32,000 bases of DNA from Candidatus Electrothrix yaqonensis (GTDB lineage Bacteria; Desulfobacterota; Desulfobulbia; Desulfobulbales; Desulfobulbaceae). The stretch is taken from assembly GCA_047651235.1 (NCBI GenBank), contig CP178758.1:2880001-2912000 (forward strand), in the 5' to 3' direction. The notes under the pieces are model-generated. The model ran no database searches and was not told the DNA's origin. It saw only the letters and a list, made by a program, of their open reading frames with translations. Positions 1 through 32,000 of the stretch are shown here, in pieces. Every line of letters begins with the position of its first letter. Position 1 is the stretch's first letter. The position numbers and the translations under genes were made by a program.

Positions 1-633
1 GAGCGAGGTCTGCACGGCTTCGGCCAGCTTTCGGATCAGATCAATCAGCCGGTAATGCTGATACACGGCCAAGACAAAGAGCAGAGTATATTCGGAATCA
101 GTTCGGCTGGAAAACTCTGTGCGGAGAAATTCCTGTTCCGGTCCAGGCCCTGGCTTGACATGCGCGGCAATGCCTTCGTTGGCAGCTAAGAAGCGAACAT
201 TGGCAAAAGTCTGCACTGGCACAACATGCCCGGTCAGGGCTTCAAGCGGCGCGGGCAGATAGTTTTCATTCATACCTCTGGCCAGCCGCATCAGGTTTTC
301 TTCGTCAGCACGGCTGTATGCCGGGACGGCATCCTCCGACGGGGTGATGAGCAGGGGCTTGAGCAGGAAGCGGTCAAGGAGCATGGATTTCCAGCCCGGC
401 CCGGCCAAATCGGCAAAGATTTCGGTGACTGTGATCGACTTCAACTCGCCGGTCAGCACTTTGATCAGCTTTGAATCATTACCCTGAAAACGGTCCTGGA
501 CAATCTTCTGCTTGCTGCGGCCGGGGTTGCCTTCCTTCTGAGCTTTGAATTCTCTGGCAAGTTTTGCAGCCTGTTTTTCCCGATAGCAGAGCTTGTTCGT
601 CAGCATGACAGCCAACCGGGTCAGGCAGTCCGC
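1..633 (-). pseudogene. Distal part of an unknown-function gene split by an IS insertion; runs off the left window edge
   Basis: The minus-strand frame is open from 633 to base 1 (..ADCLTRLAVMLTNKLCYREKQAAKLAREFKAQKEGNPGRSKQKIVQDRF...LAVYQHYRLIDLIRKLAEAVQTSL). After removing 634-1791 it joins in frame to the ORF starting at 2184 (..PEINADC|LTRLAV..). No family recognised by eye. Confidence 0.7.
624..633. repeat. Left copy of the 10-bp target-site duplication GGCAGTCCGC of the ISAs1-family element
   Basis: An identical 10-mer abuts the outer side of both terminal inverted repeats (624-633 and 1782-1791). Confidence 0.85.
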
Positions 634-1781
634 CAGGGCTGTTCAATTCTATAAGAGCTTGTATTTTCAAGACGTATGCAGTAATTGATACAGAAAAACT
701 TTACACGAGGATTCTGCATGCTGTTTTTTTGCTGAACACAATCAAAGATCATCGACGCGGGCAGGGCCGGCGATATGAGCTTACGCATATTCTTCTGTTT
801 TCGATCATGGCGATCCTGAGCGGTTCGGATTCTTATCGCAAAATCCATCTGTTCGTTGATGCGCATCGTGAAAGGCTCAATGAATATTTCGGCCTGGACT
901 GGAAAAAAGCTCCTGCATATACAACGATCCGCACTGTCATTCTGAATACTTCCGGTTCGGAACTTGAGCGGATTTTCAGGGAGCACGGCAAAGCTCTCGC
1001 GGAAGAGGAACCGGACGGAGAATTTATTCATTGCGACGGCAAAACTCTCCGGGGAAGTTTCGATAACATGAAGGATATTAATCAGCTTCAGATATTGAGC
1101 GCTTTTGCCGGCGACCGCGCCGTCGTTCTCGGCCATGAAGAAATCAAGGAGAAAAGCAATGAAATCCCGGCGGCGCGGAAACTGATGAAAGAACTCGGTT
1201 TATCCGACCGCATTTTTACCTTCGACGCCCTTCATTGTCAGAAAAAAACTCTTCAGGCCGCCGCTGAAACGGGAAACGATGTGATTGCTCAGGTTAAAAA
1301 AAATCAGAGAACTCTCCTGAACGACTGTGAAAATATCGCGAATACGTCTGTTCCTGATGATGTTTTCACGGAGCCTTTTGAAAAAAAACGAAACCGTATA
1401 GAGAGTCGCAAAGTGGAAGTTTTTATCAGAATCGATCGATTTCGTCAGGTGTTTGATACAAAGAAGAAAAAATGGAAAAACACTCATGAGACATCCTTTT
1501 ATGTTTCAACAGCCGGTTCGGACGCTGAAGAAATATGTCAGGGAATCCTGGGGCATTGGCGGATCGAGAATGGAAATCATTATGTTCGGGATGTTTCTAT
1601 GGGCGAAGACCGCTCCCGAATTCGTTGCAATCCGCACATATTTGCGAAACTGAGAAGCTTTGCTCTCAATATTCTTCGTAAGAACAAGGTGAAGAATGTC
1701 AGCCGGGAGCTTTTCAGGAACTGTATGGATATAAATCGTCTGTTTGATTACGCCGGGATTTTCTAGAATTGAACAGCCCTG
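634..1781 (+). mobile_element. ISAs1-family insertion sequence (1148 bp), apparently complete
   Basis: Perfect 18-bp terminal inverted repeats: CAGGGCTGTTCAATTCTA (634-651) and TAGAATTGAACAGCCCTG (1764-1781). Flanked by a 10-bp direct repeat and carrying a single transposase ORF. As I recall, CAGGG termini and 8-10 bp duplications are the ISAs1-family hallmarks. Confidence 0.85.
729..1766 (+). CDS. ISAs1-family (H-repeat-associated type) DDE transposase
   Basis: 345-aa ORF. The N-terminus reads ..IKDHRRGQGRRYELTHILLFSIMAILSGSDSYRKIHLF.. (typical DPR-x-RH-L-ILxIA..CG..S motif region). The C-terminus reads ..GHWRIENGNHYVRDVSMGEDRSRIR.. (typical HW.IEN..H...DV.F.ED signature). The start is TTG at 729. 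An ATG at 718 lies in another frame across a T7 run. Confidence 0.85.
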   Translation: MLNTIKDHRRGQGRRYELTHILLFSIMAILSGSDSYRKIHLFVDAHRERLNEYFGLDWKKAPAYTTIRTVILNTSGSELERIFREHGKALAEEEPDGEFIHCDGKTLRGSFDNMKDINQLQILSAFAGDRAVVLGHEEIKEKSNEIPAARKLMKELGLSDRIFTFDALHCQKKTLQAAAETGNDVIAQVKKNQRTLLNDCENIANTSVPDDVFTEPFEKKRNRIESRKVEVFIRIDRFRQVFDTKKKKWKNTHETSFYVSTAGSDAEEICQGILGHWRIENGNHYVRDVSMGEDRSRIRCNPHIFAKLRSFALNILRKNKVKNVSRELFRNCMDINRLFDYAGIF

Positions 1782-2184
1782 GGCAGTCCGCATTGATTTC
1801 CGGCATGATTGGCTGTACTTCCAGATAGAGGAGCAGGTATTTTTCTTCGAGGCAGAAACCGCCCGCGCGGGGAAGGCAGACGGGCAGCTGGTCAGAGCCA
1901 ACCTGCCATGTCCCATTCTTAGTGTCGTTCAGCTCGTTAAGCAAAACCTGCGGCATGGTTCTGAAGACCTGATCCTTTTTGAAAATTTTTCCAGCAAGGG
2001 GGTACAGGCGATGCAGGGCACTTTGCACTGCCTTGCTGCCCTTTTGATCCGGCTCAAGAAAGGGTGCCTGATGACTTCCTTTTTTTTCTGTCCATGTGAA
2101 AGTCGGCGGGTCGGCATCCTTTTCTTTTTTATAGATATTGAACAGGGTCAGGCTGAATGAAGCAGTTTCGTTACGGTTGGCCAT
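1782..2184 (-). pseudogene. Proximal (N-terminal) part of the IS-split unknown gene
   Basis: ATG at 2184 preceded by a purine-rich RBS (agagagaggaaaac). Translation: MANRNETASFSLTLFNIYKKEKDADPPTFTW...LLLYLEVQPIMPEINADC, then read-through into the IS (PGLFNSRK..). 403 nt here plus 623 nt on the left side give 342 in-frame codons, still open at the window edge. Confidence 0.7.
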
Positions 2185-2197
2185 GTTTTCCTCTCTC

Positions 2198-2304
2198 TAT
2201 AGCTGGAGCAGTATAAACTGAATACAGGATCAGCTATCTGAAAGGCGTGAAGGCAAAACTTATGCCTCTTGTGGGCATATTCAAATTATGTTGCTCCAGC
2301 TATA
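2198..2304. repeat. 13-bp perfect inverted repeat (TATAGCTGGAGCA / TGCTCCAGCTATA) separated by 81 bp, next to the RBS of the split gene
   Basis: Arms at 2198-2210 and 2292-2304 are exact reverse complements. The inner arm lies 14 nt upstream of the ATG at 2184 on the minus strand. Confidence 0.5.
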
Positions 2305-2679
2305 CTGTAAAATTCAGGACGTGCAGAAGCAGGGCGTCCGTAGTATGTTCAACAGGGTGGGTGAGATAGTGTTTGCCTGGAAAACCAAATAATAGTCTGA
2401 TTTTTCCGTACCTGCGAGGAGATTTCGGGCAGACACGCAGGTCGGCCCCTGCAGAATTATGGGTATTTGTTTGATTTTCGGTTAAAATATGACCCTGAAA
2501 AATCCTGGGTCGGTTTCGGGGCTGTTTCGGGCCATTTTTGCCGGTCAGAGGGAAAAATCGGCTTATTTCGGGAAAAAATTCGGATAAACCTTTTTGAATC
2601 AAGCAGTTGAATTAAGTTTTCAGTATCGTTATATCGTATTGAATCTACGTCATTATTCACCAAAACCAACACAGTGTAG

Positions 2680-2694
2680 GACCTCCTGCAAAAC
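2680..2694 (+). repeat. Solo third copy of the terminal-repeat core of the IS5-family element (GACCTCCTGCAAAAC)
   Basis: 15/15 identity to the reverse complement of the right IS end (4244-4258) and 14/15 to the left IS end (3227-3241). No similarity beyond the 15-mer. Confidence 0.5.
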
Positions 2695-2738
2695 GGAGTC
2701 AGAATCATACTGCGGAGGGGAGGTACTACAAAAACCGC

Positions 2739-2768
2739 TTGACAAGGGACTGAATTTACGGGTACAAA
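2739..2768 (+). promoter_or_regulatory. Possible sigma70-type promoter for the toxin-antitoxin pair
   Basis: TTGACA (2739-2744), an 18-nt spacer, then TACAAA (2763-2768), about 80 nt upstream of the ATG at 2846. The -10 element is weak and the spacing is suboptimal. Confidence 0.25.
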
Positions 2769-2845
2769 AAGAGGCAGAGTCACAATGACACTCCGGGGCG
2801 CCCTGGGTTATGACAGCTCTGCACTGAAATGAGAGGAAATGAGTT

Positions 2846-3067
2846 ATGGAAACGTTACCTGCCCAAATGACAAAAGAGGAGCTGATTGAGACGATAGAGA
2901 ATATTGTTGAAAGAAAACTCGCTGAGTTTATCGAGAGAATCACAGAAAATGAACTCAGGCCTGAGGTGACGGACCGTCTGCTTGCTCAAAAAAAGCAGGT
3001 GGCCTCCGGGGAACGCGGACAGCTGCTTAACCGGATAGCTGAAGAGCTTGACCTGGTCGGCATATAA
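2846..3067 (+). CDS. Putative type II antitoxin (small acidic protein)
   Basis: 73-aa ORF preceded by gagaggaaatgag. Its stop overlaps the start of the downstream RelE/ParE-like ORF (TAATG, 1-nt overlap), which is classic TA coupling. No specific family recognised. Confidence 0.55.
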   Translation: METLPAQMTKEELIETIENIVERKLAEFIERITENELRPEVTDRLLAQKKQVASGERGQLLNRIAEELDLVGI

Positions 3068-3264
3068 TGTATGAAATTCGGATTCTGGATGAAGCTGTCC
3101 GTGATTTAAAACGCCTGGATAAATCTGTCGGACAAAGAATTGTTCAGAAGATATCGTGGGTTGCAGAAAATTTTGACAAGATCAACAAAGAACAGCTCTG
3201 CGGTGACCTTTCCGATTTCTACACAAGACCTCCTGCAGAACTGCCTGTTCTTCTCAGGCGGTGA
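3067..3264 (+). pseudogene. RelE/ParE-family toxin, 3'-truncated by IS insertion at about 3226
   Basis: MYEIRILDEAVRDLKRLDKSVGQRIVQKISWVAENFDKINKEQLCGDLSDFY matches the usual RelE/ParE N-terminal pattern (..A..DLKKLDK....RI..K...L.EN......L.G.L.g.Y). The expected continuation (.LRVGDYR.IY..) is replaced by IS-derived codons (TRPPAELPVLLRR*). Confidence 0.7.
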
Positions 3265-3293
3265 GGTTTTTCCCTTTTTCAAAATTTTCCGCT

Positions 3294-3938
3294 TCAGGCA
3301 GCTTTCTTCATTTTCCGTGCCGCAACCTTCATATTCACTATGCCGGATATGATATTTTTCTTTATATTATGGCCTTTAAGCCTGTTCCGGTATGTTTCCG
3401 ACATGATTTTAAATACCTTCACCTCTCTTATGACATGCTCAACTTTGATACGTTTTTTCGATAAATCAAGATTATATGCCTTCTGTTCGGCGGTCAGTTC
3501 ACCGTTCCGGGGCTTTTTAAAGGGAATTTCGGCGCGCCGGTCATATGCCGCGATTCCCTGATATCCGCTGTCGGCCTTCTTCGGAATACCGTGAAAACGC
3601 TCCCGCCCCTTCTGTTCCTTATATATCCTGAAATCATGAACACTTCCGGGATACGACGCCGAAACCGAAAAAATCCGTCCGTCGGGACCGGCGGTAAACT
3701 GCGTTCCGAGCGTGTGTTTTCCCTTCTTTCCGCTGTAATACTTCTTCTGTCCTTTCTTCGGGCGCTGAACCGGCTGTTCCGTCGCATCGATTATCAGGTA
3801 TTCCGCATCTTCCCGTGTGATTTCACGCTTTTTTTCAATATGAATCACCCGTACCGCGATTTTTTCCATCCGTTTCACTGCGCGCATCACCGTCGTCTCA
3901 TCGGAATCGAAGAAAAAACTGAGGAACTCATATGTCAC
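3294..3938 (-). CDS. IS5-family (DDE_Tnp_4-like) transposase catalytic part (orfB), -1 frame relative to orfA
   Basis: Candidate DDE residues sit in ..LIIDATEQPVQRP.., ..KKADSGYQGIA.. and ..RIKVEHVIREVKVFKIM... The frame is open upstream to about 3975 (..LIYYRCYVTYEFLSFFFDSDETTV), which continues the orfA sequence logically. This is either a programmed -1 frameshift or a 1-nt lesion. Confidence 0.7.
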   Translation of the reverse strand: MTYEFLSFFFDSDETTVMRAVKRMEKIAVRVIHIEKKREITREDAEYLIIDATEQPVQRPKKGQKKYYSGKKGKHTLGTQFTAGPDGRIFSVSASYPGSVHDFRIYKEQKGRERFHGIPKKADSGYQGIAAYDRRAEIPFKKPRNGELTAEQKAYNLDLSKKRIKVEHVIREVKVFKIMSETYRNRLKGHNIKKNIISGIVNMKVAARKMKKAA

Positions 3939-4162
3939 GTAACAACGGTAATAGATAAGCGAAGACTTCGCAGGAGCATGGCGAGAAGGTGGTTTTCAGC
4001 TCCTTCCAAGTTGTGCTTTCTCCCGCCCTTTTCAAAATTATCTCTCCGCTCTTCCCATAAAGGGCGGATCTTTTCCGTCATTCCGTTGAAAAGATCAATA
4101 TCGACACCGGTCAGACGGCGGAATGTTTCAGGGCGGCGGGAGAGTTTTTCGAATGTGAGCAT
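3935..4162 (-). CDS. IS5-family transposase, N-terminal HTH part (orfA)
   Basis: MLTFEKLSRRPETFRRLTGVDIDLFNGMTEKIRPLWEERR...HLLAMLL. GGAGG lies upstream of the ATG at 4162; an alternative upstream start exists at 4234. The ORF ends at a stop inside the overlap with the -1 frame that carries the DDE domain. Confidence 0.6.
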   Translation of the reverse strand: MLTFEKLSRRPETFRRLTGVDIDLFNGMTEKIRPLWEERRDNFEKGGRKHNLEGAENHLLAMLLRSLRLSITVVT

Positions 4163-4235
4163 GATTTTCAGACCTCCGGGGTTGATAATCGAAAAAGTGA
4201 CCGAAAAAATATCAGCATCCGCCGTTTCTGTCAAA

Positions 4236-5252
4236 TCACCAAGTTTTGCAGGAGGTCTGATAGACCTGCCATATCTGCAGATTGGTTAAAAGTGCCCACT
4301 TGATGCCTGAATACGCACCATACGAGGTTGCCTGAAATATCTGTTTATCACGCAATGCCATTCCGGCCCGTTTCACTTCGACAACAAGCACATCGTTATC
4401 GTCCACAGTCAGAATATAGTCAGCCTTTCGGCCCTGTATCTTTTGTTCAGCTTTAATTTCCTCCATTTTATACCCGAAGATATCCATAAACATCCTGTCC
4501 AGGATCATTCGCGTATTGCTTTCATTGATTTTCTGTTCAACTGCGGATTGAACATACGGGATGAATTGGACGATACCTTTTCGGAGAGCATGTGTTTTCT
4601 CCGTGAGAATCTGCTGCTGGGAACGTCTGGTTCGTTTTAATCCAGCAGCTATATTTTCTTCGGAAGATTCAGTTCCCTCTTCCTGGTCCGCATCGATATC
4701 GACACCAAACTGAGAAGCCAGAGCATCCAGTCCGCCATTGAATCCCTGCCCGACCGACCGAAACTTCCAACTATCCTGGTGCCTGTATATCTCGCCCAGC
4801 GTTAAGGCAATCTCCCGATTTGCATTTTTTACTTCATAACAGACAAGTTTCTGACCCTTAAACCCTTTTTCAAGGATTTTTATGAAGATCTGATCCACCA
4901 TGCTGAAATTCTGCTGCCGCTCAACAGCATGATATATCGTCAGGACAATCACGACCTTTTCTATTTCTTCGGAGAGTTTTGACAGGCAAATGTGAAACTC
5001 GCTGTCATGGCGCAGATTCTGCGGCGAGCAATCCAACAAGAGTGCGTTTTCCTGATCAGCGGTCTGATTGTAAAAGATAAAATCTCTGTCACTTCGGACT
5101 GTACCGTCCTTTTTCAGCAGAAAAGCACTGGCATCCAGCTCAAAATCATCGCTGCGGTTCTTTGTATGCCAGCCCAATGCGACCACGATATCATCTGTTT
5201 TGGAACCACTGCCGCTGATAATGCAGTTGCCTCCCCGCTCCAATGTATTCAT
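4236..5252 (-). CDS. Divergent TerD-domain protein fused to a C-terminal PD-(D/E)xK (HsdR-N / restriction-endonuclease-like) domain; the last codons derive from the IS
   Basis: The N-terminal ~185 aa has the TerD-family layout (..VVALGWHT..FELDASAFLLKKDGTVRSDRDFIFYNQ...EIYRHQDSWKFRSVGQGFNGGLDALASQFGVDI) but lacks the GDNLTG.G.GD.E calcium-site motif. An acidic and helical linker follows. Then ..RKADYILTVDDNDVLVVEVKRAGMALRDKQIFQATSYG..IKWALLTNLQIWQVY shows the D..(E)VK core plus the LTNG-like strand typical of HsdR N-terminal nuclease-fold domains. AGGAG RBS present. The final codons (the third base of the Gln codon, then TSCKTW and the stop) fall inside the IS terminal repeat (4239-4258). Confidence 0.75.
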   Translation of the reverse strand: MNTLERGGNCIISGSGSKTDDIVVALGWHTKNRSDDFELDASAFLLKKDGTVRSDRDFIFYNQTADQENALLLDCSPQNLRHDSEFHICLSKLSEEIEKVVIVLTIYHAVERQQNFSMVDQIFIKILEKGFKGQKLVCYEVKNANREIALTLGEIYRHQDSWKFRSVGQGFNGGLDALASQFGVDIDADQEEGTESSEENIAAGLKRTRRSQQQILTEKTHALRKGIVQFIPYVQSAVEQKINESNTRMILDRMFMDIFGYKMEEIKAEQKIQGRKADYILTVDDNDVLVVEVKRAGMALRDKQIFQATSYGAYSGIKWALLTNLQIWQVYQTSCKTW

Positions 5253-5326
5253 TTTTCTCTCCTGAAGACAGTATGTTTTCTCCCGCTGCGCAGATTTTTC
5301 CTGACATCCGATATCGCCGGACCAAA

Positions 5327-5965
5327 TCAGGTCACGATATTAATCTCCGGCGGCGGAGGCGGCAGTTCGTCCAATGTGGAGACATCCTTTTTACTCAGGT
5401 CAATTTTCTGGCTGCTTGAGCTGACGCTTGCGGAAATCCACTGGAAGAATTTTTTGATTGTCTCGGCATCAAGCGTGTCAAGCCGGACAATAACTTCAGT
5501 TATTTCCTTCAGCACATCAATTTTCGCTTTTGCCCCGGCAGCACAGGCTATTATCATGCCCGGTTTCAGTTCCTTGAGCTCCTGCAGAATGCTGCGCCAT
5601 GCATCTGTCGGGCCGCCGTCGGTCATGAGGAAAATAAGGGGCTTCCAGTCACCTTTCCGTTCCGGCGTGGTTTTGATAACCTCTTCACGGATTTTCTCTG
5701 CCGTCAGTTTTAACGCAGCTCCTAATGACGTGGTGCCCTGCGCCCGGATTTCCGGCGGCTGAAACGTGATCAGGTCGGTGAGCGGAACAATCTGTTGCGC
5801 ATCCGTATTAAAGGTGATGACGCTGAGAAAGGCTGTTTCCAGGGCATAGGGATCCTGGCGCAGGGTTGAGGCCAGAATCTGCACCCCGCTGTTTACAGCG
5901 TCAATCGGCTCGCCATGCATGGAGCCTGAGTTATCCAGCACAAGGTAGACAGGAAGGCGTCGCAT
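5327..5965 (-). CDS. terY: TerY-type von Willebrand factor A (vWA) domain protein
   Basis: MRRLPVYLVLDNSGSMHGEPI.. carries a MIDAS DxSxS motif, followed by ..GTTSLGAAL.. and ..LIFLMTDGGPTD... The size (212 aa) and layout match TerY. AAGGAGA RBS present. Confidence 0.8.
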   Translation of the reverse strand: MRRLPVYLVLDNSGSMHGEPIDAVNSGVQILASTLRQDPYALETAFLSVITFNTDAQQIVPLTDLITFQPPEIRAQGTTSLGAALKLTAEKIREEVIKTTPERKGDWKPLIFLMTDGGPTDAWRSILQELKELKPGMIIACAAGAKAKIDVLKEITEVIVRLDTLDAETIKKFFQWISASVSSSSQKIDLSKKDVSTLDELPPPPPEINIVT

Positions 5966-6054
5966 TGCATATTCTCCTTAAAAGAATAGGTAGATATAAC
6001 AAGTAAACAAGATAAAGCAGAAGGACAGACAGCTCCGCGTGGTGATAATATGGT

Positions 6055-6088
6055 AACAATGCCGCCGGGTCGGGGCAGCGGCATTGTT
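6055..6088 (-). other. Perfect 11-bp-stem hairpin in the terD-terY intercistronic gap
   Basis: AACAATGCCGC (6055-6065) and GCGGCATTGTT (6078-6088) flank a 12-nt loop. No U-tract follows on the transcribed (minus) strand, so it is not a canonical terminator. Confidence 0.4.
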
Positions 6089-6111
6089 AATCTGATTTGA
6101 TCCGGCCGGTG

Positions 6112-6699
6112 TTATCCGGCACTCAGCCCATAGGTGGCGCAGGCAGCTGCCAGCCCGCCGGAATATCCTTGGCCCACAGCAGTGAACCGCCATTCCCCGC
6201 CCTTTTTGTAGACCTCACCGAATACCATCGCTGTTTCCATGGAATAATCCTCGGTCAGGTCAAAGCGGACAATCTCCTGATTATCATCATCATTGACAAT
6301 GCAGATAAAGGCATTGCTCACCTGGCCGAAATTCTGTCCACGCCTGTCAGCGTCATGAATCGTGCAGACAGCGGCTATTTTTTCCACATCCGGGGCCTTA
6401 AGCTCCAGTTCATGCAGATCGACCTTGATAATTTCATCAGCTCCGCTACCGCCGCCGGTCAGGTTATCGCCCATATGTTCGATAGCCCCGTCTGCCCCGG
6501 TGAGGTTATTATAAAAAATAAAATCCTGATCACTTCTGGCCTTGCCAGCCGCATTCAGCAGAAAGACCGAGGCATCCAGATCAAAGTCCTCCCCGTCCGT
6601 GACCCGTTCATCCCATCCCAGGCCGATGGAAATTTTCGACAATCCGGGAGCTTCTTTGGATAACGAGATTCTGCCGCCTTTTTCCAGTGAAATGCCCAT
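6112..6699 (-). CDS. terD: TerD-family stress protein (canonical)
   Basis: MGISLEKGGRISLSKEAPGL..IGLGWD...DFDLDASVFLL..SDQDFIFYNN...GDNLTGGGSGADEII.V.L...FGEVYKKGGEWRFTAVGQGYSGGL. Both TerD calcium-site motifs are present. AGGAGG RBS present. Confidence 0.9.
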   Translation of the reverse strand: MGISLEKGGRISLSKEAPGLSKISIGLGWDERVTDGEDFDLDASVFLLNAAGKARSDQDFIFYNNLTGADGAIEHMGDNLTGGGSGADEIIKVDLHELELKAPDVEKIAAVCTIHDADRRGQNFGQVSNAFICIVNDDDNQEIVRFDLTEDYSMETAMVFGEVYKKGGEWRFTAVGQGYSGGLAAACATYGLSAG

Positions 6700-6757
6700 A
6701 ATGCAACCTCCTTACTTCTTTGTACGAATAATCTACTCTGCTTCGGTCAAAAACATC

Positions 6758-7342
6758 TTACAATGAGGGTTTGATAATCGGTAACAGCTTATCAAAGGTT
6801 CTGCCTGATCCCCAATCGCCAAGCGCTTTGAATTTCCAGTCACTGTTGTGGCGATAGAGCTTGGCGATAACAAGGCCCGTGTGTCCACCTCCCTGCACGC
6901 TGAGATCATACTTTGCAATAACATTACCCGTTTTATGATCCTTTAAGAGACAAAACGCATTGGGAATCCCGTCAAACGAGTCGCTGGAAAAGCTGTTGAC
7001 CGTGAAAACAAGGGTGGAAATATGTTTCGGAACAGCATTGAGCCGGACAACAATCTCTTCATTCGGATCGCCTGCTTGGCCCCCGCCTGTCAGGTCATCT
7101 CCGGTATGCAGGATCGAGCCGTCCTGACTTTTAAGCTGCCGAAACCAGACAGCATCCTGCAGGTTTTTATTTTCGTCAAACAGCAGACAGGAGGCATCCA
7201 GATCAACGTCCACCATTTTGGTGCGCCCCAGAAATCCTTTGGTCTTTTTCTGCCCCCAACCGAGTCCGAGGACAGCATCCGTTAAACTGGGAGCCTCTTT
7301 TGCGAGGGAAATGTTGGCGCCTTTTGTGAGCTTAATAGCCAT
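6758..7342 (-). CDS. terZ: TerZ-like TerD-family protein
   Basis: MAIKLTKGANISL...GLGWGQKKTKGFLGRTKMVDVDLDASCLLFD...AVWFRQLKSQDGSILHTGDDLTGGGQAGDPNEEI.V.L...FTVNSFSSDSFDGIPNAFC...GGHTGLVIAKLYRHNSDWKFKALGDWGSGRTF. The basic K-K-x-GF insertion and the WFR/FTVNSF/NAFC motifs are characteristic of TerZ. AAGGAG RBS present. Confidence 0.8.
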   Translation of the reverse strand: MAIKLTKGANISLAKEAPSLTDAVLGLGWGQKKTKGFLGRTKMVDVDLDASCLLFDENKNLQDAVWFRQLKSQDGSILHTGDDLTGGGQAGDPNEEIVVRLNAVPKHISTLVFTVNSFSSDSFDGIPNAFCLLKDHKTGNVIAKYDLSVQGGGHTGLVIAKLYRHNSDWKFKALGDWGSGRTFDKLLPIIKPSL

Positions 7343-7628
7343 GACAGCACTCCTTTTGGACTAAATTAAATAATTTCAAACTACTTAAAAGATAATTGTC
7401 TACATACTGAGACGGTATTTGTCAAGCATTATTGTCTGCTGCTGCTTTTTACGCCCTCTGTTTTAAACGCAGAAAAAAGCTGGCCAAGTTGATTGCTCAG
7501 ACAGCTGAAGCATTACCATCGGATATTATGCAGGATGCTGTGTTGTATTTTGCAGAGGGAAAAAAGGCAGCACGAGGTAAGAGAAAGACCGCAGACAAGA
7601 GGAGAAGGAGGAACGGATCAGAAAAGTA

Positions 7629-8324
7629 TCAGGGCTGCCAGCGGTACCCCATGCCATATTCAGAACGGATTGCTTTGAAGTCCGGGTCAATTTCATGAAA
7701 TTTATCCCGTATCCGGCGGATATGGGCTGCAATGGCATTGTTGGTGACAATAACATTGGCCGCCTCCATGAGCTGCTCATGATTTTTTACATGCCCGGGA
7801 CGTTTGGCCAGACAGAGCAGTATCCAGAATTCCGTCAGGGTAAGGCTGATCGGTGTTCCCTGCCAGTAGACTTCCTTGCGGTCTTCATCAATCCGCAGTT
7901 CCTGGTGTTCAATGATTTTGTTTTCCGTATTGCTGCTGCTGCGCAACGCCTCCACAGTGCGAAACATCGCGGAAATGCGGGCAGGAAGGAAGTCCAGAGT
8001 CGTGGTATCCTTGGTCAGGTAATCCCAGGCCCCGAGCCGTAGGCCGGAAACCCGGTCCAAGTCAGAGTTACGGGCAGTCAGAAAAATAATGGGGATAACC
8101 GGAGACAGGGTGCGCAGATGCTGGCAGAGGTCAAAGCCGCCCGCTATATCCTCGCCGAGCATGACATCCAGTATGGCGAGATCAGGCAGTGAGCGGTTAA
8201 AAGCGGCCATTGCTTCAGGTTTGCTGCTGTAGGCGGTTACCTCGTAGCCTTCGCGGTGCAGAGCCTGAGCATAGTTGGCCTGCAGTCGCGGGTCATCTTC
8301 AACAAGAGCAATGCGGTAGGTCAT
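7629..8324 (-). CDS. OmpR/PhoB-family response regulator (REC + winged helix); no kinase gene adjacent
   Basis: REC motifs: IALVEDD, PDLAILDVML, IIFLTAR, DYLTKD. The C-terminal trans_reg_C pattern reads ..ISLTLTEFWILLCLAKRPGHV...LME.........AIAAHIRRIRDKF......I.SEYGMGYRW. Confidence 0.9.
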   Translation of the reverse strand: MTYRIALVEDDPRLQANYAQALHREGYEVTAYSSKPEAMAAFNRSLPDLAILDVMLGEDIAGGFDLCQHLRTLSPVIPIIFLTARNSDLDRVSGLRLGAWDYLTKDTTTLDFLPARISAMFRTVEALRSSSNTENKIIEHQELRIDEDRKEVYWQGTPISLTLTEFWILLCLAKRPGHVKNHEQLMEAANVIVTNNAIAAHIRRIRDKFHEIDPDFKAIRSEYGMGYRWQP

Positions 8325-8370
8325 GGGGAACTTGGCAGGCTGATTCTAAAAAGGACTATCCTGAATTTCT

Positions 8371-8425
8371 CTTTACACATCTTTACATGCACTATAAAGT
8401 AAAATACTTCATGGCACATGTAAAG
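8371..8425. promoter_or_regulatory. CTTTACA repeats upstream of the response-regulator gene (two direct copies 10 bp apart plus one inverted copy)
   Basis: CTTTACA occurs at 8371-8377 and 8381-8387, and TGTAAAG at 8419-8425, 47-101 bp upstream of the start codon at 8324. A 10-bp phasing is typical of OmpR/PhoB-type tandem half-sites. Function is not demonstrated. Confidence 0.3.
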
Positions 8426-8476
8426 AAATACCTCTTCTTCTTTGATTACTTTGATTAGTTCTACAGGGCCTTCCTG

Positions 8477-9139
8477 TCAGTACGGTCGCTGACCGGCCAT
8501 GTTGCCGGACGGAGTATACTGACAGACCCAGATCTGCCCTTTATTGCCACAGACCGCCACGGCGCAGCCGACCTCTGTTGTGCTTTTCCAGACAACCTGG
8601 GTATAATGCCCGCAGACGCTGTGGCAGCTGTTGTCTTCATAATCGTAATATTTATTTTCACTGCCCCAGGAATCAACCACCTTCTGTGCTGTAAACGCCT
8701 GTACGGCCGCATTGCCGTCGGAGCTGGTTATCGGTCCGACCCAGTACAAATTTTCTCCGTAGTCACCACCGTGCGTACTGTGCTGCATCCTGCAGTTGTT
8801 TCCTGCCAGATGATCTGCCCATTGCTGCGAGCTGCGGGCCAAGCTGTCCGACCATCTGAGAGCCGGTACACCGATTTGAGAACGCCATGTATTATGGGCT
8901 GCTGTCATTGCCGATGGTGTAAGAACCGGGGAAACCGGGCGGCTCTCTGTGACTGCCGCTTCGGCAACCGGTCTGTTTCTCATAGAATTGAGAGCCGGGC
9001 TGGCCCCTGTGGCTGTTGTTTCGGCAATCGGTCTGTTTTCCATAGCGCATCCTGCTCCAGAGAGGCAGGAAAGGGTGACAATGAGTACTCCGTAATAAAG
9101 CGGTCTGTTAGGCATTGTGGTTGATCGTTGCATGATCAA
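8477..9139 (-). CDS. Secreted CAP/SCP/PR-1-like domain protein
   Basis: An N-terminal hydrophobic signal (..LYYGVLIVTLSCLSGAGC..) is followed by a short tandem peptide repeat (MENRPIAETT / MRNRPVAEAA, visible as a DNA repeat at about 8950-9050). The CAP domain then reads ..AHNTWRSQIGVPALRWSDSLA..AQQWADHLA......H.....GENL......VDSW..E...Y........C.HYTQVVWKSTTEVGCA......IWVCQY.P.GN. Alternative starts exist at 9133 and 9115. Confidence 0.8.
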   Translation of the reverse strand: MIMQRSTTMPNRPLYYGVLIVTLSCLSGAGCAMENRPIAETTATGASPALNSMRNRPVAEAAVTESRPVSPVLTPSAMTAAHNTWRSQIGVPALRWSDSLARSSQQWADHLAGNNCRMQHSTHGGDYGENLYWVGPITSSDGNAAVQAFTAQKVVDSWGSENKYYDYEDNSCHSVCGHYTQVVWKSTTEVGCAVAVCGNKGQIWVCQYTPSGNMAGQRPY

Positions 9140-9302
9140 TCTCCTTCTAATATATTGGGATGCTGTTGGGAACCGGGAGTCGGTTCAGTGGAAATCCAGG
9201 GATGAATACCCTGTATTGTGCAGCGTACTTAAAGGGTTATTTCCGTTTTTGACTTCCCCGACCGTTTGGGACGGGGAAGCTCATTGGAATAACACGCTTA
9301 AG

Positions 9303-9372
9303 TTACTTAAACTCGTATCCCAAGATAAAGCCGTTGTCCGCTCTGCTGGAATGACACCTGCTACAGTTGCTT
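9303..9372 (-). pseudogene. Remnant of the 3' end of a second cytochrome P460-like gene
   Basis: Minus-strand translation ..SNCSRCHSSRADNGFILGYEFK* parallels the C-terminus of the adjacent gene (..KSCITCHSPMADNDFILVHEFK*), including the CxxCH motif. The DNA similarity is visible by eye. No intact upstream ORF exists. Confidence 0.5.
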
Positions 9373-9450
9373 TCGTTTCGGTTTTCGTTTTCCCGATCAC
9401 GTGGAACGGAGGAATTCGTCAGCATAACTCGTCGGCATAACTTTTCTGGA

Positions 9451-9945
9451 TTATTTGAACTCGTGCACTAGGATAAAGTCGTTGTCGGCCATAGGGGAAT
9501 GACAAGTGATACAGCTTTTGACTTTGCCCGTCTTTATGGGATCACCGGAAGGTCTGTAGTATGCCCAGAACCAGTCACCGGCAGCCGGATTGTATCCTTT
9601 CACCTTGTACATCGCTGTCACCGCCTTTAATTCATTGGCCGGACTGAGATTTTCCTTTACAATAATAGAGCCGTACTGCAGAGGCGGTCCAGTTGATTCC
9701 AATGCAGGTGTGTTGACAAATATTTTATGCTGTGGCGCATGAGGCGCCTTGCTGTTGTATGTCCCCTGGTGATCCGGCCAGAAGGCCCAGTCCTTGTAGG
9801 GCAGGACAGCTGTGATGTAATTCCACAGGGAAGCCGCCTCGGCCTGCGGCAAAGGGGGATCCGTCTGCGGCATCTTTTTATTTGAACAGGCTGAACACAG
9901 CACCATGCCGATAATCAGACAGCCTGAAAGTATTTTTTGAATCAT
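9451..9945 (-). CDS. Cytochrome P460-family haem protein, probable lipoprotein or secreted
   Basis: The likely start is MIQKILSGCLIIGMVLCSAC (signal with a lipobox-like LCSAC). The ORF track's upstream start at 10014 is less plausible. Family-like pattern: ..HKIFVN..A......P.QYGSIIVKEN...AVTAMYKVKGYNPAAGDWFWAYY.PSG....GKVKSCITCH (C-terminal CxxCH). Confidence 0.7.
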   Translation of the reverse strand: MIQKILSGCLIIGMVLCSACSNKKMPQTDPPLPQAEAASLWNYITAVLPYKDWAFWPDHQGTYNSKAPHAPQHKIFVNTPALESTGPPLQYGSIIVKENLSPANELKAVTAMYKVKGYNPAAGDWFWAYYRPSGDPIKTGKVKSCITCHSPMADNDFILVHEFK

Positions 9946-10280
9946 AGGTACCTCCTGAGCATCCTTATTGGTATATCTTTTCGATGAATTAACCGGATAC
10001 CTATATGGTATCATTTTTTGTACAGTATATACAAAAAATTTGCACGCATATTCGGTTCTCCGATGTTTTTTTATTATATCACGACATGCTGTGCCGGATG
10101 CAGAGGAAATGCTGTTTTTCCCGAACCTGCCGTCTGGTGCATCATCAGGCTGTGGATTTTTCCGGCTGCTGATTTTTTGTTTGCAAGGATCAGCCCGTTA
10201 TGCAAGACTTCTACAGCGTTTTTTCAGTCCTGTTCAACAGAGCAGCAGGGCCTTTTTTATGTACAGGGATATAGAATTCA

Positions 10281-10844
10281 ATGAAATGGTTTAAAAAAAA
10301 GGAGAAGTCCCCGGAAGGGGACAATGGAAAGAAATCGGGAAATGAGTCGGTCACCCGCGGTCTGCTGGTCTTTGCCCATCCGACAACGGTTATTGCGGTT
10401 GAAGAACTCCTCCGCGATGAAGGCTACCAGATCAGGGTGGTCAGTCCGCCGCCAGCCTACCGGACCGGCTGCGATCTCAGTGTGGAATTTCCCCTAGAAG
10501 CAGAAGCAGCGATCACCGGACTGCTGAACTCGGTCAACCTGACGCCGCTGGATGTGGTTCCCATTACCTCTGAAGGCATGGAACCCCTGCATTTTGTCCG
10601 CAAAAAATGGTACGGCAAGTACCTGATGGTCCGGGCTGCAAATATGAAAATCACCGTGGATACGGAGACAAAGGTCATTGTCAATATCTCCGGCGGCGGC
10701 TGCCCTGACGTACCGTTTCTGGCGACCTCGCTGATCGGCAAACGGCTCAGTGAGGCAACTGACCTAGCTGAGGTCGGTTTTTCCCTCTGTGCCTATTCAC
10801 TCAACACTGCCCGGGAAGAACTTGTCCGGGAAATAGGAGCGTAA
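10281..10844 (+). CDS. DUF3343-like (putative S/Se-carrier-like) domain protein with an uncharacterised C-terminal extension
   Basis: GLLVFAHPTTVIAVEELLRDEGYQIRVVSPPPAYRTGCDLSVEF resembles the DUF3343 pattern (..F.s...A...E..L...gi....vP.P......CG.a..f). The C-terminal half contains ISGGGCPDVPF. Assigned from memory of the family only. Confidence 0.5.
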   Translation: MKWFKKKEKSPEGDNGKKSGNESVTRGLLVFAHPTTVIAVEELLRDEGYQIRVVSPPPAYRTGCDLSVEFPLEAEAAITGLLNSVNLTPLDVVPITSEGMEPLHFVRKKWYGKYLMVRAANMKITVDTETKVIVNISGGGCPDVPFLATSLIGKRLSEATDLAEVGFSLCAYSLNTAREELVREIGA

Positions 10845-10847
10845 GTT

Positions 10848-11714
10848 ATGTTGCTGTTAGTCGGTGCTGTTCCTGTTGAAGACCTGCCGCTGCTGATCGG
10901 CCCTGTATCATACAGTGAAAAAGGGATAAAGATTGACGGTCACGAACTTGCCATCAACCGGGGCAACGAGGCCATGATGACCTCTGCCTGTATCGTCTGC
11001 CGGGAATACGGAGTCGCGCCGCCCATAGGCATGGTGGCCGGGGATATCGGCAAGCGGGTGGGCAGTCAGGCGATTTATAAACATCTGGCAGAGCATCTGC
11101 CGGAAATAGGGCCGAAAATTATGACCCTTCATTATGTGATGCCGGACCTGAAGCTGAACAAAAAGGTATTGGAGACGGTTGACACGATGGCCGAAAAACC
11201 GGCCATGATTGCGGATGCCGGGAGTATGTACGTGGCCAAGGCCGGCGGGGACGCCCGGTATTACGAGGTGTTCACCCCGGATCTCGGAGAAACCGCTTTT
11301 CTTGCAGATGACAAAGCAGATCACCCTACCTACACCCGTGGGTTTATCTTCAATATGGAACAAGACGTGCCGGAGCTGATCCGCCGGGCCTATGCCGGGA
11401 AAAACGCCACAAAAACCATGTTTGTCAAAGGGGCGGTGGACTACATCTGCCAGGACGGTGAGATTGTCGATACTATTGATCAGCCCAGCATTGAAACGAT
11501 GGAACCCATCGGTGGTACCGGTGACCTGATCACCGGCATGATCAGCGGCCTGATGTATGCCGGGCTCACCCCTCTGCAGGCCTGTCGCATTGCCGGGCGG
11601 GCCAACCGTTATGCCGGACTTCTTTCTGAGCCTACACCGGCAACCCAAGTTGAAGAAATTCTGCGCTTTCTGCCGCAGGCCTTGGAAAAGGCGCAGAAGG
11701 AGGTGGAAGGGTAA
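10848..11714 (+). CDS. YjeF_C / carbohydrate-kinase-fold (NAD(P)HX-dehydratase-like) protein
   Basis: 288-aa ORF beginning 4 bp after the previous gene. The C-terminal ..MEPIGGTGDLITGMISGLMYAGL.. resembles the GG(S/T)GD.L.G.I..L nucleotide-binding motif of YjeF C-terminal domains. Confidence 0.5.
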   Translation: MLLLVGAVPVEDLPLLIGPVSYSEKGIKIDGHELAINRGNEAMMTSACIVCREYGVAPPIGMVAGDIGKRVGSQAIYKHLAEHLPEIGPKIMTLHYVMPDLKLNKKVLETVDTMAEKPAMIADAGSMYVAKAGGDARYYEVFTPDLGETAFLADDKADHPTYTRGFIFNMEQDVPELIRRAYAGKNATKTMFVKGAVDYICQDGEIVDTIDQPSIETMEPIGGTGDLITGMISGLMYAGLTPLQACRIAGRANRYAGLLSEPTPATQVEEILRFLPQALEKAQKEVEG

Positions 11715-11959
11715 TTATCCAGCCTTTGTATCGACACTCCAGCCGTCCGGCAGGAGTGTCGGTATCATTGTTGTACGCCGTATGAATTCAAAGAATCTCG
11801 GCTGACAGCCTCACCATATCTGTCGCAAGCTCGGATATAGTTTCCTCCTCTCAGCAGAGTTATCTTTCATATCCGAAAAGTAAGCATTCAGGAGACAACA
11901 TTCAAGAGGGGGACCATCACAGCCCTGATTAGCGGAAAAGCATCCCCGATGCGCGGGCA

Positions 11960-11995
11960 ATAAAAAACCCTGAACCGAAAAAATCAGTTCAGGGT
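11960..11995 (-). terminator. Rho-independent terminator downstream of tRNA-fMet
   Basis: 9-bp stem ACCCTGAAC / GTTCAGGGT (11967-11975 and 11987-11995) with an 11-nt loop. On the minus strand it is followed by TTTTTTA. Confidence 0.7.
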
Positions 11996-12050
11996 CAAAA
12001 TCAAACTAAAAAAGGCTATATCAGAACATTATAAACCTTTGAGTCTTTTA

Positions 12051-12127
<77 letters not shown>

Positions 12128-12326
12128 ACATGTGAAAATGAATATATAGCAATACGGTCTTCCTGTCAACAGCTAATTCATACCTTTCTATCCATCCTTG
12201 CCGCCCATCACTTTTACTTGAAGAGAGAGGAGACAGAGGGTGCGATTAAAAGTGTAGTTTCCTATGCCGCTTTCCGCATAGTATCCCGATACCTGTTCCA
12301 GTACCCATCTGCACGGTCAACCCTCA

Positions 12327-12553
12327 AGGATATCTGTGCGCGCTCTCTATTTTTCCTGAACCGACAGGCAGGCCCCGGTCATGCAGGGCATCCGGGTACA
12401 CGTCGATCTGGTATTCCTTGACAAAACCGCCGATGGAGGCCACCTCGGAGATGCCGGAGGCCCCCATCAGGGCGTAGCGCACATACCAGCCCTGGATGGA
12501 ACGTAGTTCGGCCGGATCCCAGCCGCCTGCGGGCTTGCTCCCCTGTTGTCCTA
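12327..12553 (-). pseudogene. Short internal fragment of a CusA/CzcA-type heavy-metal RND efflux pump gene
   Basis: Minus-strand translation ..DPAELRSIQGWYVRYALMGASGISEVASIGGFVKEYQIDVYPDALH.. parallels the CusA segment ..[45 protein letters not shown]... Only about 75 codons of a ~1000-codon gene remain, bounded by stops. Confidence 0.65.
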
Positions 12554-12679
12554 TTTTTATCCATCACCACCACCGGCCGCTGTTGAGCTGCGAGCAAAGT
12601 GAGCGGTCCGCGCCATCATTGCATATGAGGCAAATAGCCTGTATAATCACCTTATGAATTGAGGCGAAAAAGAGGAGGC

Positions 12680-13420
12680 ATGGTGAAAAAATACATCTGG
12701 CAACATGCACTGGGATGAGCAGGCACTCTTTGTGCTTATCACGCGATGCAGTTTGAAACAGTATTTTTTGCTCAGTGCCGTCAGTGTCCTGGATTTTGAT
12801 CTGCGGCTGCAGGCGCAGGGGATTATCATAGAAAAGGAGGTCCTCGAAACATCCGCTATTGAAGGAGAGCTGCTTGATCCGGAAGGTGTCCGCTCCTCAG
12901 TGGCCCGCAGGCTCGGGTTGGCATGCAGCTCTGTTCCAGGACGGATATTCCGGTTTCCACCGCATCGTCACCGATGATTGGCGACAGCAGGAAATGGAGA
13001 TCGTTTCCAGGCCGGAAAGACGACAGGCTGTTTCTCCGCTGGCTGAACGGGCCTGTACAGACGGACGGACTCATCAGAGCAGCACTTGCCCATTACCGTT
13101 TTGTCGTTATTCATCCCTTTGACGACGGCAACGGCAGGATTGCCCGAGCTCTGACCGACATGGCCCTAGCCCAGAATGAAGGCTCTGCGATCAGATTCTA
13201 CAGCCTTTCCAATCGGATCATGCAAAACCGGGATGCGTATTATGCTGTTCTGGAACGTTGCTCAAACGGAACAGGGGATATCACCCCCTGGCTGGAGTGG
13301 TTTTTGTGGAGTTTTGAGCAGGCTGTTGTTACTTCGCAGGAACTCATCAACTCTGTTGTAGTCAAGGCTGGTTTCTGGCAGGAATTTGCCGGAACAGAAC
13401 TGATGTCAAGCCCCGACTGA
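12680..13420 (+). pseudogene. Fic/DOC-family (DUF4172-Fic type) gene, eroded by at least 3 frameshifts, an internal deletion and a 3' truncation
   Basis: Family-typical segments lie in four successive frame segments (the first and last share a reading frame). These are MVKKYIWQH (from 12680, with an AGGAGG RBS), WDEQALF...ETSAIEGELLDPEGVRSSVARRLGL, WHAALFQDGYSGFHRIVTDDWR..MEIVS, and ..LIRAALAHYRFVVIHPFDDGNGRIARALTDMALAQ (HPFxDGNGRxxR Fic motif) ...ITPWLEWFL. The RRLGL and WHAALF segments are abutted, so about 40 codons are missing. The ORF ends at the junction with the IS stub. Confidence 0.8.
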
Positions 13421-13692
13421 TTGTATACCTGTTTTTTAAATAAATTGGGATGAATTTTCCGCCAGTTCTTCAGTGCCTCAACCGGAGTGATATGACCGAG
13501 ATTTTTCTGAGGAATATGGTGATTGTAAATACGGAGATACCGCAGCAGCGTTTCCTTAAGCTGACGGGACGATTCAAACTTTGTCTGCCGGACGACCTCT
13601 CCGATTCTGCCGTTGAACCGCACCCTGCCAAAGGCGGCTCTTTCCGCAGAACCGATGGGGCAGCTTTGCCGGACGTTTATGCCGATTTTTTT
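13404..13692 (-). mobile_element. Remnant (last ~90 codons plus terminus) of an IS481/IS3-type rve-integrase transposase gene
   Basis: Minus-strand translation ..RFNGRIGEVVRQTKFESSRQLKETLLRYLRIYNHHIPQKNLGHITPVEALKNWRKIHPNLFKKQVYNQSGLD matches the conserved C-terminal tail of IS481-like transposases (ERFNGRI.EVL....F.S...L...L..Y...YN...PQ.AL...TP..AL..W). The outer end begins TGTCAAG.. (TG terminus). The catalytic core is absent. Confidence 0.55.
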
Positions 13693-13721
13693 TAATAATT
13701 ATTTCAGAGTAAACTGACAAT

Positions 13722-14429
13722 ATGGGAACACGGGCCGTTAAACAACATATTTTGCAGGTGCTGCAGCAGGATGATCTTGGGCAGATTCAGGCCGAACTTA
13801 TGCAGCTGGAAAGCAAGGGTCTGATCAATGCGCTTTTTTCCGGGATCTGTCATGCTGATGAGCGGGTCCGCTGGCATGCCGTTTCCGCTATGGGGACAGC
13901 GGTTGCCGGTCTGGCTGACCAGGAGATGGAGGAGGCGCGCATCATTATGCGCCGGATGCTGTGGAGCCTGAACGACGAGTCCGGGGGCATCGGCTGGGGA
14001 GCACCGGAGTCCATGGCCGAGATCATGTGCCATCATCCCGGACTTGCCGAAGAATATGTCCATATGCTGATCTCCTATATGCGTCCGGATGGTGAGGAGG
14101 AATGGCAGGACGGCAATTTTCTGGAACACGAAATGCTGCAGCAGGGACTGATGTGGGGTGCCGGGCGGCTGGCCCGATGCCGCAGAGAGCTGGTGCTGGA
14201 CAAAGGCATGGAGCAGGATCTGCCGCCGTATCTTGATTCGCCGGATGCGGCAGTGCGCGGTCTGGCGGTCAGGGCAACAGGGCTGCTGGGGCGGACTGTC
14301 AGACCTGACCGGGTGCGTGAACTGGCCAGAGAGGACAACGGGCAGGTCCGGCTGTATGATAACGGGCTGCTCAGCACGGTCTCTGTCGCGCAGCTCGCCC
14401 GGCAGGCACTGGAGGAGCTGGGTTTATGA
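13722..14429 (+). CDS. HEAT/armadillo-like repeat protein (resembles the 'DVU0298 family')
   Basis: 235-aa ORF with high coding quality and a 4-bp ATGA overlap with the next gene. Repeats of the ..D..VR..AV.A.G.. type are present (HADERVRWHAVSAMG, SPDAAVRGLAVRATG). The family name is from memory and unverified. Confidence 0.45.
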   Translation: MGTRAVKQHILQVLQQDDLGQIQAELMQLESKGLINALFSGICHADERVRWHAVSAMGTAVAGLADQEMEEARIIMRRMLWSLNDESGGIGWGAPESMAEIMCHHPGLAEEYVHMLISYMRPDGEEEWQDGNFLEHEMLQQGLMWGAGRLARCRRELVLDKGMEQDLPPYLDSPDAAVRGLAVRATGLLGRTVRPDRVRELAREDNGQVRLYDNGLLSTVSVAQLARQALEELGL

Positions 14430-15691
14430 GTACGCTGTTTCCCTGTGTTGCCTGTCTGCAGATGGAGATTCAGCCGGGTGATCTGGAACTCAATATCAGT
14501 CGACTGCAGAACCTGCTGGCCGGTGCGGACTGTCCGCCGGATACCCTGGTTGTCCTGCCTGAATTCTGGGCAACCGGCTTTGACTATCCTCATCTTGCCG
14601 AGCTTGCAGAGCACACTCCGGAACTTCTGGGGATACTGCGCCGTGCCGCTGCACAAGGTGGCATCTGGCTTGCCGGTTCTCTGCCGGAAAAGGGAGACGA
14701 GGGCAGGTGCTTCAATACCCTGTTTGTGGTCGGGCCGGAGGGCATTGCAGGAAAATACCGGAAGCACCATCTGTTCGGCCTGTGGCGGGAGGATCAGTAT
14801 CTGGAGGCCGGACAGGGACCATCGCCTGTGGATACGCCGTTCGGGCCTCTGGCTGCGCTGGTCTGCTATGATCTCCGATTTCCGGAAACCAGCTGGAATC
14901 AGGCTTTTTCAGGCAGCAGACTGATTGTGGTCTCGGCCCAATGGCCCCTGAGCCGCTCTGATCAATGGCGGATTCTGCTCCAGGCAAGGGCTGTGGAAAA
15001 TCAGGCTTTTGTGGCAGCCTGTAACGGCTGCGGCTTTGTGGCGGCAGGGGAACTTGGCGGGCATTCCATGATTGTTGATCCTTTCGGTCAGGTACTGGAA
15101 GAGGCCGGGAAAGGGGTCGGCGTCATCAAAGCAGACCTTGCGGAGATTTCGGTGGATGTTGCCCGTTCCCGCTTCTGCCCGGTCGGCGAACGCCCCTGGT
15201 CCGGGCAGGACAGCAGTAAAATTGTCCGACTGGAGATCCTGCAGGAACGGCTACGCCGCATCCGGCAGCAGAACAGCAGGATCGTCTTCACTAACGGCTG
15301 TTTTGATCTGCTTCATGCCGGCCATGTAACGTATCTTGAAAAGGCACGCCGGTACGGCGACTGCCTTGTGGTCGGCCTGAATTCCGACAGATCCGTCCGG
15401 ACCCTCAAGGGGCCGTCCAGACCGGTGAACAGCGGGGCGGATCGGGCCAGGGTGCTTGCTGCCCTAGGTTGTGTTGATTTTATTGTTTTCTTTGATGAGA
15501 AGACACCGTTCAGGCTGATTACAACCCTGCTGCCGGATGTCCTGGTCAAGGGGGCAGACTGGCCTGAGGAAGAGATTGTCGGGGCGGCTGATGTCCGGGC
15601 AGCCGGCGGGGAGATACAACGGATTCCCTTTGACCGTGCGGTCTCCACCACGGGAATCATCAATAAAATCCTTTCCTCTTCCTCCGGCTGA
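14426..15691 (+). CDS. Fusion protein: carbon-nitrogen hydrolase (nitrilase superfamily) + RfaE domain II-like cytidylyltransferase (heptose-1-phosphate adenylyltransferase type)
   Basis: The N-terminal half carries the Glu-Lys-Cys triad contexts VLPEFWATGF, YRKHHLF and ALVCYDLRFPE. The C-terminal half reads IVFTNGCFDLLHAGHVTYLEKARRYGDCLVVGLNSDRSVRTLKGPSRPV....R..VLAAL..VD.IV.FDE.TP..LI..L.PDVLVKGADW, which is the HldE/RfaE domain II pattern with an HxGH motif. Confidence 0.8.
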   Translation: MSTLFPCVACLQMEIQPGDLELNISRLQNLLAGADCPPDTLVVLPEFWATGFDYPHLAELAEHTPELLGILRRAAAQGGIWLAGSLPEKGDEGRCFNTLFVVGPEGIAGKYRKHHLFGLWREDQYLEAGQGPSPVDTPFGPLAALVCYDLRFPETSWNQAFSGSRLIVVSAQWPLSRSDQWRILLQARAVENQAFVAACNGCGFVAAGELGGHSMIVDPFGQVLEEAGKGVGVIKADLAEISVDVARSRFCPVGERPWSGQDSSKIVRLEILQERLRRIRQQNSRIVFTNGCFDLLHAGHVTYLEKARRYGDCLVVGLNSDRSVRTLKGPSRPVNSGADRARVLAALGCVDFIVFFDEKTPFRLITTLLPDVLVKGADWPEEEIVGAADVRAAGGEIQRIPFDRAVSTTGIINKILSSSSG

Positions 15692-15703
15692 GTCCTTTGT
15701 TTT

Positions 15704-16660
15704 CTACTTGGCTGGTTCCTCTTCTTCCTCTTCCTCGTAGGCGCCTATTTTCAGCCCTTTCTGCAGCTCCTCCAGGCCGGAATAGTCCAGCGGGTCGGAC
15801 CAGCCTGTACACTGCGCATCATCAGCAGCCCTGGCTCCTTTGGTCAGGTATTTGAGATATCTGGCCACCTTGTCTGCGGAATACGTATCAGTGGACGCTG
15901 TTCGGGCCAGCACCCATTCCGGATAGAGCGGCGTGGAGACGACAAAGGGAAATTCGGGATAGTGCTTCTGGGCAAGAATTTTTACATCCAGCATTTCAAT
16001 CTCCTCGTTTTCGGCCATTTTTTCCAGAACACCTGTGCGCACCGTGCCTGCATGAACCTGGCGGCTGAGGACGGCCCGGACCACCTTGGTATGGGTGTCG
16101 AAAAATCTGAGGGTGGAAAAATAGGTGAGCGCATTTATTCCGGCGTCGGCGAATTCCTTCTGGGCCATCTGCCAGCCTCCCAGGGAGTTTTTCTGGACCG
16201 CACCGAATTTCCTGCCTTTCAGGTCGGTCAGGTCAATGATATCTGTATTGGCTGCAGTAAAAATGACCCCGCCGAAGCTGTCCTGGCCGGACGACTGCAT
16301 GGTGGCCACAGGCACGGCAGCATAGCGCACTTTGGCTGTCACAAACAGAAAAGGATTAGCAATAAAAAAATCGACCTCGTCCTTTTCCACTGCGGGCAGA
16401 ACCTCGCCGAACTCCAGCGGCACGATGGAGAACGGGACATCAAGACTGGCCGTGAGGTACTCGGCAGTGGTATTCCACTGTTTCAGTGCATTCAGTTTCC
16501 CGTTTGCGGCAAGAACGCCGATGGTGATTTCCTGTTCCTTTTCGCCCTGTTCCCCGGCCTGGCAGAAACAGGCGGCAAAGACGAATATGACGGCTGCAAT
16601 GACCGTCGGAATTCTGTTGCACATGATGACCTCCGTGCTGGCTGTGAGTTGATACTGCAT
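15704..16660 (-). CDS. PhnD-like (phosphonate-bd fold) periplasmic substrate-binding protein with a poly-Glu tail
   Basis: A signal-like N-terminus (..IPTVIAAVIFVFAACFCQAG) is followed by ITIGVLAANGKLNALKQWNTTAEYL...VPLEFGEVLPAVEKDEVDFFIANPFLF, typical of PF12974-type binding proteins. The C-terminus is ..GAYEEEEEEEPAK. An alternative start at 16624 is possible. Confidence 0.7.
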   Translation of the reverse strand: MQYQLTASTEVIMCNRIPTVIAAVIFVFAACFCQAGEQGEKEQEITIGVLAANGKLNALKQWNTTAEYLTASLDVPFSIVPLEFGEVLPAVEKDEVDFFIANPFLFVTAKVRYAAVPVATMQSSGQDSFGGVIFTAANTDIIDLTDLKGRKFGAVQKNSLGGWQMAQKEFADAGINALTYFSTLRFFDTHTKVVRAVLSRQVHAGTVRTGVLEKMAENEEIEMLDVKILAQKHYPEFPFVVSTPLYPEWVLARTASTDTYSADKVARYLKYLTKGARAADDAQCTGWSDPLDYSGLEELQKGLKIGAYEEEEEEEPAK

Positions 16661-16968
16661 AGCAGATTAAAACGGATTAAACATATTATTTACGTAGTAT
16701 ACCCGCAGAGGCGTGAACAGCAAGGGGGATTTTCTGTTTCGGTGCGTATGGGATATATTTTTTAATTATTCAGATGCATTGTATGGGGGCTCCGCTGGTC
16801 CGGTCCGCTTCTGCCGGGCTGAAGGAAAAACAGAACTGAAAATAATAATTCTTCTCATGATACTGACAGGAGGTATGTTTTGAGAAGAGGAAAAGAGCAC
16901 ACCTTCGCATACTCTGTACCGAATTCGGAAAATAACAGATAAATCCGGTCAATCCGGTGAAAAAAAAT

Positions 16969-17000
16969 TGATTTCCGCTTTAGATATGCTATGTTAAAAT
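16969..17000 (+). promoter_or_regulatory. Possible extended -10 promoter upstream of the chemosensory cluster
   Basis: TGtTAAAAT at 16992-17000 (TGn + TAAAAT). TTGATT at 16969-16974 is poorly spaced (20 nt). The element lies about 120 nt upstream of the ATG at 17123. Confidence 0.25.
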
Positions 17001-17122
17001 GATAGTGTCGGAAAGTGCCGGAGTGACGGCGCCGTCCCGTTCCCGGCGAGCCTGAACAATATACCTGTTACCCGGTGGTGTTTCTGTAAATCCCCTTTTT
17101 TCATGTTTCAGTCGTCCGTCTC

Positions 17123-18928
17123 ATGTCTGATATATCAAAGATTCTTATCGTGGATGATGACCTGACCTTTGTCAGGGAATTGTGCGATGTCCTGTCGGCA
17201 TACAGTCAGTATGACGTACTGACTGCCACCAACCGGGGCGACGAGGTGTTTGCTCTGAAAAAAGAGAAGATAGCGGTTCTTGTTGTCGATTTGAGCGCCG
17301 GTAATCTCGATGTTCTTTTTCTGCTTTCTCTTGTCTCCACCTCGTACCGGCATGTCCAGTGTATTGTTATGCTCCGGGAGGAGCATCCTTCCGTGAAAGC
17401 AGTCCAGGACTGTTTTCTGAAAGATTCCATCTTTCTGTATCTTGTCAAACCGTCCAATTTGGAGACCATCGGCTGTGCCGTGCTCGAAGCGCTGCAGCGG
17501 CTGGATGAGAACGATTATACGCCCGGAATTTCTGCCGGAAAGATTGTTTCGTTTCTTGAGGCCCAGGAAAAGAGCTGTCAGGTTGTGGTCAAGTACGGCA
17601 GTAAAAAAGAGGGGATTCTTCATTTTGACCGCGGCATGCTGATCAATGCGTCCTGCGGCAATAAGCAGAGCGTGGAGGCGGCTCTGGAAATTTTTGAATG
17701 GCCACCTCTCGCTTTTACTGTTGAAGAGGCGGATAGGCAGGTTGAGCAGCGTCTGACCCTGAAAGATCTGAGAACCGTCCGGGTGACCTCGCGACTGAAA
17801 AGAGAGGCTGCCGACAAGCAGGCAGTCGGCAACGGCGGCAGTGTCTGCACTGTGAATGCTGCCGGGCAGAACATCAATCTGTTTATTGTCGATGACTCCA
17901 GAATGATGCGCAAGGTTATCGCCAATATTTTCAAGGATCATCAGGTAGTGAAGGTGGTCGGCGAGGCCGAGAACGGAGAAGAGGCCCTGCAGATCATTCC
18001 CCAGCTCAAGCCGGACGTGGTGACCCTTGATGTGGAAATGCCAGTCATGGACGGGCTGACCACCATCAAACACCTGATGATTCAGGCACCCACGCCCACA
18101 GTGATGCTCAGCGCCATGACCCTGGAAGGAGCTGATGTCACCTTTAATGCCCTCAAATACGGGGCTGTTGATTTTGTGGCCAAACCGTCCAACACCGGGG
18201 AGGTTGATCTGCAGGAACAGACCAGGGAAATTGAAAGAAAGGTGCGTCTGGCTGCAGAGGTCGAGATTGAGGCGGTCCGGTATGTCAGGGCGGTGAGTCA
18301 GGAAAAAAAAGACGCTCATGCCTCGGCCCTTGCCGGAAAAAAATGTGAACAGCTTGTTGCGGTCGGGGCGGCGGAAGGAGGCTACGGCGCGCTGCTCAAG
18401 CTGCTTCCTCACCTGTCGGCCCAGGTTCCGGCGGCCTACTTTGTCATGATGTACACTCCGTCCCGGCATCTGGATTCTTTTGTCCGCTATATGAATAAAT
18501 TGTCGCCCCTGATGATCCGGCGGGCCGAGCATAATGCGGTGGTGGAGGCCGGGGTCTGCTATTTTGCTTCGGGCGAGGAATACCTTACTGTGCATGAAGG
18601 TGACGGCGGCCTGGTGCTGCATGTTTCCAAAGCGCCCTTTGCCACCCGCAGAGGCTCGGTGGATATGCTGTTTTTTTCCGTGGCCGAGCGGGTGCGGGAA
18701 AAATCCCTGGCTGTTATTCTCTCCGGTATGGGCGAGGACGGCTCTGAAGGCATGGAGGAAATTCTCCGGGTCGGCGGTACCGGCATTGCCCAGGACCCGG
18801 CTGTGAGTCTGTACCGGGAGATGCCGGTGGCGGTATCTTCCCGTTGCCCCGAAGTAAAAGTTCTTTCCGATGCGGAGATTCCGAAAAAGATTGAAGAGGC
18901 GCTTGCCGGGCACACAGCTGCCTCGTAA
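17123..18928 (+). CDS. REC - DUF4388 (PATAN-like) - REC - CheB-like methylesterase-fold protein with a degenerate catalytic triad
   Basis: REC1: ILIVDDD..VLVVDLS..LVKPS. Then ..KSCQVVVKYGSKKEGILHFDRGMLINASCGNKQSVEAALEIFEWPPLAFTVEE (DUF4388 pattern G.i.f..G.l..A......G.eAl..i..W..g.F). REC2: LFIVDDSRMMRK..PDVVTLDVEMPVMDG..MLSA..DFVAKPS. In the CheB-fold domain, GASTGG is GAAEGG (Ser to Ala) and QHMP is MYTP (His to Tyr), while GMGEDG keeps the Asp. Confidence 0.85.
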   Translation: MSDISKILIVDDDLTFVRELCDVLSAYSQYDVLTATNRGDEVFALKKEKIAVLVVDLSAGNLDVLFLLSLVSTSYRHVQCIVMLREEHPSVKAVQDCFLKDSIFLYLVKPSNLETIGCAVLEALQRLDENDYTPGISAGKIVSFLEAQEKSCQVVVKYGSKKEGILHFDRGMLINASCGNKQSVEAALEIFEWPPLAFTVEEADRQVEQRLTLKDLRTVRVTSRLKREAADKQAVGNGGSVCTVNAAGQNINLFIVDDSRMMRKVIANIFKDHQVVKVVGEAENGEEALQIIPQLKPDVVTLDVEMPVMDGLTTIKHLMIQAPTPTVMLSAMTLEGADVTFNALKYGAVDFVAKPSNTGEVDLQEQTREIERKVRLAAEVEIEAVRYVRAVSQEKKDAHASALAGKKCEQLVAVGAAEGGYGALLKLLPHLSAQVPAAYFVMMYTPSRHLDSFVRYMNKLSPLMIRRAEHNAVVEAGVCYFASGEEYLTVHEGDGGLVLHVSKAPFATRRGSVDMLFFSVAERVREKSLAVILSGMGEDGSEGMEEILRVGGTGIAQDPAVSLYREMPVAVSSRCPEVKVLSDAEIPKKIEEALAGHTAAS

Positions 18929-19127
18929 GAAAAAAAACGACCGGCTGCGGTATTCGTTGTAATTAAATTAGACTGGAGCTATTTTATAGGGTAAAATTAG
19001 GAGATAAATATAAAAAAGCAGAAGGAGGTTGCAACATGTTTTTAGTGCGGCGGAAGCGGGCGCCGGGCGGGGCTGTGTGGGCCGACCCGACGGGACAAGG
19101 GAATTCCAGACAGGAGGAAAGAACAGT

Positions 19128-22100
19128 ATGAGAGGCCAAACAGGACAATTATCCAGAAAAGGATGGGGACTTCGGGCCAAGCTGGTTATGCTGCTGCTGC
19201 TCGTTGGTCTTATCCCCTTTCTGGCGAACGCGATTATTGACCAGCTGGCATCTGCCGACGCTCTGACGGCTCGTGCTCAAGCCCAGCTTGAGTCTATTCG
19301 TGAGATTAAGAAAAACCAGATCGCCTCTTATCTTGAGGAGCGTGCCGGTGATACTGTGGTGCTGGCCAGGATTATTCAGTCGCTCCGCCGGGAGGGTATT
19401 GCCAAGCTGAAAGCGATTGAGGGAACAAAAGTTTCGGCCATTCGGCGTTATTTCGGTAAACGTGTAGCCGATATTGCGGTGTCGGCCAAGAACCTCACCG
19501 CTGTCGCTGCCATCCAGGAGATGGAAGAAGCCTTTGAGGAGGAGGGAAAAAGGGTCGGCGGCAGTCTGTGGAACGGCTACAAGGAGAAGTACAGTGCCTG
19601 GTTCTCCGGATTCCGGGATGAGCACGGGTATTATGACGTATTTCTGATTGCGCAGGACGGTGATGTTGTCTACACCGTTGCCGAAGAAGCCGATCTGGGG
19701 CAGAATCTGGTCTCCGGTTCTCTGCGGGATTCAGGTCTGGGCAGGCTTTTCTCCAAGGTTATGAAGGAAGGAAAGGCTGTTATAGAGGACTATTCCTCCT
19801 ACGCCCCCTCAGGGGGAGAGCAAGCCTCCTTTATCGGAGCACCGGTTCAGGATGGCGGCAGAACAGTCGGCGTCCTGGCGATGCAGCTGTCTACAGAGGA
19901 AGTTAATCGTATTGTTCAGGAGCGTGAGGGGTTGACCAGTACCTTTGAGTCCTTTCTCATCGGTGGCGATGCGGGAAATATTAGCCTCCACAGCGACCGT
20001 ACAGTCAAGGAAGGTAAAATCGGCGACGCATATTCCGGCCCTGATGCTCAGGCTGCGCTGGATGGCAAGACGGGTATCCTCTATAAAGTCGGCCCGACTG
20101 GCCTCTTTGAGCTGTCTTCCTATACACCGGTTGACGTTGCCGGACTGCACTGGGGTATGCTGACCACAGGTGCGCTGACCGAAGTTGTTGTGCCCAAAGC
20201 GGAAGGAGAGGCGGACGACCTGCTGAAACAGTATCAGAAAGCCTACGGGTACTATGATATTTTTCTGTTTGATCCGACCGGCTACTGTTTTTATTCTGCA
20301 GAGAAGGAGGCTGATTACCATACCAATCTTCTCACCGGCAAGTACAGCGACACCAACCTCGGAACGGCGGTCAAAAAAGTGGTGGGCACCAGAAGAACGT
20401 CCATTGTTGATTATCAACTTTATGCGCCGTCCGGCGCACCGGCCTCTTTTCTGGCTTCTCCGGTTATAGAGGAAGGTGAACTCGTGGCAGTCGTGGGTGT
20501 GCAGATTGCAGACACGGATATTCAGGAGATTCTGGACGAAACAACCGGTCTGGGCAATACCGGTGAGACCTTTCTGGTCGGCTTCAGTGATTTTGTTCCC
20601 CGTTCCAATTCCAGGAAGGGTCTCAAACTCCTCCAGGACCAGGCTCTGAAAACCGAGCTGATTGATGCAACGTCGGAGACAGGTCAGGCGCAGATCAGGC
20701 GCGCTCCTGACTACGTCGGCGACGAGATTTTCGGTGCAGCGGTTCCGCTGGATTTGAAAAAGAAGCTGGGTGCCGACTTTGACTGGATTCTGATCGCCAA
20801 GATTGACACCAAGGAAGCTCTGGAGGCTGTTACCACAATCCGTAACCGTGCTATCGCTCTGGGTTTTGCGTTCATTGTCGTTGTTGCAGCTATTGCCTGG
20901 TTCGTCGGCGGGGCTTTTGCCCGGCCTATTGTTGCCATTGCCGAAGTTGTCCGTCAGGTTGCTGCGGAACGTGATCTGACGCTGGATGTTCCTGTGGCCT
21001 CCAAAGACGAAGTAGGACAAATGGCAGGCGAGTTCAACAACATGCTGCAAGAGCTGAACCAGGCGTTTACTGAGGTACAGACTGTATCCCAGGCTGTTGC
21101 CAAAAACGCCGAGGACGTGGCCGGACGTGCTTCCGCCAACAGGGATCGTGCTGAGGTCGAGGCCCGTCAGACCGAGAAAACCAGAGAGCTGCTGGAGACA
21201 ATGGGTGAGACAGCCGGTCAGGTTGCCGAGGGTGCTTCAGCCCAGCAGGCAAGTGCTCAGAAATCCCAGCAGACCATTGCCGAGCTCCTGAAATCTATGG
21301 ACACCGTGAGCGACGCTGTTATCAAACAGTCCGAAGAAGCTGAGACCGCTACTGACCGTGTGGGTGCGATGGGTGAAACCGGTGCTCTAGTTGTGGCCAC
21401 CTCTGCCGAGCAGGGTAAAACAGTTATGCAGGTGACCGCATCCATGAACGAGATCACTGCATCCGTACAGAACATGGGGCAGGCAGTAGAAGCAGCCACC
21501 TCCCAGGGTCAGGAAGCCCTGCAGGCTGCCAGTGACGGTAGGGCTGCTGTGGAAAACACGGTTGCCGGTATGCGCGCCATTGCAGAATCCTCCGGACAGA
21601 TCTCTGAAATCATTGGCGTTATTACAGAAATCGCCGAGCAGACCAACCTGCTTGCTCTGAACGCCGCCATTGAGGCTGCCCGTGCCGGTGCGCATGGTAA
21701 GGGTTTTGCGGTTGTTGCTGACGAGGTCGGTAAACTGGCCCAGCGTTCCTCTGAAGCTGCCAAGGAGATTACCCAGCTGATCAAGGATTCTACTTCCAAC
21801 GTTGAGGCAGGAACCAAGTATTCCGAAGAGCTGCAGAGCGCTCTGGCCAAGATTGATGCCAGCGGTCGTAACAACATGCGCTCCATTGAGGAGATCGCCT
21901 CTGTTGCCCAGGTCGTTGAAGCGGATATCCAGAATGTCCAGACCCTGGTTCAGGAACTGAACAAACTGGCCGAAGAAATCTCCAAGATGGCCGGTGAGCA
22001 GGGTGCCCGTCGTCAGGCTGCTGAGACAGCGCTGAGCTCCATGGTCCAGCAGTCCCAGATCATCAGTGCGCTGGTATCTGAAGCAAGTGCAGGTTCCAGC

Positions 22101-22325
22101 TCCATCGACACTGAGATGCGCGACATTGTGCAGCGTACTGACAGGCTGAACGAACTGGTTGCCTCCCAGAGGGAGCGTTCCCAGAATGCGGTTCAGATTG
22201 CTCAGCAATCCCAGGAGGGTGCCCAGAAAACAGTACAGGGAGCCGGTGTGGTCGTGTCCATTACCGACGATCTGCGGTCTGCTTCCGACAGGCTGCGTGA
22301 ACAGGTTGAGCAGTTCAAGCTGTAA
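19128..22325 (+). CDS. Methyl-accepting chemotaxis protein with a duplicated Cache-like periplasmic sensor, HAMP and a very long signalling domain
   Basis: The start was chosen at the ATG at 19128 (AGGAGGA RBS); the ORF track extends to 19029. TM1 is ..[19 protein letters not shown]. Two ~200-aa paralogous modules are present ([33 protein letters not shown].. and [32 protein letters not shown]..). TM2 and HAMP follow (P-x-x-x-[14 protein letters not shown]). The hairpin tip has the [38 protein letters not shown] signature. Confidence 0.9.
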
Positions 22326-22358
22326 GCCGGACCTGTTCTGTATTAGGCTTGTATAGCT

Positions 22359-22405
22359 GCATCACTCCGCGTGCTATTCGGTGTGTCCGGTGCGCGGGGT
22401 GATGC
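22359..22405 (+). terminator. Hairpin 34 nt after the MCP stop codon (possible weak terminator or attenuator)
   Basis: 13-bp stem GCATCACTCCGCG / CGCGGGGTGATGC (one G:U pair) with a 21-nt loop. It is followed by a T-rich but interrupted tract, GTTTCTGTCTGCTGTTCTG. Confidence 0.3.
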
Positions 22406-22522
22406 GTTTCTGTCTGCTGTTCTGCGGAAAACAGGTAAACAGCAGAAAACAAAGTACTCTGAAAAAAAACGGCTGACAGGGTCAGCCGGGTAACTGTATA
22501 TGCGGAATAAGGGGGAAAATTC

Positions 22523-23044
22523 ATGGCAGAGACATTTGCGGCTGACCGGGCCGAAAGAATAGCGGACCAGGATGAAAAAGAACAGCTTATGCAGCTGGTC
22601 GGCTTCACGATCGGCAGGGAACACTTCGGGGTTGATATTCTGATGGTCCAGGAGATTATCCGTTCCGCGCCGATTACTTCTGTGCCGAATTCACCGGATT
22701 TCATTGAAGGGGTTATCAATCTGCGCGGCAATATTATTCCGGTGATTGAGCTGAGAAAACGGTTGAACCTGTACAGGAAGGATATTGCGGCAAAGGATGC
22801 CTGGATACTGATTCTTGATATTAACAGCCGGGTGACCGGGTTTATTGTCGATTCCGTTACCAGGGTTCTGAAAATTATTGAAAGTACGATTGAACCGCCG
22901 CCTGAAGTCGTGGTGGCCGGACTGGGCAATCAGTACATCAAGGGTGTGTGCGATATCGGAGAAAATCTGCTGATTCTGCTTGACTTCAACCGTATTCTTC
23001 TTGCAGACGAGTTACAGCAGCTTAAGGCAATAAATGGGGAATAA
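22523..23044 (+). CDS. cheW: CheW coupling protein
   Basis: ..QLVGFTIGREHFGVDILMVQEIIRSAPITSVPNSPDFIEGVINLRGNIIPVIELRKRL... shows the canonical CheW-domain pattern. 173 aa. Confidence 0.9.
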   Translation: MAETFAADRAERIADQDEKEQLMQLVGFTIGREHFGVDILMVQEIIRSAPITSVPNSPDFIEGVINLRGNIIPVIELRKRLNLYRKDIAAKDAWILILDINSRVTGFIVDSVTRVLKIIESTIEPPPEVVVAGLGNQYIKGVCDIGENLLILLDFNRILLADELQQLKAINGE

Positions 23045-23048
23045 TCAG

Positions 23049-23414
23049 ATGAGTAAGCGAGTTCTGATAGTCGATGATTCATCCATGATGCGCAAGATGA
23101 TCGCAAAGCTGCTGCAGCCGCCGGGTCATATTGTTGTCGGCCAGGCAAAAAATGGCATTGAGGCCATTGAAATGTATAAATCGCTGCAGCCCGATATTGT
23201 CACCATGGATATCACCATGCGCGAGATGGACGGACTTGCCGCAGCAAAGGAAATTTTACAGTATGACAGCTCGGCGCATATCATTTTTCTTTCCAATCTT
23301 GATGAGGATATCTATCGGGAAGAGGTGGAGCGTCTCGGTGCCATGGGGTTTGCCAGCAAGCATAAGGCGAGAGAAATCCTTGAGATGATAGAACCGTCTG
23401 AAGGTGGTGCGTAA
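23049..23414 (+). CDS. cheY: CheY-like single-domain response regulator
   Basis: MSKRVLIVDDSSMMRKMI...PDIVTMDITMREMDG...IIFLSN...GFASKHK. The acidic pocket, the phospho-acceptor Asp and Ser/Lys positions are present. An alternative start at 23034 overlaps the cheW stop. Confidence 0.85.
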   Translation: MSKRVLIVDDSSMMRKMIAKLLQPPGHIVVGQAKNGIEAIEMYKSLQPDIVTMDITMREMDGLAAAKEILQYDSSAHIIFLSNLDEDIYREEVERLGAMGFASKHKAREILEMIEPSEGGA

Positions 23415-23611
23415 CTTCCGGCTTTTGTGCACTATGAACGGCTTGTGTCCTTTGCCGTTTTTCGGAAAATATCCGGCCTGATGTCTGCAGCGGTCTTAGG
23501 GGTTGCTGTGCGGCTGCGTATGAGGGTGCCGGAAAAATTTTGCGGACAGTTGACCGGGAGGCGGTTTCGGCGGGGCACCATAAAAGATCATCTTAAAACG
23601 GGTTTTCGCCT

Positions 23612-24244
23612 ATGTCTACTTTATTTCAGGTAGCAGATGATGTAAGTCTGAAGACCAGGACACAATTTTTCTTTATGCTTACAATCTTGCTAACCGCGAT
23701 TGCGGCAGCCGGTCTTCTGTATGAATATGTCAGTCGCGGCCCGGAGGCGGGAAGTATTGTTGTCAGTTCCGTCATGCTTGTCATCATCTTTTTGCTGGGA
23801 GTGCAGATTGCCGCCATGATGTATTGGATGCGCAGCATTATGCAGCCGCTGGCTGAGGTGGGAGCAGCGACACGGTTGATGGCGGACGGGCATCTTGAAA
23901 CCTTTAATCAGATCAGACAGGCAGATGAAATCGGTCTGCTGGGCGAGAATATTAATGATCTGGCGGTCAATATGCAGGAGGTGCTCCTTTTTATCTGGAA
24001 CCACAGCCAGATGAGTCGTGAGTTGCTGGAGCATATAGCCGGAGAACTGAACGTTACCCTGGAAGACGTTGCCCCGGAGCCGGAACAGCTCTCTGCTGGA
24101 ATACAGAAGTATCTTCTTGAAATGTACCGGAATAATGAGGATCTCAGATCCATCGTGCTGTCATTCAGTTATTTTGAAATCAAGCTGGAAAATGAAAAAA
24201 TGGTTTCTGATTATGAACAGGAAACCGGAGTGAGCGTTTCGTGA
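23612..24244 (+). CDS. Small membrane protein: 2 TM helices + HAMP domain, no recognisable sensor or output domain
   Basis: TM1 is FFFMLTILLTAIAAAGLLYEYV and TM2 is IVVSSVMLVIIFLLGVQIAAMMYWM, with only about 8 residues between them. HAMP-like region: RSIMQPLAEVGAATRLMADGHLETFNQIRQADEIGLLGENINDLAVNMQEVL. An uncharacterised ~90-aa acidic tail follows. Confidence 0.65.
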   Translation: MSTLFQVADDVSLKTRTQFFFMLTILLTAIAAAGLLYEYVSRGPEAGSIVVSSVMLVIIFLLGVQIAAMMYWMRSIMQPLAEVGAATRLMADGHLETFNQIRQADEIGLLGENINDLAVNMQEVLLFIWNHSQMSRELLEHIAGELNVTLEDVAPEPEQLSAGIQKYLLEMYRNNEDLRSIVLSFSYFEIKLENEKMVSDYEQETGVSVS

Positions 24245-24434
24245 ACCTCGTGAACCGGACAGGATGGCATTTCCGCATCGGATTTCAATATGCTCCGGTG
24301 CCCCTGCAGGCAATTATAGGAAAGATATACAGAAAAGAACCTGATCAGGTGAATCAGGTGAGCGGATTGCAGCGGAAACTGATTCCGGAACCTTTAACCA
24401 AATAAACGGGCAGACTCTTGATAAGGTGGCAAAT

Positions 24435-27400
24435 ATGATTGATTCATCAATGTTACCGGATTTTATTGTTGAGGCGGCTGAACATCTCGAAGAGATGGAA
24501 AGCAGTCTTCTCCGGCTTGAACAAGATCATGAAGATAAAGAGGTGCTGGATGATATTTTCCGTTCGATTCATACCATCAAGGGAGCTGCTCAGTTTGTCG
24601 GCATTGAGCGGGTTTCTGAACTTTCCCATAAACTTGAGAATCTGCTTGATCTGCTCCGCAGGGATGAACTCGATCTGACCGGCAATGTAACAGATCTGCT
24701 CATTGCCGGAAAAGATAGGATAGCGCTGCTGGTTGATGAGCTTGAGCGTACACAGGCTGAGGAAACGGAAGTTGATGATCTGGTGGAACAGATAAAAAAT
24801 ATTGTTGAAGGCGATGCTGCGGACCCTGCAGATACTGCGGATGCCGCTGAGGTACCTGACGAGGCGGTCCCGACCGCAGATGATCCGGAGACTGTGCTCT
24901 CGGAAGAACCCCGTCAGGGGAGCCTTGCCGAGGAGAGCATGGCTGATGAATACGACGAGGAACTCTACAATATTTTTCTCCAGCAGCTGAAGGAAAATAT
25001 ACCCTTTCTCTATGCCCAGACCGTAGAACTGTCCATTTCGGTGGACAAGCAGGACGTCCTGTACCGGTGTAAAGATTCTATCAAGAGTCTCAAGTCCTCA
25101 GCCAACTACATGGGGTATGAAAAGCTGACCCAGCATTACTCCAACTGGCAGCGTGCCATTGATCAGGCCGTGGAACAGCTTTCCGGCGGGAAGATGCCTG
25201 ATCTCGGATTTATGCAGGATTATCTGGATGAGGTGATCCGTTCATTCCCGCAGGCTATGGAAGGGTATTCCCAAGAGGATGCGGAGGAGGATAAGGATGC
25301 TGTAGCAGGAAATATCGGTGCGTCCATTGATACAGAGCTTGATTCCATCTTTGCCGACGATGATGAACCTATTGCAGGGGTTGACGGAACGGGTGATGAA
25401 ACACTATCTACGATAGAAGAAACAGCTGATTGGGAAACGGAGGATGAGGAAGAACAAGGGATCGATCTGGATAAGGCCCTTGATTCTATTTTTGCTGGCG
25501 GACCGGAAGATTCGGGAGAGGATACGTCTGAGGCGGTTGGTGATGATGCCAAAATTTCGGGTGATGAAGGGATTTCTCCGCCCGAAAGCGGCAGAACGGA
25601 CAGGGAAATTATTTCTGACGGGACAGTTCCGCCGCTGGAATACGAGATCTCTGGAGATGAGTATGACGAAGAACTTATTTCTATTTTTCTGAAAAAATTA
25701 CAAACGGATACCCATTATATCCTAGGTCAGCTGAAAGATATCGGGTCCGGTGCTGATAAGCAGGCGGTTCTTGAACGCTGCGGAGATGCTGTCGGTCGGT
25801 TGGGAGCGTCAGCCAATTATATGGAGTATATTGGCCTGACAGCCTATTGTGATGTATGGCAGCAGACCATTGCTGACGAGCTGGTCGGATTATCCGGGGG
25901 AGATGAGCCTGATTTCAGCACCATGCAGGAATTCATCGATAAGGTTCTTCAAGTGTATCCCCAGATAGCGGAAACAAACGAAGACAGCAGTCCGGAAGAA
26001 GAGCTGCAGACTGCTGCGGATATCGCGGATGAAGAGAAGGTTGCGGAGACGACCGGAGCGGCGGAAAGTGCGGAAGAACAGGCTGCCGAAAAAGGGGAAC
26101 CTGACTCGGACGACTCAGACGGAGATGCTGATACCGAAAGTGAAGAAAGTAAAGCGCTTTTTGACAAACTGAGCAGCGCTCTTGACAGCGCCGAATACGG
26201 GGACAGTGTATCTTCTGATGAGGGGATGAACAGTGTTATCGGCGAAATGATAGACGTATCCGACCGGGAGGACGGAGAGCAGGCTGCAGCAGGCGGATCA
26301 GAACCTGAAGCCGATGCAGCTGTTTCTGCCGATGATGACAGCATAACACCTGAACAGCCTGAAAAGAAAGCGGAAAGAGCGGATTTGCTGGAGCAGGTTA
26401 TCGGTGAAGAAGTCGGAGACACCGGTATCACGGATGATGCCGAAGAGGATGAGTCAACACTGCAGGAGGAATCGGACGATATTGATGCTGAGGCGGAACC
26501 GGAATACGAAGCGGATCAGGTGGAGACACAGCAGCGCGGGAAAACGGAAAGTCCGGCAAGGAGGTCGCTTGCCCGAAGCAGCATCAGAGTGGATGCCGAG
26601 AAGATTGACTATCTGATGAATCAGGTCGGTGAACTGGTCGTCAGTCGAGCCTATTTTGCCCAGCTTGTCAACGAGATGCGTGGTCTGCAGCAGCAGCTCC
26701 TGGAAAACTCCGACATTTCGAAGGCGCAGCTCAAACCCCTGCAGGAATTTTCCTTCCGACTGAGTGAGGCCGGTGTCCATCTCGGTCGCGTGTCCAACGA
26801 GCTGCAGGAAGGCGTGATGAAGGTCAGGATGCTGCCCATTGATCAGCTTTTCAAGCGGTATCCGCGTCTGGTTCGGGATTTAATACATAAGACGGACAAG
26901 GACGTCAGACTTGTGACAAAAGGAGAGGAAACAGAGCTGGATAAAATGGTCATTGAGTCCATTTCCGACCCTCTGATTCATATTATCCGGAATGCTGTTG
27001 ATCACGGTATTGAAAGCATGTCGGAACGTCGGCGGGCAGGAAAGCCGGAACAGGGTACGCTTATTCTGGAAGCGTTTCATGAGAGTGACCATATTGTTGT
27101 GGAAATCACTGATGACGGCAGAGGACTTGATACAAAACGCATCAAAGCCAAGGCATTGCAGAAGGGGCTGATCCGTAAGGAGGAGCTGAAGCGGCTGTCT
27201 GAGCTGGAGCTGACCCGTCTGATTATGCTGCCCGGCTTCAGTACTGCGGAAACGACGACTGAAACCTCCGGCCGGGGGGTCGGGATGGATGTGGTCAAGA
27301 AGAATATCGAAAAACTGAACGGAACCGTTGAAATAGTTTCCGAGGCAGGCAAGGGAACCCGGCTGCGGATTAAAATTCCGCTGACTATGGCGATTATCCA

Positions 27401-27899
27401 GGCCCTGATGGTGCGGGTAGGAACAGAGAAGTTTACCATTCCCCTGACTACGGTAGAAGAGACTCTGCGCGTTTTTCGTGATGAGATATCGGAGATAGAG
27501 GGGGTTGATGTTATTCATCTCCGTGACACTACAATGCCTATTTTTCAGCTCTCCAAAATATACAATATTAATCGGCTCTCCCAGGATGAGGACAAAATGT
27601 TTGTGGTGGTGGTGAGTACAGGAACCCAGGAGCTGGGGCTGGTGGTCGATGAACTGCTCGGTCAGGAGGAGGTGGTCATCAAACCGCTTGCCGATTATCT
27701 GCGAGTGGAAAGCGGCTTCGGCGGAGCAACGATTCTGGGTGACGGTGGTATTTCTCTCATTCTGGATATACCGGAACTGGTCAAGATTGCCAAGGATGAT
27801 CAGGCAACTAAACAGGTGGAGCGTTCTCTACGATACAGACGGAAGAAAAAACGCATTGATTTGGAAAAGGAGGAACAGGAGGAGCAGGCGGCTCAGTAA
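24435..27899 (+). CDS. cheA: CheA histidine kinase, expanded (1154 aa from the ATG at 24435) with one Hpt, two His-less Hpt-like repeats and long acidic linkers
   Basis: Hpt: ..LDDIFRSIHTIKGAAQFVG... Dimerisation region: IRVDAEKIDYLMNQVGELVVSRAYF. HATPase: DPLIHIIRNAVDHGIE, EITDDGRGLD, GRGVGMDVVKKNIEKLNGTVEIVSEAGKGTRLRIKIPLT. The CheW-like P5 domain is at the C-terminus. The ORF track's GTG start at 24426 is also possible. Confidence 0.9.
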   Translation: MIDSSMLPDFIVEAAEHLEEMESSLLRLEQDHEDKEVLDDIFRSIHTIKGAAQFVGIERVSELSHKLENLLDLLRRDELDLTGNVTDLLIAGKDRIALLVDELERTQAEETEVDDLVEQIKNIVEGDAADPADTADAAEVPDEAVPTADDPETVLSEEPRQGSLAEESMADEYDEELYNIFLQQLKENIPFLYAQTVELSISVDKQDVLYRCKDSIKSLKSSANYMGYEKLTQHYSNWQRAIDQAVEQLSGGKMPDLGFMQDYLDEVIRSFPQAMEGYSQEDAEEDKDAVAGNIGASIDTELDSIFADDDEPIAGVDGTGDETLSTIEETADWETEDEEEQGIDLDKALDSIFAGGPEDSGEDTSEAVGDDAKISGDEGISPPESGRTDREIISDGTVPPLEYEISGDEYDEELISIFLKKLQTDTHYILGQLKDIGSGADKQAVLERCGDAVGRLGASANYMEYIGLTAYCDVWQQTIADELVGLSGGDEPDFSTMQEFIDKVLQVYPQIAETNEDSSPEEELQTAADIADEEKVAETTGAAESAEEQAAEKGEPDSDDSDGDADTESEESKALFDKLSSALDSAEYGDSVSSDEGMNSVIGEMIDVSDREDGEQAAAGGSEPEADAAVSADDDSITPEQPEKKAERADLLEQVIGEEVGDTGITDDAEEDESTLQEESDDIDAEAEPEYEADQVETQQRGKTESPARRSLARSSIRVDAEKIDYLMNQVGELVVSRAYFAQLVNEMRGLQQQLLENSDISKAQLKPLQEFSFRLSEAGVHLGRVSNELQEGVMKVRMLPIDQLFKRYPRLVRDLIHKTDKDVRLVTKGEETELDKMVIESISDPLIHIIRNAVDHGIESMSERRRAGKPEQGTLILEAFHESDHIVVEITDDGRGLDTKRIKAKALQKGLIRKEELKRLSELELTRLIMLPGFSTAETTTETSGRGVGMDVVKKNIEKLNGTVEIVSEAGKGTRLRIKIPLTMAIIQALMVRVGTEKFTIPLTTVEETLRVFRDEISEIEGVDVIHLRDTTMPIFQLSKIYNINRLSQDEDKMFVVVVSTGTQELGLVVDELLGQEEVVIKPLADYLRVESGFGGATILGDGGISLILDIPELVKIAKDDQATKQVERSLRYRRKKKRIDLEKEEQEEQAAQ
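24945..25253 (+). repeat. CheA internal repeat A (His-less Hpt-like module, 103 codons)
   Basis: DEYDEELYNIFLQQLKEN...RCKDSIKSLKSSANYMGYEKLTQHY...DLGFMQDYLDEVIRSFPQ. It is paralogous to 25656-25964 at both the DNA and protein level. Confidence 0.8.
25656..25964 (+). repeat. CheA internal repeat B (His-less Hpt-like module, 103 codons)
   Basis: DEYDEELISIFLKKLQTD...RCGDAVGRLGASANYMEYIGLTAYC...DFSTMQEFIDKVLQVYPQ. Same length as repeat A, offset by 711 nt. Confidence 0.8.
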
Positions 27900-28008
27900 G
27901 GAGGTAACCGAGACGGGCACACAGCAGATAATTCAGGGAGTTGGACGGCCAGGGCAGCGGAGTCATAAAATAACGTGGAGATTCCTGGGGGAGGGGGGAA
28001 GCTGCGGC

Positions 28009-29046
28009 ATGGAGAGAAAAATAAGGGTTCTTGTAGTTGATGATGCCACTTTTATGACCAAGGCGATCAGTGATCTGCTGGAAACAGATTCTGATATCGA
28101 AGTGGTCGGAGTCGCCAATAACGGATTGGAAGGACTGGAAAAGATCAGGGAGCTGCAGCCGGATGTCATTACCCTGGATATTGATATGCCTGTCATGGAC
28201 GGTCTGCAGGCAGTCCGCCATATTATGATTGAATCTCCGGTTCCCATTGTTGTCCTCAGTTCTTTGTTCAGTGACGGGTCCATTACTTTTGATGCCCTGC
28301 GGCTTGGTGTGGTTGATTTTGTCGCCAAGCCGTCCGGGGCGATATCAAGTGATATTCATACGGCCAAGCAGCATATCATCGACCGGATCAAACTGGCTGC
28401 TTCGGTGAATTTTCAGAATATCCGCCGGGTCCGGGTCAACCGGCGGAACAAACAGGAAAGTATTGCCGATCTGTACGGTTTTCATCCGCTGGACTATCTC
28501 ATTGCGGTGGGAACCTCGCTCACCGGACCCAACACCTTTATCCGTCTGATGACCAGGGTGACAGCAGGCCTTCCTGCTGCCGCTGTTATTCTGCTGGAGA
28601 TCGCCCCGAAAATTCTTCCTGCTTTTGTTGAAAAATTCAATGAGTTTGTGCTCTGGAAGATTGAACTCGCCCAGGAAGGTAAGGTTCTGGAACAGGGAGT
28701 CTGCTATATTCAGTCCAATATGGTTTCTCTGACGATAGGACTGAACAGTAACGGTGATCCCTGTTTTCAGCTTGGTGATCGGGTTGACAATCCTCTGGAT
28801 ACGTTTTTTCTTTCTGCTGCCGAGGTGTTCCGGGAGAATACAGTGGGTGTGCTGCTTACCGGCTATGGAGATGACGGGTCTGTTGGTTTTGCCGGGATCC
28901 AGGAAAAAGCCGGGAAGACCATTGCCCAGAGTGTGGACAGCTGCGTGTATCCTAACCTGACGGATATGGCGATAAAACGCAATAAAGTGGATCTGATTGT
29001 GGAGGAAAGCAAACTTGCCGAGGCTATTGAGTCAGTTATCAGATAA
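28009..29046 (+). CDS. REC + CheB-like methylesterase-fold protein lacking the catalytic His
   Basis: The start was chosen at MERKIRVLVVDDATFM (G-rich RBS). The ORF track's start at 27649 overlaps cheA and is rejected. REC: PDVITLDIDMPVMDG..VVLSS..DFVAKPS. In the esterase fold, GTSLTG keeps the Ser and GYGDDG keeps the Asp, but the QHMP position reads EIAP (His to Ile). Confidence 0.85.
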   Translation: MERKIRVLVVDDATFMTKAISDLLETDSDIEVVGVANNGLEGLEKIRELQPDVITLDIDMPVMDGLQAVRHIMIESPVPIVVLSSLFSDGSITFDALRLGVVDFVAKPSGAISSDIHTAKQHIIDRIKLAASVNFQNIRRVRVNRRNKQESIADLYGFHPLDYLIAVGTSLTGPNTFIRLMTRVTAGLPAAAVILLEIAPKILPAFVEKFNEFVLWKIELAQEGKVLEQGVCYIQSNMVSLTIGLNSNGDPCFQLGDRVDNPLDTFFLSAAEVFRENTVGVLLTGYGDDGSVGFAGIQEKAGKTIAQSVDSCVYPNLTDMAIKRNKVDLIVEESKLAEAIESVIR

Positions 29047-29129
29047 CTGAATTAACTGCCGGATAAGTAGCTGAGCTACCGCACCCATAACGTAATTACC
29101 GTAAAATCGGCAGGTTTCACGTTGAGAGG

Positions 29130-29149
29130 ACTGTCACCTAACTGTCACC
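29130..29149 (+). repeat. Tandem direct repeat ACTGTCACC (x2, 11-bp register) just upstream of the ParA-like gene
   Basis: ACTGTCACC occurs at 29130-29138 and 29141-29149, 21 nt upstream of the ATG at 29170. Confidence 0.3.
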
Positions 29150-29169
29150 GGGTCTGATAGGGATGCATT

Positions 29170-30081
29170 ATGATCATTACATGCGAAAATTGTAAAACCA
29201 GATATAAGGTTGCTGAGGAGATCATTACCAAACCGGCATTCAAGGTGCGGTGTCATAAATGCAACCACAGGTTTATAATCTATAAATCGGAACCTGCCGA
29301 TGATTCTTTTCTCCTCCGGGATGAAGTACATCCTGATGATAACCGGATTATAGCGCTGAGCAATCAGAAAGGAGGGGTGGCAAAAACAACCACCTGTCTG
29401 AATCTGGGAGGGGCATTGGCTCAGATGGGAAAAAAAGTACTGCTGATTGATTTTGATGTGCAGGCCAACCTGACCATGCTGCTCGGGTTCAGGAAAACCC
29501 GTTCATTTTATGAGGTACTGAATAGAGAAGTCAAGGCGATCAATGAGGTTATTCTGCATACAAAATTTCCCAATATATCGGTTCTCCCCTCAAACAGCAG
29601 GATGGCGCTGCTGAAGAAAAGGTATCTGACCCAGCATAATTTCGAATATCTGCTCAGGGATAAACTGGAAGCGGTAAAGGACAGTTATGATCATATTCTG
29701 ATCGATACGCCGCCGTCCATCGAGTTTTTTACCCTGAATGCCCTGATGGCCTCCGGCCTTGTTATCGTGCCGACCACCTGTGAATATCTTGCCATGCACG
29801 GAGTCGGTCAGATCAATGATGTTGTCAAGGTGCTGCGCGGTATTGATCATGATATCGGCTGTAAGGTGCTGATTACCATGTATGACGTGAAAAAAACATC
29901 TGAAAAGGTTATCCACGAGAAAATACGCCGGAAATACGGAGATATCCTCTGCAAAACGGTTATTGAGCTGGATGACAAAATTCAGGAATCGCATATCGTC
30001 AATCTGCCGATCCGTTATTATGCCGAGAAAAGCAGATCAGCTGTTCAGTATCAGGCTCTGGCGCAGGAAATTGTCGGATAA
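29170..30081 (+). CDS. MJ0042-type zinc ribbon fused to a ParA/MinD-family (deviant Walker A) ATPase
   Basis: MIITCENCKTRYKVAEEIITKPAFKVRCHKCNHRFIIY (CxxC...CxxC ribbon) is followed by IIALSNQKGGVAKTTTCLNLGGALAQMGKKVLLIDFDVQANLT (KGGxxKT deviant Walker A) and ILIDTPPS (Walker B-like). Confidence 0.85.
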   Translation: MIITCENCKTRYKVAEEIITKPAFKVRCHKCNHRFIIYKSEPADDSFLLRDEVHPDDNRIIALSNQKGGVAKTTTCLNLGGALAQMGKKVLLIDFDVQANLTMLLGFRKTRSFYEVLNREVKAINEVILHTKFPNISVLPSNSRMALLKKRYLTQHNFEYLLRDKLEAVKDSYDHILIDTPPSIEFFTLNALMASGLVIVPTTCEYLAMHGVGQINDVVKVLRGIDHDIGCKVLITMYDVKKTSEKVIHEKIRRKYGDILCKTVIELDDKIQESHIVNLPIRYYAEKSRSAVQYQALAQEIVG

Positions 30082-30120
30082 CAGAAAAAGCAGAAAAAGA
30101 ATTTCCGGGGAGTTCTATAC

Positions 30121-30900
30121 ATGAAAACAGAGGCACATTCCAGGCTGACACAAAGCATTGCCCCGGTTCTGTCCTTCACCGTCCTAGTTCTGGTCTGGGA
30201 ACTTGTCGTCCGTTTTAGCGGCTGGGATACAAATGTTCTGCCCGGACCGTACAAAGTCCTGGAGAGCATGATTGAACTGATCGCCAACGGGTCCATGTTC
30301 AAGCATACTGTGGCCAGCCTGTTCAGAGTAACGTGGGGATTTTATATTGCCGCGATACTGGGTATTCCCTTGGGAATTGTTCTGGGAAGAAGTCAGGTTG
30401 CTGCCATGCTGCTGAATCCGATTATTCATTTTCTGCGTCCCATCTCTCCGCTCGCCTGGATACCGCTGGCCATGCTCTGGTTCGGAATCGGTGACCAGCC
30501 TGCTGTTTTCCTGATCTTTCTCGCCAGCTTTTTCCCCATTGTCGTCTCCACCACTGTTGCGGTGCATTCCATCAATCCCACCTATTTTTATGTTGCCGCC
30601 AATTTTAATTTCAGCAGACAGGAGGTAATTCAGAAAATAGTTATTCCGGCCATTATTCCGGATATTATTACAGCACTGCGGCTGACCGTCACCATTGCCT
30701 GGATTGTGGTGGTTGCTGCCGAGATGATTGCGGTTCAGTCCGGACTCGGATATCTGATTCTTGATTCGCGGAACGGACTGCGTCTGGATTACGTTATGGA
30801 CGGAATGATTATTATCGGCCTGATCGGCCTGTATCTCGATTATATTATGCGCCGTCTCGGCAGGATCGAGTCTGCATCCTGGGGCATCCAGCAGGCATAG
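30121..30900 (+). CDS. ABC transporter permease (NitT/TauT - SsuC/TauC type)
   Basis: 259 aa, polytopic and hydrophobic. The EAA-like region ..AANFNFSRQEVIQKIVIPAIIPDIITALRL.. is typical of BPD_transp_1 permeases of the nitrate/sulfonate/taurine family. Confidence 0.8.
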   Translation: MKTEAHSRLTQSIAPVLSFTVLVLVWELVVRFSGWDTNVLPGPYKVLESMIELIANGSMFKHTVASLFRVTWGFYIAAILGIPLGIVLGRSQVAAMLLNPIIHFLRPISPLAWIPLAMLWFGIGDQPAVFLIFLASFFPIVVSTTVAVHSINPTYFYVAANFNFSRQEVIQKIVIPAIIPDIITALRLTVTIAWIVVVAAEMIAVQSGLGYLILDSRNGLRLDYVMDGMIIIGLIGLYLDYIMRRLGRIESASWGIQQA

Positions 30901-30922
30901 AGGCAGGGGAGGGAAACGAAAA

Positions 30923-31717
30923 GTGGGACATATTCAGATAAATAATCTGTGCAGAGAGTTTGTCAACCGGCGACAAAAGAAACGTGAGGATGACGGTCTC
31001 CCGTACGGAGAAAAAGTTTCCGTGCTTGAGGATATTAATATTGAAGTGGAAGAGGGGGAAATGGTCTGTTTCCTCGGGCCTTCCGGGTGCGGTAAATCCA
31101 CTCTTCTGCGTATCATTGCCGGGTTTGACAAACAGACTTCCGGTTCGATTCTGATTGACGGCAAAAAAATCACCGGGCCGAGTTCGGATAATATTTTTGT
31201 TTTTCAGCACAGCGGGCTGCTGCCCTGGATGACGGTGTGGCAAAACGTGGAGCTGGGACTGCGGCATATGGAGGACGAGAAAGCAAAGAACGCTGAGATT
31301 CAGGAATATATTGAAATGGTCGAACTGGACGGATTCGGGAACCATTATCCCGGTCAACTGTCCGGAGGCATGCAGCGGCGGGCGGAGCTGGCCCGTGCTC
31401 TGGCGGTGAATCCTGATATCCTTATTATGGACGAACCCTTCAGCGGACTCGACTTTCTCACCCATATGAAGATGCGGGAAGAAGTGGTCAATATGCATCA
31501 GTTTCTCGGTAAGACGATTCTGGTCGTGACTCATGACATTGATGATGCGCTGATTATGGGAGACCGGGTGGTGGTATTCAGCAAAAGGCCGTCGCAGGTG
31601 AAAATGAACCAGAAGCTGGAATTTCCCCATCCGAGAATTGTGTTTAACAAGCAGACAGAGTTAAGCAAGCTCCGGGATGAACTGTTTCTGATGCTCGGAG
31701 TAAGCTATGCTGTCTGA
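30923..31717 (+). CDS. ABC transporter ATP-binding protein (NitT/TauT family)
   Basis: Walker A is GPSGCGKSTLLRIIAGF, the signature motif is LSGGMQRR, and Walker B is ILIMDEPFSGLD, followed by H-loop VTHD. GTG start. Confidence 0.9.
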   Translation: MGHIQINNLCREFVNRRQKKREDDGLPYGEKVSVLEDINIEVEEGEMVCFLGPSGCGKSTLLRIIAGFDKQTSGSILIDGKKITGPSSDNIFVFQHSGLLPWMTVWQNVELGLRHMEDEKAKNAEIQEYIEMVELDGFGNHYPGQLSGGMQRRAELARALAVNPDILIMDEPFSGLDFLTHMKMREEVVNMHQFLGKTILVVTHDIDDALIMGDRVVVFSKRPSQVKMNQKLEFPHPRIVFNKQTELSKLRDELFLMLGVSYAV

Positions 31718-32000
31718 GACCGTGAAAAAGAAGTTTGTCTGGTCAAGAACTTTAAGGTTTGTTGTAGGCAGTATTGTCTGGGCTGCACTCATCTCCGGGT
31801 TGCATTGGTGGCTGAATTTTGATCATGGTCATCAGAAGATTGTTAAAATGGGCTACATGCCCGTTATCACCAATATGGCGGCACCGCTGCTGGACCATGT
31901 CAGCACGAAGGACAGTGATGTCCGATTCAAAGCCCTGAAGTTCAGTTCATTTGCTGAAATGGCCGAGGCGCTTCGGAATGACGAGATTCAGGTAGCGTTC
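31707..32000 (+). CDS. Probable membrane-anchored NMT1/SsuA-like substrate-binding protein (5' part; runs off the window)
   Basis: The ATG at 31707 overlaps the ATPase stop by 11 nt. Sequence: MLSETVKKKFVWSRTLRFVVGSIVWAALISGL (anchor), then ..KIVKMGYMPVITNMAAPLL...FKALKFSSFAEMAEALRNDEIQVAF, typical of the first beta-alpha unit of NitT/TauT binding proteins. Open to the window end. Confidence 0.6.
   Translation, partial: MLSETVKKKFVWSRTLRFVVGSIVWAALISGLHWWLNFDHGHQKIVKMGYMPVITNMAAPLLDHVSTKDSDVRFKALKFSSFAEMAEALRNDEIQVAF

Follow-up and report, generated by a model that had tools for sequence, protein, structure and literature searches.

Gene content of the locus

The analysed window, a 32,000-nucleotide stretch of the Candidatus Electrothrix yaqonensis YB6 chromosome, carries four co-oriented minus-strand genes, and ORF calling confirmed the boundaries given in a preliminary description of the locus as well as the spacing of 58, 146, and 74 bp. 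The domain assignments proposed there (TerZ-like, TerD, TerY-type vWA with a MIDAS motif, and a TerD::PD-(D/E)xK fusion) proved correct in Pfam searches and identity comparisons. Gene 1 (6758..7342, 194 aa) encodes a TerZ-like TerD-family protein (Pfam TerD, 9e-45, 152.9 bits, with a gathering cut-off of 25.3) that keeps the DLDAS motif and an acidic GDDLTGGG loop. Its closest gene in enterobacterial ter plasmids is annotated as terZ (43% identity over 95% of the query); it shares 51% identity with the paralogue at the TerZ position of Aromatoleum EbN1 plasmid 1 and 84–94% with its orthologues in the relatives L081, L082, L084, and L091. Gene 2 (6112..6699, 195 aa; acidic loop GDNLTGGG) is a canonical TerD, which matches the full TerD profile (1.3e-76, 256.7 bits, cut-off 25.3), shows 55% identity to Aromatoleum TerD a/b, and has a dN/dS of 0.05 in comparison with L084. 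In the structure paper on Klebsiella pneumoniae TerD, an acidic GDN(R/L)TG-x-GDGDDE loop is said to bind Ca; the matching segments, GDDLTGGGQAGDPNEE in gene 1 and GDNLTGGGSGADE in gene 2, are putative Ca loops by sequence match.

Gene 3 (5327..5965, 212 aa) encodes a vWA protein of the TerY type, in which the MIDAS motif DxSxS (DNSGS)...T...D is intact. It matched the Pfam VWA (1.7e-10) and VWA_2 (4.9e-08) models, and its score with the vWA-TerF-like model (19.5) fell under the cut-off of 29.4. The protein shares 57% identity with vWA1 of the TerY-P operon of Aromatoleum, compared with 44–48% for the vWA domains encoded by the downstream vWA genes in relatives, the TerY_C-containing one included, and 46% for vWA2 of these relatives. 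Judged by these identities, gene 3 is the orthologue of the TerY-P operon "vWA1".

Gene 4 (ORF 4236..5252, 338 aa, of which codons 1–331 occupy 4260..5252) is a truncated TerD::PD-(D/E)xK fusion. Its TerD domain (aa 3–182, nt 5246–4707; Pfam TerD 1.9e-49, 168.1 bits, cut-off 25.3) is missing the acidic Ca loop: the segment LLLDC...SPQNLRHDSE aligns to THTGDNRTGEGDGDDE of 2kxt. A basic, disordered linker (aa 183–211) leads to the nuclease region (aa 212–331, nt 4619–4260), which overlaps an HSDR_N_2 match at aa 244–333 (2.8e-07). That gene 4 is not intact had only been hinted at in the preliminary description. Upstream of gene 1, the intergenic region 7343..7628 contains AAAGGAG 7 nt before the ATG and a TTGACA-like hexamer at ~7425, read on the minus strand; it likely holds the promoter and ribosome-binding site, and a promoter consensus scan of this region gave nothing decisive.

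The nuclease fold was further evaluated with a structural model and an alignment of homologues. The AlphaFold model of P0002, a protein 88% identical to gene 4 (pLDDT 82.9), contains an alpha-beta-beta-beta-alpha-beta core (H244-258, E266-272, E275-283, E286-293, H302-314, and E319-323), with D278 on strand E275-283 and E292 and K294 at strand E286-293. Foldseek matched the TerD domain of the model to 3ibz and 2kxt (~1e-17; TM 0.84 and 0.76, respectively) and the nuclease domain to BpuSI 3s1s (2e-4), HsdR 3h1t (probability 0.99), and 2w00. The motif residues D278 (nt 4421–4419), E292 (4379–4377), K294 (4373–4371), Q307, and Y311, together with E244 and E269, are invariant in 110–111 of the 111 full-length homologues, down to ~40% identity; in a single case, P0026, E292 and K294 are swapped. 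The QxxxY motif is characteristic of HsdR nucleases. Together, the HMM match, the invariant D...ExK...QxxxY pattern, and the Foldseek results confirmed the C-terminal domain as a predicted nuclease of the PD-(D/E)xK fold, as had been proposed. The domain could instead be an inert PD-(D/E)xK fold for DNA binding or protein interaction, in which case the proteins would be ordinary Ter stress proteins acting in tellurite resistance, oxidative stress, or envelope homeostasis. This is consistent with the modest HSDR_N_2 scores (31–34 bits against a cut-off of 25; 2.8e-07 and 3.1e-08), with several solo copies beside Mla, DAGK, and PgpA lipid genes, and with the existence of inactive REase domains such as the Pfam NA-iREase1 family. 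However, the invariance of D278, E292, K294, Q307, and Y311 is what an active site would be expected to show, and we consider an inert domain improbable.

Truncation of gene 4 at an IS5-family element

Full-length homologues of gene 4 comprise 415–440 aa, compared with 338 aa in the window, and contain ~100 further conserved residues. The gene 4 product departs from 16 aligned homologues after ...WQVY, exactly at the inverted repeat of a 1033-bp IS5-family element (3226..4258, minus strand). The element is bounded by 17-nt terminal inverted repeats (3226–3242 and 4242–4258) and carries a transposase in two minus-strand ORFs (3935–4234 and 3294–3938; Pfam DDE_Tnp_4, 2.1e-28). Gene 4 is thus truncated by this element at codon 331, and the end of its ORF (4236..4259, overlapping the repeat arm 4242–4258) is an IS-encoded tail of seven codons, QTSCKTW, and a stop. 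No trace of the missing C-terminus (residues 332 to ~430, the final core strand and the helical bundle) was found anywhere in the window.

The two flanks of the element are unrelated truncated genes, and since the flanking bases differ (tatc and tgtg), there is no target-site duplication. The element forms a rearrangement joint, at which the 3' end of gene 4 has been lost from this site together with all that lay downstream of it. The DNA beyond the joint (2846..3225) is unrelated; it carries a plus-strand antitoxin-like ORF (2846–3067) and a toxin-like ORF (3067–3225), which is 3'-truncated and enters the IS arm at 3226. Neither ORF has a Pfam match, and the toxin ORF is presumably of the ParE/RelE type by motif resemblance. 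The dN/dS of the truncated gene 4 is 0.15, not above that of its vWA neighbour; this lack of any sequence sign of decay indicates either that the event was recent or that the truncated protein is still used.

The preliminary description had placed the genes in a defence island, a setting for which the case is weak: the neighbouring IS caused the truncation, the toxin of the toxin–antitoxin pair is itself cut, and the remainder of the 32 kb, beyond two IS elements and this broken pair, encodes chemotaxis, transport, and metabolism, with no other recognisable defence gene. A search of PADLOC-DB v2 returned no model for genes 1–3, in line with the proposal of an uncatalogued system, but gene 4 gave a weak N-terminal match to REase_MTase_IIG (2.3e-06).

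The operon in relatives and its remaining genes in YB6

The order TerZ-TerD-(vWA)-fusion is kept in five distinct relatives (L081, L082, L084, L091, and L099), and in all five the operon continues past the fusion gene. Where the contig is long enough, the downstream order is (AIM24)-vWA-vWA::TerY_C-PP2C(-Ser/Thr kinase). L081, L082, L091, and L099 share the arrangement TerZ-TerD-(vWA)-fusion-AIM24-vWA; the first three go on into vWA::TerY_C-PP2C, and L099 ends inside the first downstream vWA gene. L084 lacks AIM24 but is otherwise arranged alike, and it stops shortly after TerY_C, within a cut ORF that occupies the PP2C position. A vWA::TerY_C gene is thus reached in four relatives and an identified PP2C gene in three. 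The kinase was seen in L082 only, where the TerY-P triad of TerY_C, PP2C, and Ser/Thr kinase is complete; L081, L084, and L091 end before any kinase. In PADLOC-DB v2, the L082 TerY and PP2C proteins were unmatched and the kinase matched generic kinase models only.

In the window itself, neither terA/B/C nor PP2C or kinase genes were found among the scanned ORFs or by tblastn, and TerY_C and hence the TerY-P triad were likewise absent from the 32 kb. The genome of YB6 is a closed circular contig assembled from ONT and Illumina reads of a clonal enrichment (PMC12093952), and part of the missing set lies elsewhere in it. P0385, annotated in YB6, is a vWA2 protein 89% identical to that of L084; on the short-read contig L154 its gene follows a 25-codon remnant of AIM24 and an RND-MFP gene, and the distal genes adjoin an unrelated TetR/RND operon. 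P0127, also annotated in YB6, is a TerY_C protein encoded on the same contig (L095) as a PP2C, so that a partial triad exists outside the window. Because the AIM24 remnant, vWA2, TerY_C, and PP2C survive elsewhere on the chromosome, the lack of PP2C and kinase noted in the preliminary description, although true of the window, reflects rearrangement and not design. The YB6 TerY_C shows 74% identity to that of L084, compared with 82–89% for the other genes, and could therefore belong to a second, paralogous locus. The split may have arisen by inversion, transposition, or deletion plus a paralogue, all of which are compatible with these data.

IS copies are classic sites of misassembly, and the short-read Logan contigs break near repeats, which raises the idea that faulty assembly produced the IS joint and that the organism has a contiguous operon. 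The closed hybrid assembly described above speaks against this idea. Moreover, the independent contig L154 joins vWA2 to the AIM24 remnant and RND-MFP, not to the fusion gene, indicating that the operon is disrupted on the vWA2 side too. An artefact is accordingly the least probable of the explanations, with hardly any chance of being right.

The four genes had been described as a compact, self-contained Ter-like defence module, in which Ca-binding TerD paralogues and a vWA scaffold gate the nuclease without PP2C or kinase. Their tight, co-oriented spacing, the nuclease motif residues of the window copy, and the lack of a PADLOC model for the module fit this proposal. Against it, the IS cuts gene 4 at codon 331, the operon runs on in five of five distinct relatives, and the downstream genes are present elsewhere in the same genome. 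In addition, the predicted recurrence in unrelated genomes was not observed: the four-gene order occurs only in close Desulfobulbaceae/cable-bacteria relatives (at least 53% identity in the gene 4 TerD part) and never ends at gene 4, and none of 51 distinct fusion loci consists of just these four genes. A self-contained module is thus very unlikely, and the original interpretation holds for its domains, its nuclease fold, and the absence of genes 1–3 from PADLOC.

Rather, the window very probably contains the IS-cut, promoter-proximal half of a Ter/TerY-P-type operon whose distal genes have moved, and which would encode a sensing and gating nuclease system. The ancestral operon of cable bacteria and their relatives would have comprised eight to nine genes: in the 5' part TerZ-like, TerD, vWA1, and a TerD::PD-(D/E)xK nuclease with a C-terminal helical bundle, and in the 3' part AIM24, vWA2, vWA::TerY_C, a PP2C phosphatase, and a Ser/Thr kinase with a zinc ribbon. 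In YB6, the IS5-family joint inside the nuclease gene would mark the loss of the codons beyond 331 and of most of AIM24, with the distal 25-codon AIM24 remnant, vWA2, TerY_C, and PP2C relocated on the chromosome.

Relation to known systems and predicted function

Judged by gene families and order, the intact operon represents a variation on a known layout of Ter clusters, found for example on Aromatoleum aromaticum EbN1 plasmid 1, where vWA1-TerD-vWA2-TerY_C-PP2C-kinase adjoins TerD-TerD-AIM24(TIGR00266)-TerZ-like. The families and their relative order are the same: genes 1, 2, and 3 are orthologous to the TerZ-like, TerD, and vWA1 genes, and the relatives of the window have vWA2, TerY_C, PP2C, kinase, AIM24, and even PgpA. 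In contrast to the plain TerD between vWA1 and vWA2 in Aromatoleum, the relatives carry TerD::PD-(D/E)xK with a helical bundle, and the TerD domain of this fusion is not orthologous to the TerD it replaces (24% identity to the middle TerD, 37% to TerD a/b). Moreover, a single compact operon holds all genes of the relatives, the biosynthetic ATP-grasp/PRTase/StiP genes as well as TerA/B/C are missing here, and the window copy is truncated and split. The classical terZABCDEF operon of IncHI2 plasmids and E. coli O157 (tellurite resistance and phage inhibition) shares TerZ and TerD paralogues with the locus, but terA, terB, terC (the membrane component), terE, and terF are missing here, and vWA and nuclease genes are found instead.

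Ter clusters with the TerY-P module were reportedly the subject of a 2012 analysis by Anantharaman, Iyer and Aravind, and a TerY-P anti-phage system of TerY vWA, PP2C, and Ser/Thr kinase was reportedly described by Gao et al. in 2020. The relatives carry the same families (vWA::TerY_C, PP2C_2, and Pkinase), although the triad is missing from the window itself. TerY-P triads are predicted to form a phosphorylation switch tied to DNA restriction or processing modules, and are also described as a stand-alone defence (PMC11090510, PMC4978471). The kinase of TerY-P is fused to an OB fold (PMC11090510), whereas that of the relatives ends in a Cys-rich, zinc-ribbon-like segment. With the N-terminal PD-(D/E)xK domain of HsdR (type I) and of type IIG enzymes (HSDR_N_2; COG "predicted type IV restriction endonuclease"), the fusion shares the HMM match, the D...ExK...QxxxY motif, the core topology, and the Foldseek similarity. 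Unlike these enzymes, it has no helicase/translocase, methyltransferase, or specificity module, and its nuclease domain is fused on the N-terminal side to a TerD sandwich and on the C-terminal side to a six-helix bundle, the latter without a Pfam match.

The TerD::nuclease fusion is a widespread, uncharacterised family, mostly occurring as a solo gene in the 51 distinct loci. No Ter gene lies beside it in ~41 of these, 13 of which are flanked by 3 kb or more on either side, and AIM24 follows within 12–50 nt in six distinct loci, two of them without another Ter gene. These contexts, together with the non-orthology to the middle TerD and the occurrence of the nuclease-plus-helical module without TerD or fused to DUF5655, raise the possibility that the fusion, often together with AIM24, works as an autonomous sensor-effector, perhaps as a type IV-like restriction nuclease or an abortive one. 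It would then have entered a Ter/TerY-P operon secondarily in cable bacteria, and the three genes upstream would be generic Ter proteins that are not specifically linked to it. Solo copies lie beside defence genes in four loci (HEC-01A/B with a type III MTase; GmrSD with MTase::Mrr; DUF262; bSEFIR), and two further loci are prophage-like. However, most contexts of the gene are not defence islands, and many solo copies have housekeeping neighbours such as Mla, DAGK, and amino-acid metabolism, or in some cases PgpA. Furthermore, the clade of the window always has the fusion between vWA1 and vWA2, which suggests functional integration. An autonomous unit of this kind is therefore a reasonable but somewhat doubtful proposition, and it is compatible with, not exclusive of, the rearranged operon.

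In the intact Ter/TerY-P-type operon, the acidic-loop TerD paralogues, the MIDAS vWA proteins, and the TerY-P kinase/phosphatase switch would most likely form a metal- or stress-sensing signalling assembly, with TerD::nuclease as the only predicted nucleic-acid-cleaving component. The TerD domain of the fusion, devoid of the acidic Ca loop, may serve as a regulatory handle that gates DNA cleavage by binding TerD paralogues, AIM24, or a small ligand, and the output could be restriction, abortive killing, or the processing of damaged DNA. In the window, this effector arm is probably dead, because the protein has lost one half of a beta-strand, the final strand of the core, and the entire C-terminal six-helix bundle, and its usual partner AIM24 is destroyed. 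The TerZ, TerD, and vWA1 ORFs are intact and could retain a role as generic Ter stress proteins.

Among the relatives of the nuclease-plus-helical module that lack TerD, some have a C-terminal DUF5655 domain that matches the C-terminal part of PDC-S18, a single-gene candidate in PADLOC (7e-40). Between the module and the N-terminal part of PDC-S18 there is no match, and the window protein has no DUF5655; the DUF5655 match shows that the module has been shuffled among candidate defence proteins.

The fusion gene and its IS joint

The preliminary description placed four minus-strand ORFs in a compact cassette, and re-derivation of the ORFs gave the same positions and gaps: a TerZ-like gene (7342–6758; gene 1), a TerD gene (6699–6112; gene 2), a TerY-type vWA gene (5965–5327; gene 3, vWA1) and a TerD–nuclease fusion gene (5252–4236; gene 4), separated by 58, 146 and 74 bp. 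The family labels were also sustained. Gene 1 matched Pfam TerD (9e-45), and its top match on enterobacterial ter plasmids was a gene annotated terZ (43% identity, 95% of query). Gene 2 matched the full TerD profile (1.3e-76). Gene 3 matched VWA (1.7e-10) and VWA_2 (4.9e-08), carries the MIDAS residues DxSxS...T...D and shares 57% identity with the leading vWA gene of a TerY-P operon. Gene 4 matched TerD (1.9e-49, aa 3–182) and HSDR_N_2 (2.8e-07, aa 244–333). Support for a new system was to require no PADLOC match beyond generic Ter domains; genes 1–3 matched none of its models, and gene 4 gave a single weak match, confined to the nuclease portion at the N-terminus of a type IIG model. Scanning the cassette for promoters and terminators yielded nothing informative.

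The gene 4 protein (338 aa; exact match to "TerD family protein [Candidatus Electrothrix sp. YB6]") was aligned with its relatives; nearly all of the 240 detected are 415–440 aa long. Its alignment with 16 of them was indel-free up to ...LLTNLQIWQVY (residue 331), after which gene 4 ends in QTSCKTW-stop and the 16 relatives run on for ~100 conserved residues. The divergence point is one arm of a 17-nt terminal inverted repeat (4242–4258, pairing with 3226–3242) that bounds a 1033-bp IS5-family element with a DDE_Tnp_4 transposase in two ORFs. On the far side of this IS, an unrelated opposite-strand ORF likewise runs into the element, no target-site duplication is present since the bases flanking the two ends differ, and tblastn over the whole 32 kb detected nothing of the missing C-terminus. 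The element is therefore the mark of a joint formed by rearrangement or deletion and not a simple insertion. A misassembled joint is unlikely, since the YB6 genome is closed and circular and was assembled from ONT and Illumina reads of a clonal enrichment (PMC12093952); the genome paper does not mention tellurite genes, defence or IS elements. The 331 retained codons showed no detectable decay (dN/dS of 0.15 against the related locus L084, equal to that of the vWA gene), and the truncation is probably recent.

The surroundings did not resemble the defence island that had been proposed; the window is an IS-peppered chromosomal region with chemotaxis, metabolic and transport genes and no recognisable defence island. 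A second, ISAs1-like IS (729–1766; DDE_Tnp_1_assoc and DDE_Tnp_1 transposase) differs from the IS5-family element. A broken TA pair (2846–3264) consists of antitoxin-like and toxin-like ORFs, both without a Pfam match, and the toxin-like ORF, which we take to resemble ParE/RelE, is interrupted near codon 53 by the IS that also truncates gene 4. Moreover, an orphan IS end (2679–2694), a 1-mismatch copy of the IS5-family terminal inverted repeat, lies ~150 bp upstream of the antitoxin ORF; the location of the pair between two IS ends of the same orientation suggests an earlier IS event. An OmpR-type response regulator (7629–8324) is encoded directly upstream of gene 1 on the same strand. It scored 307 bits against the NCBIfam "proteobacterial dedicated sortase system response regulator" (cut-off 335.7) and is not conserved beside the Ter operon in relatives. 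A large chemotaxis cluster (17123–29046) encodes two CheB-like methylesterase/receiver proteins, a 1098-aa MCP (GAF, dCache, HAMP), CheW and a 1157-aa CheA, and the window also contains genes for a CAP-domain protein, a cytochrome P460, a Fic protein, metabolic enzymes and transporters.

The longer operon in relatives and its distal half in YB6

In the closest relatives compared (53–91% identity in the TerD part of the fusion), the cassette is the beginning of a longer operon, with the order TerZ-like, TerD, vWA, TerD::HSDR_N fusion, AIM24, vWA, vWA::TerY_C and PP2C_2. This arrangement was found in five distinct loci (L081, L082, L084, L091 and L099), of which L091 lacks the vWA gene between TerD and the fusion and L084 lacks AIM24. 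PP2C was reached in L081, L082 and L091; L084 stops just beyond TerY_C, where a cut ORF occupies the PP2C position, and L099 stops within the first vWA gene downstream of the fusion. The proposed TerZ–TerD–vWA–fusion order thus recurs, always with further genes after the fusion: the operon ended at the fusion gene in none of the five loci. In L082, an IS200 insertion separates PP2C_2 from a 500-aa protein kinase whose C-terminus is Cys-rich, and PgpA comes next. The IS200-type Y1 transposase lies at 14915–15604 of that locus, between PP2C and the TerY-P kinase; the Ter operon attracts IS insertions in other genomes too.

A tblastn search of the window for AIM24, the second vWA protein (vWA2), TerY_C, PP2C and the kinase gave only a cross-match to gene 3. 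Elsewhere in the genome there are a vWA2 orthologue (89% identical to that of L084) and a TerY_C protein, each annotated as YB6 and assigned to the 3,738,687-bp contig that also carries the window protein. In addition, short-read contigs from the matching run carry distal genes: L154 has the order Bax1-I, ParA, TetR, RND-MFP, a 25-codon AIM24 remnant (LLQTQIKGTGVVVLVSPVP) and vWA2, and L095 contains TerY_C and PP2C. The ancestral operon is therefore split in YB6, with its 5′ half in the window and its 3′ half elsewhere. The lost segment extends from fusion codon 331 to roughly AIM24 codon 156, and AIM24 survives only as the internal remnant.

The idea of a compact four-gene module defined by missing PP2C and kinase genes has to be abandoned, since gene 4 is truncated by an IS, the operon continues in all five relatives and distal genes reside elsewhere in YB6; the window lacks PP2C and kinase because the operon was split by an IS-linked event. 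We are confident in this account of an IS-split Ter/TerY-P operon as the structural and evolutionary explanation of the locus. The window locus itself is decayed and of little import, and its seeming novelty is damage.

A 26-nt match of window positions 2198–2223 to the end of L095 appeared to link the PP2C gene physically to the window. This link was ruled out, since the matching bases belong to a copy of a short element bounded by inverted repeats. The element spans 107 bp in the window (2198–2304), with perfect 13-nt inverted repeats at its ends (TATAGCTGGAGCA). Another copy (L095 3178–3203) starts just downstream of the YB6 PP2C gene, and the short-read contig ends in it; the element looks like a dispersed MITE-like repeat.

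Structure and operon context of the TerD–nuclease fusion

An AlphaFold2 model was obtained for P0002, a full-length relative 88% identical to gene 4 (mean pLDDT 82.9, pTM 0.73). It comprises a TerD sandwich (residues 1–181), a disordered basic linker (188–208), two helices, an alpha-beta-beta-beta-alpha-beta core (244–348) and a six-helix bundle (355–427). Foldseek matched the N-terminal domain to the TerD structures 3ibz and 2kxt (about 1e-17) and the C-terminal domain to the nuclease domains of BpuSI (2e-4) and HsdR (3h1t, probability 0.99; 2w00), which agrees with the PD-(D/E)xK fold originally assigned. Furthermore, E244, E269, D278, Q307, Y311, T323 and N324 were invariant in 111 full-length homologues, and E292 and K294 were kept in 110 of them. 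Conservation of this kind indicates that D...ExK...QxxxY is a putative active-site signature under strong constraint. The remaining homologue, P0026, has the catalytic E292/K294 swapped (VVKVEK vs. VVEVKR; alignment columns about 355–360), and the other 110 keep ExK. On the numbering of the model, the truncation point of gene 4 sits within strand 327–334, which removes strand 340–348 and the entire helical bundle, so the residual protein is probably unstable or unregulated. The effector arm is most likely inactive in YB6.

The acidic GDNxTGxGDGDDE loop, located by alignment to K. pneumoniae TerD, is retained in genes 1 and 2 and absent from the TerD domain of the fusion. A known Ter cluster, on plasmid 1 of Aromatoleum aromaticum EbN1, has the order PgpA-vWA1-TerD-vWA2-TerY_C-PP2C-kinase, with a divergent run of TerD-TerD-TIGR00266(AIM24)-TerZ-like, beyond which lie ATP-grasp, PRTase and StiP genes. 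Window genes 1, 2 and 3 are orthologues of its TerZ-like, TerD and vWA1 genes (51, 55 and 57% identity), whereas the middle-TerD slot is taken by the fusion gene in the cable-bacterial operon. The fused TerD domain is not an orthologue of the EbN1 middle TerD, with 24% identity to it and 35–37% to TerD a/b. On this comparison, the cable-bacterial operon is a compacted variant of the known layout, in which a nuclease fusion replaces one TerD paralogue. This Ter operon variant, as yet uncharacterised, recurs in cable bacteria and their relatives.

Since 2012, Ter systems have been associated with the inhibition of phages and with DNA processing, and to our knowledge their effector has never been demonstrated. 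Three articles that cite Anantharaman et al. (2012) treat TerY-P as a predicted phosphorylation switch that senses metals and is tied to restriction and DNA-processing modules, and TerY-P-like triads as stand-alone anti-phage systems (PMC11090510; PMC4978471; PMC3710099). We tentatively propose that, when the operon is intact, a metal or stress signal would be sensed and passed on by the TerD paralogues that keep the acidic loop, by the three vWA proteins with a MIDAS motif and by the PP2C/kinase pair. The TerD–nuclease would be held or gated through its TerD domain, probably together with AIM24, and its output would be DNA cleavage, either as restriction or abortive killing or in the processing of damaged DNA. 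Such a gated nuclease is possible, at somewhat less than an even chance. For the missing Ter effector output, a TerD-tethered nuclease would offer a concrete and testable candidate.

Distribution and neighbours of the fusion family

The first scan of genome contigs, using a full-length alignment and two patterns, found the fusion in only 5 of 80 loci and was otherwise swamped mostly by generic TerD genes, because one pattern was the generic TerD motif DF[IV]FYNQ. A second scan, of metagenome contigs, used a profile restricted to the C-terminal part of the fusion, and with the earlier loci this gave 76 fusion loci, 51 of them distinct. Full Ter/TerY-P context was present in 5 of the 51 and AIM24 alone in 2; 3 had another single Ter-type neighbour (L004, TerD-TerD-TerZ; L005, a TerY-P-type kinase; L139, TerZ-like), and about 41 had no Ter neighbour, 13 of these being flanked by 3 kb or more in each direction. 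AIM24 was the most recurrent neighbour, on the same strand and 12–50 nt downstream, a tight pairing. All-against-all clustering of flanking ORFs, with Pfam and PADLOC on 123 neighbours, revealed no other dominant neighbour of solo fusion genes beyond AIM24 and Ter genes.

Solo fusions stand beside housekeeping genes in Desulfamplus, Thiocystis, Methylovulum and others, beside Mu-like or tail genes in two loci, and beside defence genes in four (HEC-01A/B with a type III methyltransferase; GmrSD with MTase::Mrr; a DUF262 protein; bSEFIR). Phage genomes contained plain TerD genes only. A profile search of 1.84 billion representatives gave 2906 matches at E ≤1e-3 and 82 at ≤1e-30, and the nuclease-plus-helical module also occurs without TerD, in proteins of 210–370 aa. 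Some of these (P0311, P0340) bear a C-terminal DUF5655 that matches the C-terminal portion of PDC-S18, a PADLOC candidate. The module has therefore been shuffled among different partners, as is common for effectors of conflict systems. Overall, the genomic context is suggestive of a defence role but not strong, and the comparison reveals a widespread, uncharacterised TerD–nuclease family with an invariant active site.

A broader reading, which we consider rather unlikely, is that the fusion with its helical bundle, usually with AIM24 next downstream, forms an undescribed ligand- or Ca-gated nuclease module. It would work alone (beside RM, GmrSD, HEC-01 and SEFIR genes and in prophage-like regions) or take over the position of the middle TerD within the TerY-P phospho-switch, and the window would hold a recently inactivated example. 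If so, Ter systems would gain a direct DNA-cleaving output.

Several individual neighbourhoods were also recorded. In L114 (7604–9217) and L117 (1095–2720), of a gammaproteobacterial-type group, an N6_N4 methyltransferase::Mrr_cat gene lies directly upstream of the fusion on the same strand, preceded by a GmrSD gene, and may form an operon of two nuclease-bearing genes. In Thiocystis minor (L005, 592–2583), a kinase 61% identical to the L082 TerY-P kinase directly follows the fusion, with other Ter genes absent, which hints at a direct kinase–nuclease link. Solo fusions adjoin diacylglycerol kinase genes in two genomes and Mla-type lipid transport genes in two (L086, Desulfamplus; L087, Thiocystis violascens; L085). 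The TerY-P operons of L082 and Aromatoleum are bordered by PgpA, which with these genes makes up a recurrent phospholipid-metabolism neighbourhood.

Follow-up and report, generated by a model that had tools for sequence, protein, structure and literature searches.

The gene at positions 4236-5252 (minus strand) of the window, the whole stretch of 32,000 nucleotides analysed here, is best read as the 5' three-quarters of a two-module TerD-nuclease gene that was broken by an insertion sequence (IS), the intact protein being a TerD-regulated DNA-cleaving effector. We assign this reading a probability of roughly 0.6. The gene is a degraded member of a family that is already catalogued, whose intact form is probably a signal-gated nuclease effector. 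The features of the gene are given below; P0002 is a full-length orthologue (88% identity), for which an AlphaFold2 (AF2) model was built.

4236-5252, minus strand: truncated TerD-nuclease fusion ORF of 338 aa (ORF translation, Pfam, NCBI identity)
4707-5246, minus strand: TerD beta-sandwich domain, aa 3-182 (Pfam PF02342; P0002 model)
4998-5063, minus strand: degenerate, shortened loop, aa 64-85, which replaces the Ca2+-binding GDNxTGxGxGxDE motif (alignments)
4626-4697, minus strand: acidic linker, approximately aa 186-209, predicted to be disordered (pLDDT of the P0002 model)
4260-4625, minus strand: retained part of the PD-(D/E)xK (HSDR_N_2) module, aa 210-331 (Pfam, P0002 model, homologue conservation)
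4521-4523 and 4419-4421, minus strand: codons of E244 and D278
4377-4379 and 4371-4373, minus strand: codons of E292 and K294
4332-4334 and 4320-4322, minus strand: codons of Q307 and Y311 (LLTN corresponds to aa 321-324)

Both modules of the fusion ORF were recognised by Pfam. Residues 3-182 match TerD (PF02342; E 1.9e-49, 168 bits against a cutoff of 25.3) and residues 244-333 match HSDR_N_2 (PF13588; E 2.8e-7, 31 bits against a cutoff of 25), and both matches are far above chance. The joining of a TerD and an HsdR-N-like domain in one protein, proposed in the first-pass annotation from the translation by eye, is borne out by these matches, and the landmarks on which the proposal was based are all present in the translation: LGW, ELDASAFLL, RSDRDFIFYN and WKFRSVGQGFNGGL for TerD, and ADY...VVEVKR and LLTNLQIWQVY for the nuclease. 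The connecting segment had been described as an acidic and helical linker. Its acidic, disordered part (about residues 188-209, with pLDDT < 50 at residues 188-209 of the P0002 model) was upheld, whereas the helices that follow after about residue 209 belong with the nuclease, as they also occur in stand-alone homologues of that module. The 338-aa product is identical to an NCBI 'TerD family protein' of Candidatus Electrothrix sp. YB6, and homologues in JGI are labelled 'stress response protein SCP2/predicted type IV restriction endonuclease'. The TerD-nuclease architecture is already in the databases. No characterised TerD-nuclease fusion, nor biochemical data for any member of the family, was found in the literature searched. 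TerD and TerY-P are said to have been linked to restriction-endonuclease-fold DNases by Anantharaman, Iyer & Aravind in 2012 (Mol Biosyst 8:3142).

The TerD module of P0002 matched 9a6r_B, 3ibz and 2kxt in Foldseek (E 1e-15 to 1e-19), with target-normalised TM-scores of 0.84 for 3ibz (E 6e-17) and 0.76 for 2kxt (E 2e-15). The beta-sandwich, DxDxS, DFIFYN and WKFRAVGQGY.GGL are common to the fusion and to canonical TerD/TerE (Klebsiella TerD, 2KXT; Streptomyces TerD, 3IBZ), and the identity to canonical TerD is 35-38% over ~180 residues (phmmer E 5e-37). Canonical TerD, however, is a free protein of ~190 aa with a GDN(R/L)TG(E/A)GDGDDE loop, while the fusion has a nuclease attached and no such loop. 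In the alignment it reads LLLDCSPQNLRHDSEF where the neighbouring TerD (6112-6699) reads GDNLTGGGSGADE, its loop being ~8-11 residues shorter.

In Klebsiella TerD the ligands of the dual Ca2+ site are located at positions 29, 40-42, 78, 79, 82, 84, 88 and 89, among which the loop provides Ca1 ligands 78, 79 and 89 and Ca2 ligands 82, 84 and 88 (PMC8779313). These positions were transferred to the fusion TerD via the 2kxt alignment; only E/DxD, Trp and possibly one Asp are kept. As the alignments show, the loop bearing six of the ten ligands is missing, the fusion does not have the combination of DxD and GDN(R/L)TG(E/A)GDGDDE loop that makes up the canonical dual Ca2+ site, and this site is predicted to be unable to form. 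The first-pass annotation had suspected the loss of the second calcium site. The loss of the motif is confirmed by alignment, but it is not restricted to the second site: both sites are hit, because the missing loop holds ligands of Ca1 and Ca2. Decay of this broken copy was considered as the cause of the motif loss and rejected, since the loss runs family-wide: the loop motif is missing in ~119 of 120 homologues and also in the distant fusions checked. The family would provide a TerD fold able to operate without calcium sites.

The catalytic set of the second module, E244...D278...E292-x-K294...Q307xxxY311, is complete in the fusion ORF of the window. Among 109 homologues, E244, D278, Q307 and Y311 were found in all and E292 and K294 in 108 each, so the orthologues do keep the D..E.K residues on which the initial assignment to the nuclease fold depended. 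The expectation of an HSDR_N- or PF13588-like C-terminal region was likewise confirmed, by Pfam (HSDR_N_2, with seven homologues scoring 25-41 bits) and by fold searches, which led to HsdR-N / PD-(D/E)xK. Pfam HSDR_N and HSDR_N_2 correspond to group 48 of Steczkiewicz et al. 2012 (PMC3424549). The AF2 model of P0002 had a pLDDT of 90.5 and a pTM of 0.61, which leaves the inter-domain geometry undefined, and the C-terminal half modelled alone reached a pLDDT of 93 and a pTM of 0.82. The modelled nuclease half has an alpha-beta-beta-beta-alpha-beta core, and its best match in Foldseek was BpuSI, a modest one (E 5.8e-4, probability 1.0); further matches were DrdV, EcoR124I HsdR, the HsdR fragment 3h1t and Cas4. 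A profile of the C-terminal half compared with PDB sequences gave a non-significant match to HsdR 3h1t (E 1.8), with ADY, EAK, QxxxY and TN in register. Conserved motifs and predicted structure place the second module, a putative PD-(D/E)xK nuclease with a complete E...D...ExK...QxxxY set, in the HsdR-N / type IIG class.

Fold and D...ExK...QxxxY motif are as in the nuclease domains of HsdR and type IIG/IIL enzymes (EcoR124I, V. vulnificus 3H1T, BpuSI 3S1S, DrdV). Unlike these enzymes, the fusion has no SF2 helicase/translocase, methyltransferase or specificity domains and no hsdM/hsdS neighbours, and in intact family members a conserved helical bundle of its own, ~75 residues long, comes after the nuclease core. 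Pfam detected no SF2 helicase domains in the full-length homologues, and neither hsdM nor hsdS, the partner genes expected of an HsdR R-subunit, was present in the window or at any locus examined.

The nuclease-plus-helical module occurs in other contexts as well. Its profile (224 positions) retrieved 3280 representatives at E<=1e-3, including stand-alone proteins of 215-290 aa that cover profile positions ~10-222. Stand-alone HsdR N-terminal domain proteins (COG2810/COG4748-type, 'predicted type IV restriction endonuclease') match the whole profile with E values down to 1e-40 and share the catalytic motifs of the fusion, but the TerD domain is missing, and in some of them its place is taken by a zinc ribbon, HARE-HTH or DUF5655. 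HARE-HTH is a DNA-binding domain of restriction systems. A regular expression for the catalytic motif, too crude for its result to carry weight, matched 64 of 140 distant stand-alone representatives. On Leptospira and Arthrobacter plasmids, stand-alone copies are located among toxin-antitoxin and IS genes. In the intact fusion protein the module may be a portable DNA-cleaving effector, for which the Ca-free TerD would serve as a regulatory or docking domain.

Three genes precede the fusion gene in the window:

5327-5965, minus strand: gene next upstream of the fusion gene, for a small vWA (TerY-like) protein that has a DxSxS MIDAS motif
6112-6699, minus strand: canonical TerD paralogue with intact Ca2+ loop GDNLTGGGSGADE (Pfam E 1.3e-76, alignment)
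6758-7342, minus strand: second, more divergent TerD paralogue with loop GDDLTGGGQAGDPNEE (Pfam E 9e-45, alignment)

In the closest relatives the operon order is TerD-TerD-vWA-fusion-(AIM24)-vWA-TerY-PP2C(-kinase). A Ter/TerY-P operon surrounds the fusion gene at loci L001, L003 and L089, where a vWA gene fills the same upstream position as in the window. At L090 the fusion gene comes directly after a TerD gene, and at L011, one of three family loci (L009-L011) obtained by scanning contigs with the generic TerD pattern DFIFYN, the gene after it encodes a kinase orthologous to that of L089 (phmmer E 1e-226). The TerY-P triad consists of TerY (vWA + TerY_C), a PP2C phosphatase and a Ser/Thr kinase (PMC11090510). 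The operons of L001, L003 and L089 share TerD paralogues, vWA, TerY, PP2C and kinase with Ter/TerY-P systems, which serve the stress response and are predicted to act against phages; the window keeps only TerD-TerD-vWA and the truncated fusion gene. The genes found downstream in relatives, (AIM24), vWA, TerY with TerY_C, PP2C and Ser/Thr kinase, are absent from the window, which thus holds no operon combining TerY, PP2C and kinase, and TerC, TerB and TelA are not present in it either.

In an Electrothrix-type operon, the TerD module is the probable link between the nuclease on one side and the Ca2+-competent TerD paralogues and the TerY-PP2C-kinase switch on the other, either via TerD-TerD contact or via binding of a small ligand, and DNA cleavage would be licensed only under stress or infection. 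We infer, and purely so, that the nuclease is gated by the TerD domain. A more specific version is that the TerD without its Ca loop works as a dedicated sensor, through which the nuclease is licensed allosterically, the family being the long-missing DNA-cleaving effector arm of Ter-type stress/anti-phage systems; this version is tentative. Candidate signals for such a sensor might be a nucleoside-like Ter metabolite, a phospho-signal from TerY-PP2C-kinase or a Ca2+-loaded TerD partner. If it were true, the function of TerD could be read directly as nuclease activity in a two-domain protein. Because TerD is joined here by nature to an enzymatic module with an intact catalytic set, its sensing or binding could be followed in an assay.

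An unlikely though possible alternative is that the intact protein works by itself as a housekeeping or stress nuclease, for example in DNA repair or turnover, and not as a conflict or defence effector tied to Ter/TerY-P. Its place in the Ter operon would then have been acquired within the lineage of the Electrothrix relatives. The gene does stand alone, with housekeeping neighbours and no Ter/TerY-P genes, in most of the gammaproteobacterial and Desulfamplus genomes, and its chromosomal surroundings look conserved in Thiocystis, Desulfamplus, Methylovulum and several metagenome-assembled genomes. The high conservation across Chromatiales, Methylococcales and Desulfobacterota (40-60% full-length identity) would also suit such a role, as would the result with the anti-phage defence models of PADLOC-DB v2, in which P0002, the vWA and TerD proteins of the window, and AIM24, TerY and PP2C of L001 had no match at E<=0.01. 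These points are opposed by the fusions of the module to HARE-HTH and DUF5655 together with its plasmid toxin-antitoxin/IS setting, a combination typical of conflict systems, and by four independent loci (L001, L003, L089 and L090) in which the gene shares an operon with TerD or TerY-P genes. For the TerD-regulated effector, the solitary copies mean that coupling to TerY-P is no general requirement. The family itself is widespread, occurring in sulfur-oxidising and methane-oxidising Gammaproteobacteria and in relatives of cable bacteria.

The 3' end of the window copy is formed by an IS element:

3226-4258, minus strand: IS5-family insertion sequence of 1033 bp (inverted repeats, transposase profiles)
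3226-3242 and 4242-4258: terminal inverted repeats of the IS, 17 nt (repeat search)
3935-4234 and 3294-3938, minus strand: IS transposase, split into two ORFs
4236-4259, minus strand: IS-encoded tail QTSCKTW plus stop, the gene/IS junction lying between 4259 and 4258
3067-3225, plus strand: short ORF (3067-3264) whose frame enters the far end of the IS

The transposase matched DDE_Tnp_4 (Pfam, E 2e-28) and NCBIfam transpos_IS5_4, and no second copy of the 1033-bp element was found in the window. The last seven codons of the fusion ORF and its stop sit in the terminal inverted repeat of the IS, and the likeness to P0002 ends at residue 331-336. Intact homologues measure 415-450 aa. The window copy ends at residue 331 of ~431, the IS having cut at codon 332, and ~98 residues (23% of the protein) are gone. 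The first-pass annotation was therefore right that the natural 3' end is overwritten by the IS, but its suggestion that the copy may be slightly truncated does not stand. The cut is located inside a beta-strand (residues 327-335), and what has gone is a piece of strand 5, the complete strand 6 and the conserved helical bundle.

A tblastn search of the window for the lost C-terminal coding sequence came up empty. Beyond the IS lies the short ORF 3067-3264, and therefore the far-side sequence is not the remainder of the fusion gene. Since the far-side sequence is unrelated and the downstream genes of the relatives are absent, the IS event was accompanied by deletion or rearrangement. The window copy is an IS-truncated relic whose partner genes have been lost, useful as a pointer to the family and not as an experimental subject. 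Although it has kept every catalytic residue, its activity has most likely been lost: strands 5-6 and the helical bundle, which characterise full-length family members and which it does not have complete, appear to be needed, because they are retained in every homologue covering the module, stand-alone proteins included.

It is accordingly improbable that the 338-aa product retains nuclease function, whether normal or deregulated and possibly toxic. The presence of E244, D278, E292, K294, Q307 and Y311, the alpha-beta-beta-beta-alpha-beta catalytic core, kept up to strand 4, an intact ORF with a start codon in operon position behind TerD-TerD-vWA, and the NCBI annotation as a normal protein might suggest activity, but the universal retention of strands 5-6 and the bundle, a cut in the middle of a beta-strand and the disappearance of the downstream partner genes argue against it. 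Also improbable is that the module is no DNase but acts on RNA or is a non-catalytic nucleic-acid- or protein-binding domain. In its favour, some PD-(D/E)xK domains are RNases or inactive, including TerY-P-linked cases in the CoCoNuT paper (PMC11090510), and no DNA-binding domain is recognisable besides the helical bundle. Against it, the near-perfect conservation of metal ligands, lysine and QxxxY favours catalysis, type I, IIG and IIL restriction enzymes supply the nearest folds with their DNA endonuclease domains, and HARE-HTH is among the fusion partners.

The short ORF 3067-3264 on the far side of the IS gave no profile match in Pfam (E<=1) and no plasmid match by tblastn; by eye, it looks like the N-terminus of a RelE/ParE-type toxin.

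The minus-strand ORF at 4236..5252 encodes 338 residues and combines two Pfam domains, TerD (residues 3-182, E 1.9e-49) and the PD-(D/E)xK domain HSDR_N_2 (PF13588; residues 244-333, E 2.8e-7, 31 bits against a curated cutoff of 25), both far beyond chance. The fusion of a TerD domain to a nuclease fold, proposed in the first-pass annotation together with just such a C-terminal Pfam match, is thereby borne out. Sub-threshold matches to HSDR_N and SfsA (Pfam) and Cas4 (NCBIfam) all belong to restriction-endonuclease-fold families. In NCBI, the cable bacterium Candidatus Electrothrix sp. YB6 has the identical protein on a 3.74-Mb contig, under the name 'TerD family protein'. At least 240 relatives came up in a homology search; of the best 120, almost all are 415-450 aa long with the same two Pfam domains, and the closest among the matches listed, P0002, is a full-length homologue of 431 aa with 88% identity. 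This is a two-module protein, in which a TerD fold devoid of its calcium site is joined to a PD-(D/E)xK module with a complete catalytic set. It belongs to the HSDR_N_2 PD-(D/E)xK family (group 48; PMC3424549). Identity as an HsdR subunit was rejected, since motor domains and hsdM or hsdS partners are absent.

According to PMC8779313, which refers to the structure paper on this protein, calcium is bound in Klebsiella TerD by residues 40, 41, 42, 78, 79 and 89 (site Ca1) and by residues 29, 82, 84 and 88 (site Ca2). These positions were transferred to the fusion protein through an alignment with the Klebsiella structure 2kxt, where residues 78-89 form the GDNRTGEGDGDDE loop. The fusion protein has a shorter, unrelated segment in its place (D78 to S, N79 to P, 80-82 deleted, E89 to S); the E/DxD motif (window protein residues 38-40), the Trp and DFIFYN are kept. 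Thus, most of the ligands given there for both sites are lost: the calcium-site loss noted earlier stands, its restriction to the second site does not. Compared with Klebsiella-type TerD, the fusion protein shares the fold but lacks the defining Ca2+ site. The loop motif occurs in about one of the 120 homologues, the lone match probably lying elsewhere in the sequence, and a profile search brought up more distant TerD-nuclease fusions that are likewise without it; loop loss is a trait of the whole fusion family. Both neighbouring TerD genes in the window retain the loop (GDNLTGGGSGADE and GDDLTGGGQAGDPNEE).

The intact protein was modelled with AlphaFold2 as P0002, from a 109-sequence alignment (mean pLDDT 90.5); residues 208-431 modelled separately gave pLDDT 93 and pTM 0.82.

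Predicted structural elements of P0002 (AlphaFold2 model, P0002 residues)
1-185: beta-sandwich
188-209: disordered acidic stretch
212-258: three helices
266-293: three strands
302-315: helix
319-348: three strands
355-427: six-helix bundle

Both halves were matched in the PDB by Foldseek, in agreement with the proposed TerD and nuclease folds. The N-terminal half retrieved TerD structures (9a6r_B, 2e-19; 3ibz from Streptomyces, 6e-17; 2kxt, 2e-15). The C-terminal half retrieved the type IIG BpuSI endonuclease domain (5.8e-4, probability 1.0), the endonuclease domains of DrdV, EcoR124I HsdR and the Vibrio HsdR fragment 3h1t and, lower, other restriction-endonuclease-fold proteins and Cas4. In a non-significant profile match to 3h1t, the ADY, EAK, QxxxY and TN motifs align in register. 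The top match of the N-terminal half, chain 9a6r_B, is SCP2 in an integrative model of the GlpD-SCP2 complex; this protein-protein complex with a TerD-fold member is a precedent for TerD domains as protein-docking modules.

Among 1.84 billion cluster representatives, a profile built from the C-terminal half (A3) matched 3280 at E<=1e-3, of which 753 reached E<=1e-10 and 131 reached E<=1e-30. They include TerD fusions of about 420 aa, and many are proteins of 215-290 aa covering profile positions ~10-222, which contain the nuclease and the helical bundle and nothing else. The helices taken at first for part of a linker therefore belong to the nuclease module. Stand-alone copies occur on Leptospira and Arthrobacter plasmids amid toxin-antitoxin and IS genes, under the RefSeq label 'type I restriction enzyme HsdR N-terminal domain-containing protein'. 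Elsewhere the module is fused to an N-terminal zinc ribbon (P0126), an N-terminal HARE-HTH (P0222) or a C-terminal DUF5655 (P0206, P0212, P0257); by domain composition, TerD is thus one of several apparently interchangeable accessory domains on a common putative effector module. No Pfam model covers the C-terminal helical bundle, which resembles a conserved domain not yet described.

The nuclease and helical module would cleave nucleic acid, and the TerD domain would regulate or localise it. The folds nearest to the module and its fusion to HARE-HTH make DNA the most likely substrate. TerD has been viewed by the Aravind group as a ligand-binding domain, possibly a sensor of nucleoside-like signals (PMC7159879; PMC7824862), and a seemingly Ca-independent TerD fused to an effector would be consistent with this. 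In the Electrothrix-type operon, the fusion TerD may equally dock onto Ca2+-competent TerD paralogues or vWA proteins, in which case a Ca2+/phosphorylation switch would license cleavage. For the overall picture, anatomy plus mechanism, we estimate a probability of about 0.6; the narrower description of the intact protein as a 'signal-gated DNase effector' is tentative, at slightly less than even odds.

Among the closest relatives, three loci share the order TerD, TerD, small vWA, fusion, (AIM24), small vWA, TerY (vWA + TerY_C) and PP2C phosphatase; TerY, PP2C and a kinase form the 'TerY-P triad' (PMC11090510).

Loci bearing fusion homologues
L001 (P0003, 63% identity): AIM24-family gene directly after the fusion gene, 11300-12097
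L003 (P0002, 88% identity, closest relative): AIM24 gene absent after the fusion gene
L089 (P0005, 60% identity; Electrothrix-like metagenome contig): AIM24-family gene directly after the fusion gene, 9291-10073; HNH endonuclease ORF and IS200-type (Y1_Tnp) transposase between PP2C and kinase, 14449-15604; Ser/Thr kinase of ~500 aa after TerY-PP2C, 15631-17133
L090: TerD gene immediately upstream of the fusion gene
L011 (Thiocystis minor): Ser/Thr kinase of ~500 aa directly after the fusion gene, 1087-2586
L002, L004 and L005: prokaryotic diacylglycerol kinase gene immediately downstream of a solitary fusion gene, 11497-11889, 11418-11786 and 2034-2402

In some lineages, the fusion module thus shares an operon with Ter/TerY-P genes. 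The L011 and L089 kinases are orthologous (phmmer E 1e-226), and this strong conservation suggests a fusion-kinase pair that is functional or horizontally transferred. With insertions in L089 as well as in the window, the TerY-P operon draws mobile elements in at least two genomes. In Thiocystis violascens (homologue P0044), Desulfamplus, Methylovulum and several metagenome-assembled genomes, the fusion gene is solitary amid housekeeping genes. A stress nuclease with a housekeeping role, unconnected with Ter systems, would suit these solitary genes and not the operons, and is unlikely, if the strongest of the alternatives. The adjacency to diacylglycerol kinase recurs in Desulfamplus (Desulfobacterota) and T. 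violascens (Gammaproteobacteria), and Mla lipid-transport genes lie near the fusion gene in L002 and L006; these neighbours may reflect a membrane or lipid link, or coincidence. PADLOC models gave no match among the fusion-family and neighbour proteins searched.

The window holds a remnant of this operon.

Features of the window around the fusion gene
729-1766, plus strand: transposase of 345 aa (DDE_Tnp_1_assoc + DDE_Tnp_1), different from and ~1.5 kb from the IS5-family element
2846-3264, plus strand: two small ORFs in tandem, 73 and 65 aa, overlapping by 1 nt
3226-4258: complete-looking IS5-family element, 1033 bp, 17-nt inverted repeats, DDE transposase
3935-4234 and 3294-3938: overlapping ORFs of the IS5 transposase
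4236-5252, minus strand: truncated fusion gene
5327-5965: vWA
6112-6699: TerD
6758-7342: TerD
7629-8324, minus strand: OmpR-type response regulator
17123-29046, plus strand: large chemotaxis cluster

The window protein is colinear with P0002 to residue 331 (...LTNLQIWQVY), after which its frame reads QTSCKTW-stop within the 17-nt terminal inverted repeat of the IS; the junction falls within codon 332, between 4259 and 4258. P0002 extends ~100 residues further, so the 3' end is overwritten by the IS as first described, and far more than 'slightly'. The lost C-terminus has no match anywhere in the 32-kb window (tblastn), the sequence below 3226 is unrelated to the remainder of the gene, all operon genes downstream of the fusion gene are missing, and at the nucleotide level the window resembles the syntenic loci L001 and L003 over 4251-7354 only. 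On its far side the IS cuts the second small ORF (3067-3264) at 3225/3226. Two unrelated interrupted sequences thus flank the element, which indicates a deletion or IS-mediated rearrangement, not a simple insertion. The two-domain anatomy of the protein and the truncation are near-certain. The window copy keeps all catalytic residues and ends within strand 327-335, lacking the following strand and the whole helical bundle; residual activity of the truncated product is improbable.

Across 109 full-length homologues, E244 (NESNTR helix), D278 (ADY), Q307, Y311 and T323-N324 are conserved in 109/109 and E292 and K294 in 108/109, so that the D..E.K residues pointed out earlier are kept. We take the E...D...ExK...QxxxY pattern to be an HsdR/RecB-type nuclease signature. 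Such near-invariance argues for a catalytic module, and a nuclease-like module in a non-DNase role is the least probable alternative.

The TerD-nuclease architecture is already captured in automated annotation, and an abstract by Anantharaman et al. (2012) reportedly links TerD/TerY-P with restriction-endonuclease-fold DNases; experimental work on the fusion family was not found in literature searches. The window copy is therefore a new, degraded member of a catalogued, uncharacterised family. For experiments on what TerD does, the intact family would be a good starting point.

Over its initial 4.3 kb the window is rich in IS sequence and appears degraded, numerous short ORFs overlapping there. 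No target-site duplication is obvious at the flanks of the IS5-family element (...CTACACA and GATAGAC...). The IS inverted-repeat arms (4242-4258 and 3226-3242) show 94% complementarity, and the transposase (DDE_Tnp_4, E 2e-28, Pfam; transpos_IS5_4, NCBIfam) is split either by a programmed frameshift or by a frameshift mutation. The small tandem ORFs, without match in Pfam and plasmid searches, resemble a toxin-antitoxin pair in layout only. The gene for the OmpR-type regulator is the immediate upstream neighbour of the TerD-TerD-vWA-fusion string, on the same strand, and is not at the corresponding position in L001 or L089. TerC, TerB and TelA are absent from the window, the remainder of which consists of ordinary chromosomal genes. 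The chemotaxis cluster includes two CheB-like methylesterase response regulators (DUF4388 and another receiver domain are added in one of them), a 1098-aa MCP (GAF, dCache, HAMP) and a 1157-aa CheA-CheW fusion.

Follow-up and report, generated by a model that had tools for sequence, protein, structure and literature searches.

A chemosensory gene cluster occupies positions 17123-30081 of the window, the 32,000-nucleotide stretch of DNA that was analysed. It comprises eight open reading frames (ORFs), designated g1 to g8 in gene order, all on the plus strand. The ORF calls and the Pfam and NCBIfam domain assignments bear out the original prediction in gene number, orientation, coordinates and named domains. 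However, the predicted end of the cluster at 30081 does not hold, since the co-directional genes continue into an ABC permease, an ATPase and a substrate-binding protein, and then past the window. The features of the locus are as follows.

15704-16660, minus strand: PhnD/TtrS-sensor-like periplasmic substrate-binding protein (Pfam Phosphonate-bd, 3e-41; NCBIfam TtrS sensor region and PhnD family)
17123-18928, plus strand: g1, REC-DUF4388-REC-CheB-like protein (Pfam, AlphaFold, Foldseek)
17123-17506, plus strand: g1, first receiver (REC1), divergent (Pfam)
17528-17758, plus strand: g1, PATAN/DUF4388 domain (Pfam)
17870-18208, plus strand: g1, second receiver (REC2) (Pfam)
18344-18907, plus strand: g1, CheB-like domain (Pfam CheB_methylest)
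18365-18382, plus strand: g1, GAAEGG in place of GASTGG of CheB (structure-based alignment, MAFFT)
18446-18460, plus strand: g1, MMYTP, with Tyr444 in place of His190
18725-18742, plus strand: g1, GMGEDG, Asp286 kept as Asp539
19029-22325, plus strand: g2, transmembrane chemoreceptor (MCP) with a large dCache-type periplasmic sensor, HAMP and MCPsignal (Pfam)
20904-21062, plus strand: g2, HAMP (Pfam)
22523-23044, plus strand: g3, CheW (Pfam CheW, 1.5e-35)
23034-23414, plus strand: g4, single-domain CheY (Pfam)
23612-24244, plus strand: g5, HAMP-only membrane protein with two transmembrane segments and no output domain (Pfam HAMP, 1.7e-6)
24426-27899, plus strand: g6, CheA, 1157 aa (Pfam)
24450-24746, plus strand: g6, Hpt with His49 (Pfam)
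24921-25310 and 25626-26015, plus strand: g6, two His-less Hpt-like repeats (mutual identity 40%, E 7e-31)
26016-26570, plus strand: g6, acidic linker
26577-26825, plus strand: g6, P3 (Pfam)
26967-27386, plus strand: g6, P4 (Pfam)
27399-27785, plus strand: g6, P5 (Pfam)
28009-29046, plus strand: g7, REC-CheB-like protein (Pfam)
28009-28362, plus strand: g7, receiver (Pfam)
28498-29028, plus strand: g7, CheB-like domain (Pfam CheB_methylest, E 2e-30)
28510-28527, plus strand: g7, GTSLTG, Ser170 at the nucleophile position
28591-28608, plus strand: g7, LLEIAP, His190 replaced
28861-28878, plus strand: g7, GYGDDG, Asp286 kept as Asp289
29170-30081, plus strand: g8, ZnR-ParA (Pfam, NCBIfam; AAA_31, 5e-52; CbiA)
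29170-29274, plus strand: g8, MJ0042-type zinc ribbon, fused to the ParA/MinD ATPase
29368-29388, plus strand: g8, deviant Walker A KGGVAKT, residues 67-73, fitting K-G-G-x-x-K-[ST]
30121-30900, plus strand: ABC importer permease, NitT/TauT family (Pfam BPD_transp_1; NCBIfam SaoP/NtrB/TauC-like)
30923-31717, plus strand: ABC importer ATPase (Pfam, NCBIfam)
31707-32000, plus strand: SsuA/NMT1-type substrate-binding protein, 343 aa, 5' end only, continuing past the window

Judged by its sequence, the signalling core of MCP, CheW, CheA with a phosphorylatable Hpt (His49) and CheY with its acceptor Asp is intact. The true start of the g2 receptor is probably 19128, and its signalling domain has a hairpin tip near 21690 with arms of 210 and 210 residues, ~30 heptads each. 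The g4 CheY carries the equivalents of D12, D13, D57, S87 and K109. In the g6 CheA the two Hpt-like repeats bear Lys or Gly in place of His, and Pfam found neither a P2 domain nor a C-terminal receiver; the CheA proteins of relatives have several annotated Hpt domains. Of 53 related loci, 21, for the most part from Desulfobacterota, have a g5-type membrane protein upstream of the anchor gene. The ORF of g7 opens at 27649; the gene start was placed at 28009 by the 100% identity of the 345-aa product to a database protein of Ca. Electrothrix sp. YB6.

Only 39 bp separate the g8 ParA from the ABC permease. The permease, the ATPase and the binding protein together make a NitT/TauT-family importer, whose scores all fall below the equivalog cutoffs. 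A second sequence of the same genome (L091) shares 13,992 identical nt with the window and adds 7 kb beyond it. There the substrate-binding gene is followed by PilZ, the second TM-HAMP protein of the module, TauE and a PATAN-REC-CheB-like gene (464 aa). The latter is the third CheB-like gene, and its catalytic triad is wholly degenerate. The window holds the 5' two-thirds of a ~15-gene co-directional chemosensory module of Ca. Electrothrix sp. YB6, a cable bacterium. The PhnD/TtrS-sensor-like gene on the other side is divergently oriented and was not found upstream of the cluster in Ca. E. laxa; whether it belongs to the chemosensory system is uncertain.

Both g1 and g7 contain a full-length CheB_methylest domain (PF01339) and an N-terminal receiver. 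In g1 the match covers profile positions 1-174 of 174 with an E value of 9e-38. The AlphaFold model of g1 is confident (pLDDT 89.5), and Foldseek superposition on CheB catalytic domains gave a TM score of 0.90 and RMSD of 1.9 Å for 3SFT and a TM score of 0.87 for 1CHD. Across 1A2O, 6YMZ, 3SFT and 1CHD the TM scores range over 0.77-0.90, with the CheB fold and the arrangement of receiver and catalytic domain retained. The receivers of g7 and REC2 of g1 have the D12, D13, D57, S87 and K109 equivalents, which are invariant across the g7 family. The NCBIfam CheB scores of 290.7 bits (g1) and 243.4 bits (g7) lie below the cutoff of 293 (NF001965).

The catalytic triad was mapped with HMMER onto the solved structures 1A2O and 6YMZ of CheB (E 1e-39 to 1e-47) and with MAFFT onto E. 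coli CheB. In g1 the nucleophile Ser164 is replaced by Ala417 and Thr165 by Glu418 (G415-AAEGG), His190 by Tyr444, and Asp286 is kept as Asp539, which belongs to the invariant motif D-G-x-E-G. Five residues past Tyr444 is His449, which is semi-conserved. In g7 Ser and Asp are kept (S170 in G168-TSLTG, and Asp289), and the His190 equivalent is E197 by MAFFT or I198 by HMMER. The substitutions that had been proposed, Ser and His in the first domain and His in the second, are thus confirmed by both alignments.

The N-terminal half of g1 carries a PATAN (DUF4388) domain fused to a receiver in the order REC-PATAN, the reverse of the PatA-type PATAN-REC. Its Pfam score is borderline: the whole protein reaches 24.4, just short of the cutoff of 25, and an N-terminal fragment 26.8 bits. 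For the downstream PATAN-REC-CheB-like protein, the E. gigas orthologue (L082) has a domain score of 56.5 bits. In relatives, REC-PATAN and the g1-type REC-CheB-like protein are encoded by two separate neighbouring genes.

The g1 and g7 proteins represent two families, termed 1 and 2, and the downstream gene a third. Triad statistics were drawn from ~88 loci and comprise 54 family 1 and 87 family 2 sequences with full triad columns. Loss of the full triad, predicted for the two window proteins, proved to be family-wide and conserved. The family 1 motif is GA[A/S]EGG...Y/H...DGxEG, with mainly Y or H at the His position and Glu418 at least 90% conserved. The family 2 motif is GT[S/T/N]LxGPN...[E/D]I[S/A]P...DG, with [E/D]-I at the His190 position throughout and no invariant His in the catalytic domain. 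Family 3 has lost the whole triad, Asp286 included. The CheB fold and the receiver phospho-acceptor site are kept in the CheB-like proteins, and in place of the esterase site stand two distinct non-canonical motifs, both strongly conserved. The literature searched contained no description of a conserved family of CheB pseudoenzymes.

The lost catalytic residues and the scores below the NCBIfam CheB cutoffs could mark functionless, decaying relics of a once canonical system. This reading is strongly disfavoured and has a very small probability, since the ORFs are intact and full-length in at least 80 species, each family has its own invariant motifs, and the modelled g1 fold is confidently CheB-like. 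The family 2 proteins of cable bacteria and Competibacteraceae are 60-62% identical, and CheB-like C-terminal domains are 46-55% identical between phyla versus 24-27% to E. coli CheB. The active-site changes appear to define conserved families under purifying selection rather than decay.

Conservation around the cleft also bears on whether one or both proteins are hydrolases with a re-wired site, Ser170-Glu197-Asp289 in g7 or Cys479/His449/Asp539 in g1, acting as a receptor glutamine deamidase or on another substrate. Ser-Glu-Asp triads catalyse hydrolysis in other folds, and canonical CheB also deamidates, an activity that requires no CheR. S-E-D occurs in every g7 orthologue of cable bacteria, conservation is high around the cleft, and Asp286 is present in every family 1 sequence and in 86 of the 87 of family 2. 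In family 1 the Cys at the CheB A225 position (C479 of g1) is 90-100% conserved, a His at +5 from His190 (H449 of g1) occurs in 76-90%, and S-H-D itself survives in 3-4 of the 54 members. However, the nucleophile position varies among S, T and N in family 2 and among A, S, G and H in family 1, which is unexpected for a catalytic residue, and the Asn found there in 9 of the 87 family 2 sequences favours binding over catalysis. The same Cys persists in family 3 despite the loss of Asp286 and the rest of the triad, and so looks structural. In the g1 model C479 occupies position two of its strand and H449 sits within a helix, and Glu/Gln-pair consensus sites are not enriched in the receptors. A re-wired hydrolase is accordingly unlikely.

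CheR, CheZ and CheV were not detected in the window, as had been predicted; CheD and CheC were absent from the Pfam matches of the scanned ORFs. The original prediction also named a cheR gene just outside the window and acting on this receptor as a possibility that would overturn it, and no cheR was found in the 7-kb extension of the same genome. In this genome the 17 kb before the cluster and the 9 kb after it are likewise free of CheR, as are the ~88 related loci of two phyla (~1.6 Mb, ~6,300 ORFs); the query used matches B. subtilis CheR at 5e-30. CheR Pfam families were absent from the called genes of the ten loci with gene tables. The methylation consensus pairs of the receptor gave a similar picture: g2 has 0 strict sites (0.43 in shuffled sequences) versus 4 in E. 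coli Tar (0.18 in shuffles). None of the cable-bacterium orthologues has a strict site either, a count no higher than shuffling predicts, and 34 of 50 cluster MCPs lack the strict consensus.

A CheR encoded elsewhere in the genome, perhaps with a canonical CheB, might still serve the receptor, leaving the cluster CheB-like proteins accessory. The remaining 16 of the 50 MCPs have 1-2 strict matches, the CheR searches on the source genome covered the window and the 7-kb extension, and orphan cheR genes are common in Deltaproteobacteria, with 5-10 in Geobacter species (PMC2577667). Set against the CheR-free flanks and related loci, where the control query was positive, and the site-free receptors of cable bacteria, we assign this explanation a low probability.

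Both CheB-like families lie in a single syntenic cluster shared by Desulfobacterota and Gammaproteobacteria, with at least 80 carrier species (80 GTDB species and 9 metagenome loci), mostly sulfur-cycling bacteria. The g8 type of ParA lies immediately 3' of the family 2 gene in 57 of 76 related loci. Downstream, 45 of 57 loci keep the ABC permease and ATPase and 41 of 54 keep the substrate-binding protein; 30 loci have TauE, and the transporter genes equal CheW and CheA in cross-phylum conservation. The whole module, including the ParA ATPase and the SsuA/TauA-type ABC importer, is conserved and has been exchanged horizontally between Desulfobacterota and Gammaproteobacteria. It is a widespread, horizontally shared chemosensory module and is not peculiar to the Electrothrix genome.

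Such tight linkage of importer and TauE could mean that the output is transport or metabolism and not motility, with the cluster sensing or regulating how a sulfur-containing or related anion is taken up and exported through the SsuA/TauA-type importer and the TauE permease. The 39-bp gap between ParA and permease and the prevalence of sulfur cyclers among the carriers fit this account. Against a gliding output, several host lineages, e.g. Competibacter and Methylococcales, are not known gliders. However, PATAN, PilZ and MglA/MglB-like genes indicate pili or polarity, and the most distant version of the cluster, in Syntrophobacteraceae, has MglA/B and lacks both the ABC transporter and ParA, which marks the transporter as a later addition. 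We consider the transport account improbable, though it is compatible with a motility function.

A non-flagellar output involving type IV pili or polarity, in line with the original suggestion, has become more likely in view of four observations. PATAN domains recur within the cluster, also as PATAN-REC-CheB-like fusions in related loci, PilZ is encoded further downstream, Desulfatitalea-type and Syntrophobacteraceae loci have MglA/MglB-like genes beside the cluster, and PATAN has been published to bind PilB1 and PilC in Synechocystis regulators. PATAN genes often have MglA/MglB homologues nearby. Gliding and oxygen taxis are features of cable bacteria, which possibly employ type IV pili (PMC12449579, PMC12163305, PMC10580974).

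Our preferred reading, which we give an even chance of being correct, is a methylation-independent pathway in which phosphorylatable pseudo-CheBs would bind rather than modify their targets and PATAN would direct output to the type IV pilus/polarity machinery. In canonical CheB the substrate cleft is uncovered on phosphorylation. Here CheA would pass phosphate to CheY and to the receivers of the CheB-like proteins, and a phosphorylated pseudo-CheB would expose its cleft and bind without hydrolysis. The likely target would be the signalling bundle of the receptor or else some other part of the array, and binding would provide stoichiometric feedback or tethering independent of methylation. The extra receivers would in addition serve as a drain for phosphate. 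PATAN, next to or fused with pseudo-CheBs (REC-PATAN-REC-CheB-like in family 1, PATAN-REC-CheB-like in family 3), would relay output to the machinery driving gliding and reversals. The g8 ParA would place the arrays, and the linked ABC importer may deliver the solute that is sensed or signal its presence. Receptor binding, phosphotransfer and the output partner are predicted here from sequence. The altered adaptation proposed originally is in part supported by the triad loss, the CheR-free loci and the site-free receptor; the CheB-like proteins may, as suggested, act as phosphate sinks or array binders. The cluster probably adapts and signals unlike textbook chemotaxis.

Compared with canonical CheB (1A2O, 1CHD, 3SFT, 6YMZ; methylesterase, EC 3.1.1.61), the g1 and g7 proteins share the receiver and CheB_methylest domains, the fold, the inter-domain arrangement, the phospho-acceptor residues and Asp286. 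They differ in the replacement of Ser164 and/or His190, in family scores below the NCBIfam cutoff and in having no partner CheR in the searched loci, and g1 bears an added N-terminal REC-PATAN. The cyanobacterial Tax/Pix/Hmp systems, which control type IV pilus motility through PatA-type PATAN-REC proteins, resemble the cluster in their MCP-CheW-CheA core, CheY, PATAN response regulator, lack of CheR and gliding filamentous or surface-motile hosts. In contrast, they have no CheB-like protein and the PATAN-REC order, whereas the Electrothrix cluster has REC-PATAN-REC-CheB-like, a downstream PATAN-REC-CheB-like protein, ParA and the ABC importer.

ParA-like ATPases of che clusters, such as ParC of Vibrio and PpfA of Rhodobacter sphaeroides, position chemoreceptor arrays. 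The g8 protein is likewise a ParA/MinD-type ATPase with a deviant Walker A inside a che cluster, a likeness of type; it differs in its N-terminal MJ0042-type zinc ribbon and in accompanying a membrane-bound receptor. The Frz and Dif systems of Myxococcus xanthus, with MglA/MglB, exert chemosensory control over gliding or pilus-driven reversals, and in relatives the cluster has MglA/MglB-like genes alongside. The CheR and CheB of Frz are FrzF and FrzG. The Dif pathway has been described as independent of CheR (PMC2577667). Unlike the Electrothrix module, Frz and Dif have no pseudo-CheBs, PATAN fusions or linked ABC importer.

The Pil-Chp system of P. aeruginosa (Tfp class; ChpA, PilG/H/I/J/K, ChpB) is similar in its CheA with extra Hpt-type domains, some of them His-less (PMC10782961), its several receiver proteins and the presumed pilus-related output. 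In g6 the counterparts would be the two His-less Hpt-like repeats (weak direct Pfam match, E 0.13) beside the one Hpt; there is no C-terminal receiver. However, Pil-Chp has a CheR (PilK), a catalytic CheB (ChpB) and the C-terminal receiver of ChpA, which the Electrothrix CheA lacks, and no pil genes adjoin the Electrothrix cluster within the window. Class F4 CheAs are all said to have three Hpt domains; the taxa carrying the cluster do not appear in the supplement of PMC10782961. A precedent for retained, catalytically dead chemosensory domains is CheA3 of R. sphaeroides, in which Hpt domains lack the His and the kinase domain is dead (PMC10782961), although there the altered protein is a CheA and here a CheB.

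The open reading frame listing, searched with Pfam and NCBIfam profiles, bears out the original prediction of eight co-directional chemosensory genes at 17123–30081, designated here g1 to g8:

17123–18928, plus strand, g1: divergent REC, DUF4388 (PATAN), REC and full-length CheB_methylest domains (Pfam/NCBIfam)
19029–22325, plus strand, g2: MCP with two transmembrane segments, a ~530-residue dCache-type periplasmic region, HAMP and a signalling domain
22523–23044, plus strand, g3: CheW
23034–23414, plus strand, g4: CheY
23612–24244, plus strand, g5: membrane protein with HAMP and no output domain (TM-HAMP)
24426–27899, plus strand, g6: CheA, 1157 residues
28009–29046, plus strand, g7: REC and CheB_methylest
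29170–30081, plus strand, g8: MJ0042-type zinc ribbon and ParA/MinD ATPase, deviant Walker A intact

The cluster encodes an intact kinase core and four to five receivers that can be phosphorylated. The g7 gene starts at 28009, and Candidatus Electrothrix sp. YB6 has a protein 100% identical to its 345-residue product, which places the window in a cable bacterium. The nearest relatives of g1 belong to Ca. Electrothrix (73–94% identity) and Ca. Electronema (65–67%).

The CheB_methylest domains of g1 and g7 are both covered by HMMER alignments to the CheB structures 1A2O and 6YMZ, with E values of 1e-39 to 1e-47. Opposite the catalytic Ser164, His190 and Asp286 (E. coli CheB numbering), the alignments place Ala417, Tyr444 and Asp539 of g1, and Ser170, Ile198 (Glu197 in MAFFT) and Asp289 of g7. 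MAFFT alignments with E. coli CheB (sequence from NC_000913) concur, and the triad substitutions first noticed by eye in both domains are thereby upheld. Sequencing or assembly artefacts were ruled out as their source: an independent assembly of the same genome, L091, matches the window without a difference over 13,992 nt, and the substitutions recur in orthologues. The AlphaFold model of g1 (mean pLDDT 89.5, from an alignment of 120 sequences) superimposes on CheB catalytic domains with a TM score of 0.87–0.90 and an RMSD of 1.9 Å, and on full-length CheB with a TM score of 0.77–0.80. Thus, the CheB fold is predicted to be preserved in g1, together with the way in which receiver and catalytic domain pack. 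The g7 model, computed from a 14-sequence alignment, was set aside (pLDDT 62, below 50 in the active-site region). Public databases name both protein families "chemotaxis protein CheB" or (protein-glutamate) methylesterase, a label that is probably functionally wrong because catalytic residues are missing. Judged from their sequences, g1 and g7 are outside the canonical CheB enzyme family, since they depart from it in two of the three catalytic residues, fall below the curated score cutoff and have no CheR partner in the cluster.

The motifs G-A-[A/S/G]-E-G-G and D-G-x-E-G are shared by all 119 database relatives of g1, each of which has Tyr or His in place of His190. The motif G-T-[S/T/N]-L-x-G-P-N is found in 120/120 relatives of g7, as are an acidic residue followed by Ile in place of the CheB Gln-His and an invariant Asp286 position. 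The wider distribution was determined by scanning one genome per GTDB species, and 80 loci plus 9 metagenome loci were annotated by phmmer. Three families of CheB-like proteins were compared at the triad positions.

Residues at the Ser164/His190/Asp286 positions of the CheB-like families.
Family 1 (g1 type), n = 54: AYD 28, AHD 11, SYD 7, SHD 3, others 5
Family 2 (g7 type), n = 87: TED 36, SED 33, NED 9, TDD 7, SDD 1, TES 1
Family 3 (PATAN-REC-CheB-like), n = 29: mostly G-S/T-G, triad gone

The nucleophile position varies (Ala, Ser, Gly or His in family 1; Ser, Thr or Asn in family 2), which would be the pattern expected of a binding residue, not a catalytic residue. Residual hydrolase activity, through Ser-Glu-Asp in g7 or a Cys/His alternative in g1, is considered unlikely on arguments from sequence and conservation. 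Candidates for the latter are a Cys at the CheB A225 position, 90–100% conserved in all three families, and a His five residues past the lost His190 (His449 of g1), present in 76–90% of family 1. In the g1 model the Cys occupies the second position of its strand and His449 the opening turn of a helix, and the Cys is retained even in the fully degenerate family 3; on these grounds both residues look structural. The C-terminal domains are 46–55% identical between cable bacteria and Gammaproteobacteria, versus 24–27% to E. coli CheB, and the receiver residues are conserved in families 1 and 2 (with D10, D11, D56 and S84 invariant throughout family 2). Sequence comparison thus indicates clear constraint on the CheB-like domains. 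This conservation contradicts the notion that the genes are functionless relics, to which we assign hardly any probability.

Bacterial chemosensory pathways are taken to adapt almost universally through the reversible methylation of receptors by CheR and CheB. With E. coli CheR as the phmmer query, no match at E < 1e-4 emerged among ~6,300 ORFs of the window and 88 related loci. The query is sensitive enough, since it recovered B. subtilis CheR (5e-30) and Pseudomonas CheR1 (1e-35) from the PDB. CheR is also absent from the precomputed Pfam annotations of ten loci, L091 included. The window was predicted to lack CheR, CheD, CheC, CheZ and CheV; none had a match among its scanned ORFs. Nor does a cheR gene, which could have refuted the original prediction, flank the cluster on this genome, over the 17 kb upstream inside the window and the 7 kb that L091 adds downstream. 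On this 3.7-Mb genome the search covered the window and that 7-kb extension, and an unlinked CheR that still methylates the receptor is an alternative we regard as improbable. The receptor was inspected for the methylation consensus [ASTG]2-x2-[EQ]2-x2-[ASTG]2, as originally suggested. E. coli Tar has four matches (0.18 in shuffles), which coincide with its known methylation sites, versus zero in the cytoplasmic domain of g2 (0.43 in shuffles), and the consensus is missing from 34 of the 50 cluster MCPs.

The cytoplasmic hairpin of g2 extends exactly 210 residues (30 heptads) on either side of its tip, compared with 18 heptads per arm in the E. coli receptor, and its length predicts unusually tall arrays. 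A C-terminal arm of 210 residues is found in 20/50 orthologous receptors. The CheA contains two internal repeats, residues 166–295 and 401–530 (24921–25310 and 25626–26015 of the window), with 40% mutual identity, followed by a 185-residue linker rich in Asp, Glu, Ala and Ser. The repeats look like Hpt domains with the phospho-acceptor His replaced by Lys or Gly, recalling the His-less Hpt domains of ChpA and FimL; Pfam yields a weak Hpt match for one (E = 0.13) and none for the other. Class F4 CheAs are all said to have three Hpt domains, which is no more than a lead to the class of this CheA, and the supplements of a CheA-architecture paper (PMC10782961) list none of the carrier taxa.

Scans for promoters and terminators across the cluster were uninformative (17 terminator-like sites versus 13.2 expected). 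GC skew is strongly and persistently positive (0.1–0.2) over 16000–30000, the entire plus-strand cluster, which fits replication co-orientation or a strong transcription-strand bias. A 592-residue minus-strand ORF (17135–18913) antisense to nearly all of g1 is probably a shadow ORF, with no sign of gene status, and a 413-residue ORF (19809–21050) is antisense to the MCP. The remainder of the window encodes transposases, a TerD/VWA cluster, an OmpR-type regulator, cytochrome P460, a split Fic gene, a HEAT-repeat protein, a CN-hydrolase fusion and a PhnD-like binding protein. Transposase genes at 729–1766 and 3294–3938 (DDE_Tnp_1 and DDE_Tnp_4) adjoin the TerD/VWA cluster (4236–7342), which comprises three TerD genes, one fused to HSDR_N_2, and a VWA gene. 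This region may be a mobile island, because its G+C content (0.46–0.49) is lower than that of the che region (0.50–0.55). The Fic-family gene, which appears as two overlapping ORFs that differ in frame (DUF4172, 12705–12977; Fic, 12923–13420), has probably become a pseudogene by frameshift or else reflects an error in sequencing. Upstream genes at 9451–10014 and 10281–10844 encode a cytochrome P460-family protein and a putative Se/S-carrier protein, which may have a bearing on the nitrogen or sulfur chemistry of cable bacteria.

Whereas the eight-gene core stands as predicted, its end at 30081 does not, as same-strand genes continue past it. An ABC permease gene starts 39 bp past g8, followed by genes for an ATPase and an SsuA/NMT1-type binding protein (30121–32000). 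Beyond the window, the same strand of the same genome (L091:12113–17982) goes on to encode PilZ, another TM-HAMP protein, a TauE/TSUP permease and a 464-residue PATAN-REC-CheB-like protein. The consensus order in 80 species is [REC-PATAN or REC-x] – family 1 – (MCP) – CheW – CheY – (TM-HAMP) – CheA – (family 3) – family 2 – ParA – (TM-HAMP) – ABC permease – ABC ATPase – substrate-binding protein.

Component counts in loci with enough flanking sequence.
CheA: 56/59
CheW: 51/53
CheY: 52/53
Family 1 CheB-like: 47/53
MCP: 39/53
ParA: 57/76
ABC permease and ATPase: 45/57
Substrate-binding protein: 41/54

TauE occurs in 30 loci. The module is present in at least 80 species of Desulfobacterota and Gammaproteobacteria, and the SsuA/TauA-type importer is conserved with the che cluster in both phyla. 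Carriers include cable bacteria, other Desulfobulbaceae, Desulfurivibrionaceae, Syntrophobacteraceae and many Desulfobacterales, namely Desulfatitalea (including the cultured D. alkaliphila), Desulfosarcinaceae and Desulfococcaceae; Desulfonema magnum, a filamentous glider, also has the two CheB-like proteins, ParA and the ABC genes. Among the gammaproteobacterial carriers are Competibacter, Contendobacter, Methylococcales, Chromatiaceae and Thiohalomonadaceae. Identity between the phyla is as high for Che proteins (CheW 57–67%, CheA core 60–65%) as for the transporter (ABC permease 61–71%), which indicates that the entire module was transferred as a unit. REC-PATAN and the family 1 REC-CheB-like protein are fused in cable bacteria and encoded by adjacent separate genes in the nearest non-cable relatives. 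A Competibacteraceae-type cluster (61% identity) in a metagenome-assembled genome labelled 'Synechococcaceae cyanobacterium SM1_2_3' (locus L026, JAAUTD010000135.1) is probably a binning contaminant and not cyanobacterial. In the closest non-cable Desulfobulbaceae, an 811-residue MCP with a hemerythrin domain, a candidate DcrH-like oxygen sensor, lies divergently beside the cluster (loci L006:5510–7945 and L007:6062–8497, minus strand).

Phosphorylation of CheB opens its cleft, the mechanism associated with 1A2O. We propose that phosphorylation would likewise open the cleft of the CheB-like proteins, which would then bind the receptor bundle or another array partner without hydrolysis. Binding would provide stoichiometric feedback, phospho-dependent tethering of the fused PATAN output module, or both, while extra receivers would double as phosphate sinks, ParA would position the arrays, and the importer and TauE would possibly deliver or report the stimulus. 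The descriptive part of this account is held with high confidence and the specific binding and tethering mechanism with much less; the chances of the account as a whole are about even. A more ambitious version is tentative and less likely than not: the phosphorylation-gated CheB paralogues, catalytically dead, would form a methylation-independent adaptation and tethering device that clamps onto or releases from the unmodified array, and PATAN would couple tall (~30 heptads per arm), ParA-positioned arrays and the co-inherited importer to the type IV pilus/polarity machinery. If true, this device would be a previously unrecognised chemosensory feedback design controlling gliding and oxygen/sulfide taxis in cable bacteria and other sediment bacteria.

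A module of at least 80 species in two phyla, with no CheR in the cluster and two or three CheB folds whose non-canonical sites are rebuilt and conserved, offers a natural experiment on the roles open to the CheB fold beyond catalysis. The linked ABC importer, TauE and ParA lead to testable predictions on transport-coupled sensing and array positioning. The searchable literature yielded no account of a conserved CheB pseudoenzyme family, the present ABC-linked module or a cable-bacterium che operon; an earlier mention in cable-bacterium genome papers is possible, and Kjeldsen et al. in PNAS in 2019 reportedly mention a chemotaxis operon.

The module is the obvious candidate for the controller of cable-bacterium gliding and oxygen taxis. 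Gliding, reversals and oxygen taxis are known in cable bacteria, and a part played by type IV pili is suspected (PMC12449579, PMC12163305, PMC10580974). Genes for an MglA-like Ras-family GTPase and an MglB-like Roadblock/LC7 protein flank the cluster in Desulfatitalea-type loci and Syntrophobacteraceae (locus L008:15567–16642; also loci L009, L027, L028, L034, L035, L041, L045, L074 and L088–L090), and PilZ proteins and a second ParA lie nearby in the Desulfatitalea-type loci. MglA/MglB homologues are common neighbours of PATAN genes (bioRxiv 10.1101/2021.06.11.447907). An output in transport or metabolism instead of motility, to which the conserved importer could point, has a low probability in our estimate and is compatible with the proposed binding and tethering by the CheB-like proteins. 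Cyanobacterial PatA-type chemotaxis-like systems are without CheR and CheB, and it is to these pilus-controlling pathways that the present module is functionally closest, while in logic it resembles Pil-Chp and Frz.
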